Assembly (NCBI GenBank): GCA_030018055.1
Contig: JASEGN010000002.1
Location: forward strand, 1 to 43,373
DNA length: 43,373 bases
Direction: 5' to 3'
DNA from: Candidatus Aenigmatarchaeota archaeon
GTDB taxonomy: Archaea > Aenigmatarchaeota > Aenigmatarchaeia > CG10238-14 > SCSR01
Notes under the pieces: model-generated
What the model saw: only the letters and a program-made list of their open reading frames with translations
Database searches by the model: none
What the model was told of the DNA's origin: nothing
Made by a program: the position numbers and the translations under genes
Part shown: one piece after another, positions 1 to 43,373 of the stretch
Numbering within the stretch: position 1 is the stretch's first letter
Layout: every line of letters starts with the position of its first letter

Positions 1-917
1 TGAGTTTCTGTAAAACCAAATTCAGCGCATTTCACATCTAATCCTTTTTTATGCAGAGCTTTAGCTAAAGTCTGAGCATTCCTTATTATTTGAGAAGCGT
101 ATTCTCTACCAGTTTCCATAAATTCCAAACATGCAATGAGGTAAGGAGGTATTCTCATTAAATGATGATTTGACACTGTCTCTACTACGCTTTTTTTAAT
201 TCTTTCAAACTCTTTTAAATTCCTTGCATATATCAAACCACCTTGTGGCCCAAAAAATGTTTTATGTGTAGACGCTGTAACAACTGAAGCACCCTCTTCC
301 AAAGGGTTTTGGAATTTATTACCAGCTATTAAGCCAAGGACATGGGCAGCATCATATACTATAGGACCATCAAACAACTCTTTCAATTCTTTGATTGGCT
401 CTTGAAATAGGAACAAACTCTTCCCCAGAATAAGAAGCTTTGGTTTTATTCTTCTTAATTCTTCTTTTGTCTTTTTAATATCAATGTGGAAATAGTCATC
501 AGTTAAAGGAAAACTATAAGTTTGAAAACCGTATCTCCTTGCACCACTATTATGAGTGAAATGTCCACCTGAGGGTGTAGCATACGACATAATAGTATCA
601 CCAGGCTTACAGTACGCTGCTAAAACTATTCGATTAGCTTCGGCACCACTTATTGGTCTTAATTCAACTTGATCAGCATTGAATAGCTGTTTAGTTAGTT
701 CTATTGCTCTAGATTCTAACTGATCAATAATTTTTGTACCTTGATAATGCCTTTTGTAAGGCTCTCCTTCAGCATATCTTCCAATGAAATCAGATGAATA
801 TAATGACTGAGCCAATGGTGAGAGTTTATTTTCACTTGCAATTAAGTTTAGACATTCACTTCCTCTCCATTTATCCTGTTCTTTTACGAGTGAAATAGTT
901 TGTTGAAGTTTATTCAT
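1..917 (-). CDS. glyA: serine hydroxymethyltransferase, 3' end cut by window edge
   Basis: My own translation of the minus strand from the ATG at 915-917 gives MNKLQQTISLVKEQDKWRGSECLNLIASENKLSPLAQ...VVTASTHKTFFGPQGG. It carries the SHMT-type ASEN and T-HKT-GPxGG (PLP lysine) motifs. It is absent from the ORF track because no stop lies inside the window. Confidence 0.85.
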   Translation of the reverse strand, partial: MNKLQQTISLVKEQDKWRGSECLNLIASENKLSPLAQSLYSSDFIGRYAEGEPYKRHYQGTKIIDQLESRAIELTKQLFNADQVELRPISGAEANRIVLAAYCKPGDTIMSYATPSGGHFTHNSGARRYGFQTYSFPLTDDYFHIDIKKTKEELRRIKPKLLILGKSLFLFQEPIKELKELFDGPIVYDAAHVLGLIAGNKFQNPLEEGASVVTASTHKTFFGPQGGLIYARNLKEFERIKKSVVETVSNHHLMRIPPYLIACLEFMETGREYASQIIRNAQTLAKALHKKGLDVKCAEFGFTET

Positions 918-945
918 TTTCCCACAATTTATTTATTCTCTAAAT

Positions 946-1851
946 TTAGTTTCCTTTCTCCATTACATCAGTTATATCATATCCTCCTACAACAAGTTTA
1001 TTTGTTTTTACCTCATACAAAGCTTTGTTTCTAAATTCAAGAACACGGTCTGCAAATAATTTAATTGTATAGACAATTATCTGGTGCTCTTTTTCGACAC
1101 CATCCTTGCGCATACGAACAAACAAGGGTTCTGTTTCATACTCTTCTTTCTTAACCTGTTCTAAGGATCTAATTTTTAATTTTTCATCTAATCCTTGCCA
1201 AAGTGTATTATATTCACCACCCACTATAGGAAATTTGCAATAAGTTATTGGAGGTCCTCTATCTAACTCCTCAGTAACCTGAAGCATCATTACACCATGT
1301 TCATTTTCACGCTTTTCTATTATCTCCCAAATTACTGATTGCCATGTTCCTTTTGGACCCCAAGGTAAGGCTGGATGAAGAGCGATACAATCGTAAAATT
1401 CACATTTTGGCTTGCCCCAAATAGTCATATCACCAATCGAAACACATAAATCAGGCCTCTCATAATCTCCTAGATAACCTGGAGCCAAACAAGCTTCATC
1501 ATACAATTCCCTCCACTTATCTAAAATTGGTGTGTGAACGTCGTACCTTAACTTTCCGTGCAATGCTACTAGTTCTTCCTTACCCTTCTCTCTCATTTTA
1601 GGAGCAAACTTATCTGAAGAAAATGTAACCAAAGGTAACCCATAGCTATTAACCAACCTAAAAAATTCATCTCCATAAGGTCTTTCTCCTGGCTCTATGT
1701 TGCTGAACACGAATGATATTTCTATGTCAAGAATACCTTCATTCTTTGCTTTTAATACAGTTTCAAGTAACTCTCTTGCAGCCTTTCTACCTTCTTCTGA
1801 TTTCACTTCACCAGACGAAAACCATCCAATTTTATAAGTCATCATGCCCAC
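946..1851 (-). CDS. formyltransferase-domain protein (PurN/Fmt-like, atypically long)
   Basis: 301-aa ORF with a formyl_trans_N-like core (..IALHPALPWGPKG..). It sits between glyA and purD. It is longer than canonical PurN, so the substrate is uncertain. Confidence 0.5.
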   Translation of the reverse strand: MGMMTYKIGWFSSGEVKSEEGRKAARELLETVLKAKNEGILDIEISFVFSNIEPGERPYGDEFFRLVNSYGLPLVTFSSDKFAPKMREKGKEELVALHGKLRYDVHTPILDKWRELYDEACLAPGYLGDYERPDLCVSIGDMTIWGKPKCEFYDCIALHPALPWGPKGTWQSVIWEIIEKRENEHGVMMLQVTEELDRGPPITYCKFPIVGGEYNTLWQGLDEKLKIRSLEQVKKEEYETEPLFVRMRKDGVEKEHQIIVYTIKLFADRVLEFRNKALYEVKTNKLVVGGYDITDVMEKGN

Positions 1852-2820
1852 CCATATCTTCTTAACAATGTGCTATCAGGATACCTTTTTCTTCCATAAT
1901 CTGTAATACTCAGACTGGCAGCTTCTGTTGCAAGTTGTGCACATTCATTTAGTGATTTGTTTAAAAGTAAGCCAGCCAAAAAACCTGCATCGTAAACATC
2001 TCCTGCCCCTGTTGTATCAACAACCTCAACTTTAGTTATAGGAGTATAAATTTCTTTATCATTATAAAAAACTTTAGAACCTTCTTCACCTAGCTTACAT
2101 GCAACAATTTCAGAATATTTTAAAAGTTCTTTCACTCCCCTTTCATAGTTTTTTCCTGTAATGCGTTCAATTTCTTTATCATTTGCAAAAATAACATAAC
2201 TCTTTTCTATTATTGGTAGTAATGCGTCCAGCCCTCTTTCAGCATAAAGCATACCTGGATCAAAACTAATCTTTACATGCGAGGGAGTATTCTTCACAAC
2301 ATACTTCTGAGTTTCAAATGAGGTATCACCAACCATGGAAGTTAAATGTAGAAATTTTGTGTCGAAAGTCCAATCCAAACCAACCTTACCAAGAACTTCA
2401 TCGATAGTTAGTTCACGAACAGTACTAGGAAAAACACACAAAGTTCTATTTTTATTCTCATCCAAAAGGCAAACACAAATACTACTATCTCCTTTTTCCT
2501 TTAACGATTCCTGAAGTATCAACTGCTCCTAAATTATGAATTGAAAAATTACTGAATTCATCATTGCCAGCCTTGGTTATGTAACCAGTTTTAAATCCTA
2601 ATTTCGATAAGGCATATACCACATTTGTAGCTGAACCACCACCAGCACTTCCTTTAAATTTCCCAATTTTTCTTAATTTCTCCAAAAGTGGAGATAGTTC
2701 TTCACGCTTAAAAGAGCGCTCCTCACCAACTTCCAACTTTTTACTTACAAGACTAACGTCAACATTAATTTCATAGAAAGTATCAACATTCAATGCGCCA
2801 AAACCAATTACATCTTTCAT
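1842..2820 (-). pseudogene. PfkB-family sugar/nucleoside kinase interrupted by a single-nucleotide frameshift
   Basis: Two overlapping ORFs. 2485..2820 holds the N-terminal part (GFGALNVD, GGGSATN). 1842..2522 holds the C-terminal part with the DTTGAGDVYDAGF PfkB signature. Deleting one A from the A5 run (T5 on plus strand, 2493-2497) joins them as ..VDTSGIVKGK-GDSSICVCLLDEN.. Confidence 0.75.
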
Positions 2821-2826
2821 CTTAGT

Positions 2827-4200
2827 TCAACATAAGTTATATCTTAATTTTCTCATATGAGCTATGCTATTTTGTATGTATTCTTCTGATGCAATATCAT
2901 CCCTAAAATCAAGGTTATCTCCTCTAATAGCTTTGATACCTGCCAAAGAGATTTCTCTCGCTTCCGGTATGCTTGATGCAATTCCAAGTGAGTAAACAGT
3001 TCTAGAAGTCCCGGCAATATCATCGTTCATTGATGCTGGATAAACCCTAAGGCCTTCATAAATTTCTATAAGCCTTTCAACTTCACTAAAATCAACTTTT
3101 CTAACTTTCTTATCTTTTTCGGGATAAGGTGTTGGAACAAGATAAGTGCCGACTGTTGCCAATGGTTTAAATCTAATCGTTGTTAATTTTCTATTAACCA
3201 TAGCAAGGCAAACATCAACAAAATCATCTTCCATTTTTGCAAGCAAACCTATTATTTCTGGATCACCTGGTCTACTATTATCCTCAAAATGTTTGATACC
3301 ATCTTTTGTGCATGTAAAAGCAACGTAGAATGGCATACCACGTAAGTTAGCATTATACCCATTACCTCTTAGCCTAATAAATTTTCTATTAGTAATATCA
3401 ACAGCCTTATCATAATCTTCCTGTGTCATAAAGGGTAACAAATAGCCAACATCATCATAATGACCCATACCACCAGTATTAGGTCCTTTATCTTCCTTGA
3501 ATCTTCTCTTATAATCTCTAACAGCTGGTAATGGAATTAATTTTTCACCATCAGAGAAACATTGTAAGCTAAACTCTTCTCCTTCTATTTTTTCCTCTAT
3601 TATTACTGGACCACCTTCATACAGATTTCTAAAATGTTCCCATACCTCTTCTTGAGAGTTAAAATGATCGCCCCAAACACCAACACCTTTACCAAATCCT
3701 GGCTTGTCTGGTTTAACAGCAACTTTGTACTCTAATTCATCCAACCACTTATGAACCTCGTCTTTAATATAATAAGCTGGCATACCATATTTTGGATCCC
3801 ATACTTTAAACCTTGGATTAACTTCAGGTGCAACTTCTTGCGTTAATAATCGCTGTCTAACTTTGCTTGCTTCTATAGCATATTCCTTTGTAGGGCAAAT
3901 TACAGGTATACCAAGTTTCCTCTCAACAACGTCTCTTACTCCTGCAATTATCGGTACTTCAGAACCAGGTATTATAAAATTAATTTTATCTTTATATGGT
4001 CCATAGAAATCTATTATCGCATCCACATCAGATAAATCGGAAATAACTATATGTTGCGTAGCAACTTTTGCATTGAATGGATTTTTCTGTCTATCAGCTA
4101 CGTATAAACTTACATCATATTTCTCGCTTCTTAAAAGGGTTTCAGCCATTGCTACTTCTCTTGCACCATAGCTTATAATGCCTATGTCAATCTTTTTCAT
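2827..4200 (-). CDS. purD: phosphoribosylamine-glycine ligase (ATP-grasp, divergent)
   Basis: 457-aa ORF with PurD-like motifs GPNTGGMG and NSRPGDPE and an ATP-grasp central region. The N-terminal GAREVAMAE is divergent from GGREHA. Confidence 0.7.
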   Translation of the reverse strand: MKKIDIGIISYGAREVAMAETLLRSEKYDVSLYVADRQKNPFNAKVATQHIVISDLSDVDAIIDFYGPYKDKINFIIPGSEVPIIAGVRDVVERKLGIPVICPTKEYAIEASKVRQRLLTQEVAPEVNPRFKVWDPKYGMPAYYIKDEVHKWLDELEYKVAVKPDKPGFGKGVGVWGDHFNSQEEVWEHFRNLYEGGPVIIEEKIEGEEFSLQCFSDGEKLIPLPAVRDYKRRFKEDKGPNTGGMGHYDDVGYLLPFMTQEDYDKAVDITNRKFIRLRGNGYNANLRGMPFYVAFTCTKDGIKHFEDNSRPGDPEIIGLLAKMEDDFVDVCLAMVNRKLTTIRFKPLATVGTYLVPTPYPEKDKKVRKVDFSEVERLIEIYEGLRVYPASMNDDIAGTSRTVYSLGIASSIPEAREISLAGIKAIRGDNLDFRDDIASEEYIQNSIAHMRKLRYNLC

Positions 4201-4204
4201 TTTA

Positions 4205-5458
4205 TCAACTTCGGTACAAAGCTTTTAAATGATTTTTCATCTCTCTATTAGCATCCATTACATAGTCGAATCTTTCTCTTATATTTCTTGGTGTAAATGC
4301 TGTTAACCCACTATACCTTTCCTCTACTTTATCAAAATCAAACTTCCCGTTATCTATATCCTCGTATACTGGAATTAGGAGTGAAAAATCAGGCACCAAA
4401 AAATTAACTTTACATGAATATAGACTATGTGGATCTGTGTTATTAATTGCAAATCCATATTTAGAAAAAGCTAAGCCATCTGCACCAACAATACTATCAT
4501 CACCAAAAACCAAATTACCTTCTCGCGAGATTTTCCAAAGAGTCCAAACTTTATTATGTCCCCCTGTTATACCCTTTTCTTCCTTAAGAAGGTATACAAA
4601 TTCTCTTCGCAAATCTTCACTGATAATTTTATCAAAAAGTTCTATGCGCGCTTTATTCAGTTCTGCTACAGTTGCTTTATCACCAGATTGAGAAGCCTTA
4701 AATATTCCTGAGCAGATTGGAAACAGTTTATCTAAAACTTCAGCTAGTTCATCCTTATTTTTAATTAAAACATCAAATGGTGATCTTTCTCTTAATTCCT
4801 CTTCAAATAAACTTCTATCAAATCCTTTACTTCTTTTAAAATCAAAATATCTCAATCTTTCTGTCGATAATTGATGGCCATGAGAAACAACATGAGAAGA
4901 TGGTATTCCATATTTATGTGCGGTAGCAAGTGACATAATAGGATGAGAGTTTGTTGCAAGATACGCTCCACCATTTTCCATAGCATATTCCAATAACTCT
5001 TCAATGCCAGGTGATTCTTGTATAATAGTTTTTCCCTTTCCATTTATATAGTTCTCAATCCCTACAAATTCAATTAAATGTTTATCATCCACACCATCAC
5101 ATGCAGCTATACAATCGCTTGCAATTGGTGTTGTTCCAGTAGAGTGACCTATGAATCTTTCTTCAGTGGATTGCATGTAAAATCTTTTCAAACCATCAAT
5201 ATCCCATAGCGGCACTCCATCTTGTACTTTAAGAAAGGGATGCTCATCTACCCATGCTCTGTCATCCCATTTATCAAAATCTGTTAATTGTTCTTCAGTA
5301 AATCTCTGTTTAACATCTTCTGATAAAGATCTGTATAGCATCCAAGCTAAATCAACTGCTGGTAAAACCACAAACCCCTCATAATCAAAAACTTTAGGTA
5401 TTGGTGTAAACAATCTTTGCAAAAAATTTTCAACAGTTCGTGGAAGGGTTATTACCAT
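4205..5458 (-). CDS. hypothetical protein, possible HAD-like fold
   Basis: 417-aa ORF placed 4 nt from purD. Weak HAD-like motifs are WDIDGL (motif I-like) and GDDSIVGADG (motif IV-like). I recognise no confident family. Confidence 0.55.
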   Translation of the reverse strand: MVITLPRTVENFLQRLFTPIPKVFDYEGFVVLPAVDLAWMLYRSLSEDVKQRFTEEQLTDFDKWDDRAWVDEHPFLKVQDGVPLWDIDGLKRFYMQSTEERFIGHSTGTTPIASDCIAACDGVDDKHLIEFVGIENYINGKGKTIIQESPGIEELLEYAMENGGAYLATNSHPIMSLATAHKYGIPSSHVVSHGHQLSTERLRYFDFKRSKGFDRSLFEEELRERSPFDVLIKNKDELAEVLDKLFPICSGIFKASQSGDKATVAELNKARIELFDKIISEDLRREFVYLLKEEKGITGGHNKVWTLWKISREGNLVFGDDSIVGADGLAFSKYGFAINNTDPHSLYSCKVNFLVPDFSLLIPVYEDIDNGKFDFDKVEERYSGLTAFTPRNIRERFDYVMDANREMKNHLKALYRS

Positions 5459-5521
5459 CTTATCTTTTTAATTATAAAACAATAAACTTTTTAAATTTTT
5501 AAAAAAAGAAATAAAAAAAGT

Positions 5522-6205
5522 ATGGAATATAATAGGTTAGAACTTTCGAGAGAGGATTTATTAAAAACTAATTTTATATTTTTCTACAAACATGAAGAAC
5601 TATGTGCTACTCCAGCTGGAAGGGAGCTATTCTCAGATGTGAGAGAAGCTATAGAGAAGGGATATTTTATACGTCCAGGGAATGTTTGGATTCGTGTGGA
5701 TAATGTAGAAGATAGGAAAATTGAAGGTGAAATAATGATGCGTTTTGTATATCCAAAAGAATCTTATGTACTCAAGAAAAAAGTTAAAAAAAGTTGGAAG
5801 CTTCATCTAACTCCTTTGACAAGGGAACTTAGATTAGGACTTAACACTGGATACGAGCTTCTTTTCTGTGAGGAAGTTGAAAAGCTCCCCTATGAGTTCA
5901 TGGCATTTGATCCAAAGTCTTATGGATCGGAAATGATAAAACATCCTAGCTTGAAGGACTACCCACTAGGACCAAGAAGTAAATTGGTACTATTTGTAAC
6001 TCCAGAACCACCAGGATACTTTCAGTTTGCATCCACAATGCCAGAGTGGGAGAACGAAATTTGTAATTATATTTCTAAGGCATGTGCCGTTAACCAGATT
6101 TTAATACCAGACCGTTGGGTACTTTTACGTATTTGGTCTGAAAAAGCGATGCTTACACAGGGAAGTGTGTTTGGTCTAATCGGAGAACTTTATACTGAAC
6201 TATAG
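5522..6205 (+). CDS. hypothetical protein
   Basis: 227-aa ORF, divergent from the 4205..5458 gene. No recognisable motifs. Confidence 0.5.
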   Translation: MEYNRLELSREDLLKTNFIFFYKHEELCATPAGRELFSDVREAIEKGYFIRPGNVWIRVDNVEDRKIEGEIMMRFVYPKESYVLKKKVKKSWKLHLTPLTRELRLGLNTGYELLFCEEVEKLPYEFMAFDPKSYGSEMIKHPSLKDYPLGPRSKLVLFVTPEPPGYFQFASTMPEWENEICNYISKACAVNQILIPDRWVLLRIWSEKAMLTQGSVFGLIGELYTEL

Positions 6206-6211
6206 ACTATT

Positions 6212-7186
6212 TTAATAAGCTGTTGTAATGGTTAGATGATAGGGCTCTTTCCATTCTCCAAATTCAGCATCTGACCATAATTTATAATCCAAGTGCAAGG
6301 CGTTGATTTTGGGTTTACGATATTTATTTATTTCTTTAACAAGCAAGTCGCAGGCATAAATTGTGTTAGCTCTAATCTCTTGCTCCTCTTTGCTATCCTT
6401 TTCTATTAACTCTTTGTTTAAAATTTTTCTTTCCAATGAATCAACACATTTTATAACTCCAAGTCTTCTTAAACTCCTTGGCAATTGATAATCTGCAAAA
6501 ACTGTTAACTCATCCACATCCTTAATTTCAAATTTTTCTCTTAGCTTATCGTACAACATACCAACAGTTAGTTGTGCTCTTTTATAAAATTTTAAAACAT
6601 GTGTTTTATACGGGCTAATGTCATTAAAAGATGGAAAGTTATTAACTAATAGGTCGACTATTCCCTTTTCATCATCTTCGCTGAACGCCCTTTTATTTGT
6701 TTCTTCTACCAAATTGTAAAAATGACCATCATATTTTTCTAATAACGCACGTCCAACTTCATTTAAAATTTTAACCCTTTCATCAAGCATAGGAATCTCC
6801 ACATTTCCGCGAAAAATTTTAGCTGCAGCACTTCTACTCAATTCTGCTAAAAAATTTGCATCGAGAACTGGAATTTTATTATCCAAAGCTCTCTTTAAAC
6901 ATCCCCACATCCCAAATGCAGATGCTTGTATACCCTTGTAGTAAGTCTCAAAAGTTTCAATTCCGTCTTCTTTCATCCAATATTTAAAGTTAATCGAATT
7001 CCCTATGAAGAAGAAATCTACTACCTTCTCATACTTATCTTGGATGAAAACTGGTTCGTTCCATTCGGGTAATCTTAATTCTTCTTTAGCTAAGATAGGT
7101 GCTATCTCTTTTATTCGGTCTTCATCGGTAAAAACATAGCTCAAATTTTCTAGGAGTGGTTTTAGGCTTGGGATTACAGGGTTCAT
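6212..7186 (-). CDS. DUF2419 / Qng1-like queuosine-salvage family protein
   Basis: 324-aa ORF. ..FADYQLPRSLRRLGV.. and the C-terminal ..YHLTITTAY resemble the FADY-xP-xLR and H-T-TxxY C-terminal motifs of the DUF2419 (C9orf64/Qng1) family, as I recall them. Confidence 0.55.
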   Translation of the reverse strand: MNPVIPSLKPLLENLSYVFTDEDRIKEIAPILAKEELRLPEWNEPVFIQDKYEKVVDFFFIGNSINFKYWMKEDGIETFETYYKGIQASAFGMWGCLKRALDNKIPVLDANFLAELSRSAAAKIFRGNVEIPMLDERVKILNEVGRALLEKYDGHFYNLVEETNKRAFSEDDEKGIVDLLVNNFPSFNDISPYKTHVLKFYKRAQLTVGMLYDKLREKFEIKDVDELTVFADYQLPRSLRRLGVIKCVDSLERKILNKELIEKDSKEEQEIRANTIYACDLLVKEINKYRKPKINALHLDYKLWSDAEFGEWKEPYHLTITTAY

Positions 7187-7242
7187 AAAAATTATTTCAT
7201 TTTAATCATTTTAAAAATTAAGAAGAGAGATCCAAAAAAAGA

Positions 7243-7674
7243 TTATTCATCATCAGAGAGTATGTGGTTATTTTGTTTGCGTAAGATAGACGATTTGTAG
7301 ATATCGGGTTCGAAGGCTTCTAACCTTACAATCTCTGGATTTAAACCCCTTTGATTTAATATTGTTTTTAAATTATCCGTAAAATGATGTTGGTCATAGC
7401 CCAAACAAATAACATTGGGCTTTAATTCCTCAATAATAGCATACTTATCTCCTTCATGGCCTAACGTAGCTTCATCAACATAATCTAGATTCTGTATTAT
7501 AGCAAGCCTTGTTAGTTCATCGTTCAAAGGATATTTTCCTTTAATTTCTTTTACTGTAGAATTTCTTGCAACAACTACAATTAATTCATTCCCATATTTC
7601 TTTGCTTCTCTCAGATAAAACTCGTGCCCTGGATGAAATTCATCAAATGTTCCAAATGTTAGTACCCTTTTCAT
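7243..7674 (-). CDS. cytidylyltransferase-like nucleotidyltransferase (RibL-type FAD synthase or related)
   Basis: 143-aa ORF with the N-terminal GTFDEFHPGH (HxGH nucleotidyltransferase motif). Confidence 0.6.
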   Translation of the reverse strand: MKRVLTFGTFDEFHPGHEFYLREAKKYGNELIVVVARNSTVKEIKGKYPLNDELTRLAIIQNLDYVDEATLGHEGDKYAIIEELKPNVICLGYDQHHFTDNLKTILNQRGLNPEIVRLEAFEPDIYKSSILRKQNNHILSDDE

Positions 7675-7749
7675 TTTCTCTAACCTACGAGAATGTATAG
7701 TTTAGTTTATAAATAGATTTATTATAACATTGAGAAGAAAAAGCTTTTA

Positions 7750-8601
7750 ATGATAAGTAAATTCAGGGCAATTGAAAATATGGATGTTAAGGAACTTGGA
7801 AGATGCGGTGTGAAAGTGCCCGCAATTGGAATGGGTACATGGGGAATTGGTGGGTATACTACAAGAGATACTACTCATGATAAGGAGGCTATAGTAGCCT
7901 TGAGAAAAGGTATTGAGCTAGGGTTGTATTTAATTGATACTGCTGAAATGTATGGTAATGGGCATTGTGAAGAAATTGTTGGTGAAGCCATTAAACCATT
8001 TCCTAGAGAACAAGTTTTCATAGTTTCAAAAGTTTTACCAGAGCATCTATGTTACAATGATGTTATCAAAGCTGCTAGAGGAAGCTTAAAAAGACTTAAG
8101 ACAAATTTTATCGACCTGTACTTAATCCATTCCCCAAATTCTAGAGTACCACTTAAAGAAACTATGGGAGCTATGGAAAAATTGGTTGGAGATGGTTTAG
8201 TTAGGTTTATTGGCGTTAGCAATTTCGATGTTACTGAAATGGAAGAAGCTAGAAATTATCTTTCTACGAATGACATTGTTGTTAACCAGGTTGAATACAG
8301 TTTGCTTGAGAGAAGTATAGAAAGGGATGTGCTACCCTATTGTATTAAGAATCAGATTACGGTAATGGCCTATACACCATTAGCAAAGGGTGAATTGGCA
8401 AGGAATAAATTTCTTCGAGAAATTGGTGAGAAATATGGAAAAAATCCAGCCCAAGTAGCACTTAACTGGTTAATTTCAAAGGAGAATGTTATAGCTATAC
8501 CAAAAGCTATTAACTTGCGTCACGTAGAGGAGAATGTTGGTGCGATGGGATGGAGATTATCAAAAAGTGATGTAGAGAGCATATCATCTTACTTCAAGTA
8601 A
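7750..8601 (+). CDS. aldo/keto reductase
   Basis: 283-aa ORF with AKR-family motifs GMGTWGIGG, IDTAEMYGNG and LYLIHSP. Confidence 0.85.
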   Translation: MISKFRAIENMDVKELGRCGVKVPAIGMGTWGIGGYTTRDTTHDKEAIVALRKGIELGLYLIDTAEMYGNGHCEEIVGEAIKPFPREQVFIVSKVLPEHLCYNDVIKAARGSLKRLKTNFIDLYLIHSPNSRVPLKETMGAMEKLVGDGLVRFIGVSNFDVTEMEEARNYLSTNDIVVNQVEYSLLERSIERDVLPYCIKNQITVMAYTPLAKGELARNKFLREIGEKYGKNPAQVALNWLISKENVIAIPKAINLRHVEENVGAMGWRLSKSDVESISSYFK

Positions 8602-8614
8602 AATGGTTTAAAAG

Positions 8615-9235
8615 TTAAATACTAAATTTGTGAACCTCCTTAAGCCATCGATACGCTTCACTAGCTAATGGGTCTAGAAAGGGTTCTTCTATTCTGCTTA
8701 ATATTTTCAACATTTTCTCTGCTTCCCTACGTTGTTTTTTCTTATATTCCATGCTATTTTTTAATATAGCCTCTGCTTCCATCCCTAAGCTATTTCTTCT
8801 AAAAGCTTCATACCCAAGTTTCCATGTATCTTGTTCTTTCTCTTTGTCGTAACTTGAGAATGCTTCTCCTCTTTTTTCCTCAGGAAGATTATTAAGCTCT
8901 TCACGGTTGCCACCAAGTAGAAAATGCAATTTTCCCACAAATTTATAAGGATCCCCGTAGAATTCATCTATTAACACATGTTCTTCAGATAATTTAATAA
9001 CAAAGTTTAAATAAGTTTTAAATTGCTCACTTTTGTTTTTGAAGTAACTGTCTATTTCACTTCTTTCTACTCCCCACGTTAATAACTCATATGCCGCTTC
9101 CGTAGCTAGAGCTAGATCTTCCCTTAATTGTTCTTCCGTTTTAGCAGCATATCCTTTTGCTATGTAGGTATCTATGATATATCCAATTTTTCCAAGAATT
9201 TCAAGTTGTTCAACTAATACCTTATCATTCATCAC
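8615..9235 (-). CDS. hypothetical protein
   Basis: 206-aa ORF, helical and charged. No recognised family. Confidence 0.45.
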   Translation of the reverse strand: MMNDKVLVEQLEILGKIGYIIDTYIAKGYAAKTEEQLREDLALATEAAYELLTWGVERSEIDSYFKNKSEQFKTYLNFVIKLSEEHVLIDEFYGDPYKFVGKLHFLLGGNREELNNLPEEKRGEAFSSYDKEKEQDTWKLGYEAFRRNSLGMEAEAILKNSMEYKKKQRREAEKMLKILSRIEEPFLDPLASEAYRWLKEVHKFSI

Positions 9236-9317
9236 AAATATTATTTGTTTTAGATATAGTTTTAAAAATATTCAGATTTTGACCAACGAAGAGATAATCA
9301 GATAATTAAAGGCTATG

Positions 9318-9401
9318 TGGACCGGGCGGGACTTGAACCCACAACCTCGGCTTTGCAAGAGCCGCGATTTTGGCAAACTTCTACCATTGATCTACCGGCC
9401 C
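9318..9401 (-). tRNA. tRNA-Ala (anticodon UGC) with 12-nt intron in the D-arm
   Basis: Minus strand reads GGGCCGG UA GAUC AAUGGUA G[AAGUUUGCCAAA]AUC G CGGCU CUUGCAA AGCCG AGGUU GUGGG UUCAAGU CCCGC CCGGUCC A. It has a 7-bp acceptor with the G3:U70 Ala identity pair and a good T-arm. The cloverleaf only closes if 12 nt are removed from the 3' side of the D-stem. CCA is not encoded. Confidence 0.85.
9369..9380 (-). other. mini-intron of tRNA-Ala (between D-stem positions 22/23)
   Basis: D-loop UGGU pairs with intron GCCA as a 4-bp central helix. It is flanked by 3-nt bulges AGA and AAA. Cutting after the 2nd bulge nucleotide gives exactly the GAUC/GAUC D-stem. There is no inner helix, only a 5-nt loop. 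Confidence 0.6.
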
Positions 9402-9433
9402 ATAATTTTATTATCCATCTTAATTTATAAATA

Positions 9434-9619
9434 ATGCCGAAACCAAAAAAATGGAAAGGAAAGATAAAAAAGAAGAGAGGGAAATTAGCTTGCCCCAAAT
9501 GCCTTTCTACAGATTTTGAGATTTTAGGCGAGGAATTTACTACAATGGCCAAATATCCTTTCTTACTCAGAATAAAATGTAAAAAATGTGGTTACGAAGG
9601 AGAAGCCATTAAGATTTAG
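9434..9619 (+). CDS. small lysine-rich zinc-ribbon protein
   Basis: 61-aa ORF with CPKC...CKKC (two CxxC pairs) and a basic N-terminus. Confidence 0.5.
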   Translation: MPKPKKWKGKIKKKRGKLACPKCLSTDFEILGEEFTTMAKYPFLLRIKCKKCGYEGEAIKI

Positions 9620-11890
9620 AACTCTGCTTTTGGTATTTCCTCTGGTAATCCCTTTCTTTTTCTTATAGCTTTTGTTACAGACTCAAATAATTCTTTTGGT
9701 AACCTTTCAAAAGTTGTCTCAATTAAAGAGTAGAATCCTCTACCAGATGTTGACGATTTCAACGAAGCATCAAAACCAAATAAATCAGCTACAGGAATTT
9801 TTGCAGTTATTATACTTGCTCCCCTTTCTTCTCTCATAGCAAGAATTTGCCCTCTTCTTCCTTCCACTTCTCTTATAGCTTCTCCCATAAGCTCAGTAGG
9901 CACATCTATTCTAATTGTTTGTTTTGGCTCTAGCAAAGCTATGCTCATCAACATACCTTGCCTTATAGCATATCTTGTAGCTGGCATTATCTGTCCCGGG
10001 CCTCTATGCACAGGGTCTTCATGTAGTTTAGCATCAGCAATTGTGACTTTTACTCTTGTACATGGTTCTTTGGCTAAAGGTCCTTCATCCATTAAATTGG
10101 AAAAGGCATCTTTGACCATTTCAATAATTTCATTCATAAATTGCACTCCTTTGGTTAAATCAATTAGAACATTTCTATTGTGTATTAAGATGACATTTTT
10201 TGCAATATCGTATGGTATTCCGGCCTCTGAAATTTTCCTAAATATATGAATGTGTTTGGGTCTCAGCTCCATTTCACTTGGTATTTCACCCTCTAGCATT
10301 TTTTTATAAACACTATCCTCTAATGGCTCAACAATTATGTAAAGCTTATTATGTTTGTTTGGAGATTTACCCTCTATCTCAGGTGATTTCGCAACTATAG
10401 TTTCTCTATAAACAACAATAGGTGGCGACATCTCAACCTCAAGCCCAATCTGTCTTAATTTATTCTCAACCTTTGCCTCAAGATGAAGCTCTCCAAGGCC
10501 TGAGACTAAGTATTCTCCAGTTTCGGGGTTAATTTTTACTTGTAGAGTAGTATCTTCTCTTCCAATCTGTTTCAAAGAGTCTACTACTCTTGGTAGCTCC
10601 ATTGGGTTTTTAGCCTCTACCGACTTTGTAACAACAGGCTCGAACAAATGTCTAATCTCCTCAAAAGGCTCAACCAGAGCATCTGGTTCACAAACAGTTT
10701 CACCAGTAAAAGCCTCTGGAATGCCGACTATAGCTGCAATATTTCCCGCAGTAATTTCATCAATAGGTATGCGTAGAATTCCTTTGTATACAGCAACTTG
10801 TTGGATTCTTTTTTTCACTCTTTGGCCAATTAAATACACTTCATCTCCCCTTGAAATTTTACCAGAAAATAGCCTCCCAGTAGCAACAAAACCAACATGA
10901 GGATCAGGAACCATTTTTGTTATTATTATTACAGTTTTTCCATTTGCATCGCAAGCAAGCATCTGTTGCCCAATCTCCGATTCTAAATCACCACGCCAAA
11001 TCCTACTTAGCCTATATTTCTGTGCTTCCAAAGGATTTGGAAGATGCTTTATTATCATATCTAAAACAACTTGGTGTAATGGAGCTATTTTTGCCAGTTC
11101 ATCCTCTTTATCTTCCATGGTCAAATCGATTATTTGCTTAAAAGTTATCCCAGTCTTTTTCATATAAGGGATTGAGATCGCCCATCTCTTTAAAGCAGAA
11201 CCAAAAGCTACACTACCCTCTGCTACAGAAACAAGCCATTTATTTTTATATTCCTCTTCAGCATATTTTTGGATTAAAATATTTACATCAGCGATTATTC
11301 TTTCAAATCTTTGTTGTAGCTCTTCTGGAGTTAGCTTTAGTTGTTTAATGCATTTATCAACTTTATTAACAAACAAAACTGGCTTTACCCTTTCTCTTAG
11401 TGCCTGACGAAAAACAGTCTCGGTTTGCGGCATGATCGATTCAACCGCATCTATCAAAACAATTGTTCCATCTACAGCGCGCATTGCCCTGGTAACATCT
11501 CCACCAAAATCTACGTGACCAGGAGTGTCAACTAAGTTAATTAAATAATCTTCTCCCTCGTACTCATGAACCATTGAAACGTTAGCACCATAGATGGTTA
11601 GCTGACGTCTACGTTCTTGTTAATGTCCAGAAAGGCTTACCTTTCTAGAATTCATCAAACCAAGTGTACATCACTTTTCCGGCCATTTCTTCAGCTATCA
11701 TGCATGCGCTGGTTTTTAATGACCATCTGCGCCACTCATCAAGTTATCAGTCAATGTCGTCTTTTCATGCACATAAGCTATTACACCTATGCGATCCATG
11801 ATGAACATGACTGCTTGTGGCTACATTGCGAATTCTAGTAGGGTTTCTCATGACTTCTTTAATTCTTTCTATCATCTCTCTCTTCGGCAT
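9616..11890 (-). CDS. fusA: translation elongation factor 2 (aEF-2); CDS = join of exons 11890-11795, 11763-11727, 11703-11651, 11619-9616 after removal of three BHB introns
   Basis: The ORF track gives only 9616..11574 (MVHEYEGEDYLINLVDTPGHVDF.., NKVD, diphthamide-region HRGPGQI). Upstream there is an SD plus an ATG at 11890 that opens MPKREMIERIKEVMRNPTRIRN. The spliced product totals 2190 nt (729 aa plus stop). It carries ..[24 protein letters not shown]...[25 protein letters not shown]. Confidence 0.85.
11620..11650 (-). other. aEF-2 mRNA intron 3 (31 nt, BHB)
   Basis: Outer helix UUU/AAG. Central helix GAUG/CAUU (3 WC plus 1 G-U). Bulges are AAU and AAC. The inner helix is 10 bp (UCUAGAAAGG/CCUUUCUGGA) with a UAAG loop. 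Splicing joins GAU GAA|CAA GAA to give FDE|QER. Confidence 0.8.
11704..11726 (-). other. aEF-2 mRNA intron 2 (23 nt, BHB)
   Basis: Outer helix GUG/CAU. Central helix GCGC/GCGC (4 bp). Bulges are AGA and AUG. The inner helix is UGGU/ACCA with an 8-nt loop. Splicing joins GCA G|GC AUG AUA to give GAGMI. Confidence 0.8.
11764..11794 (-). other. aEF-2 mRNA intron 1 (31 nt, BHB)
   Basis: Central helix CAUG/CAUG (4 bp). Bulges are GAU and AAA. The inner helix is 8 bp (CGCAUAGG/CUUAUGUG, including 2 G-U) with an 8-nt loop. The outer helix is weak (1 bp). Splicing joins ..CAU GGA|AAG ACG.. to give HG|KTT. Confidence 0.75.
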
Positions 11891-11893
11891 TAC

Positions 11894-11901
11894 TCACCTC
11901 C
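11894..11901 (-). promoter_or_regulatory. Shine-Dalgarno-like GGAGGUGA upstream of aEF-2 start
   Basis: Minus strand reads aaaaaaGGAGGTGAgtaATG, with the ATG at 11890-11888. Confidence 0.5.
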
Positions 11902-11906
11902 TTTTT

Positions 11907-12074
11907 TTAAATTTTTAGATTCCAAACTTTATAAGTTCCCTCCTTTCTAGAAGAAATTACATTCCATCTTTCCAATGTATTTAGACAATTAATAATTGTC
12001 GTTAGAGATTTTCCAAATTTTTTTGATAATTGTTTAGTGCTAATGGATTTGTTATTTTTGATTTCGTTTATCAT
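11907..12074 (-). CDS. small winged-helix/HTH protein (55 aa, below ORF-track cutoff)
   Basis: My own translation gives MINEIKNNKSISTKQLSKKFGKSLTTIINCLNTLERWNVISSRKEGTYKVWNLKI. This is an HTH followed by a beta-wing pattern. The stop lies 17 nt before the aEF-2 start. Confidence 0.55.
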   Translation of the reverse strand: MINEIKNNKSISTKQLSKKFGKSLTTIINCLNTLERWNVISSRKEGTYKVWNLKI

Positions 12075-12161
12075 GTCCTCAAAGGTAAAGCTTTAATAAC
12101 ACCTTGGCCTTTATCATTCCTATCATGCAATTCAAATAAATCTAATCTATTTTCCATATTA

Positions 12162-12404
12162 TCAACTTCTTTTCAGTCTTATTATGATATTACCACCTCT
12201 TTCAGAGGGTAGCATTTCTACTATTTCTATTTTTTCCCCAGGGTACCCATGTTTTTTAGTAGTCACATACTTATATACAGTAGCTCTGGGTTCTTTTATT
12301 ATTCTTGCTAATTTATTAATCCATATTCCCTTTGGGTGTTTAGATAGCTCTTTCAATATTTTTTCAACTAATTTCAGTCTTTTCGGTCCCTTAACTCCTA
12401 CCAT
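12162..12404 (-). CDS. small winged-helix DNA-binding protein
   Basis: 80-aa ORF. ..GIWINKLARIIKEPRATVYKYV.. is an HTH-like segment followed by a wing. Confidence 0.55.
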   Translation of the reverse strand: MVGVKGPKRLKLVEKILKELSKHPKGIWINKLARIIKEPRATVYKYVTTKKHGYPGEKIEIVEMLPSERGGNIIIRLKRS

Positions 12405-12405
12405 A

Positions 12406-12485
12406 TTGTAGACACCTGTTTATATTATAATTTACTTATTTATAAAGATTTCCATACCTAAAAATATATTTTGTAGACACATGTT
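12406..12485 (-). promoter_or_regulatory. promoter region of wHTH gene with two 15-nt direct repeats flanking an A/T box
   Basis: TTGTAGACAC[C/A]TGTT occurs at 12406-12420 and 12471-12485. A partial third copy, CTGTAGATAGC, is at 12517-12527. A TATA-like TTTATAAATA (minus strand) lies at about 12438-12447 between the repeats. Confidence 0.35.
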
Positions 12486-12554
12486 CACAATATGAAATAA
12501 AAATGTAAAATAATACTGTAGATAGCTATCATGATATGAAATTAAAATTATGAA

Positions 12555-13166
12555 TTATCTAGCTCCCTCAGCTTCCTTCTCTATTCTCTCACGTTCTTTT
12601 ATAGCTTCTGATTTACTAGCATCGTTATTATAAGCAGCAATAATTTCCTGTGCCAAAGTTTCTACCATTCTTTCCCTCTTTCCAAAAGCCTTTCTATAAG
12701 CAGCCTGAACTATATTCCTCAAAGCTATATCAACCCTTCTCTGCGGAGAGGTAATTACAGCTCTCCTGACAATAATTCCTCCGACCTGATACCCTGCTAT
12801 CTCTTCGCGAAGAGCAGCATTTTCTATGGCTCTAACTAAAACTTCAATCGGATTCTTGGTAGTTTTTTTCTCAATATTTTCAAATGCGCCTTTTACAATT
12901 TTGTAATGAATTTGTAGTTTTCCAACTGCTCTACCTGAAGTTAGAACATGTTTTTTCCCTCTATGTCCAGGAATTTGTAATTTATTTATCAACCTCTCTA
13001 CTATATGCATCTTCGACTTGTAAAATTGTTGTTGGCTATATTTGCCAGTAGTTTTTGGTAATATTATAGGTTGAAGATTAACATATCTTACAAGACCAGG
13101 GTCTCTTACTTCAACTCCCTCGCTCGACCATTTTCCAAAAATTTTTATTTCAACCATTCTTAACAT
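12555..13166 (-). CDS. rps7: 30S ribosomal protein uS7
   Basis: 203-aa ORF with a typical archaeal S7 sequence (..NPIEVLVRAIENAALREE..). It follows uS12 in the conserved str-operon order. Confidence 0.9.
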   Translation of the reverse strand: MLRMVEIKIFGKWSSEGVEVRDPGLVRYVNLQPIILPKTTGKYSQQQFYKSKMHIVERLINKLQIPGHRGKKHVLTSGRAVGKLQIHYKIVKGAFENIEKKTTKNPIEVLVRAIENAALREEIAGYQVGGIIVRRAVITSPQRRVDIALRNIVQAAYRKAFGKRERMVETLAQEIIAAYNNDASKSEAIKERERIEKEAEGAR

Positions 13167-13224
13167 TCTCCAATTTCGTCACAAAAATTTATGAATGAAA
13201 TAGAAGATAAAATCAATTTAATTA

Positions 13225-13644
13225 TCATCTTGCAGGCTTTTGTTTTTTACCAGTTAAAATTTCACTAAGTGCAACCCCATTTACAGCCACAACCTTATAT
13301 TTAATGCCCCACATGCTGCCCTTTGGTCCTGCCTGAGATCCACCTATCCTTTCGATTATCACCTCATCATGTTCATCTATCTTATCAATTGCTGCTTCCC
13401 CAGGCACATGAGCAGTAACTTGCACATTATTTTTTATAAGCTGAACTCTCACAGCTTTAACTAACCCAGAACAAGGCTTTCTTTGCTCTACACCTTTTTT
13501 ATACAGAACAATACCTCTAGCTTGGGGAGCACCCTCTAGTGGATCCTTTCTCCAGAGTTTCAACACTTTATACTTATGTTCAAACTTTGCCCATCTAAAC
13601 TTTTTCCTAGCCTTTCTTAATTTTCTTGCACCAAATTCACCCAT
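13225..13644 (-). CDS. rps12: 30S ribosomal protein uS12
   Basis: 139-aa ORF. ..[31 protein letters not shown].. is typical of S12. Confidence 0.9.
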
Positions 13645-13648
13645 TCAA

Positions 13649-14059
13649 TCACCTTATAACCAAATCTTTAATACCAAAGTTCCTTTTAAATATCTTTTTT
13701 AATAAATTTAAATTTTTCCTTTCCCTACCAATTACAATACCCCTATGTTTTTTATCAACCCAAACCTCCAATTTATCGCCCATTAAATCTATTCTATTTG
13801 CTTGTGGAATAACCCCTCTGGTAAATACGGTGATATCTGGAGAGAATTCAAATAACTTTATGTTCTTTTTTACAATTTTCTCTACAGTTTTTATATTTTT
13901 TCCATTTTTCCCTATAGCAATGCCAAGTTTGCCCTCCTCAACTATCATATAAATTGTGTTACCGCCCTCATCAATTATACAATCTTTAATTAAACTTCCT
14001 GTGAAGCTTTCAAAGAGTGTTATGAGTTTAATTGCTTCTTCATCAAATTTTACGTCCAT
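13649..14059 (-). CDS. nusA: archaeal NusA-like KH-domain transcription factor
   Basis: 136-aa ORF with two KH-like GxxG motifs (IGKNGKNI, IGRERKNL). It holds the conserved position between eL30 and uS12. Confidence 0.8.
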   Translation of the reverse strand: MDVKFDEEAIKLITLFESFTGSLIKDCIIDEGGNTIYMIVEEGKLGIAIGKNGKNIKTVEKIVKKNIKLFEFSPDITVFTRGVIPQANRIDLMGDKLEVWVDKKHRGIVIGRERKNLNLLKKIFKRNFGIKDLVIR

Positions 14060-14060
14060 G

Positions 14061-14324
14061 CTACTCTTCTATAACCAGAGTTGATATGGGGAATGGTTTA
14101 CCGCAGGTAACTCCTAATTCCTTGCTAGTTCCTTTAAAAATCTCCACCTTTAAATTAAAAATTTTCGCATTATGCTCAATTTGTTTACGCATAGGTTCTG
14201 GAATATTTTCTGCTATAACAATAAATTTTGGTTTACCACTTTTTATAAACTTAATCGATTGCTTGTACCCAAAGGTGATTTTATTTGACTTAATTGCATC
14301 AAGGATAATTTCTGTTAAACTCAT
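14061..14324 (-). CDS. rpl30e: 50S ribosomal protein eL30
   Basis: 87-aa ORF of the L7Ae/L30e fold type, in the conserved position after rpoA''. Confidence 0.75.
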   Translation of the reverse strand: MSLTEIILDAIKSNKITFGYKQSIKFIKSGKPKFIVIAENIPEPMRKQIEHNAKIFNLKVEIFKGTSKELGVTCGKPFPISTLVIEE

Positions 14325-16867
14325 TCGCTTTCTTCCCCAATTTTAGCTATAAGCTCGAACATCCCTGTTCCAGCAGGAACAACATGCCCAATTAAAACAT
14401 TCTCAAAAATTCCTCTGAACCTTTCAACCTCATTTTTTACAGAAGCTTTAACCAAATGTTTTATAGTCTCTTCAAAAGCAGCCCTAGCTAAAACAGATGT
14501 TTTAGTCCCAGCAATACCATATCTTCCAATTGGTCTTATTTTGCCAGAAAATGTCATAATATCTGCAACCAGAGCTATGTGCCTCATATCCACCTCTAAC
14601 CCCTGCTCGTTCAGAGTTTTCATAACCTCCCTAATTATGAGTTCTCTTGCAGCCTCTATCCCAAGTACTTCTACCACTTCATGTATGTTGGTTGTAATTG
14701 TTTTTGTTGGATCTACTTCTCTTATTTTCAAAACTTCTTTTAAGTTTGAACCCATCGTTATTATTACCAGTCTCCTTTCTTCCCGCCTAACTATGGCATT
14801 TTTAATACCTTTAATTGGATTTATGCTAAGACTCAGAACAGTCTCTTTTAACTTTTCCAAAGCTCTAATATCAACTTTAGTTTTAGGTAAAATTATTATA
14901 TTTCCTCCTTTCTTCCTTATGTCTACGTTTTTTAATTTTCCTTTTGCTACCGCAATAATTTTTTTTGCAACTCCTCTATCTAATGGTTCAATTTCTACAT
15001 AACCCTTATCGAGGTTTAAAGAAACTGTTTTTATCACACTTGCAACAGCTTTTTCAATAATTTCTTCAGCAACTCTTCTTGCTGTTTCCTCACTGTCGTA
15101 TTTTCTCTTTAAATAAATTGTCATCTCAGGATTTTCGGGTGTCTTTTTTGCATCGAAAATCTCTATGAGCCTTGGTAGCCCGTAAGTTACCTTTATACCA
15201 GCTGTTCCAGCAATATGGTAGGTACGCATAGTATTATGGGTTACTATCCCATCGAATGTAACAAACGTTTCTAAATCATCGACCGATACGTCATACACAT
15301 ACTCTCCATTATACTCAATATGAGAAATTTCTTCTATTTTATCCCAAACAACATCTGAATCTAGAGCTTGCTTTAATATGTTAATCTCCATAGAAATATC
15401 TATCTTTTTTTTCTCGGCAATTTGTCCAAACTTATCAAGATATTTTCTGAGAGTTTCTCTTCCTATCCTCTGTCTTTTAGTAAAATTGTTTACATATCTT
15501 GTTGGAAATTTTAACTTTTTAGATATTACGAATAATAGATTACCGATTCCGGGTACCATGTCTGTATACTCACGAACCTTTCTCAGATTTTTGTACTTTT
15601 CACTTAATTCTTTTAATAACATTTTTCGTTCGTTTAGAGAAGTTCCTATTTTCTCAAGAAACCTGGAAGCATACTTATATGATATATACAATTGATGTCT
15701 ATCATTGGATTTACTACAAAATATACCAAACCTAGTTAATAGAAGCGCAATACCATCTATTAGTTCTTCTGATTTAGAAGAAGCTCGTATGCTCCTTCTA
15801 TCTAAAGTTATATTACCGTCGCCATCAAAGTACGCTTGAAGTATGGCACTTACGAATTCTTCTTTAGCACTAAATGCAAACGACGGCACTTTTTTGTTTT
15901 CTGAATTAGCACCACATGTTATCTTTAGAAAGTTCGAAAGTAATGATGAATTTATACGAAGATCATGGCCTTTTGAAAAACCTCTAAGATTATCATACTC
16001 GTTTATTGTAAGTTGGAAATATTTTGCAAATTTTCTAAGGTTCAGATTAAAATCTTCATTAGTATTGGAGATATTTACAAAATTTTTCGTACAATTCCCT
16101 TCTGACAGATAAGCTCCAATCAACCATCCAAACAAAGAATCCAACTTTAATGTATCTGGCAAACTTTTACTATGCACCACATAAGGATATACATCCCCAC
16201 CTATTTTAACTAGACTTTTGGATGGAAGCAACGAACTTATTTTTATTTCAGACAAACAATTCTCTGGCAATAATTTCATTACAGGTATCCTATCTCCAAT
16301 TTTTAATTGCTTACCACTTACAGGAATAACTTTATTATCCAACCTAAGTACAAAGGAATGGTGATCGGTTGCTATCACTCTTCTTCCACTTGCAGTCTTT
16401 ATTCTCAGCAGTTTTTTAGGAGATTTATGTCTAATCACCGATTTTATTCTTTTTAATTTTAATTTTTCATCGTGATCTAAGCTGTAAACATAAAAGTTGA
16501 CATTCTTTGGAAGGTCTAATATTTCACTGCCATTTTGTTTAACATAACCAAATTTTTTTATTAACCCATCAACAAATCTACCAATTTCTATAGGCTCTAT
16601 TTTTTCATCGCTTTTAATTAGTATTTTTTCCTCGTAACCAAGGCTCATCTGGGTGGATGGTTCGGAAATAGATTGAGCGGTAATTATACCCATCGCTTCT
16701 CCGGGTTCAAATCTACTCATCAGGTAAACTTTCTTTACAGCTTCCCTTAGCTTCTCCACCTGTGCCTCACTTAACTTCATTTTTTCAGCTACCTTAAGAA
16801 TTTCTTCATTAATTTTTTCTGGTAACTCAATTTTATCCAAAAATCTTTCTTGCGATCCCTTCGACAT
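14321..16867 (-). CDS. rpoA2: DNA-directed RNA polymerase subunit A'' (exteins 74 + 303 aa) carrying a 471-aa intein
   Basis: 848-aa ORF. The exteins ..ITAQSISEPSTQM | TMRTYHIAGTAG.. rebuild the conserved A'' motif (S-EP-TQMT-RT-H-AG). The C-extein ends ..VPAGTGMFEL. Confidence 0.9.
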   Translation of the reverse strand: MSKGSQERFLDKIELPEKINEEILKVAEKMKLSEAQVEKLREAVKKVYLMSRFEPGEAMGIITAQSISEPSTQMSLGYEEKILIKSDEKIEPIEIGRFVDGLIKKFGYVKQNGSEILDLPKNVNFYVYSLDHDEKLKLKRIKSVIRHKSPKKLLRIKTASGRRVIATDHHSFVLRLDNKVIPVSGKQLKIGDRIPVMKLLPENCLSEIKISSLLPSKSLVKIGGDVYPYVVHSKSLPDTLKLDSLFGWLIGAYLSEGNCTKNFVNISNTNEDFNLNLRKFAKYFQLTINEYDNLRGFSKGHDLRINSSLLSNFLKITCGANSENKKVPSFAFSAKEEFVSAILQAYFDGDGNITLDRRSIRASSKSEELIDGIALLLTRFGIFCSKSNDRHQLYISYKYASRFLEKIGTSLNERKMLLKELSEKYKNLRKVREYTDMVPGIGNLLFVISKKLKFPTRYVNNFTKRQRIGRETLRKYLDKFGQIAEKKKIDISMEINILKQALDSDVVWDKIEEISHIEYNGEYVYDVSVDDLETFVTFDGIVTHNTMRTYHIAGTAGIKVTYGLPRLIEIFDAKKTPENPEMTIYLKRKYDSEETARRVAEEIIEKAVASVIKTVSLNLDKGYVEIEPLDRGVAKKIIAVAKGKLKNVDIRKKGGNIIILPKTKVDIRALEKLKETVLSLSINPIKGIKNAIVRREERRLVIITMGSNLKEVLKIREVDPTKTITTNIHEVVEVLGIEAARELIIREVMKTLNEQGLEVDMRHIALVADIMTFSGKIRPIGRYGIAGTKTSVLARAAFEETIKHLVKASVKNEVERFRGIFENVLIGHVVPAGTGMFELIAKIGEESE
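15233..16645 (-). mobile_element. intein with LAGLIDADG homing endonuclease in rpoA''
   Basis: It starts SLGYEEKILI (Ser1) and ends ..IVTHN, followed by +1 Thr. The LAGLIDADG motifs are WLIGAYLSEGN and ILQAYFDGDGN. Length is 1413 nt (471 aa), in frame. Confidence 0.85.
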
Positions 16868-19800
16868 TTATACCAATCTTTTCAATTTTTGAAGGGTCTA
16901 GCCCATCTATTCCGGCTAAAAATTGGATTATTCTTCCTGAAGAATCCCTTACCGTACCATCATATTCAACCTTTAAATCCTCGAGTGCTCCAACCAACCT
17001 CCTTTCCATGTAGCCCGAATGCCTTGTTTTTAATGATTTGTCCATCAAGGATTCTCTACTATTCATAGCATCAAAAAAGAATTCAAATGGATTTAGACCA
17101 TCTTTAAATCCTCTTCCCACAAATCCCTTTCCTTCTACTGACATATCGCCAATTTCAAAGTGAGGGAAAGTTCTTCCAAAATATCCTTTCTCTATTCTTT
17201 CGCCCATTATTGCCTCTTGTCCAACACAAGCAGCAGTTTGAATCACATTTACTTTTTCTCCTCTAGCACCACTCCTTACCATTGCCAATGTATAATTTTC
17301 TTTTATACTAACATCCAGCACAGCTTCAATTTCGCCTAAAACTCTGTTAAGCCTTCTCCTTATTAAAACTTCCAAACTTTCTTTCAGTGTCCTGCCTACT
17401 AAAATTTTAAGCTCTCCACTTTCAAATTTTTGGATGAGTTGATTTATATCCCTTCTAGCATTTTCTAGTATATCTTTTATTTTGGTTTTAGCTTGAGCTG
17501 GAATATCTTGATCAGAGATGCTTATGGAAAACCCATTTTTCATGAGATAAGCTATGGAAAGTCTTGAAATATCAAACAAGAATTTTTTCATAACCTGTGG
17601 CCCATAGGTATTTTCCATCTTGTCTAATATTTTCCCACTCTCAGCTCCAATACCAACCTTATCTATGTAACCACGCTTCAATTCACCATTTTCAATCACA
17701 ACAATTTCGCCAGCTTTCGATTTATACTCGATTGAAAAATCTTTGGGAAGAAACAAACTGAAAACTTCTCCCCCACTCAGAAACTTTTTGGATGGTATTT
17801 CTATGTTTGGATCTATAGATCTAATCAATTGTACAAACTCTTTCCTAGGAATTTTATCTTCTCTAGTTGTAAGTAGATACAAGCCTGTAATAAAGTCTTG
17901 CCTAGCACCAATTATTGGTCCAGAAAATCTTGGACTTCTTATATTCTTTGGAACTAGCATCAAGTTAGCTGCTTCCACTCTTGCTTCTTCTGTCTGTGGC
18001 ACATGTAAATTCATTTCATCACCATCAAAGTCGGCATTGTAAGGTGGACAGGTGGTGAGATGTAATCTTAGTGTTCTGAAGGGCATCACTTTAACTGTAT
18101 GGCCCATGATGCTCATCCTATGTAAGCTAGGTTGACGATTAAAAAGTACCATATCACCATCAACAAGATGCCTTTCCACTATCCAACCAGGAGCTATCTC
18201 CTGTGCAACTTCTTCTTTGTTAGTTTCAATTATTCTTTTTCTTCTACCATCAGGTCTAACAACATAGTTTGCTCCTGGCCAACTTTCTGGTCCATTTAGA
18301 ACAATTCTTCTCAGGTTATCTATGTTTTTTTCATCAACTCTCTCTGGCAAGGTTAACTCTTTAGCTATAACTTCTGGGACACCAACTTCGTCGATGTTTA
18401 TAAGTGGGTCAGGACTTATAACTGAACGAGCAGAGAAATTTACCCTTTTCCCAGCCAAGTTGCCCCTAAACCTACCTTCCTTTGTTTTTAAACGTTGAGA
18501 AAGTGTTTTAAGTGCTCTACCTGAGCGATGTCTAGCAGGTGGAATACCAGAAAGCTCATTATCGAAATAGGTTGCGACATGATACTGAAGAAGTTCCCAA
18601 AGATCGTCTATTATAAAGTCTGGAGCTCCAAGCTCTATATTTTCTTTCAGCCTTTCATTTATCCTAACCAAATCAACAAGTTTATGGGTTAGATCATCCT
18701 CACTCCTTTCACCAGTTTCTAGCGTAATCGATGGTCTTACTGTTACTGGTGTGACTGGAAACAAGGTTAGGATAAACCATTCAGGACGCATACCTTTAAA
18801 GCCTAGAAGCTCAAGATCTTCTTCCTTTATTTTTTCAAGTCTTGACCTAATTTCAATTCGATTAAGAATTTCATCATTTTCAAAAATTGTATACGGTTTC
18901 ATGAATTTTAGCTTGCCTTGTTCAGTTTTACAATGAGGACATTTCTTTTTAACAATCTTCACAACATCTTTTAGGTGGAAAACTTTCATTTTTTTCATTT
19001 CCTTCTCTTCGATTAGCATGCCCCCACATTTTTTACAGAAGACTCTAAGTAGCATAAATACAATTTTCGAGTAATGAACATGGATTATTGGTCTCACAAG
19101 CTCAACATAACCAAAATGCCCTTGGCATTCTCCAACACTACCACCACATGTTCTACATCTTACGCCTGGATCCACAACCCCAAGTCTAGGATCCATTAAC
19201 CCACCTTCAATTGGATATCCTTCCTGGTCATACAGCTCGGTCTTTTTTATTTTTGCAGCAGCCATTTTCCTAATCATCTCTGGACTCAGAACACTAAATT
19301 CTATTCTATCAACTCCAGTGCCATCTTCCCTAACAACTATTTTTGGATAGATTAACATGCTTTTAAGTTCCTCCAGCAAAAGTTTGAAAGCATAGGACAT
19401 TTCAACATCTAAAATTTTACTCTCTCCACAGATAGGACAATATTTTCTCTTTTTTACTCTATCCTCAATTGCCAATAACCCACATGTGGTACAAAGTGGA
19501 ATTGTTGCTTTATCGGAATCAAATCTCTCTTTTAAAGCTAAGACAGCACCATGAGCTATCAAACAGTCTTTCTCCATCTCCCCAAGTCTTAAACCACCTT
19601 CTTTACTCCTACCTTCTGTTGGTTGTTTTGTTAAAAGAGTAACTGGTCCTCTAGATCTAGCGTGGATTTTGTTAGAAACAAGATGGTCTAATTTCTGATA
19701 ATAAGCACATCCTATCAGTATCTGAGCTTTAAACATTTCACCAGTTTTACCATCGTACATGGTTTCAACGCCGTTGTTTTTAAATCCAAGTTTTTCAAGT

Positions 19801-21125
19801 GCAGCTCTTATCTCTGCTTCGGGTGTGGGATTAAATGCTGGGGAATCGATATAATCACCCTTTAAAGCAGCGGCCTTTCCAGCCATCAACTCTAGCATAG
19901 TACCAATTGTTTGTCTAGATGGAATTCCATGAGGATTAAAAATTATATCAGGAACGATACCATCTTCGGTAAAAGGCATATCTTCTTGAGGAACTACCAG
20001 ACTAACAACACCCTTTTGTCCGTGCCTGGTAGCAAATTTATCACCAATTTCAGGTCTTTTTAAATCTCTTACTCTAACCTTTATTAGTTTTGTTCCATCG
20101 ATAGTTTCTGTTAAATATACTTTGTCGGCAATCCCTCTGTCCCCATGTCTTAACCTAATTGAAGTTTCTCTTATATTTTGAGTACCAGCTATAAATCTAT
20201 CCATAGTCCCAAGAAATCTAAGTGGAGAAACTCTTCCAATCAAAACATCCATTGAGCCTATCTCTGTTTCCGGATTTATAATCCCATCTTCTGGTAAATG
20301 CTTGTAAGCATCTTCACCGGCATACCCCCTTACACCTGCTGATGGAATACCAATCTTATCTTCCTGCCCACCCATGTATACCTTTTCCTCAGCTTCATAG
20401 GTTCTAAACATGGTTGACCAAAATAGTCCTCTTTGAATTGAGTTTGCGTTGATGATAATAGCATCCTCAGTGTTATAACCATCATAGCATGCAATAGCAA
20501 CAACGACATTGGTTCCACTTGCATACTTCTCGTATGGTGTTGTTTTGTGTGTATAGGTTTGGATAAGAGGCATTTGTGGGTAGATTAGAACATTCGATTT
20601 TGTATCTACACGATTCTGGTAGTTTGTTGAAAATATTCCTATAGCTTGCCCTATCATCTTTGCTCCGTAGTTTACTCTGTCTCCTCGATTGAACTCTGGA
20701 TATGGGATAAAGGAGCCAGAAAGGCCAAAGATAAGTGAGGGGTCTAACTCCAAGTGCGTATGCCGAGGTGTTATTTTATCTTTACTTATTGCAATAAGCA
20801 TATTTTCCTCTTCTTCAGCATCTAGATATTCGATCACACCCATTTTTACTAAGTCGTTAAAACTAATTTCTCCCTTTCTCAGTTTTTCAAGAAGCTCTTC
20901 AGTCAATTTTGGACTACCATTTTCTACAACAATGAGTGGTCTCCTTACTCTACCACCATCTGTTGGAATTGAAAGCATGCCCAAGTGCTTATGATAGACA
21001 ACATTTATTTGATTTGAAATAATGCCTCTTCTTCTAGCACCTCTTATCTTTTCAACTAATTCTTCTGGTTTATCTGTTGTACCAACAAACGTTCCATTAA
21101 GAAATATATCAACCAACCTTTTCAC
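16833..21125 (-). CDS. rpoB1-rpoA1: fused DNA-directed RNA polymerase subunits B' and A' in one 1430-aa ORF
   Basis: The N-terminal ~600 aa are RpoB' (GDKFATRHGQKGV, NPHGIPSRQTIG, Zn ribbon CTTCG..CPICG, MSYAFKLLLEELKSM). The ORF runs on without a stop or start codon into RpoA' (LSPEMIRKM, GGLMDPRLG, CRTCGG..CQGHFG, NADFDGDEMN). The junction is ..LIYPKIVVREDGTGVDRIEFSVLSP.. at about 19300-19345. Confidence 0.85.
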   Translation of the reverse strand: MKRLVDIFLNGTFVGTTDKPEELVEKIRGARRRGIISNQINVVYHKHLGMLSIPTDGGRVRRPLIVVENGSPKLTEELLEKLRKGEISFNDLVKMGVIEYLDAEEEENMLIAISKDKITPRHTHLELDPSLIFGLSGSFIPYPEFNRGDRVNYGAKMIGQAIGIFSTNYQNRVDTKSNVLIYPQMPLIQTYTHKTTPYEKYASGTNVVVAIACYDGYNTEDAIIINANSIQRGLFWSTMFRTYEAEEKVYMGGQEDKIGIPSAGVRGYAGEDAYKHLPEDGIINPETEIGSMDVLIGRVSPLRFLGTMDRFIAGTQNIRETSIRLRHGDRGIADKVYLTETIDGTKLIKVRVRDLKRPEIGDKFATRHGQKGVVSLVVPQEDMPFTEDGIVPDIIFNPHGIPSRQTIGTMLELMAGKAAALKGDYIDSPAFNPTPEAEIRAALEKLGFKNNGVETMYDGKTGEMFKAQILIGCAYYQKLDHLVSNKIHARSRGPVTLLTKQPTEGRSKEGGLRLGEMEKDCLIAHGAVLALKERFDSDKATIPLCTTCGLLAIEDRVKKRKYCPICGESKILDVEMSYAFKLLLEELKSMLIYPKIVVREDGTGVDRIEFSVLSPEMIRKMAAAKIKKTELYDQEGYPIEGGLMDPRLGVVDPGVRCRTCGGSVGECQGHFGYVELVRPIIHVHYSKIVFMLLRVFCKKCGGMLIEEKEMKKMKVFHLKDVVKIVKKKCPHCKTEQGKLKFMKPYTIFENDEILNRIEIRSRLEKIKEEDLELLGFKGMRPEWFILTLFPVTPVTVRPSITLETGERSEDDLTHKLVDLVRINERLKENIELGAPDFIIDDLWELLQYHVATYFDNELSGIPPARHRSGRALKTLSQRLKTKEGRFRGNLAGKRVNFSARSVISPDPLINIDEVGVPEVIAKELTLPERVDEKNIDNLRRIVLNGPESWPGANYVVRPDGRRKRIIETNKEEVAQEIAPGWIVERHLVDGDMVLFNRQPSLHRMSIMGHTVKVMPFRTLRLHLTTCPPYNADFDGDEMNLHVPQTEEARVEAANLMLVPKNIRSPRFSGPIIGARQDFITGLYLLTTREDKIPRKEFVQLIRSIDPNIEIPSKKFLSGGEVFSLFLPKDFSIEYKSKAGEIVVIENGELKRGYIDKVGIGAESGKILDKMENTYGPQVMKKFLFDISRLSIAYLMKNGFSISISDQDIPAQAKTKIKDILENARRDINQLIQKFESGELKILVGRTLKESLEVLIRRRLNRVLGEIEAVLDVSIKENYTLAMVRSGARGEKVNVIQTAACVGQEAIMGERIEKGYFGRTFPHFEIGDMSVEGKGFVGRGFKDGLNPFEFFFDAMNSRESLMDKSLKTRHSGYMERRLVGALEDLKVEYDGTVRDSSGRIIQFLAGIDGLDPSKIEKIGINVEGIARKIFG

Positions 21126-22611
21126 CCCTTACAATTCTTGAAACAACTTGTTGCTCTTCATCAGATACGCCTTTTGTAATTTCTGCTAGTAGTGCAAGAT
21201 ATTTTCTTAAACCAATGGTAGCACCCTCTGGTGTTTCAGAAATACATAGTTTTCCAAAATGGGTTGGATGAAGTTCTCTAGCTTCAAAATGTTCTTGAGC
21301 AGAAGTTAGAGGTGATAAAATATTTCTCATATGTGAGATTGTTTTTACAAAACTACCTCTTTCAAGTCTCTGAGATATTCCAGTCCTTCCCCCAGTCCAT
21401 GTTCCAATAGCAAGAGCTGAGATTAGTTGGTTAGTTAAAACATTGGACTCAATAATAGCCTGTAGCGGTGGTAGTCTTCCTCTCTTTGTAAGTTTCTGAT
21501 AATTATAGCTTATCCTTGGTATGAGACCATACTTTCCAAGTAATATAGATCTAAGTTGAATTTCAAGTAAATCGCCTGCTAACTTCAGCCTTTTGTTAGC
21601 ATAATGGTCTAAATCATCCTCCTCAATTTTGCCCAGATGTAGCTTTATTAGCTTCTCTATAGCTTTTGATAAGAAAATTGCTTTTTTAGTTCTATCTTCC
21701 GGATTTTGGCCGAGATGTGGTAGGAAATACGTGTCTATAATTCTACATGCTCTCTCAATTCTTTGTGCTTTTGGCAGCGCTCTTAGGTATTTACCAGTAA
21801 TTGCATCCAGAGCTTCATCTTGAGTTGTTATTTCCGATTCTAATAAATTAATATAAAATTCATCTTGGATGGTGGGATCTGGGGAAATTGTTGTTATGAT
21901 TTCTTTATCACTTTCAAGACCTAAAGCTTTCAAAAGAGTAACTATTGATAATTGTAGCACGTTTGCAAATGATATAGTTATAACACCATTTTTTCTTCTT
22001 TCCATCAGATGCCTTTGAACGTAGCCATCTTTCTCAGAATGAATCCTAGCTATTTCCGTTACATTGCCGCTATCGACCTTTTTAACTAAAATATGATTTT
22101 GGACAATTTCCTCAACTAAAACCAAAATTCTTTCCGTACCATTGATTATGAAATATCCGCCAGGATCATCAGGATCCTCACCAACTTCTAGTAATTGGGC
22201 TTTACTCATAGTAGATAAAGGACAAATCTTAGATTTTACCATTATTGGTAATTCACCAAAGTTAATCCACTGGGGCTCGCCTTCAACTTTATTAAGTACA
22301 GGCGTTATTTCAACCCACATAGTTGTGGAATAGGTTAGGTTTCTTATTCTTGCTTCTTGAGGTAGGATTTGTCTTTCTGAACCATCTGCTTCCATTATCC
22401 ACGGTGCCCAACCTTCCTTCCCAACCCTAAATCTACCAATTTTTAACTTAAGGTCACCAATCGCTGGAACTTTCGGTTCTACTGTTCCGATTCCTTTCAA
22501 AATTTTTGGAATTCTTCTAATTACAAAATCATTGTAGGAATCTATCTGATGTTTAACTAAGCTATTCTCCTTCAAATAGCTGTTTAACAAGCTAATGAGA
22601 ATTTCATTCAC
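21109..22611 (-). CDS. rpoB2: DNA-directed RNA polymerase subunit B'' (N-terminal half of split B)
   Basis: 500-aa ORF with typical RpoB N-terminal sequence (..DSYNDFV.., ..[14 protein letters not shown]..). It overlaps the next ORF by 17 nt. Confidence 0.9.
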
Positions 22612-22841
22612 GCTCTTACCACAACCCTATAATAAATACTTTCACCGACAATTGAACTTTTTCTTATTATTTTTATTACATCACCTGGCTTTGCACCCAG
22701 CAGCTTTACTATAGGATCGTTGGCTAAAATTCTTGGTAATTGTTTAAGGGTGACTCTATATCTTTTCATTACCTCCTCTTTCTCCTCCTCATTCAAAATT
22801 ATGTGCTTTGGTACTAACACATGGTCCAATTCTTCCATCAT
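22608..22841 (-). CDS. rpoH: DNA-directed RNA polymerase subunit H (Rpb5-like)
   Basis: 77-aa ORF. ..[39 protein letters not shown].. is typical of RpoH. Confidence 0.9.
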
Positions 22842-23056
22842 TTCATTCCAAATATTTATTAGTGATAATTATTTAAAACTATCGTTTATAAGAATAATTT
22901 ACTCATTCATCTAATAAATTTATTTTTCACAGCTTAAAAATATAGTTTATCTAGAATATATCATGGGTTAATCCCACCTCAAAGTATTTAAATATATAAC
23001 CATTACTATTACTAGTGAAGGAAAAATGAGAAGTGAAGAAAAAAGAAGTGATTTAG

Positions 23057-23257
23057 TTTGGAAGAAAGGTAAGTGCGTTCACTTTAGTTAGCGCTACTTC
23101 TAAAGTTGATTCTAAAGGAAGAATTTCAATTCCCATTGGTTTAAGAGCTAGATTAAAACTAGTAGAAGGATCGAGAGTAAAAATTTATCTTGATAATAAT
23201 AATCTGATTGTTAAACCACTGCAACAAAAAAAGAAAACTATAGGAATTCTTGGTGGT
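23057..23257 (+). other. AbrB/SpoVT-like (swapped-hairpin) domain coding segment, in frame with the downstream racemase but without a canonical start codon
   Basis: The racemase frame is open from the stop at 23054-23056. It encodes ..TSKVDSKGRISIPIGLRARLKLVEGSRVKIYLDNNNLIVKPLQQKKKTIGILGG-M. There is no ATG, GTG or TTG in this frame. An ATG with a purine-rich leader at 23026 opens a different frame (MRSEEKRSDLVWKKGKCVHFS*), which stops at 23089-23091. Confidence 0.5.
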
Positions 23258-23923
23258 ATGGGACCTGAGGCTACGGCAGACATATATCAAAAAATAATAA
23301 AGATTTGTCAGAAAAAATATTGGGCAAAATTAGATAGAGATTACCCAAAAATATTGATTAGTAGCATCCCAGCACCACAGATAATAGAAAATTTAAAATA
23401 TAGAGAAAAGTTATTAAGGATGTTGATTGATAATTTAAAGAAATTGGAATCTTCCGGAGCAGATTTAATAATACTAGCGTGTAATACAGCTCATTATCTT
23501 TTACCAGAGCTAGAAAAAATAGCATCCATTCCTATTTTGAACATTGTTGAAGAAGTAGCAAGAAAGGTAAATAAGGCAAACGTGGAAAAGATTGGGCTGT
23601 TAGCAACAACTACAACTATAAAACAAAAATTATATGAAAGAGAATTTAAAAAATATGGAAAAAAATTAATTTTACCAGATAAAAATTCACAAAATAAAAT
23701 CGTTAAAATAATAAAAAATATAATAGCTGGGAGAAAGTTGGTAGATGACAAAATTAAGCTGAAAAAAATAATTAGAAATTTAAAGATTAAAGGTGCAGCA
23801 GCAGTAATCTTAGGATGCACAGATTTACCTATAATAATAGAAAAAGATAATTTCGATGTAGATATTTTCGACTGCAATGAAATAATTGCAGAAGCAGCAG
23901 TTGACAAATCTTATTGTGAATAA
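23258..23923 (+). CDS. aspartate/glutamate racemase family protein (annotated start probably too far downstream)
   Basis: 221-aa ORF with the two catalytic-Cys motifs LACNTAH and LGCTDLP. The conserved N-terminal strand TIGILGGMGP begins upstream of the first ATG. Confidence 0.8.
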   Translation: MGPEATADIYQKIIKICQKKYWAKLDRDYPKILISSIPAPQIIENLKYREKLLRMLIDNLKKLESSGADLIILACNTAHYLLPELEKIASIPILNIVEEVARKVNKANVEKIGLLATTTTIKQKLYEREFKKYGKKLILPDKNSQNKIVKIIKNIIAGRKLVDDKIKLKKIIRNLKIKGAAAVILGCTDLPIIIEKDNFDVDIFDCNEIIAEAAVDKSYCE

Positions 23924-23930
23924 TCTGAAT

Positions 23931-24953
23931 ATGGTTAGAAAAATAAAGTGGGGATTACCCAGAGGTAGTCTAAATAAAGTTGGGAGAGGTAATACTGAAG
24001 CTTTACTCGTTGATGCTGGATATGAGATCGAAGGTTATACACCTGAAAATGAACGTAGCGACCAGTTGAGAATAAAAAATGACCCAGAGCTTGAGGTAAC
24101 TTTAGTTAGACCGCAAAATGCTCCTGGAGATCTAGGTAGAAAACTATTGGACATTGCAATTATAGGAGATGACTGGGTCCAGGAAGAATCGGATGTTACG
24201 AAACTTATAAAACTTGCTGACCTAGAATACGGAACAATTAAGGTAGTAACAGCTGTACCCAAAGATTTTGAGGCTACAACATTAACTGATTTATTTTTAT
24301 CATATTTCTCATCAGAAAGAAGAGAACCTATGAGTTGGTACGTAGAGTATCCTAAGCTAGCAAGAGGTTATTTTTTGAAGAATCATGCATATCAAAAACT
24401 GTTTGGAGATAAACTACCGCTTATAGAAATTAGAAGTTTTATCATAGAAGGTGAAAACGATCGTATTCGGATTATTTACTCTGAAGGAACTACCGAAGAA
24501 TATCTCAAGAAAGGATTTCCCATAATCGATAACCTACAAACTGGAGAAACGCTAGAACAGGTTGGTGGGAGAATTTTAGAAGATGGTGAAATAATGGTAT
24601 CTTCTGCTGGACTTTATGCCAGACCTAACTTGGAAGGAGATGATTGGTTATGGGAGAAGGCCAATGATATAAGGGATAAATTATTAGGTGTGGTAATGGG
24701 AAGGAAATATGATGATGTTAAATTCAACGTAGAAACACAATTTCTAGATTCGGTGATAGCTTACATCAAAAAAGAAGGACTCGCCCTAAGGGGTCCTACA
24801 GTCTCGCAGATACTTGGTCCTAGTGGCATAGAAGGATACGCAATTAACATAGTAGTTCCTAAAGCTAAATATCCAGAGGTAAGTGCAACCTTGAAAAAAA
24901 GATATGGTGCTACTGGTATGGTAAGAAGTGACATTAAACAGTTGATATTGTAG
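23931..24953 (+). CDS. hisG: ATP phosphoribosyltransferase-like protein (HisG-like, with C-terminal regulatory-type domain)
   Basis: The start is taken at MVRKIKWGLPRGSL, since the track start at 23886 overlaps the racemase. Motifs are LPRGSL, ..VRPQNAPGDLG..LDIAIIGDDW.. and ..DNLQTGETLE... The C-terminal ~80 aa resemble HisG_C. Confidence 0.6.
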   Translation: MVRKIKWGLPRGSLNKVGRGNTEALLVDAGYEIEGYTPENERSDQLRIKNDPELEVTLVRPQNAPGDLGRKLLDIAIIGDDWVQEESDVTKLIKLADLEYGTIKVVTAVPKDFEATTLTDLFLSYFSSERREPMSWYVEYPKLARGYFLKNHAYQKLFGDKLPLIEIRSFIIEGENDRIRIIYSEGTTEEYLKKGFPIIDNLQTGETLEQVGGRILEDGEIMVSSAGLYARPNLEGDDWLWEKANDIRDKLLGVVMGRKYDDVKFNVETQFLDSVIAYIKKEGLALRGPTVSQILGPSGIEGYAINIVVPKAKYPEVSATLKKRYGATGMVRSDIKQLIL

Positions 24954-24990
24954 TTTTTATTTTTAAATTAGTTTGATACAATTTTACTAA

Positions 24991-25746
24991 ATGATAGATT
25001 CTCATTGTCACCTAGAACAAAGGGACTTTGACAAAGATAGAGATGAGATAATAGAGAAATCTAAGAAAGAATTAAAAGCTGTAATTACATGCTGCGCTCA
25101 TCCTAAGGATTTCAACTTAACGATGCAAATGGTTGAAAAAAATAAAGGATTTATCTTTGCCACAGTTAGTATTCATCCTTTATATATAAAAGAAATTACT
25201 GAGAGAGAAAAGGATGAGTTTTTAGATTTAATTAGAAAAAATAAGGATAGAATAACTGCATTAGGTGAGCAAGGTCTTGATTATTTCGAAATAAAAGAAA
25301 GTAAATGGCGACAAAAACAAAAGGAACTTTTTATTGAATTTATTAATTTGTCGAAGGAATTGAATCTCCCTCTAGTAGTTCATGCTAGAGACGCTTTTGA
25401 AGATGCAATAAAAATCTTAGAGCAACAAGATGCAAAAAATGTTTTGATGCATATGTTTGGTGCATATCATTTATTAAAACGTGTGATAGAAAATAATTGG
25501 TTTATTTCTCTCAACACAATAATTTTGCGAAGCAAAAAACATAAAAAAATTACAAGAGACGTACCCTTAGAAAAATTATTAACAGAAACCGATTCACCTT
25601 GGCTAGACCCTGCAGGAGGTAGAAACACTCCTCTAAATGTAAAAATAGTAATAGAAAAAATATCCGAAATAAAAAAGATGCCTCAGAATCAAGTTGATGA
25701 GATAACAACACAAAATGCGATAAGGTTTTTTAATTTACATCTTTAG
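24991..25746 (+). CDS. tatD: TatD-family metal-dependent hydrolase/DNase
   Basis: 251-aa ORF with MIDSHCHL.., ..VVHARDA.. and ..TETDSPWL.. motifs. Confidence 0.85.
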
Positions 25747-28370
25747 CTTAACTTATATCTTAAGAAAGCTCCAATTCCACCCAATTCCTTAAATTGAACA
25801 CCTTCCCTTGTATCTGTGGATACAAATTCGATTCTTGTTCCGAATTTTTTAGCTGTTTCTATGAATTCATCAACCAACTCTTTAATCTCTTTCACAGCCA
25901 TTTTCTCACCACATCTTTCACAAATTTGCTCATAAGCTAAACTCATTCCAACTTTCATTTTCTTCTCTCCACATTTACATGCAAGCCTTACTTCAACGAC
26001 ATCCAATGCATCTGAAATTAGCAGGGTATCAACAGCTCCAGCATTAAGCGCATTGACAACATCATCAATTTTATATGATACCTTCCCACCTATTTGTATT
26101 TCTCGAAGGAAATTTCCGAGTAGCCCTTTTTCTTTTGCTATAGATGCTTCTTTTAATAAATCTTGAGCTCTACCAACGAGTTCCTCTAAACCATATTCAC
26201 CTGTATAGCTGGTATCCTTTAAGCCAAGCACCTTATTCTTTATTTGGTAATGTAGGTAATCTTCCTTGAGAAGAAGTTCTTTTATATAACCTGGACCACC
26301 GATAATAACCCACTTGAGTTCCTTTTGCTCTAAAAACAGTTTCGACGCAATTTCTCCAACCTTTGTTAAAAATTCGTGGATGGCATCCTCTCTAATTCTA
26401 TCATAACGTTTTTGTGAATTATGCACTAATATACCATTAATGAAGAAAGAATAATAGTCCGGAATGTAAAGGTCGTAAAAAATTCCAGTTGGTTTGATCT
26501 TTCTTCTTTCTTTTACTACAACTTGAATTAACTGTGAATTCAAAATTTTAAGAAGTTCACGTAAAACAGTTTCGCTATCTTTTGTCAATTTTCGCTTTCT
26601 TTCGAGTAAAAATTTCAAAACTTCTTCTCTCAACTCATTTTTAATATTCTTTCGCTCCAATTTCCAAATTGTATACACTGAAGCTCCAACAGCTTGTGTA
26701 ACATCTTTTTGTCTCAATCTTAGGAGTTTTCGTAGATATTTAATATTACTTCCATTCTTCTTCAAAGAGTTGATTCTTTTAATAAGAGGGAGAATTATTC
26801 TTTTGTAGAAAACAGGATAACTCATATTTCGTGTATCAGTAAAAAAATTAGAAACTTTTGTGAAATATTGCTTATTCAAATTAATACTTTCTATTTTTTT
26901 TCGCACTAAACTTCCAAGGATAGGGACTTTATCCACATGAAAGATGTAATTTCTTTCAGCTACGAACTTTCTTAATCTTAATTTTTTATTTTTTGAACTA
27001 AAATTAATTTTTTTCCAAAATTCTCTAGTATAAAATGGATTTGTTATCTGCAAGTTATATCTCCCAAATTTATCCGCTTCACTTATACTAGAAACTATAC
27101 CTAACTTTAATAACAGTAGCTGCAAAGTGCATATTATATTTTCATTAGAAAGTCTTATACAAATCTTTCCTTGAGAAATGTAACCTTCAGCATCAAAAAG
27201 ACCTCTTAGAAAGTAGCATAGCCATTTTCCAGATAATTTTGTTAGATTTATTGGTATTTTTCTATCTTTTCTTGTACCTAACAATCCTTGGAAGTTTTGT
27301 AAAACAAATCTAACAACTTTGATATCATAAACTCTAATCTCATAAGTATTCTTTTTTTTCAAAATTCTCGGTTTTTTCCTTAGATTTTTTTCAATCAACT
27401 TGCTGTAAAAAGATGCCAACTGAAAATCTTTCTCATAAGCAATTATTCTATTCCCATCTAAAGTTCCATCACCAAGAAGATAACCAAGAATCTGACACAT
27501 TTCTTTACTTAGAGAAGATAAATTGCATTTTATATCACTTTTCTTTAAGGCAAGTAGTCTATCACCCACTTCTAAATCCTCCACAAATTTTTCTATTATA
27601 CCATTTTCGGTCAAGACAAAAATTTTATGTTCGGGTGAAGCGATTAGCCTGAAAGTTGGTTCTTTAGTTATTATTTCATAAGCTCTTCTAACCTTTCTTT
27701 TAAATATTTCATGTGGATTGGTGAAAGTTTGTTTGAAGTTGCTAAAGGAAAAAGTTAAAACTTTATTATTTTTGTCAAGAAATTTTACTGGACAGATAGC
27801 ACCATTTTTTAGTTGGAGAAGGGATTCTTCGTGTAAACACATTCCACCTTTTACCGTCTTGCTTGGAACAGTAGACACTAAGTGCTTTAATGGCTCTATA
27901 GCTTTCCCTTTTAATAGACCTATGTTAGCTTCCCTGGTATCGAGAACAACTAAACCATAGACCTCTTTTTCCTTTATCATCTCTTCCAAGGGTTCTAGTA
28001 CGAAAACTTGATCACACCAATACATCTTTGTACTCATCCTTTCTGGAGGTTCCAAAGACCAAAGTCTTATATCGGTCTTACCTTCAACCTCAGAAACATT
28101 ACCACAAAAAACAATCAAACCATTTGCAGGAGTTTGTTTAAAGAGTTTTAAATGTGAAATAATCTTTTCAAGTGCATCCAAAACATTCTTTCTAGTTGTT
28201 TTTGATTTGATGTTTTGTGCAGTGGATTTTTCCTGGGTTAACTGGTTTATAATCTCGACTAGATTAAATCCAGCTGGAACATAAACTGAGACCAGCTCTG
28301 TGTGTCTTCCCTTAATTTTTTCCAGTTCTTTCAAAAGCTTCCTTAGCTTTAGCTTTTCCCTCTCTTCCAT
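25743..28370 (-). CDS. prf1: peptide chain release factor aRF1 (exteins 177 + 224 aa) carrying a 474-aa intein
   Basis: 875-aa ORF with the NIKS motif ([13 protein letters not shown]) and YxCxxxF (YWCDQVF). The extein junction ..[10 protein letters not shown] | [11 protein letters not shown].. lies in the GGQ loop. Confidence 0.85.
26418..27839 (-). mobile_element. intein with LAGLIDADG homing endonuclease inserted in the GGQ loop of aRF1
   Basis: It starts [13 protein letters not shown] (Cys1) and ends ..GILVHN, followed by +1 Ser. The LAGLIDADG motifs are [11 protein letters not shown] and [11 protein letters not shown]. Length is 1422 nt (474 aa). Confidence 0.85.
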
Positions 28371-28479
28371 TTTTACACCATTATACTATTAAGTTAGGTG
28401 TTTATTCAAAAATCCTTAATAAATAACTAAATTGAATTTCTGGTAGATATTCTGAAGGGTTAATTTTTCTTATGTAAAG

Positions 28480-30810
28480 CTAATATTTCAAGTTATGCAT
28501 AGCTTTTAAATCTTTTTCAAAGGGTTGAAGCTCTGGTGGAACTTTTATATCAATCTCGCTTTTTAAGGATAATTTTCTCCTCTTTTTTTCATTCCAAACC
28601 TGAGAATTAAAATCAATTAATTTTTCAGTAAATTTTGCCCACTTCTTATCAACTTTAACTTTCTTCAAGAAAATTTCTCTATGAATGGATTTTTTTGAAT
28701 ATAAGCTTCTCCAGATGTGGTCTGTGATAAATGGGATTATTGGCGCTAACAATTTTAACAAAGCTTTTAAACAAGTGTGTAGAGTATACCATGCTGCCAT
28801 TTGCTCATCTTTATTAAAACCTTGGCCATAGGCTCTTGCTTTGATAAGCTCCAGGTAATGATCGGCAAAAATATTCCACGTGAATTCTCTCGTGGAATTT
28901 ATTGGAATAAAGAAGTTAAAATCCCTGTGACCATTTAAACTTTTTTCTATGAGTTGATTGAGTTCGGCTAAGATCCATTTATCACTTGCAGAAAGCTTAG
29001 CTTTTTTTGGTTCTGGGAAGGCTGATATAAATCTTGCTATGTTCCATAGCTTAGTTAAAAATTTCCTCCCATCAATAATTTTCTGCTCGGAATATCTAAA
29101 GTCTTCTCCTAAGCTAGATTCGCCTGCATTCCATAGCCTAAAAGCATCACCACCATACTTTTGAAGGATTGGAAGTGGAAAAACTATGTTACTCTTGCTT
29201 TTTGACATTTTCTCACCCTTTTCGTCCACGCCCAAGCCACTAATCCAAACATGAGAAAATGCTGGTTTTTTTGCTAACTGGTAGCACCTTAGCAAGGTGT
29301 AGTATAACCAAGTTCTAATTATCTCATAGCCTTGTGGCCTCATCGTGTTTGGAAATGTTTTTTTGAAAAAATTTTTATCCTTTAAAAATTTTGAAATAAA
29401 AAGTGGACTTATGCTTGAATCAAACCAAGTATCGAATGTTCTAATATCACCATAAAATTTTTTATTACCACAAAACTTACATTTCTTGAACGGTGGTTTT
29501 TCTTTCCAGGGTTGATAATACTTTCCTGCTGAAGGTAAATTTGGTTTGCCACATTTGCTACAGTACCAAATTGGAACTTCAGTTCCATAATATCTTCTTC
29601 TTGTTATTGGCCAATCGATTGCAATAGATTCTATCCAATCAAAAAGTCTTTGCCTATGATGCTCTGGATGAAAAACTAGCTTTTTAGCAAGTTCTTTGAT
29701 TTTTTCTCTAAATTTTAGTTGTTTTAAATAAAACTCTTTCATCGGAATTATCTCGATTGGAACCCCACTTCTTTCACAAACAGGTATTCTATGGGTAATC
29801 TTTTCTCTTTTTGCTAACCTACCCTTTCTTTCCAAATCCTCTATTATTTTTCTTCTTGCAACTTCCACAGGTAAACCAGAATAAACTCCTGCTGCTTTAG
29901 TTAATCTTCCCTCTTCATCGATGGCAACTATTTCCTTTAGGTTAAGTTCCCGAAACAACCTAACATCCTCAAAATCTCCATAACTACATACCATCACCAC
30001 TCCACTCCCAAATTTTGGGTTAGCAGCAGGATGAGGAATTATTGACACCATCCTATCGTAAATTGGTATTAACACATGCTTGTTATGAAGGTGAAGATAT
30101 CTTTTGTCCCTTGGATTAACAAGTATAGCTTGACAAGAGCAAAGCAATTCTGGTCTTGTACTTGCTACAACTATTTCTCCAGGCATATCCTCCAAAGAAA
30201 ATTTCATGTAAACAAGTTCCGTAGAAAGTTCAAGATATTCAACGTCAGCATCAGCTATCGTTGTCCTGCAATCATAGCAGTAATTGCTTGGTCTAGTTGC
30301 TTCGTAAATTAAACCTCTTTTCCACAGTTCAATGAATGTAGCTTGAGTTAGAGTTCTATATTCAATGGCATCGGTACAATAATAGTTCATGAGGTCAGCG
30401 CTGATTCCCATCCTTTCCATTATTCTAATCATCTCATTCTCAAGCTCGTCCAAAGCAGTTTTGCACAAATTGATAAATTTTTCTCTTGATGTATCCTGAA
30501 GTTTTATTCCATATTTTTTTTCAGTGTATTTTTCCACTGGAACCCCATTCCTGTCTATGCCCATAGGAAAATAAACCTCGTAACCAAGCATTCTAGCTGT
30601 TCTTGCAATCATGTCTATTTGTGAGTAATGGGCAGCTGCACCAACATGGAATGCTCCACTTGGATAAGGAGGTGGTGTATCTACGCTAAAAATTGGTTTT
30701 TTGCTTTTTGGGTTAAATTTGTAAATTTTTCCTTTCTCCCACGATCTTAAAATTTTTAATTCTAGGCTAGGTTCCCAAACTTTTTCTTTAATTTTTGGAA
30801 TTAGTTTCAT
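28480..30810 (-). CDS. valS: valine--tRNA ligase (class I aaRS)
   Basis: 776-aa ORF with DTPPPYPSG.., an editing-domain TRPEL, DTWFDSS and KMSKSKSN. The HIGH box reads HVGA. Confidence 0.7.
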   Translation of the reverse strand: MKLIPKIKEKVWEPSLELKILRSWEKGKIYKFNPKSKKPIFSVDTPPPYPSGAFHVGAAAHYSQIDMIARTARMLGYEVYFPMGIDRNGVPVEKYTEKKYGIKLQDTSREKFINLCKTALDELENEMIRIMERMGISADLMNYYCTDAIEYRTLTQATFIELWKRGLIYEATRPSNYCYDCRTTIADADVEYLELSTELVYMKFSLEDMPGEIVVASTRPELLCSCQAILVNPRDKRYLHLHNKHVLIPIYDRMVSIIPHPAANPKFGSGVVMVCSYGDFEDVRLFRELNLKEIVAIDEEGRLTKAAGVYSGLPVEVARRKIIEDLERKGRLAKREKITHRIPVCERSGVPIEIIPMKEFYLKQLKFREKIKELAKKLVFHPEHHRQRLFDWIESIAIDWPITRRRYYGTEVPIWYCSKCGKPNLPSAGKYYQPWKEKPPFKKCKFCGNKKFYGDIRTFDTWFDSSISPLFISKFLKDKNFFKKTFPNTMRPQGYEIIRTWLYYTLLRCYQLAKKPAFSHVWISGLGVDEKGEKMSKSKSNIVFPLPILQKYGGDAFRLWNAGESSLGEDFRYSEQKIIDGRKFLTKLWNIARFISAFPEPKKAKLSASDKWILAELNQLIEKSLNGHRDFNFFIPINSTREFTWNIFADHYLELIKARAYGQGFNKDEQMAAWYTLHTCLKALLKLLAPIIPFITDHIWRSLYSKKSIHREIFLKKVKVDKKWAKFTEKLIDFNSQVWNEKKRRKLSLKSEIDIKVPPELQPFEKDLKAMHNLKY

Positions 30811-30897
30811 ATCATAGAAATTATTTTTTTCATTAATTAATTTTATTCATGTCAATGAGAACAATATTTCTATTTAAAATAAAAACAAAAATTTAAT

Positions 30898-31860
30898 GTG
30901 GAAAGCTTTCAAATTTCTCTGAGTAATGGCATCACAATAAAATTTAATAATAATCAAAAAATTTTTCTTGACCCAAAAATCTCTGATTCCATTTCTTTTG
31001 TTTCTCACGCTCATTCTGACCACATACCGAGAAAAATAATTACGCCACCTTATTGCACAAAGGAAACATATGAGTTAATAAAATTAAAGCAACCTAACTT
31101 TAAGGCTAATGTTCTAAAAGAAAATAGGAAGATGAAATTTGATGAATTTTCCGTTAAGTTAATAAGCTCTGGTCATATGCTAGGAGCAAGCCAAGTTTTT
31201 ATAGAGCTAGATGGTTGCTCCATCCTTTATACTGGTGATTTTAAACTTTGGCAAGGATTAACCTCAAAGGCAATTAACATTCAAGAAGCTGATGTGCTTA
31301 TAACAGAAGCAACCTACGGATTACCCAAATTCAACTTTCCTTTAATAGAAGAGACTAGGGAGAAATTGATAAGGTGGGTAATGGAGCAATTGAAAAAGGG
31401 CTACAACGTTAATCTTGGTTGCTATCCTGTTGGGAAGTCTCAAGAAGTAATTAAACTTCTTAATCGCTATGGTTTAATTCCACAAGTTTCTGAAAGTGTG
31501 AGGAAATATTCTGAAGTCTACAACAGCTTTGGTGTCAATCTAAAATTTTTGGAAAAAGAGGAGAGTGAAAGAATTTTTATTAGACCTATGCATATCGTTT
31601 ATCGCTTCCGTAGCAAAAAAGCTAAAAGTTGTGTTTTGACTGGTTGGGCTTTGTTTAAAAATTATGGGTGTTTTGGTTTACCCTTGTCTGACCATTGTGA
31701 TTTTAATCAACTCATCCTTTTTGCTCAACAGGTTAATCCAAAGCAAGTTTATTGTTTTCATGGCTATGTGAATGAATTAGCGAGAGAAATAAGAAAAAAA
31801 TTAAAAGCTAAGACTAGAGTTATACAAAAACAAGGACAAAAGTTATTAACTCAATTCTAG
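30898..31860 (+). CDS. metallo-beta-lactamase-fold hydrolase (beta-CASP-like nuclease candidate)
   Basis: 320-aa ORF with a GTG start. It has SHAHSDH (the HxHxDH motif) and a C-terminal ..CFHG... Confidence 0.6.
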   Translation: MESFQISLSNGITIKFNNNQKIFLDPKISDSISFVSHAHSDHIPRKIITPPYCTKETYELIKLKQPNFKANVLKENRKMKFDEFSVKLISSGHMLGASQVFIELDGCSILYTGDFKLWQGLTSKAINIQEADVLITEATYGLPKFNFPLIEETREKLIRWVMEQLKKGYNVNLGCYPVGKSQEVIKLLNRYGLIPQVSESVRKYSEVYNSFGVNLKFLEKEESERIFIRPMHIVYRFRSKKAKSCVLTGWALFKNYGCFGLPLSDHCDFNQLILFAQQVNPKQVYCFHGYVNELAREIRKKLKAKTRVIQKQGQKLLTQF

Positions 31861-32445
31861 AATTCTATCCAGCTCATAGTTACAAATGGCAACACAATTA
31901 CTGGCTAAATACTCAATTTTTCCTAAAGAAATTTTTTGTGCATTAAATCTTTTCAATAATTTCTCTGTAGCGGATGGTAAGCCAAGATGGTCACCTAGGA
32001 TAAAACATACATTTTGAGTAAATTCAACTTTTCGAATATCTTTTCCTTTTGGGTGAAGATAAAATAGTTGAGTTGTTTTAGATTTTTCCTTAACCAGTTG
32101 TTCAAAACTTTTCTTAGCAATTTTAATTCCAGAAGGTAACTCTATTTCCTCGTTTGATCTTAAATTATAGCCTTTTTCAAGAGCTATACATATATTGGAA
32201 GCGATATTTCTTTCATCTAGACTAACTCCCACCAATTTTTCTCCATCAAAACTTAAAATTTTTGGTGGTCTATCTGGACCTTCTAGTGCAGCATGAAATA
32301 TGATATCTCTACGTAAAGCGTGAGAGAGCCACAGAGCATTCGTTACACAACGACAAACTAGGTCCATCCTCCCAGCTCCAGGTAAATCATTAAGTCTAAA
32401 CATCTTTGTAAAAGCTTTTGATGCCTTTAAAATAAATTCCCTCAT
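31846..32445 (-). CDS. trmY: tRNA (pseudouridine54-N1)-methyltransferase TrmY-like (SPOUT, DUF358)
   Basis: 199-aa ORF. ..LNDLPGAGRMDLVCRCVTNALWLSHALRRD.. resembles TrmY family N-termini. Confidence 0.65.
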   Translation of the reverse strand: MREFILKASKAFTKMFRLNDLPGAGRMDLVCRCVTNALWLSHALRRDIIFHAALEGPDRPPKILSFDGEKLVGVSLDERNIASNICIALEKGYNLRSNEEIELPSGIKIAKKSFEQLVKEKSKTTQLFYLHPKGKDIRKVEFTQNVCFILGDHLGLPSATEKLLKRFNAQKISLGKIEYLASNCVAICNYELDRILELS

Positions 32446-32503
32446 ATTAAAGAATCTAACTCTTAATCAAAAAATTTGTTAATTCGTTATGTATATTAAA
32501 TTT

Positions 32504-33961
32504 CTAAATAATTTCTGTTACTAACACTTTTCTACCATGATAGGCATTGAAAACCTTTTCAATAATCTCTCTACTTTGGCCAGTATAATTCATCGGATTA
32601 GTAATCATTCTTATAGTTTCTGTTGATAATCTACTAACCACATCAGGGCTTTCAAGTAGAACATCTCCAAACTCTCTTTTTTCGTTATACGCCTTTGTTG
32701 CCAACTCAGATACCAAATTATGTGCCTCTTCTCTAGCCATAGGGAATTGTGTTTTTCTATGATCTGTGAGATACGTTAACACTCTTTCTGATGTTACAAC
32801 ACCGTATGCTCTTCTTACCCTTTCTATACACCTATCTTCATTCAAATCAAGGTAATATACTACTTCTGCTAACCTTCTTATTACAAAATCTCCCCATTTA
32901 AACATGTCCTCTAAGATTATTCTGTCCGATGCCGAGCCACTTAAATCTCTTGCATATCTAAATTTACAAGAAGATAATGATGTCTGCATAGCTCCTCGCA
33001 TGTAATTAGCAAAAGATTCTGTTTGCTCTTCTATCGTTCTATTCCCTCCTTTTATATCCTTGTGCGGCATGGCAGAAGATCCTTTTCTCTTTTTTGGATT
33101 AGTATCCTTAAAGATGTTTACATCATCGCCGAATCCCCATGCAATATAAAAAGCTAGGTTCTGCATGGTCTCAGCAGATCTAGCCATGACATAAATAATA
33201 TCTGTAACGAATTCTCTACCAGGAATTTGAGCTGGAGCGATCATATACCCAATACTTAATTTTTTACAATATTCTTCCTGTAATTTGATACCGTCGATTC
33301 CAAGGTCAGTTGCTGAATGATGACTGCCTGTTGCATCTGCCCACTTGCCTTTTAATGAGTTTTTATAGACAAAAGCAAACCAGTCTAAGTTGGATTGAAG
33401 CATTTCTCCGTAAAACATGAATGGTCTTCCTGCAAACGTTGGTAACGCATCATACCAATGTGTTTCATCCATATGAATTTTATCCATCCACTCCATTCCT
33501 TTTTCAAGTGTAATGTCTCTTAAATTTTCCAAAGAATCAACTACAACTTCGATTGAATTTTTTAATTGCAAAGCTTTGGCGGTTTCAACGGTGTCAGCAC
33601 TCGTTCTTGCCTTTCCTATGTGCGACCTTGCCTCTTTACTAACTTTCTCTTCTAAAGAAGTGTTAATTGCCATAACATCATGGCCAGTTTTTTCTTCAAG
33701 CTCTCTAATTCTAGCAGCCTCAATAACATTTAGATTCGCTTTTTCAGTTATTTCTTTGGCATGAGCAGGTGGTACAATTTCTGGATATAATTCTGACATC
33801 GTTGCAACTGCTGATGCTTGTGCGTCAAGACTGAATTGATAAGTTCGTTCAGGTCCCCATATTTTTATCATATCATCTGTTCCATATCGTCCATGCGCAA
33901 GTAAAGCAGGGTCTGTTTTTGCGATAGAAATACCGAGTGGTTTTGGCAATGTTTTTTTCAT
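32504..33961 (-). CDS. purB: adenylosuccinate lyase-family (fumarate lyase superfamily) protein
   Basis: 485-aa ORF with a GSSAMPHK signature. The following residues diverge (DIKGGNRT instead of RNP). Confidence 0.65.
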   Translation of the reverse strand: MKKTLPKPLGISIAKTDPALLAHGRYGTDDMIKIWGPERTYQFSLDAQASAVATMSELYPEIVPPAHAKEITEKANLNVIEAARIRELEEKTGHDVMAINTSLEEKVSKEARSHIGKARTSADTVETAKALQLKNSIEVVVDSLENLRDITLEKGMEWMDKIHMDETHWYDALPTFAGRPFMFYGEMLQSNLDWFAFVYKNSLKGKWADATGSHHSATDLGIDGIKLQEEYCKKLSIGYMIAPAQIPGREFVTDIIYVMARSAETMQNLAFYIAWGFGDDVNIFKDTNPKKRKGSSAMPHKDIKGGNRTIEEQTESFANYMRGAMQTSLSSCKFRYARDLSGSASDRIILEDMFKWGDFVIRRLAEVVYYLDLNEDRCIERVRRAYGVVTSERVLTYLTDHRKTQFPMAREEAHNLVSELATKAYNEKREFGDVLLESPDVVSRLSTETIRMITNPMNYTGQSREIIEKVFNAYHGRKVLVTEII

Positions 33962-34116
33962 GGTACCAGATTAATTTTACTAGTAAAATAATTTAAACTT
34001 AATATGTAATCTTTTATTACCTTGCTCTTGCCGCCTCTACTTAGTATTTCGTAAAGTAGCTATGAAAGTAGAAGCACAGAGCGAGGCTACATTTAATTAC
34101 TTGACTAAATTTACTT

Positions 34117-35136
34117 ATGATTGAAAGGTTTTTTTGGCAATTTTTTTCATACTTTGGTGACGTAGCCTATTGGTTGGGTTTTAGCATAGCTTTCCTTTTA
34201 ATTTACCCTTTGCTTTCAAAAAGTGACAAGGCAAAAACAAGATGGATTGTAGTCGAGTTAATTCCAATCGTTTTAATTTCCTATCTCATAGCAACATGCT
34301 TAAAATTTTTATTTCTAGTTCCAAGGCCTTGCTTTGGTTTAGAAGATTGTCCATTAACACCATCATTTCCATCCGGTCATGCAACAATAGCATTTGCTTT
34401 TTCTACAGTTATAGTAGCTAGGCTGAGAGAAAGAAAATACCTTTTATTTTTTGGTTTAGCCTTTTTAGTCGCCTTATCAAGAATTATGCTTGGTGTACAT
34501 GCTGTAGTTGATGTAGTAGCTGGTAGTGTATTGGGAATAGCTGTTGGTGCTGCAGGGGTAGCAGCTAGAAGGGTTAGATTAAATCACTTCTACCTTAGAA
34601 AAACAATTCATCTTCTATGCATAGCGATAATTCCAATTGAATTCCTTTTTGGTAAGAATATTACTGCTGCTTTAATTCTGCTCACTTCTTTGCTTTACCT
34701 CATTTCAGAGATCCTTAGGGTAAGAAAAATAAAATTTCCATTTTTTCAACAGGTAACAAAGGCTTGTTATGAGCAAAGGAATTTAAAAAATATCATAACA
34801 ACTCCTCTCTACTTTGCGAGTGGGATAATTGTTCTACTCCTCCTATTTCCAAAAAATGCATTCTATTTCGGAGCAGTTGCTATAATCCTAGGAGATGGGA
34901 TGGCTGGAATTTTTGGCAAAAAATTTGGAAGGATAAAAATTTTTTACAATAGAAGGAAGACTCTGGAAGGCTCTATAGCTTGTTTTTTCTCCACATTTTT
35001 ACCATTTTTACTTTTAACTAATTTTTTAAGCGCAGCAATTTTAGCATTTTTTGCTGCATTTCTGGAATCGTTATTGAAAAAATATGAGAACTTTATTCTT
35101 CCAGTTGGTGTTGGTACATTTTCTTTATTTATTTAA
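34117..35136 (+). CDS. fusion of PAP2-type lipid phosphatase and CTP-dependent polyprenol (dolichol) kinase-like domain
   Basis: 339-aa polytopic ORF. The N-terminal part has PAP2 motifs KFLFLVPRP, PSGH and SRIMLGVHAVVD. The C-terminal part has GDGMAGIFGKKFG...KTLEGS, typical of the DolK/CdsA (CTP_transf_1) family. Confidence 0.6.
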   Translation: MIERFFWQFFSYFGDVAYWLGFSIAFLLIYPLLSKSDKAKTRWIVVELIPIVLISYLIATCLKFLFLVPRPCFGLEDCPLTPSFPSGHATIAFAFSTVIVARLRERKYLLFFGLAFLVALSRIMLGVHAVVDVVAGSVLGIAVGAAGVAARRVRLNHFYLRKTIHLLCIAIIPIEFLFGKNITAALILLTSLLYLISEILRVRKIKFPFFQQVTKACYEQRNLKNIITTPLYFASGIIVLLLLFPKNAFYFGAVAIILGDGMAGIFGKKFGRIKIFYNRRKTLEGSIACFFSTFLPFLLLTNFLSAAILAFFAAFLESLLKKYENFILPVGVGTFSLFI

Positions 35137-35153
35137 ATTAATAAAAGAAAAAT

Positions 35154-35360
35154 ATGCCGGTTGCAAAGAACTTGTTAAAAATATTAGCATGCCCAAAATG
35201 TAAGGGCGATATTGAAGAAAGGGATATGTTTATAGTTTGTAAAAGCTGCAAGCTAGCGTATCCTGTTCTGGATGGTGATGTTCCGGATATGCTCATAGAG
35301 GATGCCTGGAAGCTAGAGGAAGCTAGGAAGCGTAGATTTAAACATAGCTTAAAATTATAA
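35154..35360 (+). CDS. Trm112-family small zinc-ribbon protein
   Basis: 68-aa ORF. LLKILACPKCKG...CKSCKLAYPVLDGDVPDML is typical of Trm112/UPF0434. Confidence 0.7.
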   Translation: MPVAKNLLKILACPKCKGDIEERDMFIVCKSCKLAYPVLDGDVPDMLIEDAWKLEEARKRRFKHSLKL

Positions 35361-35514
35361 TTCTTTCAACATCTTAAGGAATTTCAATATATCTGAAACG
35401 TTTTTTTAGTCAGTACTTAACATTAGAATTTAACAGTTTCAGCTGTATGCACACTACTACTTTCAAAACTTAAGAATAAACTAATTTAAGCATTGTAGAT
35501 AATTAATTGATAGT

Positions 35515-35802
35515 ATGAAAATCGCCGAGCTAAGAGATGGAATGAGAAATGTTTCTTTAGAGGCTAAGGTAATAGATGTATCTGAAACTAGGGTAGTACA
35601 AACAAAATATGGTAGGAGAGAAGTTGCAAATGCTACAATAGAGGATGATAGTGGACAGGTTTCATTGGTTCTTTGGAGAGAGCAGATTAGAGCTGTGAAC
35701 GTGGGAGATAAAATAAGTGTTAGTGGTGGGTTTGTTACTGAATTTAGAGATGAACTACAGGTTAATGTTCCTAGGTCAGGAAAAATTGAAGTAATAAAGT
35801 AA
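35515..35802 (+). CDS. single OB-fold nucleic-acid-binding protein
   Basis: 95-aa ORF. ..VSLEAKVIDVSETRVV...ATIEDDSGQVSLVLW.. is an OB-fold pattern. Confidence 0.55.
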   Translation: MKIAELRDGMRNVSLEAKVIDVSETRVVQTKYGRREVANATIEDDSGQVSLVLWREQIRAVNVGDKISVSGGFVTEFRDELQVNVPRSGKIEVIK

Positions 35803-35847
35803 TTTTATACATATACTTTTAAATAAGAAAAAAAGTTAAATTATAAT

Positions 35848-36147
35848 ATGCCAACCAAAAGAAGTTTAGTTAAGGTATATTTACTCGGAATAATTACTCT
35901 AGGGATCTACTTTATCTATTGGTATGTCAAGACGAAAAATGAAATGAATGAACTTGGAGCAAAAATACCAACTGCATGGCTACTAATAATACCGATAGCG
36001 AATATCTATTGGATGTATAGATATGCAGAAGGTTTTGCAAAAATTACTAAAAAAGAGAGTACAGTGCTTTGGTTCCTACTTTTCATCATAATACCAATTA
36101 TTGTACCAGCCATAGTTCAATCTGAACTTAACAAACTCAGCAAGTAA
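35848..36147 (+). CDS. small membrane protein (DUF4234-like)
   Basis: 99-aa ORF with two or three TM segments and a GIYFIYWY motif. Confidence 0.5.
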
Positions 36148-36216
36148 ATACTTTACTCGTAAGAAGAATTTTATAATGAAATTTAAAATTAAAAAACAAT
36201 TTTCTAATTATTAATA

Positions 36217-36316
36217 ACTCAAGGTCTGAAAAAAAGATGATGTATATAAATACTTAAGATTAATAGTACAAACAAATTGCCGGGTAAAAAGACTCAAGGT
36301 CTGATAAGAATGATGA
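36217..36316 (+). ncRNA. two tandem C/D-box-like modules (guide-CUGA-spacer-AUGAUG[U/A]) upstream of tRNA-Ser
   Basis: The perfect 13-mer ACTCAAGGTCTGA occurs at 36217-36229 and 36292-36304. Each copy is followed after 7 or 5 nt by ATGATGT (36237-43) or ATGATGA (36310-16). The guide is complementary to the tRNA-Ser anticodon loop. The full sRNA architecture is unresolved. Confidence 0.35.
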
Positions 36317-36331
36317 ATAAACTGCCGGGAT

Positions 36332-36345
36332 TATTTATGACCGAT
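36332..36345 (+). other. tRNA-Ser intron 1 (14 nt, acceptor/D junction)
   Basis: Outer helix CUGC/GCAG (4 bp, using 2 leader nt). Central helix CGG(G)/(A)CCG (3 bp plus G-A). Bulges are AUU and AUG. Cutting after the 2nd bulge nucleotide yields GCCGGGAU|GGCAG. Confidence 0.55.
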
Positions 36346-36375
36346 GGCAGAATCAGGTAATGCGCCAGCCTTGAG

Positions 36376-36386
36376 TTCAAAAGGAA
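36376..36386 (+). other. tRNA-Ser intron 2 (11 nt, canonical 37/38 position)
   Basis: The anticodon stem (5 bp) serves as the outer helix. The central helix is CUU(G)/(A)AGG (3 bp including G-U, plus G-A). Bulges are AGU and AAA. Removal gives the 7-nt loop CUUGAGA. Confidence 0.6.
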
Positions 36387-36436
36387 AGCTGGTGTCCCTT
36401 TGGGACGTCTGGGTTCAAATCCCAGTCCCGGCGTCC

Positions 36437-37270
36437 TTACTCAAGTTTTGATCTTACATTTTGAGATGGTTTGATAACTACCTTATCGTAACCTTTAACA
36501 TCTAAAACTCGAGAAGCATTCCCTTGATTCACCGAAACTTCAAGAAAGTCGCTGCCCCCAATTATGGCAAGTGGCGTGTTTAGAGGAGCTTCACCATAGG
36601 CTGAACAGAGTCTCAAAGTCAAATCCCTATCTTTCAATTTAAGAATAAGATTTTTCCCTTCTTCTATTCCAATTTCTCTGAGGTCCCTCAAGCTAATGTT
36701 TGTGATTATGTTGCCAAAATTATCTATGTGAATGACCTCACCCTGTATTTCTTCTTTTCGAATTTTTGGTTTTGTGAAGCTGGGAATTACAGGGTCTTGT
36801 ATCTTTGGGCCAAAATTGGATGGAAGAGCTCCTTTAGCTAAATATGCCGCAACAGGACTGAAGATGTCACGTCCGTGGAAAGTCCTCGAAACATCTTTGA
36901 GCATGTATTTTGGGTTAGTGATTTCGTAGATGTGGTTTATTCCTTCCCTTTGTGCTGAAAGTATCAAAAGCCCATTATCCGGCCCAACGTAAAAGCTACG
37001 TTTCGTCTCGACTATCATTGGCCTTCTTTTCGCTCCAACCCCAGGGTCTACCACCGCAACATGGATTGTTCCCTTCGGAAAGTACAGTGCTGCTTGAGCA
37101 AGAATAAAGGCTCCAAGTCGCACATCGAATTTTGTTATCTCATGATTTATATCAACAATCGTTGCTTTTGGGTATATAGAAAGTATTACTGCCTTCATCT
37201 CAGCTACATAAGGGTCCTTTAGACCAAAATCTGAGAGTAATGTAATAATAGATGATTTACGCATTCTCAT
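36437..37270 (-). CDS. SAM hydroxide adenosyltransferase / SAM hydrolase family (DUF62)
   Basis: 277-aa ORF. ..ITLLSDFGLKDPYVAEMKAVI.. and ..VAVVDPGVG.. are typical of DUF62. Confidence 0.8.
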   Translation of the reverse strand: MRMRKSSIITLLSDFGLKDPYVAEMKAVILSIYPKATIVDINHEITKFDVRLGAFILAQAALYFPKGTIHVAVVDPGVGAKRRPMIVETKRSFYVGPDNGLLILSAQREGINHIYEITNPKYMLKDVSRTFHGRDIFSPVAAYLAKGALPSNFGPKIQDPVIPSFTKPKIRKEEIQGEVIHIDNFGNIITNISLRDLREIGIEEGKNLILKLKDRDLTLRLCSAYGEAPLNTPLAIIGGSDFLEVSVNQGNASRVLDVKGYDKVVIKPSQNVRSKLE

Positions 37271-37303
37271 TACTATTAAGGATTAGTTGTAAAAATTTAT
37301 ATT

Positions 37304-38302
37304 ATGGTTGACATCGTTACAGCATTAATGAATCCAAAATCCTACGATGAGCCTACCAAAAAAATAAGACTTATGCAAACTCACATATCCTGGATATTTT
37401 TAACTGGTAGGTACGCGTATAAGGTAAAAAAACCAGTTAATTTTGGTTTTTGCAATTTTTCAACCTTAGCAAAACGAAAGTTTTTCTGCTACAAAGAGTT
37501 AAAAATCAACAGACAGTTTTCAGATATGTATTTAGAAGTAGTTCCAATAAATCAGTTCAACAACGACATAAAAATCAAAGGTAAGGGGAAAACAATTGAG
37601 TATGCTGTAAAAATGAGAGAATTGCCCCAGGAAAGGATGATGTGTAAACTTCTCGAAAAGAATAGGGTCAGAAAACAAACTATAGAAGAAATAGCTAAAA
37701 TTGTTTCAGAATTTCATTTGAAATTGAAACAGAATAGGAGAACAAAAAAATATGGTTCTCCAAGAATAATTCGCTATAATTTTGATGAAAATTTTAATCT
37801 AGTTAAAAAATTTATCGGCATCACAATAGATAGAAAAAAATTTGATTTCATCAAAGGAAAGGTATATGATTTTCTAGAACACAACAAAAAGCTATTTAAA
37901 GAAAGAATCATCGATGGGAAGATAAAAGATTGTCATGGTGATCTGCATTCTGAAAATATTTTCCTCTCAGACAAAATTTATATTTTTGATGCCATAGAGT
38001 TTAACGATAGGCTAAAATGTGGTGATGTGGCAAAGGATGTTGCATTTTTTCTCATGGATCTTGATTTTCACAAAAAGCATGGGTTAGTAGAAATTTTCCT
38101 CAAAAAATATCTTGCTCATACAAAAGATAAAGAAATGTTGAGGTTGTTACCCCTTTATAAATGTTACTATGCTTATGTTAGGGGAAAAATAAATAGTCTT
38201 AAATCTGCTGATGAAAGAGTTAGTGTAGAAGAAAAGCAAGAATCAATTAAACTTGCAAAAAAATATTTCGATCTAGCTTTTAATTATGCCAAGAGACTTT
38301 AA
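37304..38302 (+). CDS. APH-like phosphotransferase/kinase family protein
   Basis: 332-aa ORF. ..CHGDLHSENIF...IFDAIEFND.. matches the kinase catalytic HxDxxxxN and DxxE/D motifs. Confidence 0.6.
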   Translation: MVDIVTALMNPKSYDEPTKKIRLMQTHISWIFLTGRYAYKVKKPVNFGFCNFSTLAKRKFFCYKELKINRQFSDMYLEVVPINQFNNDIKIKGKGKTIEYAVKMRELPQERMMCKLLEKNRVRKQTIEEIAKIVSEFHLKLKQNRRTKKYGSPRIIRYNFDENFNLVKKFIGITIDRKKFDFIKGKVYDFLEHNKKLFKERIIDGKIKDCHGDLHSENIFLSDKIYIFDAIEFNDRLKCGDVAKDVAFFLMDLDFHKKHGLVEIFLKKYLAHTKDKEMLRLLPLYKCYYAYVRGKINSLKSADERVSVEEKQESIKLAKKYFDLAFNYAKRL

Positions 38303-38779
38303 TTCTTCTTCTAATCTCATGGCAGCAGTATTTGTTCCTTTGCTAGTATCAATTACCAGATGCTTAAATTTTATTGGTTCATATTCTTCCTTCAGTTTCA
38401 AATGCATTCGATAGTCTGCATCAGATAGTTTCCTTTTCTTACCGGCAATTCTCTGGAGAATAGTTTTTTCATTGCAAACAAATTCTATGAAATAGATTGG
38501 AACTTTATTTCTTTTAGCTACCTCTTTTATAGCATTCCTATACTGTTCTTTAGTAAACGTAGCATCCAGAATACATATATTGATTTTTGATAAATATTCT
38601 GCGAGTAGACACATAGCTTTGTATACTAGTTCTTTCTCCCAGTCTTGATACGTTGGCTTTTTAAAGAGTTTTTTTCTTATGTAATCCGTGCTGATTACTA
38701 CTCCACCTAATTTTTTTGCTACGATGTTTGCAACGGTAGTTTTACCTGTTCCTGGTAAGCCACAGAATACGAGCAACAT
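38273..38779 (-). CDS. P-loop (AAA_33-like) kinase
   Basis: 168-aa ORF with Walker A GLPGTGKTT. It is convergent with the APH-like gene and overlaps it by 30 nt. Confidence 0.6.
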   Translation of the reverse strand: MLLVFCGLPGTGKTTVANIVAKKLGGVVISTDYIRKKLFKKPTYQDWEKELVYKAMCLLAEYLSKINICILDATFTKEQYRNAIKEVAKRNKVPIYFIEFVCNEKTILQRIAGKKRKLSDADYRMHLKLKEEYEPIKFKHLVIDTSKGTNTAAMRLEEELKSLGIIKS

Positions 38780-38890
38780 ATTATCTAATTTGTAAAAAAG
38801 AAATTAAAGAGTTATAATTATAAAATTTTGTTCTTTTCTATGGTTAAGAAGATAAATCTAGGTTATAAAAATATATAGGAGGATCTTTAG

Positions 38891-39592
38891 ATGAAAAATA
38901 AAATATTTTATGGAATTCTCGTAACTTGTATACTGATTATTGTTGGGGTTGGATTTTTTATGCTAATCAAACCTGCTCCCATGCCAATTCTAGTAACGAA
39001 ACCAATTTTAAACTACAATGTTGGTGGCTGTGAGAAACAAGAGGAAAGGGAATATATAAGAGCTAGAGGTGTAGAAGAAAGAGTAGATGTTGAGGTGGTT
39101 GATGGATTTATCAATTTAATTCATCATCTTAATTACGTCTGTTGTGCCAACATGAAAGTCTACTTAGATTCTTCAGAAAGTTTTCCCGAGTATACTCTCA
39201 TAAAAATAAAAGAGAAAAATGAGGGTGAGATGTGTAGGTGTATTTGTGATTATGAAATTAGCATAAAGATTGGGCCACTTGAAAAAGGAAAATATCTAAT
39301 TCAAATTTGGGGTGTTGAGTTTGAGAATATGTCAGCAGAGCTTCTTTGGGAGAAAGAACTAGAGATGAAAGAAGTTACAACTTTACCTCTTAGGGAAGAG
39401 TTTTGTGGTTGGTCTACTAACGGAAGGTGCTTAACTGATTTTGACTGCGTGAAAGGAGGTTGTTCTGGGCAAGTTTGTCAATCTAAATATGAAGAACCGG
39501 TAATTACAATCTGCGAATGGAGAGATTGCTATAATGCAATAGCATATGGGCTAGAATGTAAGTGTATAAACCAACAATGTCAATGGGCTTAA
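38891..39592 (+). CDS. membrane-anchored cysteine-rich protein with C-terminal eight-cysteine-type domain
   Basis: 233-aa ORF with an N-terminal TM segment. The C-terminus CGWSTNGRCLTDFDCVKGGCSGQVCQ...CEWRDCY..CKCINQQCQW is Cys-rich. Confidence 0.55.
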   Translation: MKNKIFYGILVTCILIIVGVGFFMLIKPAPMPILVTKPILNYNVGGCEKQEEREYIRARGVEERVDVEVVDGFINLIHHLNYVCCANMKVYLDSSESFPEYTLIKIKEKNEGEMCRCICDYEISIKIGPLEKGKYLIQIWGVEFENMSAELLWEKELEMKEVTTLPLREEFCGWSTNGRCLTDFDCVKGGCSGQVCQSKYEEPVITICEWRDCYNAIAYGLECKCINQQCQWA

Positions 39593-40236
39593 ACCTTGGA
39601 TGTAGACTCTCCATAAAATTTTACTACATGTGGTTTACTAGCCATTACTTCTAACCTAGCCAATCCTTTTGCATTATGCCCAGTTTTTTCTTTAATCTCA
39701 TCTATACCATTTCCTCGTTCATAAACTGAGCCTATACCAACTATAGAGTACCTACGCTTTTCCAAATCTTTTGTTACACCTATTAGAGTACCTCCAGATG
39801 AAATTATATCCTCAACTATGAGAAGCTTGTCATCTTCCCTGAGTTGCCAAGCACCATAAAGTTTATCTCTCCCGTAGGCCTTTGTCTGTTCTATTTCTAT
39901 TTGATGAGGAATTTTATAATCTCTTTTCCTTATAACAACAAGATCTTTTCCATATCTTTGCGCAAGCCATGAAGCAGGAATGAAGCCTTTAGCCTCTATA
40001 GCTAAAATTTTATTAGCTTCACTTAACTCCTTTTCCAACATCCAGCTCATACCCTCTATTGTGGCATCAATAAATTCAAATGGTACTATTGACTCAAATG
40101 GTAGTATAACATAAGGATATGGCTCACCTTGAGGTGTAGAAAATGTTGTCATTTCGCACCTCTCTGTTACTTCTTTTATTATCCTTTTCCAGTCAATTTT
40201 TGGTCTCACGTTTAAAGTAAGTATTTTAAAATTCAA
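39589..40236 (-). CDS. phosphoribosyltransferase (purine PRT-like)
   Basis: 215-aa ORF with the PRPP-binding motif LLIVEDIISSGGT. Confidence 0.6.
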   Translation of the reverse strand: MNFKILTLNVRPKIDWKRIIKEVTERCEMTTFSTPQGEPYPYVILPFESIVPFEFIDATIEGMSWMLEKELSEANKILAIEAKGFIPASWLAQRYGKDLVVIRKRDYKIPHQIEIEQTKAYGRDKLYGAWQLREDDKLLIVEDIISSGGTLIGVTKDLEKRRYSIVGIGSVYERGNGIDEIKEKTGHNAKGLARLEVMASKPHVVKFYGESTSKV

Positions 40237-40247
40237 ATTAATTGTTG

Positions 40248-40853
40248 TTATTGCACACCAATACTTTCTAATGTATCAACGACCTTTAGCAAATCTTTTT
40301 TATTGAAAACAAAGGTACCTACATCACCATGGCATGAGTACATTTTGAGTATGTTAATACCCCTTTCAGCAAAAGCGGAGCAGACATACGCCACAACACC
40401 AGGAATCATCTCAGTACTAGTAGAACTTATTATTCTAACTTCTACTACATTTTTCATCTTAGGTTCTAAATCTAAGTTGTGATCAGTTATTACTTCTACT
40501 TTATCAATTCCAGTAATAAGATGAAAATGCTTAATATCTTTAAGCATTTCTCCATCTAAAGATTTCATCGTGTATACATTAACACCTGTCCTTATTTCTA
40601 ATTTGCTATTTTTGAGAATCTCTATAATTTTTTTATCATCTTCTATTGATTTAATTTGTTTTTGATAACGTCTTATAGCCACAAGTATAGCATCGAAATT
40701 TTTAATACCAGTATCTTTTTGAATCTTTCTGGAGAGTGACGAAAAGTTGATTAAATCTTTTTTAAGCCCATAAATAATAAAGGGATGGTTTTTTATCCAT
40801 CTAAATGTTTGTTCGGCAATTGAAGATTTTTCTGCCTCTTTTTTTATTTTCAT
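40248..40853 (-). CDS. ACT-domain protein with N-terminal HTH-like region
   Basis: 201-aa ORF. The C-terminal ..GVVAYVCSAFAERGINILKMYS.. is ACT-like. Confidence 0.45.
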   Translation of the reverse strand: MKIKKEAEKSSIAEQTFRWIKNHPFIIYGLKKDLINFSSLSRKIQKDTGIKNFDAILVAIRRYQKQIKSIEDDKKIIEILKNSKLEIRTGVNVYTMKSLDGEMLKDIKHFHLITGIDKVEVITDHNLDLEPKMKNVVEVRIISSTSTEMIPGVVAYVCSAFAERGINILKMYSCHGDVGTFVFNKKDLLKVVDTLESIGVQ

Positions 40854-40939
40854 GTTTAATATATGTCAAAAAAGTTTTAAATATGTTTAATTTTGAACAT
40901 TAAATATTTAATTTTAAAACCCTAATATCAAGATGTGAT

Positions 40940-41419
40940 ATGGTGATTAGGAATGCAAAGGTATGTGATGTGCCAGAGATACATAAGCTTGTTAATTCAT
41001 TTGCTGACAGAGGCGAGATGCTCCATCGCCCTTTTAGTGAAATTTATGAAAACTTGAGAGACTTTTTTGTAGTGCGAAAAGATGGCGAAATCATCGGTTG
41101 TTGTGCTCTTCACCTATTTTGGTCTGACCTTGCCGAAATAAGAGCTCTAGCAGTAAAGGAAAGATACCAGAACAATGGTTGGGGAAGTTCCTTAGTAAAC
41201 GCATGTATTAAAGAAGCTAAAAGATTAAGTGTTACAAATATCTTCTGTCTTACTTATAAACCGGCATTCTTTAAAAGATTTGGTTTTAAAGTAATCGATA
41301 GAATGAAATTACCCAGAAAAATATGGGGTGAATGTCAACGATGCTACAAATTCCCAAATTGTAATGAAACGGCTATGATTTTAAGATTAACCAAGAATCC
41401 TGGTAAAAATAAAAGCTAA
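40940..41419 (+). CDS. GNAT N-acetyltransferase (N-acetylglutamate synthase-like)
   Basis: 159-aa ORF. ..IRALAVKERYQNNGWGSSLV.. is the acetyl-CoA binding motif (Q/RxxGxG/A). Confidence 0.75.
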   Translation: MVIRNAKVCDVPEIHKLVNSFADRGEMLHRPFSEIYENLRDFFVVRKDGEIIGCCALHLFWSDLAEIRALAVKERYQNNGWGSSLVNACIKEAKRLSVTNIFCLTYKPAFFKRFGFKVIDRMKLPRKIWGECQRCYKFPNCNETAMILRLTKNPGKNKS

Positions 41420-41435
41420 CACTTAAAAGTTTATA

Positions 41436-42686
41436 TTATATTAAACGCTTTTTTACCTTTAATATTTTTCTGTAAAGGGTCAAGAAGTCTGTAACCCTTC
41501 GTGATAGAGAATATTTCTTCAGAACAAGTTCTCTCCCATTTTTACCATATACTTCAGCTTTTTCCATATTTTCGATTAATTTTTTCAAGGCTTGAAATAG
41601 AGCAAAGGGTGAACGTGATTCTACAAGTAATCCTGTACGATTATGTTTTATTACTTCTGGTGCAGCACCCGATATAGCACCAACAACTGGTTTACCACTT
41701 GCCATACCCTCTACATAAACCAATCCAAATGGCTCACGAGAAGATGGCAAAACTACTATGTCCGAAAGAGAATATAGAGCAGGCATCATTGCTTGATCTA
41801 TATTTTCGTCTGGTATTCTTATTTTATTCTCTACTTCCAAAACCTCTGCCATTTCCCATAATTTTTTCTTAGCTTCTTTGCTCTCTTTTGGCATAGCATC
41901 GTCCTCAACAGCTGTCAAAATTGCTATAAAATCCTTCTCTGTTGAAAGATGTGATAGTGCGTGAATCATCGTATCGAAATTTTTTCTCTCATCAATTTTA
42001 CCATCTCTACCTACAAGCCTTGATGGCATGAGGATTATTCTTTTCTCTAGATCAAGTTTAAGCTCATCTATTAACCTTTCCCTCTCCCTTTCAGAATGAA
42101 TCCCAGGTTTGAATTTCTCCACATCAACAAAATTTGGTATAGTTTTTATTTTTTCTGGAGGAACGCCAATCTCATAAACATGTTTTGCAACCCATCTGCT
42201 AACTGGAATTATATAATCCCAGTTAAAAATTTTTAACACAAACTCGTGTGCAGGCTTATCTGGTGGACAATGTTGATGAAGTAGAATGGGTATGCGTGTG
42301 CGAATTCTCACAGATTGTAAAATTCCAGCAATAGGTAGAGCACTTACGTAGATCATATGTGAATGTATTATATCTATTTTATTTCTCTCCAAATAATCTA
42401 TAAAGTAGTTATAAAATTCTGTATCATCTGTATGGTAAGTTTCCCTACCTCTGTGGGATAATAATCTTGTTCTGGTAACGTGAATACCTTCCTCAACAGC
42501 TTCTTCTCTCCTTTTAGGATGTGAGCCTGTTAAAATATGAATGTTTATTTTATTTCCTACTAATTCTTTCGATAACTCATAAATTAAGGTCTCCATACCA
42601 CCATAGTAAGGAAGATAAAATGGAGTTAACATGCATATGTTCAATCCTTCCAACTTTTTTGTAGAGGAACCAATGGGTTTAGGCAT
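41436..42686 (-). CDS. glycosyltransferase family 4 (GT-B)
   Basis: 416-aa ORF. ..PSSREPFGLVYVEGMASGKPVV.. is the typical EX7E region. Confidence 0.8.
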   Translation of the reverse strand: MPKPIGSSTKKLEGLNICMLTPFYLPYYGGMETLIYELSKELVGNKINIHILTGSHPKRREEAVEEGIHVTRTRLLSHRGRETYHTDDTEFYNYFIDYLERNKIDIIHSHMIYVSALPIAGILQSVRIRTRIPILLHQHCPPDKPAHEFVLKIFNWDYIIPVSRWVAKHVYEIGVPPEKIKTIPNFVDVEKFKPGIHSERERERLIDELKLDLEKRIILMPSRLVGRDGKIDERKNFDTMIHALSHLSTEKDFIAILTAVEDDAMPKESKEAKKKLWEMAEVLEVENKIRIPDENIDQAMMPALYSLSDIVVLPSSREPFGLVYVEGMASGKPVVGAISGAAPEVIKHNRTGLLVESRSPFALFQALKKLIENMEKAEVYGKNGRELVLKKYSLSRRVTDFLTLYRKILKVKKRLI

Positions 42687-42890
42687 ATTTTTTCACTTAT
42701 ATATTAGAGGGTAAATTTAAGTTTTTTCCATAATCTTCTCATTTAGAAATTAGGATTAGCGCTGGACTTAATTATGTGGTGCGCCTATATTATTCTTATA
42801 AACTCCTATAGTTTCTTTACGCTCCTTTCCAATAGAACTGACTAACTTTGCTTAATTTCCCTTCTTTACTAAATATTCTTAAATTCAACT

Positions 42891-43373
42891 ATGAACAAAG
42901 TTTTAATTTTTGCCTTGATTTTTGGTATTCTTTTAGGTACTCTAACAGGCGTAATTATTTCCAAACTTTTTCCAGGCATGGCACCTTACTTCAAAAAAGA
43001 ATTGCCGATTACAACTATGATTTTAATATTCCTCCTTAATTCCTTCCTTGCAACTTTGATATGTTATGGTGGAATCCTATTTTCCCTAGCTGAAGTAAGG
43101 GTATACAAATTCTCTATCTACAGAGCCCTAGATGTTGTATTTGACCCTCTCTACAATTTGTTAAGCAAAATTTCTGAGGATATGAAAAGACTTAAACCTA
43201 TGTATAGAAGCTGTTATCTTTCCATTTCCTATTTTCCCATAGGTTGTATTTTTTTGTTTGCAGTAATTATCTCCACCTATTTTTCAATATTTCTAAGTAT
43301 ACTGGGGTTTTCCATTCTATCAACTTTACTCAAACTGTTACCGCACTTAACATTAGAAACGCTTGCATTTTTG
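42891..43373 (+). CDS. polytopic membrane protein (SpoIIM/DUF95-like?), 3' end cut by window edge
   Basis: My own translation from the ATG at 42891 gives MNKVLIFALIFGILLGTLTGVIISKLF...LLPHLTLETLAFL. It is open to the window end (161 codons) with several hydrophobic segments. Confidence 0.5.
   Translation, partial: MNKVLIFALIFGILLGTLTGVIISKLFPGMAPYFKKELPITTMILIFLLNSFLATLICYGGILFSLAEVRVYKFSIYRALDVVFDPLYNLLSKISEDMKRLKPMYRSCYLSISYFPIGCIFLFAVIISTYFSIFLSILGFSILSTLLKLLPHLTLETLAFL

What the first reader, a model, noticed from the sequence alone, without database searches (positions are those of the whole stretch)
11620..11890. Three BHB (tRNA-type) introns interrupt the coding sequence of elongation factor aEF-2
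The only long ORF for aEF-2 starts at MVHEYEG (11574) and lacks the ~75-aa N-terminus with the GTPase P-loop. Upstream on the minus strand, a strong SD (GGAGGUGA) and an ATG at 11890 open a typical aEF-2 N-terminus, MPKREMIERIKEVMRNPTRIRN. The frame then breaks three times (0, +1, 0, +1), with stop codons in each segment. Every break coincides with a short segment that folds into a bulge-helix-bulge: two 3-nt bulges on opposite strands, separated by exactly 4 bp.
- Intron 1 (11794-11764, 31 nt): central helix CAUG/CAUG, bulges GAU and AAA, and an 8-bp inner hairpin.
- Intron 2 (11726-11704, 23 nt): outer GUG/CAU, central GCGC/GCGC, bulges AGA and AUG, inner UGGU/ACCA.
- Intron 3 (11650-11620, 31 nt): outer UUU/AAG, central GAUG/CAUU, bulges AAU and AAC, and a 10-bp inner hairpin with a UAAG loop.
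I applied one rule to all six sites: cut after the 2nd bulge nucleotide. This removes 85 nt and gives ..[23 protein letters not shown](G)[39 protein letters not shown]... That restores the GKT P-loop and the GAGMI motif, where the Gly codon is assembled across the intron 2 junction. It also gives a gapless colinear match to archaeal EF-2 N-termini as I recall them, and a CDS of 2190 nt (729 aa, the normal aEF-2 size). From memory, the only established archaeal protein-gene BHB intron is in cbf5 of some Crenarchaeota. Three such introns in an essential translation factor would be new. They would also make aEF-2 synthesis depend on the tRNA splicing endonuclease and RtcB ligase. Exon codons that take part in the helices (for example CAU-CAU giving HVHHG instead of the usual HVDHG) suggest RNA structure constrains the protein sequence.
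Basis: partly seen in the sequence, partly recalled or inferred. Interest (0 to 1): 0.95.

Follow-up and report, generated by a model that had tools for sequence, protein, structure and literature searches.

The report
tRNA-type mini-introns split archaeal EF-2 gene
The gene for the essential translation factor EF-2 in this DPANN archaeon (Aenigmatarchaeota) is interrupted by three tiny introns of the kind normally cut out of tRNAs, and relatives carry up to six at 15 sites, in a domain of life where only one protein gene (cbf5) was known to have such an intron in its coding sequence.

Summary
Removing 11794-11764, 11726-11704 and 11650-11620 (minus strand; 31, 23 and 31 nt) gives a 2190-nt CDS. 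Its 729-aa product aligns without gaps to Pyrococcus EF-2.

Each junction fits one rule: a 4-bp central helix, two 3-nt bulges, and a cut after the second bulge nucleotide. The chance of this at all three sites is about 1e-9.

I fetched EF-2 loci from MAGs and metagenomes. They hold 39 distinct frame-breaking mini-insertions (12-42 nt) at 15 sites, all within codons 28-130.
- 36 of 39 obey the rule, against 0-1 when the 3' partner is slid.
- Same-site introns show compensatory changes.
- 73 of 158 aligned loci have no interruption of any kind.
- The four closest relatives share the window's third intron site.
- The same rule turns the neighbouring "tRNA-Arg" into a canonical tRNA-Ala.

Four flanking genes in related loci have none. 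EF-2 is the only intron-split protein gene found in the window.

The best explanation is that EndA cuts the EF-2 pre-mRNA and RtcB ligates it. This is inferred; no transcript data were available.

A lead: free-standing LAGLIDADG genes and a small HTH gene lie upstream of EF-2 only in intron-bearing loci. The searched literature reports nothing comparable.

The parts
11894..11901 (-). Shine-Dalgarno-like GGAGGUGA, 3 nt upstream of the EF-2 ATG
   Evidence: Sequence read directly
11795..11890 (-). aEF-2 exon 1 (96 nt; MPKREM...SSHVHHG). Its last 6 nt supply the 5' strand of central helix 1 (CAUG) and the first two bulge nucleotides.
11764..11794 (-). Intron 1, 31 nt, site HHG^K (codon 32). CAUG GA|U - 9-bp hairpin - CAUG AA|A. 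In-frame UGA in the unspliced reading.
   Evidence: Same-site introns in L134 (CACG/CGUG, compensatory), L016, L125 and L064.
11727..11763 (-). aEF-2 exon 2 (37 nt; [12 protein letters not shown] + first G of the Gly codon)
11704..11726 (-). Intron 2, 23 nt, site GA^G (codon 45). GCGC AG|A UGGU-loop-ACCA GCGC AU|G. In-frame UAA.
   Evidence: Homologous 20-nt intron in L064 (GCGC/GCGA, 3 of 4 pairs).
11651..11703 (-). aEF-2 exon 3 (53 nt; (G)[17 protein letters not shown])
11620..11650 (-). Intron 3, 31 nt, site FDE|Q (codon 62). GAUG AA|U - 10-bp hairpin with UAAG loop - CAUU AA|C. In-frame UAG.
   Evidence: (z = -3.6). A 20-nt intron at the same site in L021, L160-L164 and L166/L167 has GACG/CGUU, a compensatory U-A to C-G change.
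9616..11619 (-). aEF-2 exon 4 (2004 nt including the stop). Holds DTPGH, NKVD and the diphthamide-site motif HEDPVHRG.
9318..9401 (-). tRNA-Ala(UGC) gene with a 12-nt D-arm intron at 9380-9369 (UGGU AG|A AGUUU GCCA AA|A). It serves as an internal calibration of the cleavage rule and lies 215 nt downstream of EF-2.
12162..12404 (-). 80-aa HTH-like ORF ('w80') between S7 and EF-2. Homologues 76-82% identical lie directly upstream of EF-2 only in the intron-bearing loci L134, L016 and L104. Possibly part of a mobile cassette.
11907..12074 (-). 55-aa winged-HTH ORF directly upstream of EF-2. A similar ORF lies upstream of the intron-bearing EF-2 of L020. Its relation to the introns is unknown.

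Best explanation
The EF-2 gene at 9616-11890 (minus strand) is transcribed as a pre-mRNA with three mini-introns of 31, 23 and 31 nt in its first 271 nt.

At each junction, four exon nucleotides just upstream of the 5' splice site pair with four nucleotides near the 3' end of the intron. This 4-bp helix is flanked by two 3-nt bulges on opposite strands. An intron hairpin lies on the inside. A short exon-exon helix lies on the outside: 3 bp for introns 2 and 3, and only 1 bp for intron 1.

This is the bulge-helix-bulge substrate of the archaeal tRNA-splicing endonuclease EndA. EndA would cut after the second nucleotide of each bulge. The RNA ligase RtcB would join the exons and probably circularise the introns. 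The product is an mRNA for a normal 729-aa EF-2.

Unspliced transcripts stop within 2-10 codons inside each intron, so only spliced mRNA gives a protein with the P-loop.

Shown here: the anatomy, the exact restoration of the protein, the conservation and covariation of the motif, and the use of the same rule by a tRNA intron in the same window.
Inferred: the enzymes involved, and that splicing happens.
For: 1. The excision gives a 2190-nt ORF that is colinear without gaps with solved EF-2 structures.
2. All three junctions have 4/4 central pairs and 3-nt bulges at a register giving the best protein match. The chance is about 1e-9.
3. The catalogue holds 39 distinct mini-insertions at 15 sites, from the window plus 20 related loci that come from independent assemblies. 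36 of 39 obey the rule and 3 have 3 of 4 central pairs. Sliding the 3' partner by 1-4 nt in either direction gives 0-1 of 39. In the first 32 cases, 28 complied against 1.8 expected by chance.
4. Compensatory changes occur:
   - Site 32: CAUG/CAUG against CACG/CGUG.
   - Site 62: GAUG/CAUU against GACG/CGUU.
   - Site 53: CGGU/ACUG, CGGU/GUCG and CGGC/GCCG.
   - RNAalifold on nine site-28 introns predicts the motif on its own, with 4 compensatory pairs and no broken central pair.
5. Presence and absence both occur. 73 of 158 aligned loci have no interruption of any kind. The four closest relatives (84-86% identity) all carry the site-62 intron and are annotated as 652-653-aa truncated proteins.
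6. The same rule applied to the tRNA gene 215 nt downstream removes 12 nt and gives a canonical tRNA-Ala(UGC) with G3:U70.
7. The exons are fully conserved and keep the G1, G3 and G4 motifs and the diphthamide-site motif.
Against: - No transcript, proteomic or enzymatic data exist for this locus.
- EndA and RtcB are not in the window or in any held locus, so the EndA type is unknown.
- Intron 1 has only a 1-bp outer helix, and many relatives' introns lack an inner helix (bulge-helix-loop type). According to the literature, such substrates need a broad-specificity EndA.
- The hairpin of intron 2 is not more stable than shuffled sequence (z = 0.07).
- In a global fold of the 341-nt 5' region, only the BHB of intron 1 survives.
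- Transcription and translation are coupled in archaea, so it is unclear how splicing outpaces ribosomes.
- A second, intact EF-2 elsewhere in the genome cannot be excluded from a 43-kb window.
Confidence: 0.87

Rival explanations
1. The locus is a decaying pseudogene. The three insertions are random indels, and a functional EF-2 lies elsewhere in the genome.
For: - The annotatable ORF lacks the P-loop.
- The window has at least one other broken gene, a pfkB-family kinase with a 1-nt frameshift.
- Only 43 kb of the genome was seen.
Against: - The exons carry no other defect and are about as conserved as in intact orthologues.
- The insertions sit exactly where a single RNA rule restores the frame.
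- Homologous insertions are kept at the same sites in diverged lineages, with compensatory changes.
- The locus is in the canonical S12-S7-EF-2 context.
- The genome scan returned one EF-2 locus per MAG.
Confidence: 0.03
2. The ribosome skips the insertions during translation, by programmed bypassing as in T4 gene 60 or the yeast mitochondrial byps elements. No RNA splicing is involved.
For: - The gaps are short (12-42 nt).
- They start near stop codons and contain hairpins, as bypass elements do.
Against: - Bypassing needs matching take-off and landing codons. For the window introns, exon and intron ends repeat only 0-2 nt, and for nearly all others fewer than 3 nt.
- Several gaps begin inside a codon.
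- The conserved feature is a 4-bp helix with two 3-nt bulges in exact register. Bypassing does not require this.
- The same rule operates in a tRNA gene, where there is no translation.
Confidence: 0.03
3. The insertions are removed at the RNA level by machinery other than EndA and RtcB, or at the DNA level.
For: - The enzymes were not identified here.
- Some introns are minimal bulge-helix-loop forms that narrow-specificity EndA types reportedly do not cut outside a tRNA body.
Against: - The geometry is exactly the EndA substrate.
- No ribozyme family matches (Rfam scan), and 12-42 nt is too short for a self-splicing intron.
- Independent assemblies all contain the insertions, so DNA excision is not the norm.
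Confidence: 0.05
4. The insertions are assembly or sequencing artefacts.
For: - The window is metagenome-like DNA.
- It contains a homopolymer frameshift elsewhere.
Against: - These are structured 23-31-nt insertions, not homopolymer errors.
- Homologous insertions occur at the same sites in contigs from many samples and assemblers (NCBI MAGs, JGI, ENA, Logan).
Confidence: 0.01

Closest known systems
BHB intron in the cbf5 (pseudouridine synthase) pre-mRNA of Desulfurococcales and Sulfolobales (Watanabe 2002; Yoshinari 2006; Yokobori 2009, PMC2738675)
   Same: - A BHB-like intron inside an archaeal protein-coding sequence.
- The motif is often relaxed.
- It is present or absent among related species.
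- It is removed by EndA, which was shown experimentally for cbf5.
   Different: - Different gene (EF-2) and different phylum (DPANN Aenigmatarchaeota, not Crenarchaeota).
- Three introns per gene here, and up to six in relatives, against one in cbf5.
- 15 insertion sites against one.
- Some introns are as short as 12-17 nt with no inner helix.
- Splicing is not yet shown.
Multiple and non-canonical-position tRNA mini-introns (hBHBh', HBh', BHL) of Thermoproteales, DPANN and Asgard archaea (Marck & Grosjean 2003; PMC5829648; PMC11291895)
   Same: - Same motif, same size range (reported as 11-175 nt) and same cleavage rule.
- Several introns can occur in one gene.
- The window's own tRNA-Ala has such an intron.
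   Different: - The host is an mRNA coding sequence, so the exon strand of each helix must also encode protein and the frame must be restored.
- There is no tRNA body to help recognition.
BHB intron in the 5' UTR of Haloferax volcanii HVO_1309 mRNA (PMC7714728)
   Same: An mRNA is a substrate of the tRNA-splicing endonuclease, which was shown in vivo and in vitro.
   Different: It lies in the UTR, not in the coding sequence, and there is only one intron.
Unconventional HAC1/XBP1 mRNA splicing in eukaryotes (Ire1 cleavage; ligation by Trl1 or RtcB). Cited from general knowledge.
   Same: - A short intron is removed from an mRNA by a protein endonuclease that recognises paired stem-loops, followed by a tRNA ligase.
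- Splicing changes the reading frame and is needed for an active protein.
   Different: - The endonuclease (Ire1) is different.
- That splicing is stress-regulated. No evidence for regulation was found here.
Archaeal rRNA BHB introns with or without LAGLIDADG homing endonuclease ORFs, and 'collaborative homing' of a free-standing endonuclease with an ORF-less intron (cyanophage psbA / F-CphI; recalled from memory, not verified here)
   Same: - Mobile-element behaviour at highly conserved sites.
- In relatives, a free-standing LAGLIDADG gene lies directly next to the intron-bearing gene.
   Different: - The window itself has no LAGLIDADG ORF.
- The introns are BHB type, not group I.
- Endonuclease activity and its target are untested.

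Membership tests
Archaeal BHB (EndA-dependent) intron | Two 3-nt bulges on opposite strands, separated by a 4-bp helix that spans the exon-intron junctions | tested here: met
   All three window introns have 4/4 central pairs and 3-nt bulges. 36 of 39 homologous or related introns do as well.
Archaeal BHB (EndA-dependent) intron | Flanking helices h (outer) and h' (inner), as in the strict hBHBh' form | tested here: inconclusive
   Introns 2 and 3 have a 3-bp outer helix and inner helices of 4 and 10 bp. Intron 1 has a 9-bp inner helix but only a 1-bp outer helix, which makes it relaxed and HBh'-like.
Archaeal BHB (EndA-dependent) intron | Cleavage at symmetric positions in the bulges yields the functional mature RNA | tested here: met
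   Cutting after the second bulge nucleotide gives a gapless EF-2. The same rule gives a canonical tRNA-Ala from the neighbouring gene.
Archaeal BHB (EndA-dependent) intron | The structure is conserved through covariation in homologues | tested here: met
   Compensatory changes at sites 32, 53 and 62, and in the inner helices at site 28. The slid-partner control gives 0-1 of 39.
Archaeal BHB (EndA-dependent) intron | EndA and RtcB are encoded by the genome, and the EndA type is compatible with relaxed motifs | not tested
   Neither gene is in the window (Pfam scans) or in the 171 held sequences. The whole genome was not available. The literature reports DPANN EndAs with an extra L3 loop that are linked to disrupted tRNA genes.
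Archaeal BHB (EndA-dependent) intron | Spliced RNA, circular intron, or in vitro cleavage is observed | not testable with these tools
   No transcriptome data or biochemistry were available.
cbf5 pre-mRNA intron family | Located in cbf5 of Crenarchaeota at the conserved cbf5 site | tested here: not met
   The host gene is EF-2 of an Aenigmatarchaeota-type genome. It works the same way but is not a member of this family.
Programmed translational bypass element | Matching take-off and landing codons flank the gap | tested here: not met
   Exon and intron ends repeat only 0-2 nt at the three window introns.
Intein | In-frame insertion that encodes a splicing domain | tested here: not met
   The insertions are 23-31 nt, break the frame and contain stops. 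True inteins occur at GK|T in the relatives L001, L005 and L015.
Self-splicing group I or group II intron | Ribozyme core | tested here: not met
   The Rfam gathering scan of the window finds only two tRNAs. 23-31 nt is far too short for a ribozyme core.
Homing-endonuclease-associated mobile intron (collaborative homing) | An endonuclease gene lies inside or next to the intron-bearing gene | tested here: inconclusive
   The window has no LAGLIDADG ORF, only w80 and w55. Six related lineages have a LAGLIDADG ORF directly upstream of an intron-bearing EF-2. The association is 5/12 against 0/73 for an endonuclease gene or w80.

The most novel reading that the evidence does not exclude
The EF-2 mini-introns may be mobile. 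The proposal is that they spread together with a cassette inserted between S7 and EF-2, made of a small HTH gene (w80) and a free-standing LAGLIDADG homing endonuclease.

The model works as follows. The endonuclease cuts intron-less EF-2 alleles in the highly conserved DNA that codes for the G domain. BHB introns that interrupt the target protect the carrier. The cassette and introns then spread by gene conversion.

This would explain three observations:
- Only EF-2 is affected.
- All 15 sites lie in codons 28-130, next to the cassette.
- Same-site introns are scattered across EF-2 subclades.

The result would be a protein-coding archaeal gene that is obligatorily dependent on the tRNA-splicing machinery, with a dynamic, multi-intron structure.
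Probability: 0.3. Interest if true: 0.92.

Novelty: new variant of a known kind. Interest (0 to 1): 0.85.

Why it matters
Since 2002, cbf5 has been the only archaeal protein-coding sequence known to carry an endonuclease-spliced intron. Papers from 2018, 2020 and 2025 still cite only that gene.

Several things would follow if this finding holds:
- **A second, richer case.** Here an essential and universally conserved translation factor carries three such introns, and up to six in relatives. They occupy 15 sites, are present or absent among close relatives, and include 12-nt minimal forms.
- **A new dependency.** Synthesis of EF-2, and therefore all translation, would depend on the tRNA-splicing endonuclease and ligase in this lineage.
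- **Evidence on specificity.** A DPANN EndA would have to recognise minimal BHB or BHL motifs in an mRNA, outside any tRNA body.
- **A natural system for intron evolution.** It offers a way to study intron gain, loss and possible homing in a prokaryotic protein gene. That bears on old questions about the origin and spread of introns.
- **A practical consequence for annotation.** About 20 of the 120 best database homologues are annotated as N-terminally truncated EF-2. EF-2 is a standard phylogenetic and completeness marker, so these annotations and any trees built on them are affected.

Tried and rejected
- **Motif-only scan of the window.** It gave 1,928 BHB-like hits. A scan for excisions that fuse ORFs mostly joined neighbouring genes. 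Neither was informative on its own.
- **Other broken genes in the window.** The pfkB-family kinase split (2485-2820 and 1842-2522) is a 1-nt frameshift in an A5 run that keeps DTSGIVKGKGDSS. It is not an intron. All other genes look intact by Pfam coverage.
- **Spliced alignment of S7, S12, NusA and L30e in 103 related loci.** 230 gene copies passed the score filter and none had a frame-breaking insertion. Only 12-15-nt in-frame indels in NusA and three long spurious jumps in L30e appeared.
- **Global fold of the 341-nt 5' region.** It keeps only the BHB of intron 1.
- **MAFFT plus RNAalifold on site-62 introns.** The longer window intron was misaligned, so I relied on the fixed-register catalogue instead.
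- **Exact look-up of the window ORF in public assemblies.** It is not on record.
- **EndA.** The M. jannaschii EndA sequence, verified against PDB entry 1a79, finds nothing in the window or in the 171 held sequences. The EndA type is therefore undetermined.
- **The 55-aa ORF as a homing-endonuclease remnant.** A weak blastx hit (E = 0.012) was not confirmed by BLASTP (E = 18). Rejected.
- **A 38-aa 'endonuclease remnant' in L104.** It is the 3' end of the w80 homologue read in another frame. Retracted.
- **Gap size between S7 and EF-2 against intron presence.** There is no clean relation. Most large gaps hold unrelated genes.
- **L137.** Its 13-nt break at about codon 195 has no BHB and comes with a deletion. 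It was excluded as a probable defect.
- **Aligner artefacts.** Jumps at codons below 20 or above 715, and jumps in truncated loci, were discarded.
Full report
**1. What is in the sequence**

On the minus strand, GGAGGTGA (11901-11894) precedes an ATG at 11890. This opens a typical EF-2 N-terminus. The frame closes after 41 codons. The only long ORF (652 aa) starts at 11574 and lacks the P-loop.

Removing 11794-11764 (31 nt), 11726-11704 (23 nt) and 11650-11620 (31 nt) gives a 2190-nt ORF of 729 aa. Its first 228 residues align without a single gap to residues 7-232 of Pyrococcus horikoshii EF-2 (5h7k, E = 7e-104). The GKT P-loop, GAGMI and QE..R..TI motifs are restored. The G3 and G4 motifs and the diphthamide-site motif HEDPVHRG are intact.

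**2. The RNA motif and chance**

- The central-helix 5' strand is exon positions -6 to -3.
- The 5' bulge is exon positions -2 and -1 plus intron position +1.
- The 3' strand is intron positions L-5 to L-2.
- The 3' bulge is the last two intron nucleotides plus the first nucleotide of the next exon.

All three introns have 4/4 central pairs:

| Intron | Central helix | Inner helix | Outer helix |
|---|---|---|---|
| 1 | CAUG/CAUG | 9 bp | 1 bp |
| 2 | GCGC/GCGC | 4 bp | 3 bp |
| 3 | GAUG/CAUU | 10 bp | 3 bp |

Local minimum-energy folds reproduce the helix, bulge and hairpin for each. The z-scores are -2.1 for intron 1, 0.07 for intron 2 and -3.6 for intron 3.

The motif alone is common, with 1,928 hits in the window. 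At a fixed register, however, a random site has a 4/4 central helix plus an inner helix of at least 4 bp with p = 5-7e-4. The protein alignment leaves only 2, 1 and 3 equivalent registers. The joint chance is therefore about 1e-9.

**3. Relatives**

EF-2 relatives identify the organism as Aenigmatarchaeota, a DPANN phylum. I wrote a protein-to-DNA spliced aligner, using an intact orthologue (L014) as reference, and ran it on 158 loci from genomes and metagenomes.

- 73 loci have no interruption of any kind. Most remaining flags are alignment-end artefacts, in-frame indels or inteins.
- About 14 Aenigmatarchaeota-type loci carry short frame-breaking insertions.
- Loci fetched through N-terminally truncated database proteins added more.
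- The catalogue has 39 distinct insertions of 12-42 nt at 15 sites. All lie in codons 28-130 of about 730.
- L064 has six introns, L134 five and L021 four.

Evidence that these obey the same rule:
- 36 of 39 have 4/4 central pairs at a register that gives the best protein match. Three have 3/4.
- When the 3' partner is slid by 1-4 nt in either direction, only 0-1 of 39 comply.
- In the first 32 cases, 28 complied against 1.8 expected by chance.

Same-site introns differ in sequence but keep their pairing:

| Site | Variants |
|---|---|
| 32 | CAUG/CAUG (window) and CACG/CGUG (L134) |
| 62 | GAUG/CAUU (window) and GACG/CGUU (L021, L160-L164, L166) |
| 53 | CGGU/ACUG, CGGU/GUCG and CGGC/GCCG |

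- RNAalifold on nine site-28 introns predicts the motif on its own, with four compensatory pairs.
- The four closest relatives (84-86% identity) all carry the site-62 intron and differ at the other sites.
- On a rough neighbour-joining tree, intron-bearing genes are interleaved with intron-less ones.

**4. Internal calibration**

The tRNA gene 215 nt downstream of EF-2 is called tRNA-Arg(GCG) by ARAGORN, and Rfam shows a 13-nt insertion in its D-loop. Applying the same rule (UGGU AG|A AGUUU GCCA AA|A; remove 9380-9369) gives a canonical 73-nt tRNA-Ala(UGC) with G3:U70. This organism therefore must process a 12-nt helix-loop intron at a non-canonical position with exactly this geometry.

A second tRNA (36343-36427) becomes a recognisable tRNA-Ser(UGA) only after two short excisions. 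Their boundaries are ambiguous.

**5. Surroundings**

The window carries the usual archaeal cluster of rpoH, rpoB, rpoA, L30e, NusA, S12, S7 and EF-2. RpoA'' and aRF1 contain LAGLIDADG inteins. No EndA or RtcB gene is present.

EF-2 is the only protein gene in the window that is split by introns. The broken pfkB-family kinase is a 1-nt frameshift. In 103 related loci, 230 copies of S7, S12, NusA and L30e have no such insertion.

**6. Mechanism**

The anatomy is that of the substrate of the archaeal tRNA-splicing endonuclease. That enzyme recognises two 3-nt bulges separated by 4 bp, largely independent of context (literature).

The most likely pathway is cleavage by EndA at both bulges, ligation by RtcB, and circularisation of the intron. 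These steps are inferred. Each intron carries an in-frame stop (UGA, UAA and UAG respectively), so unspliced mRNA yields only short peptides.

Open problems:
- The EndA type is unknown.
- Intron 1 has a weak outer helix.
- A global fold keeps only the BHB of intron 1.
- It is unclear how splicing competes with coupled translation.

**7. Rival explanations**

- **Pseudogene.** Contradicted by the perfect exons, conserved sites and covariation.
- **Ribosomal bypassing.** Lacks matching take-off and landing codons, and it cannot explain the tRNA case.
- **Assembly artefacts.** Excluded by homologous introns in many independent assemblies.
- **Ribozymes.** Excluded by size and by the Rfam scan.

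**8. A lead on mobility**

Free-standing LAGLIDADG ORFs with HTH domains lie directly upstream of EF-2, on the same strand, in L016, L064, L117, L161, L166/L167 and L168/L169. All of these loci carry introns.

The window's 80-aa ORF (12162-12404) has 76-82% identical homologues upstream of EF-2 only in the intron-bearing loci L134, L016 and L104. That identity is higher than for EF-2 itself (71-73%).

The association was tested on the 85 loci from the two unbiased scans that have at least 1 kb of sequence upstream of EF-2. An endonuclease gene or w80 is present in 5 of 12 intron-bearing loci and in 0 of 73 intron-less loci. Fisher's exact test gives p = 2.4e-5, without correction for phylogeny.

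Relatives also have inteins at GK|T in the P-loop. This suggests endonuclease-driven spread, with the introns protecting the target, but it is untested. The window itself has no endonuclease gene. The idea that its 55-aa ORF is an endonuclease remnant failed.

**9. Comparison with what is known**

Full-text searches found only two mRNA BHB introns: the cbf5 coding-sequence intron of Crenarchaeota, and a 5' UTR intron in Haloferax. Nothing was found on EF-2 or Aenigmatarchaeota. The library lacks most subscription-journal papers, so prior description cannot be fully excluded.

This is the known mechanism in a new setting:
- a new host gene and a new phylum;
- several introns per gene;
- many polymorphic sites;
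- minimal 12-17-nt forms inside a coding sequence.

**10.

- HVHHG is a clade trait. It is found in the intron-less Aenigmatarchaeota-type orthologues that have Thr-Ser-Ser before the P-loop, so the protein is not shaped by the helix. A second subclade reads AHIDHGKT. Only synonymous codon positions (CAU/CAC, GAU/GAC) covary with the intron strand.
- The inner helix of intron 1 is 9 bp, and its outer helix is 1 bp.

Noticed in passing
window 9318-9401 (-), intron 9369-9380: ARAGORN calls this gene tRNA-Arg(GCG). It is really a tRNA-Ala(UGC) with G3:U70, interrupted by a 12-nt helix-loop intron in the D-arm. Removing the intron gives a canonical 73-nt cloverleaf.
   Followed up: yes
window 36324-36430 (+): Rfam reports a weak tRNA hit (30.5 bits) that ARAGORN misses. 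It becomes a tRNA-Ser(UGA) only after two short segments are removed: about 14 nt near 36330-36345 and 11 nt at 36375-36386. The exact boundaries are ambiguous, and the central helices have only 3 of 4 pairs.
   Followed up: partly
window 16833-21125 (-): A single 1430-aa ORF fuses RpoB' (Rpb2 domains 4-7) in frame to RpoA' (Rpb1 domains 1-5). In archaea these are normally separate genes.
   Followed up: no
window 14321-16867 (-) and 25743-28370 (-): RpoA'' and the release factor aRF1 each contain an intein with a LAGLIDADG endonuclease domain. This genome is heavily colonised by homing elements in information-processing genes.
   Followed up: partly
window 1842-2820 (-), break near 2494-2498: A pfkB-family sugar kinase is split into two overlapping ORFs by a 1-nt frameshift in an A5 run. 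This could be a sequencing error, a pseudogene or recoding. It is not a BHB intron.
   Followed up: partly
L001, L005, L015, L037, L059, L079 (EF-2 codon 33/34): EF-2 of several archaea has a 1.1-1.6-kb intein inserted at GK|T of the P-loop. These include the GTDB-scan relative closest to the window (L001). The site is one codon from the window's intron 1. L015 has both this intein and the site-28 intron.
   Followed up: partly
L016:2029-3693, L064:618-2207, L117:1330-2187, L161:1-885, L166:3-905, L168:1295-2332: Free-standing LAGLIDADG ORFs with HTH domains, of three types, lie directly upstream of EF-2 on the same strand. They occur only in loci whose EF-2 carries mini-introns. In L168 the ORF runs in frame into EF-2 exon 1 and stops inside the intron.
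   Followed up: partly
window 12162-12404 (-); L134:1487-1723, L016:1895-2131, L104:1906-2139: An 80-aa HTH-like ORF between S7 and EF-2 is 76-82% identical across genomes whose EF-2 proteins are only about 70-73% identical. It is absent from the window's closer relatives. This patchy pattern suggests a mobile cassette.
   Followed up: partly
protein database hits P0001-P0120: About 20 of the 120 best EF-2 homologues are annotated as 652-696-aa proteins that start at an internal Met. All nine I could check are split by mini-introns (P0001-P0004, P0020, P0031, P0043). This points to a systematic mis-annotation of a marker gene.
   Followed up: partly
L137:1465-1477: A 13-nt frame break at about codon 195 of EF-2 has no BHB geometry and comes with a roughly 15-aa gap in the alignment. 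It is probably a defect or an assembly error.
   Followed up: no

Follow-up and report, generated by a model that had tools for sequence, protein, structure and literature searches.

An in-frame fusion of the RNA polymerase genes rpoB' and rpoA' in an aenigmatarchaeote, widespread and repeatedly switched within its phylum

Results and discussion

Subunit genes at the locus

The window, by which we mean the whole 43,373-nucleotide stretch of DNA that was analysed, carries on its minus strand an RNA polymerase (RNAP) operon whose gene order, rpoH, B'', B'-A', A'', L30e, NusA, S12 and S7, is the usual archaeal one. Its first gene, rpoH (22608..22841), encodes RNAP subunit H and matches Pfam RNA_pol_Rpb5_C with E = 2e-31. 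Next comes rpoB'' (21109..22611), the N-terminal part of a split subunit B, whose 500-aa product contains Pfam Rpb2 domains 1, 2 and 3; this gene lies in another frame from the fused rpoB'-rpoA' gene, which it overlaps by 17 nt. On the far side of the fused gene, rpoA'' (14321..16867, 848 aa) matches Pfam Rpb1_5, Intein_splicing and LAGLIDADG_3, and harbors a 471-aa LAGLIDADG intein (aa 75-545, 15233..16645) with the boundaries TQM/SLGY and THN/TMRTYH. Pfam matches likewise identify genes for L30e (14061..14324), a NusA-like KH protein (13649..14059), S12 (13225..13644) and S7 (12555..13166), all on the same strand. A sequence-only reading of this DNA had proposed a split rpoB, an A'/A'' split with an intein, and an overall subunit layout of B'', B'-A' and A''; the separate B'' and A'' open reading frames (ORFs) and their Pfam domains bear out this arrangement as it was described.

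Archaea normally encode B' and A' as separate genes. At this locus a single open frame of 1430 codons plus a stop codon (16833..21125, minus strand) contains both. The B' portion, aa 1-601 (19323..21125), is like the C-termini of solved B subunits and matches the NCBIfam model TIGR03670 (rpoB_arch) over aa 7-600 of the fused protein, corresponding to model positions 1-597 of 599, with 866.1 bits against a cut-off of 811; the motif CTTC...CPIC places its C-terminal zinc ribbon at aa 545-566. The A' portion, aa 603-1430 (16836..19319), is matched by the NCBIfam A' models NF006336 (1145.8 bits, cut-off 819) and TIGR02390 (1128.6 bits, cut-off 1042.55), which cover residues 605-1428 with model positions 9-877 of 883, and solved Rpo1N chains match this portion from their own residue 6-9 on. 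Pfam assigns aa 7-597 of the 1430-aa product to Rpb2 domains 4-7 and aa 605-1408 to Rpb1 domains 1-5. By curated cut-offs and full-length coverage, the fused protein is thus a member of both the archaeal A' and the archaeal B' families, which confirms the earlier claim that B' and A' form one 1430-aa polypeptide frame; the peptide quoted with that claim, MSYAFKLLLEELKSMLIYPKIVVREDGTGVDRIEFSVLSPEMIRKM, is present in the ORF. No second, unfused copy of rpoB' or rpoA' was found in genome G000, which gave a single match only.

The junction

The two subunits meet at IVVREDGTGVDR (aa 596-607, 19305..19340, minus strand), a linker of 12 residues between YPK, the last conserved B' motif, and IEF, the first conserved A' motif. 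It falls within 19300-19345, the interval to which the sequence-only reading had assigned the join, and the surrounding DNA (19150..19500) contains no stop or frame change, as had also been proposed. In L007, a relative in which the two genes are separate and in frame, the corresponding stretch reads GAA GTT TAA ATG AAA GTA GAT AGA, and in the window it reads GAA GAT GGC ACT GGA GTT GAT AGA. The two are collinear codon for codon, with GGC (19320..19322) occupying the place of the former stop codon and ACT (19317..19319) that of the former ATG. Judged by this comparison, the stop of rpoB' and the start of rpoA' have both been turned into sense codons. Among relatives that do carry an in-frame stop at the junction, all three stop codons are represented; at the window junction there is no stop, and we rejected readthrough or an alternative genetic code.

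Two codons, the former stop and the former start, have changed to sense, which no single miscalled base or indel could bring about. A frameshift artefact was rejected, the junction being indel-free and codon-collinear with in-frame relatives, and the difference between GGC ACT and the relative's TAA ATG requires at least four base changes and no indels. We nonetheless considered whether a real stop had been lost from the bin through an error of sequencing or assembly or through a chimeric consensus. The bin derives from a metagenome and comprises 125 contigs totalling 0.97 Mb (85% complete, 3.8% contamination). The EF-2 gene on the same contig, 7.5 kb away, has a 5' end broken by five stops or frameshifts, meaning that local sequence quality is not beyond doubt. 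Several lines, however, speak against an artefact at the junction. An independently assembled Logan contig (run SRR23186779) matches the window at 99.85% identity over 7284 nt, with 11 mismatches and 0 gaps. Although it may derive from the bin's own reads, its 1427-aa product and linker are the same and, despite the 11 single-nucleotide differences, the junction is identical. In the nearest relative, G001 (75% protein identity), the join is KEDGSGIERIEF, and in the JGI proteins P0005 and P0006, encoded on contigs of about 250 kb, it is KEDGTGVDRIEF, such that an EDG[TS]G join is common to the window, its sister and both JGI contigs. Further, the junction is fused in 54 species-level genomes (see below). 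An artefact is therefore extremely improbable, and the rpoB'-rpoA' join is a natural gene fusion, not an assembly slip.

Structure of the join

In 97 database fusions the linker measures 10-12 residues, and in 65 of these it measures exactly 12. This length equals the sum of the B' tail (~6 residues) and the A' head (~5) of unfused relatives. The fusion thus adds no linker, and the native termini must already adjoin. An AlphaFold2 (AF2) model of aa 440-900, built from a 39-sequence alignment and of moderate quality (mean pLDDT 68, pTM 0.69), depicts the join as two strands, IYPKIVV and VDRIEFSV, on either side of a turn of six residues, REDGTG, with pLDDT values of 74-83 in this region.

When this model was compared with the PDB using Foldseek, the top match was 3QQC chain A, which aligns over 365 columns with a TM-score of 0.74 normalised to the target, as against about 316 aligned columns for A' chains alone. 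This entry is the Pyrococcus furiosus rClamp (Martinez-Rucobo et al. 2011, PMC3094117), an engineered protein in which B 1053-1115, A' 3-318 and A'' 334-371 are connected by short Gly/Ala/Ser linkers, so that a covalent B-A' join of artificial origin is already known. With phmmer, query residues 10-172 align to residues 4-167 of 3QQC chain A in one stretch with no gap at the join, and the engineered join RPKLNLSEGGKVIGSIEF likewise aligns without gaps to the natural YPKIVVREDGTGVDRIEF. The rClamp could be crystallised as a soluble, folded protein that binds Spt4/5, and its design rests on the premise that the clamp includes the N-terminal region of A' as well as the zinc ribbon at the C-terminus of B (PMC3094117). 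It resembles the natural fusion in covalently joining the B C-terminus to the A' N-terminus by a connection of equal length, but differs in being an artificial domain construct of 436 residues instead of a full subunit, in tying in a segment of A'', and in never having been part of a working polymerase. The B'-A' connection is, then, structurally compatible with a folded clamp.

One polypeptide or two

These observations lead us to consider it highly probable that the ribosome translates the gene into one B'-A' protein of ~160 kDa, from which, together with the small subunits, A'' and B'', a normal archaeal RNAP would be built. Within the rigid clamp module, the B C-terminus and the A' N-terminus would form neighboring beta-strands, with the native tails already bridging the gap between them. 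Since both ends would move as one rigid body, the tether should not restrict clamp opening, and both clamp movement and catalysis would be left unhindered. The tether would also enforce 1:1 synthesis and co-assembly of B' and A'. The best reading of the fusion is thus a tolerated, evolutionarily labile covalent tether inside a rigid clamp module, tolerated because the B and A' ends are probably neighboring strands of that same module.

We weighed this against the possibility that the fused frame gives rise to two proteins after all, through a protease cut at an exposed REDGTG turn or through an internal A' start. The AF2 model does place the join in a six-residue surface turn, a methionine is kept in the linker of 29 of the 97 database fusions, meaning that some lineages could start A' internally, and the frequent flipping between fused and separate genes described below shows that the separate state works too. 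In the window, however, ATG, GTG and TTG are all absent in frame between Met589 and Met617 (19275..19277), in line with the earlier statement that no start codon is available near the A' N-terminus: the nearest in-frame starts are Met589 upstream and Met617 downstream. Starting A' at Met617 would remove the conserved IEFSVLSPE strand, and no convincing Shine-Dalgarno motif precedes this codon on inspection; an internal A' start was rejected for the window, aa 589-617 being devoid of a canonical start codon. Cleavage fares little better, with no recognisable protease site or self-cleaving element in the protein, for which Pfam gives only RNAP domains. Two separate products are accordingly very unlikely, and a single B'-A' polypeptide remains our preferred reading.

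Distribution in Aenigmatarchaeota

The names borne by database homologues place the organism in Candidatus Aenigmatarchaeota, a DPANN lineage. The sequence-only reading had called for a comparison with the rpoB'/rpoA' junctions of related genomes, and this comparison revealed the same uninterrupted join well beyond the sister genome G001. We drew 38 relatives' loci (L001-L038) by kinship from the window's family and order. Half of them (19/38) have an uninterrupted B'-A' frame, three have an in-frame stop followed by ATG, and in the remaining 16 B' and A' lie in different frames, mostly with ATGA-type overlaps. Sampling at the level of the phylum covered 301 genomes, 288 of which gave a match. 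The junction is uninterrupted in 54 of the 288, this window included, or roughly a fifth of sampled species; 37 have a single frame with one or more stop codons at the junction, and the remainder have two separate matches.

Fused genomes are found mainly in the window's own order, to which 41 of the 54 belong, and their frequency varies between families (15/57 in f1, 9/19 in f4, 15/17 in f5, 1/3 in f2 and 1/1 in f6), with both fused and separate states occurring within one genus, g6. Searching the database with the junction alone gave 626 matches, more than 100 of which cover it fully. Most of these junction-covering proteins are 1420-1460 aa long, as expected of a B'-A' product, while a second class of 1910-1935 aa represents an unsplit B fused to A'. 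NCBI names the fused proteins merely "subunit A'" or "subunit B". The architecture had been described as unusual, and this description holds only in part: the fusion is real, but it is not peculiar to this genome, being widespread and repeatedly switched in Aenigmatarchaeota.

State changes on the tree

To follow these switches, we used a maximum-likelihood tree of concatenated B' and A' with 42 rows, rooted by outgroup. The rows comprised the 38 kinship-drawn loci and four outgroups (L059-L062) chosen regardless of their junction, while L039-L058, which had been picked from the list of single-frame matches, did not enter the change count. The window and G001 form a sister pair with support of 100/99, and the next branch outward is G004, which has an in-frame TAG. 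Counted irrespective of direction, as gain or loss, the fused or separate state changes at least nine times on this tree, and at least five of these changes are forced by well-supported branches. Forms with an in-frame stop adjoin fused forms three times (L006/L007, L001-L002/L022 and L003/L021), an adjacency in keeping with a state that toggles through single substitutions, for instance TAA to GAA or the reverse. We suggest that flipping is frequent because one or a few base changes would suffice for the switch between fused and separate genes and because both states would work. A near-neutral tether would explain the frequent gain and loss, its near-neutrality being itself deduced from how often the state flips.

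Comparison with known fusions

Joined large subunits have precedents in Bacteria, where beta-beta' (rpoB-rpoC) fusions of Helicobacter and Wolinella are documented (Zakharova et al., as cited in PMC1557499). The same source reports the bacterial product as a single large polypeptide. In both domains the reading frame runs without a break from the C-terminus of the second-largest subunit into the N-terminus of the largest, and the two genes involved are adjacent and in the same order, so the bacterial parallel drawn by the sequence-only reading holds as an analogy. Membership in the bacterial family is another matter: against the NCBIfam "subunit beta/beta'" models, the window protein scored only 356.4 bits where NF007172 demands 5372, and 345.7 where NF011417 demands 4632. 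It is thus an analogue of the bacterial fused beta/beta' protein and not a member of that family. The archaeal join stands apart in belonging to the other domain of life, with an independent origin, and in taking in only B' (the C-terminal half of B) and A' (the N-terminal two thirds of A). Moreover, the bacterial fusion is regarded as having arisen once, as a rare event that marks a family, whereas the archaeal state changes repeatedly within one order. The archaeal fusion is best read as convergent with the bacterial ones.

Two further systems offer partial likenesses. A synthetic Escherichia coli rpoB-rpoC fusion (reference 21 of bioRxiv 10.1101/2021.11.05.467461) shows that an enzyme can function with its two largest subunits tethered, though this fusion is bacterial and man-made, unlike the archaeal join. 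In Pacearchaeota, a secondary re-fusion of A' and A'' is described by Da Cunha et al. (2017, PMC5484517). That case, too, concerns a DPANN lineage in which the boundaries of large RNAP subunits have shifted, but it rejoins parts of one ancestral subunit (A), whereas the join in Aenigmatarchaeota brings together parts of B and A.

The earlier reader knew of no described archaeal equivalent of the B'-A' fusion, and our findings agree: full-text searches, which cover few subscription journals, turned up no description of an archaeal B-A' fusion. Nor did a targeted reading of PMC5484517, PMC6355029, PMC1586193, PMC13556214 and PMC13257274 reveal one; the first of these calls splits and fusions of subunit A rare and mentions no B-A' joins. 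The words "fusion" and "split" are likewise absent from a 2026 review on the evolution of archaeal RNAP subunits that includes Aenigmarchaeota. This is, apparently, an undescribed archaeal large-subunit fusion that is widespread in its phylum.

Possible advantage and wider implications

Compatible with a single tethered polypeptide is the further proposal that the fusion is adaptive, having been selected in genome-reduced, host-dependent Aenigmatarchaeota, where fewer assembly helpers would then be needed to secure the stoichiometry and the assembly of the catalytic core. In normal assembly, B joins the Rpo3/11 platform before A. This process is hierarchical and stoichiometry-sensitive in M. 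maripaludis, according to PMC13556214, which lends the proposal some plausibility, as do the high frequency of the fusion in some families, such as f5, and the tightly kept linker length. On the other hand, at least nine flips of the state are counted among 42 genomes, and one genus harbors both forms, a polymorphism that argues against strong selection. Unfused relatives have equally small genomes, and the ATGA overlaps in those relatives already couple translation of the two genes. We therefore think an adaptive origin unlikely.

Considered together, these results incline us to believe that four arrangements, B''/B'/A', B''/B'-A', B/A' and B-A', coexist in Aenigmatarchaeota, that core subunit boundaries are fluid in this phylum and that a working fused polypeptide short-circuits hierarchical assembly. 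If so, splits and fusions of the large subunits would be less rare and less reliable as phylogenetic markers than has been assumed: in PMC5484517 archaeal trees are rooted or polarised with them as rare genomic changes, a use at odds with the number of flips seen here within one order. A natural archaeal tethered core would also be on hand for assembly and structural studies, and the fused form, with two modules covalently linked, would offer a natural test of hierarchical, stoichiometry-sensitive assembly. The understanding of how transcription works is unchanged by the fusion. More practically, fused genes will be treated wrongly by pipelines that take RpoB and RpoA as markers from DPANN genomes, and hundreds of the fused archaeal proteins, apparently missing from the searchable literature, are already in public databases under the plain label "subunit A'".

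Arrangement of the large-subunit genes

Whether subunit B is split or unsplit varies within the class, as is seen at three outgroup loci (L059 on G066:C37, L061 on G060:C30 and L062 on G048:C2) and in families f18 and f16 of the phylum-wide sample of Aenigmatarchaeota genomes. Some genomes of the class carry an unsplit B frame of approximately 1090–1120 aa together with a separate A' gene, and in others the whole of B is joined to A' in a single frame of 1910–1935 aa. Given this variable split state and the existence of whole-B–A' fusions, four large-subunit layouts therefore occur side by side in Aenigmatarchaeota.

One relative, G045, carries B' and A' on separate contigs (C9:26844-28634 and C5:30953-33322). 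Since neither match is close to a contig end, B' and A' may be unlinked in this genome. A further break in the B' frame, near aa 462–475 of the fused window protein, is present at two junction loci, L021 (G021:C15) and L022 (G004:C21), each of which returned two matches in our search and has a B' open frame of just 144 and 308 aa, respectively. This break could represent an extra split or a frameshift, or else a mistake in the assembly.

At three unfused junctions (L007, L021 and L023), the final B' codons (GTG GAG GAA, AAA GAG GAT) make up a motif resembling GGAGG or GAGG shortly upstream of the A' ATG, separated from it by a few bases. The sequence encoding the acidic end of the B' C-terminus may also serve as the ribosome-binding site of A' in these relatives.

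Inteins and neighboring genes

A LAGLIDADG intein of 471 aa (15233..16645, minus strand) lies inside rpoA'', where it is inserted in a conserved A'' motif, between TQM and T(L/M)RT(F/Y)H, and is bounded by an initial S and a terminal HN followed by T. The same 43-kb window has another essential gene with an intein, again of the LAGLIDADG type: the release factor gene aRF1 (25743..28370, minus strand; 875 aa), with an Intein_splicing match at aa 199–651.

Elsewhere in the window, the EF-2 gene is without an intact 5' end: upstream of the ORF at 9616..11574, its P-loop region (11575..11790, minus strand) can be followed only across 5 stops and several shifts of frame. The PF00009 matches in the genome included no other copy of EF-2. 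The defect at the 5' end reflects either a problem in the assembly at this site or an essential gene that is broken or unusual. Between S7 and EF-2 are two short ORFs, at 11907..12074 and 12162..12404, that encode winged-helix proteins.

Follow-up and report, generated by a model that had tools for sequence, protein, structure and literature searches.

A single-copy aRF1 gene of Aenigmatarchaeota with methionine in the position of the GGQ glutamine and an intein in the catalytic loop

The window, i.e. the whole stretch of 43,373 nucleotides analysed here, belongs to a metagenome-assembled genome (MAG) of an Aenigmatarchaeota archaeon, a small member of the DPANN archaea. This genome is 85% complete, which bounds every absence reported for it below. 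On the minus strand, the window carries a gene for an aRF1 precursor (25743..28370, 875 codons and a TAA stop), and all features of this gene given in the following lie on the same strand. The N-extein (aa 1-177, 27840..28370) comprises domain N and, as far as the catalytic loop, the first part of domain M, about half of it, and the C-extein (aa 652-875, 25746..26417) comprises the remainder of domain M and domain C. The 875-aa product scores 433 bits against the aRF1 equivalog model TIGR03676 (cut-off 234.7), and the Pfam domains eRF1_1, eRF1_2 and eRF1_3 are each found above cut-off, together with Intein_splicing and LAGLIDADG_3. Both NIKS (aa 53-56, 28203-28214) and YxCxxxF, here YWCDQVF (aa 117-123, 28002-28022), are intact in domain N, and a zinc ribbon of the form CxCG...CxxCG is present in domain C (25908-25979). 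By its domains and these two motifs, the gene is an aRF1/eRF1 class-I release factor. An AF2 model of an allele that lacks the intein and is 89% identical in aa (pLDDT 90.7) has a fold resembling aRF1 (4af1) and eRF1, with a TM of 0.83 to 5lzt. The VLRF1 domain PF18859 reaches 20.8 bits on the C-extein, which is below its cut-off of 27.1. The loop does have the GGxSQ form (GGMSQ) of Vms1-like proteins, but given the full aRF1 architecture this is a resemblance and not a membership.

The insert between the exteins is a class-1 intein of 474 aa (aa 178-651, CLHEES...LVHN, 26418..27839), with 59 bits for Intein_splicing (cut-off 35.8). All the residues expected of this class are present, namely Cys178 as Cys1 (27837-27839), SPEH in block B (aa 245-248, 27627-27638), the terminal His650-Asn651 (26418-26423) and Ser652 as the +1 residue (TCA, 26415-26417). 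A LAGLIDADG homing-endonuclease core (27183..27491, PF14528, 56.7 bits) contains motif 1, ILGYLLGDG (27465-27491), and motif 2 (27183-27212), both with their acidic residue kept, which suggests a two-motif endonuclease of a mobile element with predicted cleavage activity. There is also a weak HTH-like region (26595..26801, MqsA/XRE-like), and close intein homologues have a clear PF01381 HTH at the matching place. The GC content is 28.8% in the intein and 36-37% in the exteins. Comparison with known families, as called for in the preliminary description, relates the LAGLIDADG intein to PI-PfuI (1dq3) and to the TFIIB and VMA inteins. That description also did not count aRF1 among the classical intein hosts. 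This agrees with the literature searchable here, where we found neither aRF1 as a host nor an insertion point directly behind the third GGQ residue, but not with the sequence data, from which we retrieved more than 160 inteins at exactly this site. In many relatives the intein is reduced to a mini-intein of 137-146 aa, and 19 gains or losses are required on the host tree, which supports its mobility. Protein splicing is predicted here, as the cell has this essential gene in one copy and should not survive if the catalytic loop stayed interrupted.

We now consider the loop itself. The N-extein ends with Gly175-Gly176-Met177 (GGT GGA ATG, 27840..27848), the Met177 codon (27840-27842) being the -1 residue of the intein, and the C-extein starts with S-Q-K-R-Y-D-R (26403-26417), residue +2 after the intein being Q653. 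The predicted spliced loop KGGM-SQKRYDR aligns residue for residue with KGGQ-SAxRFxR of the solved aRF1 and eRF1 structures. The TIGR03676 alignment is broken exactly at the intein (model positions 1-173 end at 27840 and 174-402 start at 26417), and the joined exteins align without a gap both to Halobacterium aRF1 (4af1, E 2e-80) and to human eRF1. At the loop, kggMsqkryd stands against KGGQSAQRFA in the former and RGGQSALRFA in the latter. From these gapless alignments it follows that the register is right and that Met occupies the Gln position; the Gly-Gly is kept and the GGQ tripeptide as such is absent. The anatomy proposed in the preliminary description, with the intein boundaries and site, the GGM after splicing and the intact NIKS and YxCxxxF, is thus borne out by HMM and pairwise alignment.

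The replacement is not confined to this genome. In a phylum sample of 151 genomes, all of them incomplete MAGs, 85 of 148 have GG followed by W, M, Y, F or A (called non-Q below) and 63 have GGQ; many of the non-Q genomes are 90-97% complete. All 40 nearest genomes have M, W, F or Y in this position, whether the intein is present or not. The non-Q genes score 430-507 bits on TIGR03676, comparable to the GGQ genes, and their Gly-Gly is invariant, with NIKS and YxCxxxF intact. In the aRF1 tree, all 90 non-Q entries fall in one clade of 92 entries (SH-aLRT 97), and a single origin of the non-Q state is not rejected (AU p 0.46). Within the clade, GGW is basal and GGM derived. From the nearest genomes and the phylum sample together, 156 loops were read, 93 non-Q and 61 GGQ. 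The +2 residue is Gln in 85/93 of the former versus 5/61 of the latter, and a search for co-varying positions showed that beyond residue 3 and +2 the only column separating the two groups is a change from F to Y at +5. Judged from these alignments, the loop has changed as a unit, from Q to W or M at residue 3, from A or S to Q at +2 and from F to Y at +5. Some members of the non-Q clade have a loop with no Gln at all, and GGQSQ forms occur in neighbouring GGQ families. On the ribosomal side, where compensating changes could lie, the peptidyl-transferase centre (PTC) region of the 23S rRNA, looked for with a specific pattern, is assembled in only 2/151 genomes, and the genome of the window has a 5' 23S fragment only. 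A natural non-Q aRF1 was not found described in any paper of the searchable literature.

The canonical Gln is a substrate for modification, as Mtq2-Trm112 methylates aRF1/eRF1 (PMC7708063). Calling Mtq2 by TIGR00537 at or above the cut-off, we find it in 56 of the 63 GGQ genomes, 56-58 by the overall count, and in 1 of the 85 non-Q genomes, this one match being borderline and lacking the NPPY motif; on the tree these counts amount to only 2-3 independent contrasts, too few for significance, and the link between the losses of Gln and Mtq2 may rest on a single evolutionary event. All three GGQ genomes placed within or next to the non-Q clade keep an NPPY-type Mtq2. The 85%-complete genome of the window yielded no Mtq2. 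The window does encode a 68-aa Trm112-like zinc-knuckle protein (35154..35360, plus strand), an activator subunit of Mtq2 and of other methyltransferases. A co-loss of Trm112 with Mtq2 was considered and rejected, as Trm112 is present in many non-Q genomes and in one copy in the window.

Before turning to the explanation that we favour, the alternatives have to be weighed. Since the sequence comes from a MAG, an error of sequencing or assembly comes to mind, as does a wrong register, with a Gln in place after splicing, which the preliminary description had named as the case that would overturn its reading. The probability of either is negligible: the HMM and pairwise alignments set Met on the Gln column without gaps, the same codon state occurs in more than 100 independent assemblies, and Met177 is not a sequencing error because 112 of the 116 closest intein-less homologues, found by motif pattern in public data, are GGM and the remaining 4 GGF. 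The preliminary description further suggested that Met had been selected for the intein chemistry at a cost to release. The residue at -1 influences splicing rates, and Met is the -1 residue here. We nevertheless consider such an intein-driven change extremely improbable. The intein is missing from 73/93 non-Q genes, and the alignment of orthologues with and without it, which had been proposed as a check, shows that residue 3 never differs in 11 phylogenetically independent intein+/intein- pairs. The empty allele, which is 89% identical in aa and 86% in nucleotides and has the same upstream neighbour, reads ATG|AGT CAG and is thus also GGM-SQ, and inteins of this family are preceded by Q (65), M (80) and W (14), and also by F, Y and S. 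If the change had instead been fixed in an intein-bearing ancestor of all intein-less non-Q genes, its long retention after intein loss would be left unexplained. As relatives with and without the intein share the non-Q residue, Met is not caused by the intein.

Another option is that the GGM protein has a Pelota- or hibernation-like role, limited to the recognition of stop codons or of stalled ribosomes, while some other protein hydrolyses peptidyl-tRNA. A release factor without the Gln would be inactive by textbook criteria, and searches with TIGR00111 and with the mini-Pelota of a relative gave no Pelota in the genome, which is only 85% complete. The same assembly was searched for a second aRF1 with GGQ, as the preliminary description had advised, and the aRF1-model (TIGR03676) matches are the two halves of the window gene only; nor were a bacterial-type RF-1/ArfB domain (PF00472) or VLRF1 (the VLRF1-like protein of a relative as query) found there. 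The idea of a non-releasing paralogue is not supported by the phylum sample either, where one aRF1 gene was found in 149/151 genomes and this gene is the sole aRF1 detected in the ~85 non-Q genomes, many of them 90-97% complete. VLRF1-like genes occur in only 2/41 relatives, all three stop codons terminate long ORFs within the window, and the protein has an intact NIKS, YxCxxxF and Gly-Gly and a full aRF1 equivalog score. A non-releasing role is therefore very unlikely. A shift of register in function is somewhat harder to dismiss, although we still regard it as unlikely. Here, the catalytic Gln would have moved two residues downstream, such that Gln653 acts and Met177 is a spacer. The strong bias towards Gln at +2 would suit this about as well as a helper role, and GGxSQ, with a tiny residue preceding the Gln, is reported as the catalytic motif of the archaeal and actinobacterial aVLRF-1/acVLRF-1 (PMC6514570). 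The VLRF1-like proteins of two relatives have a nearly identical loop, KGGYSQARFQRIRE, and the GGQSQ forms of the neighbouring families could be intermediates. Against this, 8 non-Q genomes are GGWSA or GGMSA and have no Gln anywhere in the loop, and the +2 state changes 7 times within the non-Q clade, which indicates that loss of the +2 Gln has been tolerated repeatedly. In the AF2 model, moreover, +2 is placed as the first residue of the long helix and not at the loop tip, and while a spacer could be anything, residue 3 is limited to W, M, F, Y and one A.

The explanation that we favour is that the window gene is the single working class-I release factor of its host, that a hydrophobic residue replaces methyl-glutamine, and that the mobile intein is a separate matter. 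We consider this probable. Among the three options of the preliminary description, an aRF1 that tolerates GGM is the one left standing, and the single copy, the intact motifs and the lineage-wide spread speak for it. Single-copy status and purifying selection likewise point indirectly to peptidyl-tRNA hydrolysis by the GGM protein. In the proposed sequence of events, an ancestor within the phylum would have gone from GGQ-S-A/S-x-R-F to GGW-S-Q-x-R-Y without involvement of the intein, and in the order of the window W would later have been replaced by M, with Y, F or A arising now and then. The intein would excise itself using Cys1, the block-B His, the terminal His-Asn and Ser+1, to yield a 401-aa aRF1 reading ...KGGM-SQKRYDR.... 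What hydrolysis would then require is the backbone NH of residue 3 together with the Gly-Gly turn, which never varies, with the bulky hydrophobic side chain assuming the packing and water-selecting role of N5-methyl-glutamine. This would be compatible with the view, taken in structural work on bacterial RFs, that the main-chain amide of the Gln is catalytic, while its side chain and methyl group serve packing (PMC4691834, PMC6742477). The +2 Gln and +5 Tyr would share a face of the helix directly following the loop, and their probable part is to assist in placing the loop or the water, for which they would not be essential. With residue 3 substituting for methyl-Gln, Mtq2 would become dispensable, and we propose that it was lost as a result. 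For the lineage as a whole, we lean towards the view that translation in a large Aenigmatarchaeota clade is always terminated without the canonical loop Gln, and in some members without any Gln in the loop, with Trp, Met, Phe or Tyr mimicking methyl-Gln and so allowing Mtq2 to be discarded.

Reviews describe the Gln of GGQ as essential and universally conserved. The general teaching, to our knowledge, is that it never varies in the release factors of any domain of life, and its N5-methylation, too, is described as conserved across the three domains. For about 20 years it has been debated whether its side chain serves catalysis, water selection or packing, and all the evidence that we know of was obtained with engineered mutants. 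The natural replacement of Gln by Trp or Met throughout a clade, in its sole release factor and alongside the loss of the methyltransferase, would constitute a ready-made evolutionary experiment. One prediction is that GGW or GGM supports release in an archaeal or eukaryotic system, whether or not the +2 Gln and +5 Tyr are present; another is that it renders Mtq2 unnecessary. For annotation, the non-Q genes would be misclassified by pipelines and studies in which the presence of GGQ separates aRF1 from Pelota- or Balon-like paralogues. The intein is a separate and more ordinary point, by which aRF1 joins the intein hosts; its large family of full-size and mini-inteins, with very different -1 residues, may serve intein engineering.

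Finally, the protein can be compared with known systems. With canonical aRF1/eRF1 (TIGR03676; 4af1, 3agk, 1dt9, 5lzt) it shares the three domains, NIKS, YxCxxxF, the single copy, the unvarying Gly-Gly turn, after which come Ser and the R-x-x-R helix, and the zinc ribbon of domain C. It differs in residue 3, where Met takes the place of the Gln described as universal (W, F or Y do so in relatives), in the Gln at +2 and the Tyr at +5, which are Ala/Ser and Phe in the canonical loop, in the lack of a detected Mtq2 in its genome, and in being split by an intein. With aVLRF-1/acVLRF-1 (PF18859; Burroughs and Aravind 2019) it has in common the central domain of the aeRF1 superfamily and the GG-x-S-Q loop, as GGMSQ. 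The VLRF1 proteins, however, have no domain for recognising stop codons, and their targets are ribosomes that are stalled or split, whereas the window protein is a full aRF1 equivalog, and the +2 Gln is dispensable in several of its relatives. Laboratory precedents are bacterial RF1/RF2 with a substituted or unmethylated GGQ Gln (Shaw and Green 2007; Santos et al. 2013), which, as summarised in PMC4691834, assign the chemistry to the main-chain amide and the packing and water selection to the side chain and N5-methyl group. Those mutants are engineered, of an unrelated fold and impaired in vivo, while the present case is natural, fixed in a clade and of the archaeal/eukaryotic fold. The intein, in turn, has the class-1 Hint and two-motif LAGLIDADG organisation of PI-PfuI (1dq3) and the Thermococcales VMA and Methanocaldococcus TFIIB inteins, and like archaeal LAGLIDADG inteins it is sporadically distributed and interrupts an essential gene where conservation is highest; in contrast to these, the aRF1 family adds an HTH-like module and consists in many relatives of mini-inteins.

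The aRF1 precursor is encoded on the minus strand of the window (25743–28370) as a single open frame of 875 codons, identified by ORF and profile searches. It scores 433 bits against the NCBI aRF1 equivalog model TIGR03676 (cut-off 234.7) and contains the Pfam domains eRF1_1, eRF1_2 and eRF1_3 together with Intein_splicing and LAGLIDADG_3. The match to TIGR03676 is cut in two, with model positions 1–173 ending at base 27840 and positions 174–402 restarting at 26417. Joining the exteins gives a product of 401 residues that aligns to the Halobacterium aRF1 (4af1, E 2e-80) and to human eRF1, both times without gaps and with Met177 opposite the Gln of GGQ. The split model match and the gapless alignments confirm the preliminary description in every detail, that is, the intein boundaries and site, the alignment register, the GGM loop after splicing and the intact stop-codon motifs NIKS and YxCxxxF. 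By all sequence criteria tested, the protein is an aRF1, the Gln of GGQ excepted. Below, residue 3 is the third residue of this loop (intein −1), +1, +2 and +5 follow the splice junction, and non-Q denotes an aRF1 with W, M, Y, F or A at residue 3.

The intein (474 residues, aa 178–651; window 26418–27839, minus strand) has the marks of class 1, namely an N-terminal Cys, a block-B SPEH and a C-terminal His-Asn followed by Ser. It carries two LAGLIDADG motifs, one of them ILGYLLGDG, with the acidic residue kept in both, and comparison with known inteins places it in sequence kinship with PI-PfuI and the archaeal TFIIB and VMA inteins. It is an ordinary class-1 LAGLIDADG intein, in a host and at a site that are unreported; a literature search found no description of an aRF1 intein. 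Its GC content is 28.8%, compared to 36–37% in the flanking exteins. It also contains a weak HTH-like module, at a place where many homologous aRF1 inteins have a clear XRE-type HTH (PF01381).

Among 163 inteins retrieved at the same site, the closest relative is only 54% identical, and the −1 residue is M in 80, Q in 65, W in 14, F in 2, and Y and S in one each. Loops were read in 148 of 151 genomes drawn evenly from the whole phylum (85 non-Q, 63 GGQ) and in eight further relatives, and 26 of these 156 loops carry the intein (20 non-Q and 6 GGQ genomes). An extein tree built after masking the loop columns requires 19 gains or losses of the intein for 22 carriers. The aRF1 intein family is old, mobile and diverse, and its distribution, tree and −1 counts show that it tolerates many −1 residues.

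The preliminary description had offered selection for intein chemistry as one explanation of the Met at residue 3. This is refuted by the relatives. All of the 40 nearest genomes read GG[M/W/F/Y]-S, with and without the intein, the majority lacking it, and those of the closest intein-less public homologues whose loop was read by motif pattern (116) give GGM in 112, GGF in 4 and GGQ in none. The nearest intein-free allele (86% nucleotide and 89% protein identity, same upstream neighbour) reads AAA GGA GGG ATG|AGT CAG at the empty site. Residue 3 is identical within 11 of 11 phylogenetically independent intein+/intein− pairs on the extein tree, and the −1 residue of the family ranges over M, Q, W, F, Y and S. 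As a separate observation, the +1 Ser codon is TCA in the window (26415–26417) and AGT in this empty allele (L176, 1462–1464), a two-step switch, and the two alleles differ at 5 of the 24 bases that surround the homing site; co-conversion or target-site immunity could account for both.

We now turn to the origin of the non-Q loop. On the extein tree, a clade of 92 rows (SH-aLRT 97) takes in all 90 non-Q rows and, besides them, only G102 and G126, two GGQ genomes from the same family. A tree constrained to keep the non-Q rows in a clade of their own is not rejected (AU p 0.46), and one origin is therefore enough. The basal families have GGW, and GGM marks the window's family together with neighbouring ones; GGY, GGF and GGA are found at rare tips only. 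The changes in the loop came as a unit, residue 3 going from Q to W or M together with +2 and +5: among the 156 loops, +2 is Gln in 85/93 non-Q and 5/61 GGQ loops, and +5 is Tyr in 84/93 and 8/61, respectively. No further aRF1 column separates the two groups. In the AlphaFold model of the intein-free allele a long helix starts at +2, which puts +2 and +5 on one side of it, a single turn from each other. More non-Q loops were seen outside the main clade among 50%-identity representatives, namely GGE-SQ without NIKS (P0358, possibly a paralogue), GGA-SQ with NIKS (P0364) and GGS|intein|SA (P0332), and the Gln may have been lost more than once in DPANN archaea.

Another explanation put forward was that this copy is a non-releasing paralogue. 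This is not borne out. In the own assembly (966 kb, 125 contigs, 85% complete) it is the sole aRF1 found, and neither a second aRF1-like gene, with GGQ or otherwise, nor Pelota (normal or mini), a VLRF1-like protein or a bacterial RF-1/ArfB domain was detected. A single aRF1 gene is present in 149 of the 151 sampled genomes, many of them 90–97% complete. Non-Q genes score 430–507 bits on the aRF1 model, level with GGQ genes; they show no branch elongation, and Gly-Gly never varies. The model of the intein-free allele (pLDDT 90.7) matches aRF1/eRF1, with TM 0.83 to eRF1 in 5lzt. Long ORFs in the window are closed by TAA, TAG and TGA alike, and all three stops must therefore be read. Judged from these comparisons, the gene is the release factor itself.

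Pelota in the window's family, seen in four relatives (L170–L173; G007, G014, G021 and G023), is a 'mini-Pelota' of 224–236 aa with eRF1_1 and eRF1_3 and the entire central domain absent; neighbouring families (L174, L175) have a normal Pelota of 342–365 aa. Two ca 90% complete genomes of one genus (G066 and G127, family f21; L220–L223) have Mtq2 but show no aRF1 even at E 1e-3, only a 339-aa Pelota-like gene, which may reflect an assembly gap or something odd.

Mtq2, the methyltransferase of the GGQ Gln, was scored with TIGR00537 (cut-off 87 bits), and 56 of 63 GGQ genomes reach the cut-off, compared to 1 of 85 among those that are non-Q. G102, G126 and G063, the three GGQ genomes that sit within the non-Q clade or next to it, all have proteins with the NPPY signature. 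Weak matches in non-Q genomes lack [ND]PP[YFW], except for one NPPF MTS-type protein at 62 bits. The activator subunit Trm112 is kept in many non-Q genomes; in the window's genome no Mtq2 was found, although a sequence search gives a Trm112-like zinc-knuckle ORF (CPKC...CKSC, 68 aa) at 35154–35360 on the plus strand. Trm112 also serves other methyltransferases, and the window protein presumably does so. The counts are striking, yet one evolutionary event may underlie them, and since the tree holds only 2–3 independent contrasts of Q-loss and Mtq2-loss, they are a co-distribution and not a statistical result.

The 23S peptidyl-transferase centre (PTC) region is assembled in only 2 of the 151 genomes. 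In a GGW genome (G079, contig C78, L218) the segment reads GGGUACAGAACGCCG, where the usual archaeal sequence is GGGUUCAGAACGUCG; this would amount to an apparent U2585A, at a position of the PTC that is universally conserved. The segment comes from one 2-kb contig in a 1.9-Mb MAG and may be a contaminant. G111, the sole other non-Q genome in which the region is assembled, is canonical there. At L200 (G003) and L204 (G151) the sequence that comes after a 23S-like motif, GGGATAACAGGC, is unrelated, and the next 260 nt hold no PTC motif; an intron or insertion in the rRNA at the PTC is one possibility, a chance match another.

How could termination proceed without the Gln? The literature search found no description of a natural non-Q aRF1; GGQ is still called universally conserved in recent papers, and one paper defines aeRF1 by its presence. 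For bacterial release factors, the hydrolytic chemistry is assigned to the Gln main-chain amide, Gly-Gly adopts a conformation unreachable for other residues, and the Gln side chain with its N5-methyl provides packing and water selection (PMC4691834, PMC6742477, summarising earlier work). On these grounds we infer, as the best explanation and a plausible one, that a big hydrophobic side chain at residue 3 would stand in for methyl-glutamine and would make Mtq2 dispensable. The chief alternative is a register shift, in which the +2 Gln of GG-x-S-Q is the catalytic one. This motif is identical to the catalytic motif given for archaeal and actinobacterial Vms1-like factors (Burroughs and Aravind, PMC6514570), and VLRF1-like proteins of two relatives bring a loop, KGGYSQARFQRIRE, almost the same as that of aRF1. 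However, eight genomes reading GGWSA or GGMSA have no loop Gln whatsoever, and the +2 state switched about seven times within the non-Q clade, which argues that the +2 Gln is favoured but not essential.

These acVLRF1-like (Vms1-like) proteins, of ca 240 aa, turned up in just 2 of 41 relatives. The loop nearly identical to the relatives' aRF1 loop is that at L168 (G013), and the one at L169 (G015), KGGSSARRFQRIRE, also lacks Gln. Between VLRF1 and the window aRF1, the likeness is confined to the loop motif.

What the first reader, a model, noticed from the sequence alone, without database searches (positions are those of the whole stretch)
36217..36316. Tandem C/D-box-like modules directly upstream of tRNA-Ser whose guide is complementary to that tRNA's anticodon loop (predicted target: wobble U34)
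The perfect 13-mer ACUCAAGGU-CUGA occurs twice, 75 nt apart. Each copy is followed after 7 or 5 nt by AUGAUGU or AUGAUGA. This is the order expected for a D'(CUGA)-loop-C'(UGAUGA) K-loop, or for a D box followed by the next C box. The 9-10 nt preceding each CUGA pair with pre-tRNA-Ser nucleotides 36368-36377 (G30 to the second intron nucleotide): 8-9 Watson-Crick pairs plus 1-2 G-U. The pairing extends into the intron, so it is better with the precursor than with the mature tRNA. By the box D +5 rule, the nucleotide paired to the 5th guide position upstream of CUGA is U34, the wobble base of anticodon UGA. C/D guides for position-34 2'-O-methylation are known in archaea (the pre-tRNA-Trp intron and elongator tRNA-Met in Haloferax, as I recall). 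A duplicated guide in the 5' flank or leader of its own target tRNA would be an unusual cis-linked arrangement. Caveats: I cannot find clean terminal C and D partners at the canonical 12-nt spacing. One reading is C = AUGAUGU (36237-43) with D = CUGA (36301-04), about 68 nt apart with degenerate internal boxes. A near-consensus AUAAUGA at 36173-79 could serve as the C box for the first CUGA.
Basis: partly seen in the sequence, partly recalled or inferred. Interest (0 to 1): 0.6.

Follow-up and report, generated by a model that had tools for sequence, protein, structure and literature searches.

The report
Self-targeting methylation guides in tRNA-Ser leader
The stretch just upstream of this archaeal serine-tRNA gene holds two copies of a stripped-down box C/D-type guide (an antisense stretch beside one kink-loop protein-binding motif) that pairs with the tRNA's own anticodon loop. 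It most likely directs sugar methylation of the wobble base U34 before the precursor is trimmed and spliced, and I found this layout in no paper I could search.

Summary

**What is there**
- The window has two modules of the form guide(A/G-ACUCAAGGU)-CUGA-loop-AUGAUG(U/A), at 36216-43 and 36291-316.
- They lie upstream of a two-intron tRNA-Ser(UGA) gene at 36324-36433.
- Each guide pairs with G30 to the second intron base (36368-77). The fifth guide base upstream of CUGA pairs with U34 (36372).

**Comparative support**
- The same single module sits just upstream of tRNA-Ser(UGA) in 28 loci from 27 related DPANN genomes, spanning at least 18 genera and 4 families.
- The guide covaries with the bases that flank the invariant anticodon (0 of 500 shuffles reach the observed covariation score).
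- Complementarity is concentrated on guide positions 2-10, close to the 2-11 duplex of solved C/D RNPs.
- No terminal C or D box exists. A TATA-like peak puts the transcription start at or near the guide's 5' end.
- The genome encodes L7Ae, Nop5, fibrillarin and RNase P RNA.
- Three other pre-tRNAs of this genome (Leu-CAA, Leu-UAA, Lys-UUU) carry similar one-motif modules in introns, each registered on position 34.

**What is new here**
The tandem duplication is specific to this genome. Only the guide and boxes stay identical between the copies, so both look selected.

**Limits**
Earlier notes of this scan found the same leader guide on other DNA. I found no paper describing it.

The parts
36182..36188 (+). 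TATA-like element (TTTAAAA), putative promoter P1 for a transcript starting a few nt before guide 1
   Evidence: Inferred from the sequence. In 15 of 28 aligned modules a TATA-like hexamer starts 37-38 nt before CUGA; here it starts 44 nt before. No transcript data.
36216..36225 (+). Guide 1 (AACUCAAGGU), antisense to pre-tRNA-Ser G30 to intron base 2
   Evidence: 9 Watson-Crick pairs plus 1 G-U, -14.2 kcal/mol.
36226..36229 (+). D'-type box 1 (CUGA)
   Evidence: CUGA is invariant in the 28 aligned modules.
36230..36236 (+). K-loop loop 1 (AAAAAAG)
   Evidence: Loop length and sequence differ from module 2.
36237..36243 (+). C'-type box 1 (AUGAUGU)
36243..36252 (+). TATA-like element (TATATAAATA), putative second promoter P2, predicted start near 36274-36279
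   Evidence: Inferred from sequence only.
36279..36284 (+). Upstream copy of the acceptor 5' strand (GCCGGG, preceded by U like the real +1); role unexplained
   Evidence: A similar copy occurs in 8 of 30 loci (G000, G004, G067, G069, G015, G008, G089, G090) and is decayed in G091a.
36291..36300 (+). Guide 2 (GACUCAAGGU)
   Evidence: 8 Watson-Crick pairs plus 2 G-U, -14.8 kcal/mol.
36301..36304 (+). D'-type box 2 (CUGA)
36305..36309 (+). K-loop loop 2 (UAAGA)
36310..36316 (+). C'-type box 2 (AUGAUGA); 7-nt spacer (36317-23) to tRNA +1
   Evidence: In relatives the C' box lies within roughly 0-20 nt of tRNA +1.
36324..36433 (+). pre-tRNA-Ser(UGA): exon 36324-31, intron 36332-45, exon 36346-75, intron 36376-86, exon 36387-36433
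   Evidence: Rfam tRNA hit. The spliced sequence folds as tRNA-Ser(UGA) in ARAGORN.
36368..36377 (+). Target stretch (G30-G37 plus 2 intron bases); U34 = 36372 is the predicted 2'-O-methylation site
   Evidence: The A-U pair at guide position 5 with U34 is present in 28 of 28 modules.

Best explanation
The 5' leader of the tRNA-Ser(UGA) precursor carries two copies of a minimal box C/D-type methylation guide.

**Parts.** Each copy is a ~10-nt antisense guide placed directly 5' of a D'-type CUGA. That CUGA is expected to form a K-loop with the C'-type AUGAUGA/U a few bases downstream. There is no terminal C/D pair.

**Proposed steps (all inferred)**
1. L7Ae binds the K-loop and recruits Nop5-fibrillarin.
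2. The guide pairs, within the same transcript and possibly while the tRNA is still being made, with the anticodon loop and the first intron bases.
3. Fibrillarin methylates the 2'-OH of wobble U34, the base paired to guide position 5.
4. RNase P then removes the leader and the splicing endonuclease removes the two introns. This destroys the pairing, so the mark is laid on the precursor only.

**Shown here:** the module anatomy, its conservation, the guide-target pairing with covariation, the register on U34, and the presence of the protein genes.

**Not shown:** transcription of the leader, protein binding, methylation, and cis rather than trans action.

**Speculative:** the two tandem modules in this genome may together give a Nop5 dimer two kink motifs, imitating the usual two-motif architecture.
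For: 1. **Conservation.** The module lies directly upstream of tRNA-Ser(UGA) in every related locus examined: 28 related loci from 27 genomes, plus a variant with CAGA in G004. A strict pattern hits 17 of 118 genomes of the order, against 0 for the reversed control. A looser pattern hits 39 of 371 genomes of the class, concentrated in families f1, f2, f3 and f6, with about 4 control hits.
2. **Covariation.**
   - 87.8% of cells are paired.
   - The covariation score is 0.201 against 0.124 for shuffles (0 of 500 reach it); slid registers score 0.09 or less.
   - Guide position 9 with intron base 1: AU 18, GC 4, UA 3, GU 2.
   - Guide position 10 with intron base 2: GC 18, AU 4, GU 2.
   - Guide position 2 with nt 31: GC 25, CG 3.
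   - Where no 37/38 intron exists (G015, G029), the guide follows A38-C40 instead.
3. **Register.** Guide position 5 pairs with U34 in 28 of 28 modules. Pairing is strong at positions 2-10, weak at position 1 (mostly G-U) and fades at 11-12. This is close to the 2-11 duplex seen in C/D RNP structures (PMC9670817).
4. **Boxes.** CUGA is invariant. C' is AUGAUGA, AUGAAGA or AUGAGGA.
5. **Machinery.** The genome encodes fibrillarin, Nop5, L7Ae and RNase P RNA. Fibrillarin is found in 115 of 118 genomes of the order.
6. **Isoacceptor specificity.** The Ser(CGA), Ser(GGA) and Ser(GCU) genes examined have no such leader module.
7. **Recurring design in this genome.** Introns of tRNA-Leu(CAA), Leu(UAA) and Lys(UUU) hold a guide plus one box pair, with position 5 on nt 34. 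The spliced sequences fold as those tRNAs. Position-34 guides for Leu(CAA), Leu(UAA), Met and Trp are known in Pyrococcus (PMC7994747).
8. **Both tandem copies look selected.** They are identical only in guide and boxes (13 + 6 nt). The loops differ in length and sequence, and the flanks match at 5 of 20 and 7 of 20 positions.
Against:
- The defining two-motif architecture of C/D guides is missing. In vitro, a one-motif 'hemi' RNP was active but lost site specificity, and both motifs were needed for specificity (PMC1635284).
- Um34 has not been reported for an archaeal tRNA-Ser(UGA) in the paper I read. Um34-type wobble bases are reported for other archaeal tRNAs (PMC7668247).
- The K-loop cannot be tested by covariation, because CUGA never varies.
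- The transcription starts are inferred from A/T-rich motifs in A/T-rich DNA.
- No Rfam family matches above noise.
Confidence: 0.68

Rival explanations
1. The leader is an L7Ae-binding antisense element that acts as a folding or processing device without methylation. By holding the anticodon loop and 5' splice site in a duplex, it would order or delay splicing, RNase P cleavage or other anticodon-loop modifications.
For: The pairing covers the 5' splice junction (G37 and the first intron bases) and is specific to the precursor. In several relatives the K-loop lies within a few nt of the RNase P site. One-motif RNPs are non-specific methyltransferases in vitro (PMC1635284). This genome is unusually rich in BHB (bulge-helix-bulge, tRNA-type) introns (earlier notes).
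Against: A pure chaperone does not need CUGA placed exactly so that guide position 5 meets nt 34 in all 28 modules. The same register recurs in three intron-borne modules of other tRNAs. It also does not explain why complementarity is confined to the window used by fibrillarin RNPs. G015 and G029 keep the guide although they have no 37/38 intron.
Confidence: 0.16
2. The modules work in trans. RNase P releases the leader (about 110 nt here from P1, about 30 nt in relatives) as a free small guide RNA that acts on other pre-tRNA-Ser molecules or on another RNA.
For: The pre-tRNA-Trp intron guide, first thought to act in cis, was later reported as trans-acting or intramolecular (PMC7994747). Two released half-guides could occupy one Nop5 dimer.
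Against: No other conserved target was found. The 8-9-mers complementary to the guide elsewhere in the genome occur about as often as chance predicts and lie in coding-like contexts. The guide tracks the intron or exon bases of its own tRNA. This is a variant of the best explanation, not a different function.
Confidence: 0.1
3. It is a canonical full-length C/D sRNA whose terminal boxes were missed. Candidates are C = AUGAUGU 36237-43 with D = CUGA 36301-04, or C = AUAAUGA 36173-79.
For: The box-like words exist at those coordinates.
Against: Relatives carry one module only, so the C(module 1)...D(module 2) pair cannot be the conserved unit. There is no UGAUGA or CUGA between 36244 and 36300, and the spacing is 57 nt rather than 12. 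No conserved box lies 12 nt upstream of CUGA across loci. The TATA-like peak at -38/-37 places the start at or near the guide's 5' end.
Confidence: 0.03
4. It is a chance repeat or a decaying duplication remnant with no function.
For: A/T-rich intergenic DNA is repetitive. The shuffle test with up to 2 mismatches is not significant alone.
Against: The repeat is antisense to the anticodon arm, not a copy of it. It is conserved across at least 4 families with compensatory changes. The identity between the two copies is confined to guide and boxes.
Confidence: 0.02

Closest known systems
Box C/D guide in the intron of euryarchaeal pre-tRNA-Trp (Haloferax volcanii; Pyrococcus sR50), guiding Cm34 and Um39 (as reviewed in PMC7994747)
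   Same: The guide is part of the precursor it modifies. The target is wobble position 34. It acts before processing. It uses L7Ae, Nop5 and fibrillarin.
   Different: That guide lies in the intron and has complete C/D plus C'/D' motifs with two guides. This one lies in the 5' leader, has a single D'/C' pair and one guide, would be released by RNase P rather than by splicing, and serves tRNA-Ser(UGA) U34.
Haloferax volcanii sR-tMet (Rfam RF02163), guide for Cm34 of intron-containing elongator pre-tRNA-Met. The Rfam number comes from an earlier scan note; the exon-plus-intron pairing is my own recollection. I checked neither.
   Same: Guide-target pairing spans exon and intron, so only the precursor is a substrate. 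The target is nt 34.
   Different: sR-tMet is a separate, trans-acting, full-length C/D sRNA gene.
Dicistronic tRNA-C/D sRNA precursors of Nanoarchaeum equitans, Ignicoccus and Thermoproteus (PMC3491384; PMC7994747)
   Same: The guide RNA is co-transcribed with a tRNA and freed by a tRNA end-processing enzyme.
   Different: There the sRNA is complete and lies downstream of the tRNA (RNase Z makes its 5' end). The passages I read do not describe those sRNAs as targeting the adjacent tRNA. Here a half-sized guide lies upstream (RNase P) and targets its own tRNA.
Engineered one-motif ('hemi') C/D RNPs and C/D-free guides (PMC1635284; PMC9670817)
   Same: They have one kink motif plus one guide, or no motif at all, and can still support fibrillarin activity in vitro. 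The bipartite architecture mainly helps when guide or substrate binding is weak.
   Different: Those are laboratory constructs. The hemi-RNP lost site specificity. A conserved natural one-motif guide is not reported in the papers I searched.

Membership tests
Archaeal box C/D sRNA (methylation guide) | Terminal box C (RUGAUGA) and box D (CUGA) forming a K-turn; two sets of C/D motifs are called the defining feature in PMC9670817 | tested here: not met
   No C box about 12 nt upstream of CUGA and no D box about 12 nt downstream of the C' box, in the window or in relatives. The predicted start is at or near the guide's 5' end.
Archaeal box C/D sRNA (methylation guide) | Internal D'-loop-C' pair able to form a K-loop | tested here: met
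   CUGA + 5-7 nt + AUGAUGA/U in the window. CUGA is invariant, and C' is AUGA(U/A/G)GA in the 28 aligned modules. Formation of the kink itself is not testable with these tools.
Archaeal box C/D sRNA (methylation guide) | Antisense guide directly 5' of D/D' forming a duplex of about 10 bp at spacer positions 2-11 | tested here: met
   Positions 2-10 are paired in at least 86% of sequences, with covariation at positions 2, 9 and 10. The structural rule is from PMC9670817.
Archaeal box C/D sRNA (methylation guide) | The nucleotide paired to guide position 5 is 2'-O-methylated | not testable with these tools
   Position 5 pairs with U34 in 28 of 28 modules.
Archaeal box C/D sRNA (methylation guide) | L7Ae, Nop5 and fibrillarin are encoded | tested here: met
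   for this genome. Fibrillarin is in 115 of 118 genomes of the order.
Archaeal box C/D sRNA (methylation guide) | About 12-nt spacers linking the two motifs | tested here: not met
   Relatives have a single motif. In the window the two K-loops are linked by 57 nt (36244-36300).
Cis-encoded pre-tRNA guides (pre-tRNA-Trp intron type) | Guide and target lie in one precursor, with the target at nt 34 | tested here: met
   The guide lies 52 nt (module 2) and 125 nt (module 1) upstream of its target on the same strand, with no oligo-T run between them. Co-transcription is inferred.
Cis-encoded pre-tRNA guides (pre-tRNA-Trp intron type) | The guide resides in the tRNA intron and is a complete C/D sRNA | tested here: not met
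   It lies in the 5' leader. The window's 11-nt anticodon intron holds no boxes. Some relatives additionally have a complete sRNA in that intron.
Rfam RNA families | Match at or above the gathering score | tested here: not met
   Only the tRNA model scores. The best snoRNA-like hit is SNORD43 at E = 4.6.

The most novel reading that the evidence does not exclude
These DPANN archaea use natural one-motif ('hemi') C/D RNPs as a system. Short guide-plus-K-loop modules are written into the leaders or introns of U34/C34 pre-tRNAs (Ser-UGA, Leu-CAA, Leu-UAA, Lys-UUU in this genome). Each methylates its own wobble base in cis, and the covalent tether replaces the second kink motif that free sRNAs need for specificity. 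In this genome the Ser leader has been duplicated, so one transcript offers two K-loops with identical guides to a Nop5 dimer.
Probability: 0.45. Interest if true: 0.8.

Novelty: new variant of a known kind. Interest (0 to 1): 0.68.

Why it matters
C/D-guided methylation is described as requiring a two-motif, pseudo-symmetric guide RNA. A conserved natural guide with a single kink motif, working from the 5' leader of its own substrate, would have three consequences.

- It would show that the minimal functional unit is smaller than assumed.
- It would give a natural test case for how site specificity arises: by tethering, or by the bipartite ruler.
- It would add a step (wobble methylation before RNase P cleavage and splicing) to tRNA maturation in ultrasmall archaea.

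It also bears on why DPANN pre-tRNAs keep leaders and many mini-introns, since some of them may carry such guide modules. Practically, standard C/D finders would probably not detect such modules (Rfam gave no match), so guide sets in these lineages may be under-counted.

Tried and rejected
- **Canonical terminal boxes.** Regex scans of the genome for full C-D'-C'-D arrangements gave only noise. No conserved C box lies upstream of the guide.
- **Acceptor copies as C and D boxes.** I considered that the upstream acceptor-strand copy (CCGAGGN) and the real acceptor strand (CCGA) form a K-turn. I rejected it as a general reading for three reasons:
  - the window and G069 have CCGGG, with no GA;
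  - the C'-to-'D' spacing is only about 2-12 nt by my reading;
  - the copy decays within one genus (G091a).
- **Upstream copy as the true 5' exon** of a large module-bearing intron. I rejected this because positions 7-8 of the copy do not fit the tRNA (U7 opposite U66, no U8), and G008, G089 and G090 have the copy without any 8/9 intron.
- **Trans targets of the guide.** Complementary 8-9-mers occur about as often as chance predicts and lie in coding-like contexts.
- **Target of the D' guide of the intron-nested sRNA in relatives (GGCUUGACU).** No conserved complementary site was found in five genomes.
- **ARAGORN with introns** on the genome gave many unreliable calls.
- **Taxon check by a neighbouring protein.** The protein is widely shared with bacteria and was uninformative.

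Full report
**1. Observation**

- ACTCAAGGTCTGA occurs at 36217-29 and 36292-304 and nowhere else in the assembly.
- The two copies are followed after 7 and 5 nt by ATGATGT (36237-43) and ATGATGA (36310-16).
- Downstream lies a tRNA-Ser(UGA) gene at 36324-36433. Rfam scores 36343-36427 at 30.5 bits.
- ARAGORN finds the gene only after 36332-45 and 36376-86 are removed by hand. It then folds an 85-nt tRNA-Ser(UGA).
U34 is base 36372.

**2. The conserved unit is one module in the leader of tRNA-Ser(UGA)**

A DNA search of 40 relatives showed matches not only to the tRNA but also to the upstream stretch. The loci all read the same way: a guide of about 10 nt, then CUGA, then 2-8 nt, then (G)AUGA(U/A/G)GA, then a short spacer of about 0-20 nt to tRNA-Ser(UGA) +1. 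G004 has a variant with CAGA and AUGAAGA.

| Pattern | Scope | Genomes with a hit | Reversed control |
|---|---|---|---|
| Strict | order | 17 of 118 | 0 |
| Looser | class | 39 of 371 | about 4 |

- In the looser search, hits by family were f1 23/69, f2 2/3, f3 1/1, f6 1/1, f4 0/23 and f5 0/19.
- The patterns miss variants, and MAGs often lack tRNA loci, so these counts are lower bounds.
- The Ser(CGA), Ser(GGA) and Ser(GCU) genes examined, here and in relatives, have no such leader.
- Only this genome has two modules in tandem.

**3. Pairing is real and registered on U34**

I tabulated the 14 nt before CUGA against nt 30 onward for 28 modules. I then counted the 12 proposed pairs on a gap-free alignment.

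- 87.8% of cells are paired.
- The covariation score is 0.201 against 0.124 ± 0.015 for shuffles (0 of 500 reach it). Slid registers reach at most 0.09.
- The invariant core is the anticodon loop, so the information comes from the flanks:

| Guide position | Partner | Pair types |
|---|---|---|
| 9 | first base after G37 | AU 18, GC 4, UA 3, GU 2 |
| 10 | second base after G37 | GC 18, AU 4, GU 2 |
| 2 | nt 31 | GC 25, CG 3 |

- Where there is no 37/38 intron (G015, G029), the guide follows A38-C39-C40 instead.
- Guide position 5 pairs with U34 in 28 of 28 modules.
- Position 1 is mostly a G-U, and pairing fades at positions 11-12. In solved C/D RNPs, spacer nucleotides 1 and 12 do not pair and 2-11 form a 10-bp duplex (PMC9670817). 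The fit is close.
- Duplex energies in the window are -14.2 and -14.8 kcal/mol, against a median of -3.1 for random 26-mers.
- RNAfold of 36210-36436 also chooses the guide 1-anticodon pairing (z = -1.9, which is weak by itself).

**4. No terminal C/D pair**

- Upstream of the guides there is only A/T-rich DNA. TATA-like hexamers peak 37-38 nt before CUGA in 15 of 28 modules. With the usual archaeal spacing, this puts the start at or near the guide's 5' end.
- In the window the candidate elements are TTTAAAA at 36182-88 (start a few nt before guide 1) and TATATAAATA at 36243-52 (start near 36274-79). These are inferences from sequence alone.
- The C' box lies close to tRNA +1 (about 0-20 nt), so there is no conserved D guide or D box.
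AUAAUGA (36173-79) is not conserved in relatives, and the pair AUGAUGU...CUGA spanning 36237-36304 needs two modules, which relatives lack.

**5. Machinery**

The genome encodes fibrillarin (257 bits), Nop5 (198 bits), L7Ae (101 bits) and RNase P RNA (97.9 bits). Fibrillarin is found in 115 of 118 genomes of the order. This is consistent with the model but does not discriminate between genomes with and without the module.

**6. The same design elsewhere in this genome**

A scan anchored on T-arms found guide plus one box pair inside introns of three other pre-tRNAs. All four hand-spliced tRNAs fold correctly in ARAGORN.

| tRNA | Place | Module | Pairing | Position 5 meets |
|---|---|---|---|---|
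| Leu(CAA) | C39 ~6008 | CUGA-UUCA-AUGAUGU | 6 bp | C34 |
| Leu(UAA) | C39 ~8214 | CUGA-GUAAAAA-AUGAAGA | 9-10 bp, including intron bases on both sides | U34 |
| Lys(UUU) | C96 ~1087 | UUGA-UUUCAG-AUGAGAG | about 10 bp | U34 |

- Guides for position 34 of Leu(CAA), Leu(UAA), Met and Trp are known in Pyrococcus (PMC7994747).
- Um34-type wobble bases occur in archaeal tRNAs (PMC7668247).
- A caveat applies to the intron cases: anticodon-intron pairing is also part of splice-site structure. The leader case has no such alternative reason.

**7. The tandem state**

- Outside the 13-mer and ATGATG the two units have diverged. The loops are 7 and 5 nt, and the flanks match at 5 of 20 and 7 of 20 positions. 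A gapped alignment hints at an older duplication of about 75 nt.
- Identity confined to guide and boxes argues that both copies are under selection.
- Whether the two K-loops jointly serve one Nop5 dimer is speculation. It is prompted by the finding that one-motif RNPs are active but non-specific in vitro (PMC1635284).

**8. Unexplained**

- A copy of the acceptor 5' strand (U-GCCGGG, 36278-84) lies 6 nt before guide 2.
- Perfect or near-perfect copies, matching each genome's own acceptor sequence, occur in 8 of 30 loci and are decayed in G091a.
- tRNA-Leu(CAA) of this genome also has one.
- I tested and rejected two readings: the copy as a C box, and the copy as the true 5' exon (see Tried and rejected).
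- A vestige of how the module or the 8/9 intron was acquired seems most likely, but this is open.

**9. Comparison with known systems and novelty**

- The system would work like the pre-tRNA-Trp intron guide and sR-tMet: a precursor-specific guide for nt 34.
- It fails the defining two-motif test for C/D sRNAs.
- It differs from known tRNA-sRNA dicistrons in order (upstream, RNase P) and in targeting its own tRNA (PMC3491384).
- My literature searches found no description of it.
- Earlier AI notes of this scan reported the same leader guide and the intron mini-guides on other DNA. I reproduced the leader-guide, nested-intron-sRNA and intron mini-guide observations independently on this genome and its relatives.

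**Verdict**

This is a real, conserved element. It is most likely a cis-acting minimal C/D-type guide for Um34, with confidence about 0.68 for the methylation function and well above 0.9 for functional guide-anticodon pairing. It is a new variant of a known kind.

Noticed in passing
G000 contig C39, about 5947-6125 (locus L091): tRNA-Leu(CAA) interrupted by four short introns. The intron at 30/31 holds guide-CUGA-UUCA-AUGAUGU with guide position 5 on C34 (only 6 bp). An upstream near-copy of the acceptor strand (GCAGGGT...GCAGGGGT) is also present. The Rfam tRNA model fails on the unspliced gene; the hand-spliced form folds in ARAGORN.
   Followed up: partly
G000 contig C39, about 8146-8292: tRNA-Leu(UAA) with two introns flanking the anticodon loop. 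The 3' intron ends with guide(AUAUCUUAAGCA)-CUGA-GUAAAAA-AUGAAGA, and guide position 5 pairs with U34. The pairing includes intron bases on both sides.
   Followed up: partly
G000 contig C96, about 1027-1155: tRNA-Lys(UUU) whose 37/38 intron holds guide-UUGA-UUUCAG-AUGAGAG registered on U34. The boxes are degenerate, and the A6/U1 combination keeps the closing pair. The gene also has an intron near position 7/8.
   Followed up: partly
Relatives: L035 (G007), L034 (G023), L033 (G031), L036 (G026), L017 (G034), L047 (G021): The 37/38 intron of tRNA-Ser(UGA) holds a complete C/D sRNA with unusual boxes: C = AUGA(U/G)AA and D = U(U/C)GA, which covary as an A6-U1 pair instead of G6-C1. Its D guide GGAGGUGA is complementary to UCACCUCC, which I recall as the 3' end of 16S rRNA (not checked). 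No conserved target was found for the D' guide GGCUUGACU. The window's own intron is short and lacks this sRNA.
   Followed up: partly
window 36279-36284, and the equivalent sites in G004, G067, G069, G015, G008, G089, G090: A copy of the tRNA's acceptor 5' strand lies 13-18 nt before the D' box. It matches each genome's own acceptor sequence and is decayed in G091a. Its function is unknown.
   Followed up: partly
window 36439-36451: A third, imperfect copy of the 13-mer (ACTCAAGTTTTGA, 2 mismatches) lies 6 nt after the tRNA's discriminator base. It overlaps the stop-codon end of the convergent ORF 36437-37270 (-). It may be chance.
   Followed up: no
Relatives L025 (G010), L028 (G037), L030 (G030): Introns of tRNA-Ser(CGA) and tRNA-Ser(GGA) in other genera and families carry full C/D-like sRNAs, for example C-GCCCUGAGGUAU-CUGA-ACU-AUGAUGA-... 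The D' guide (C)CUGAGGUAU is shared between two families.
   Followed up: no
window 36434-36438, and the 3' flanks of several relatives (G015, G089, G091, G103, G062, G099): The trailer directly after the discriminator base reads UCCUU in the window and in several unrelated genera. It is possibly a processing or termination signal.
   Followed up: no
window 14055-14312 (-): A second L7Ae-family (PF01248) match of 61 bits with one in-frame TAG. It may be another L7Ae/L30e-family protein, a mini-intron or a sequencing error.
   Followed up: no
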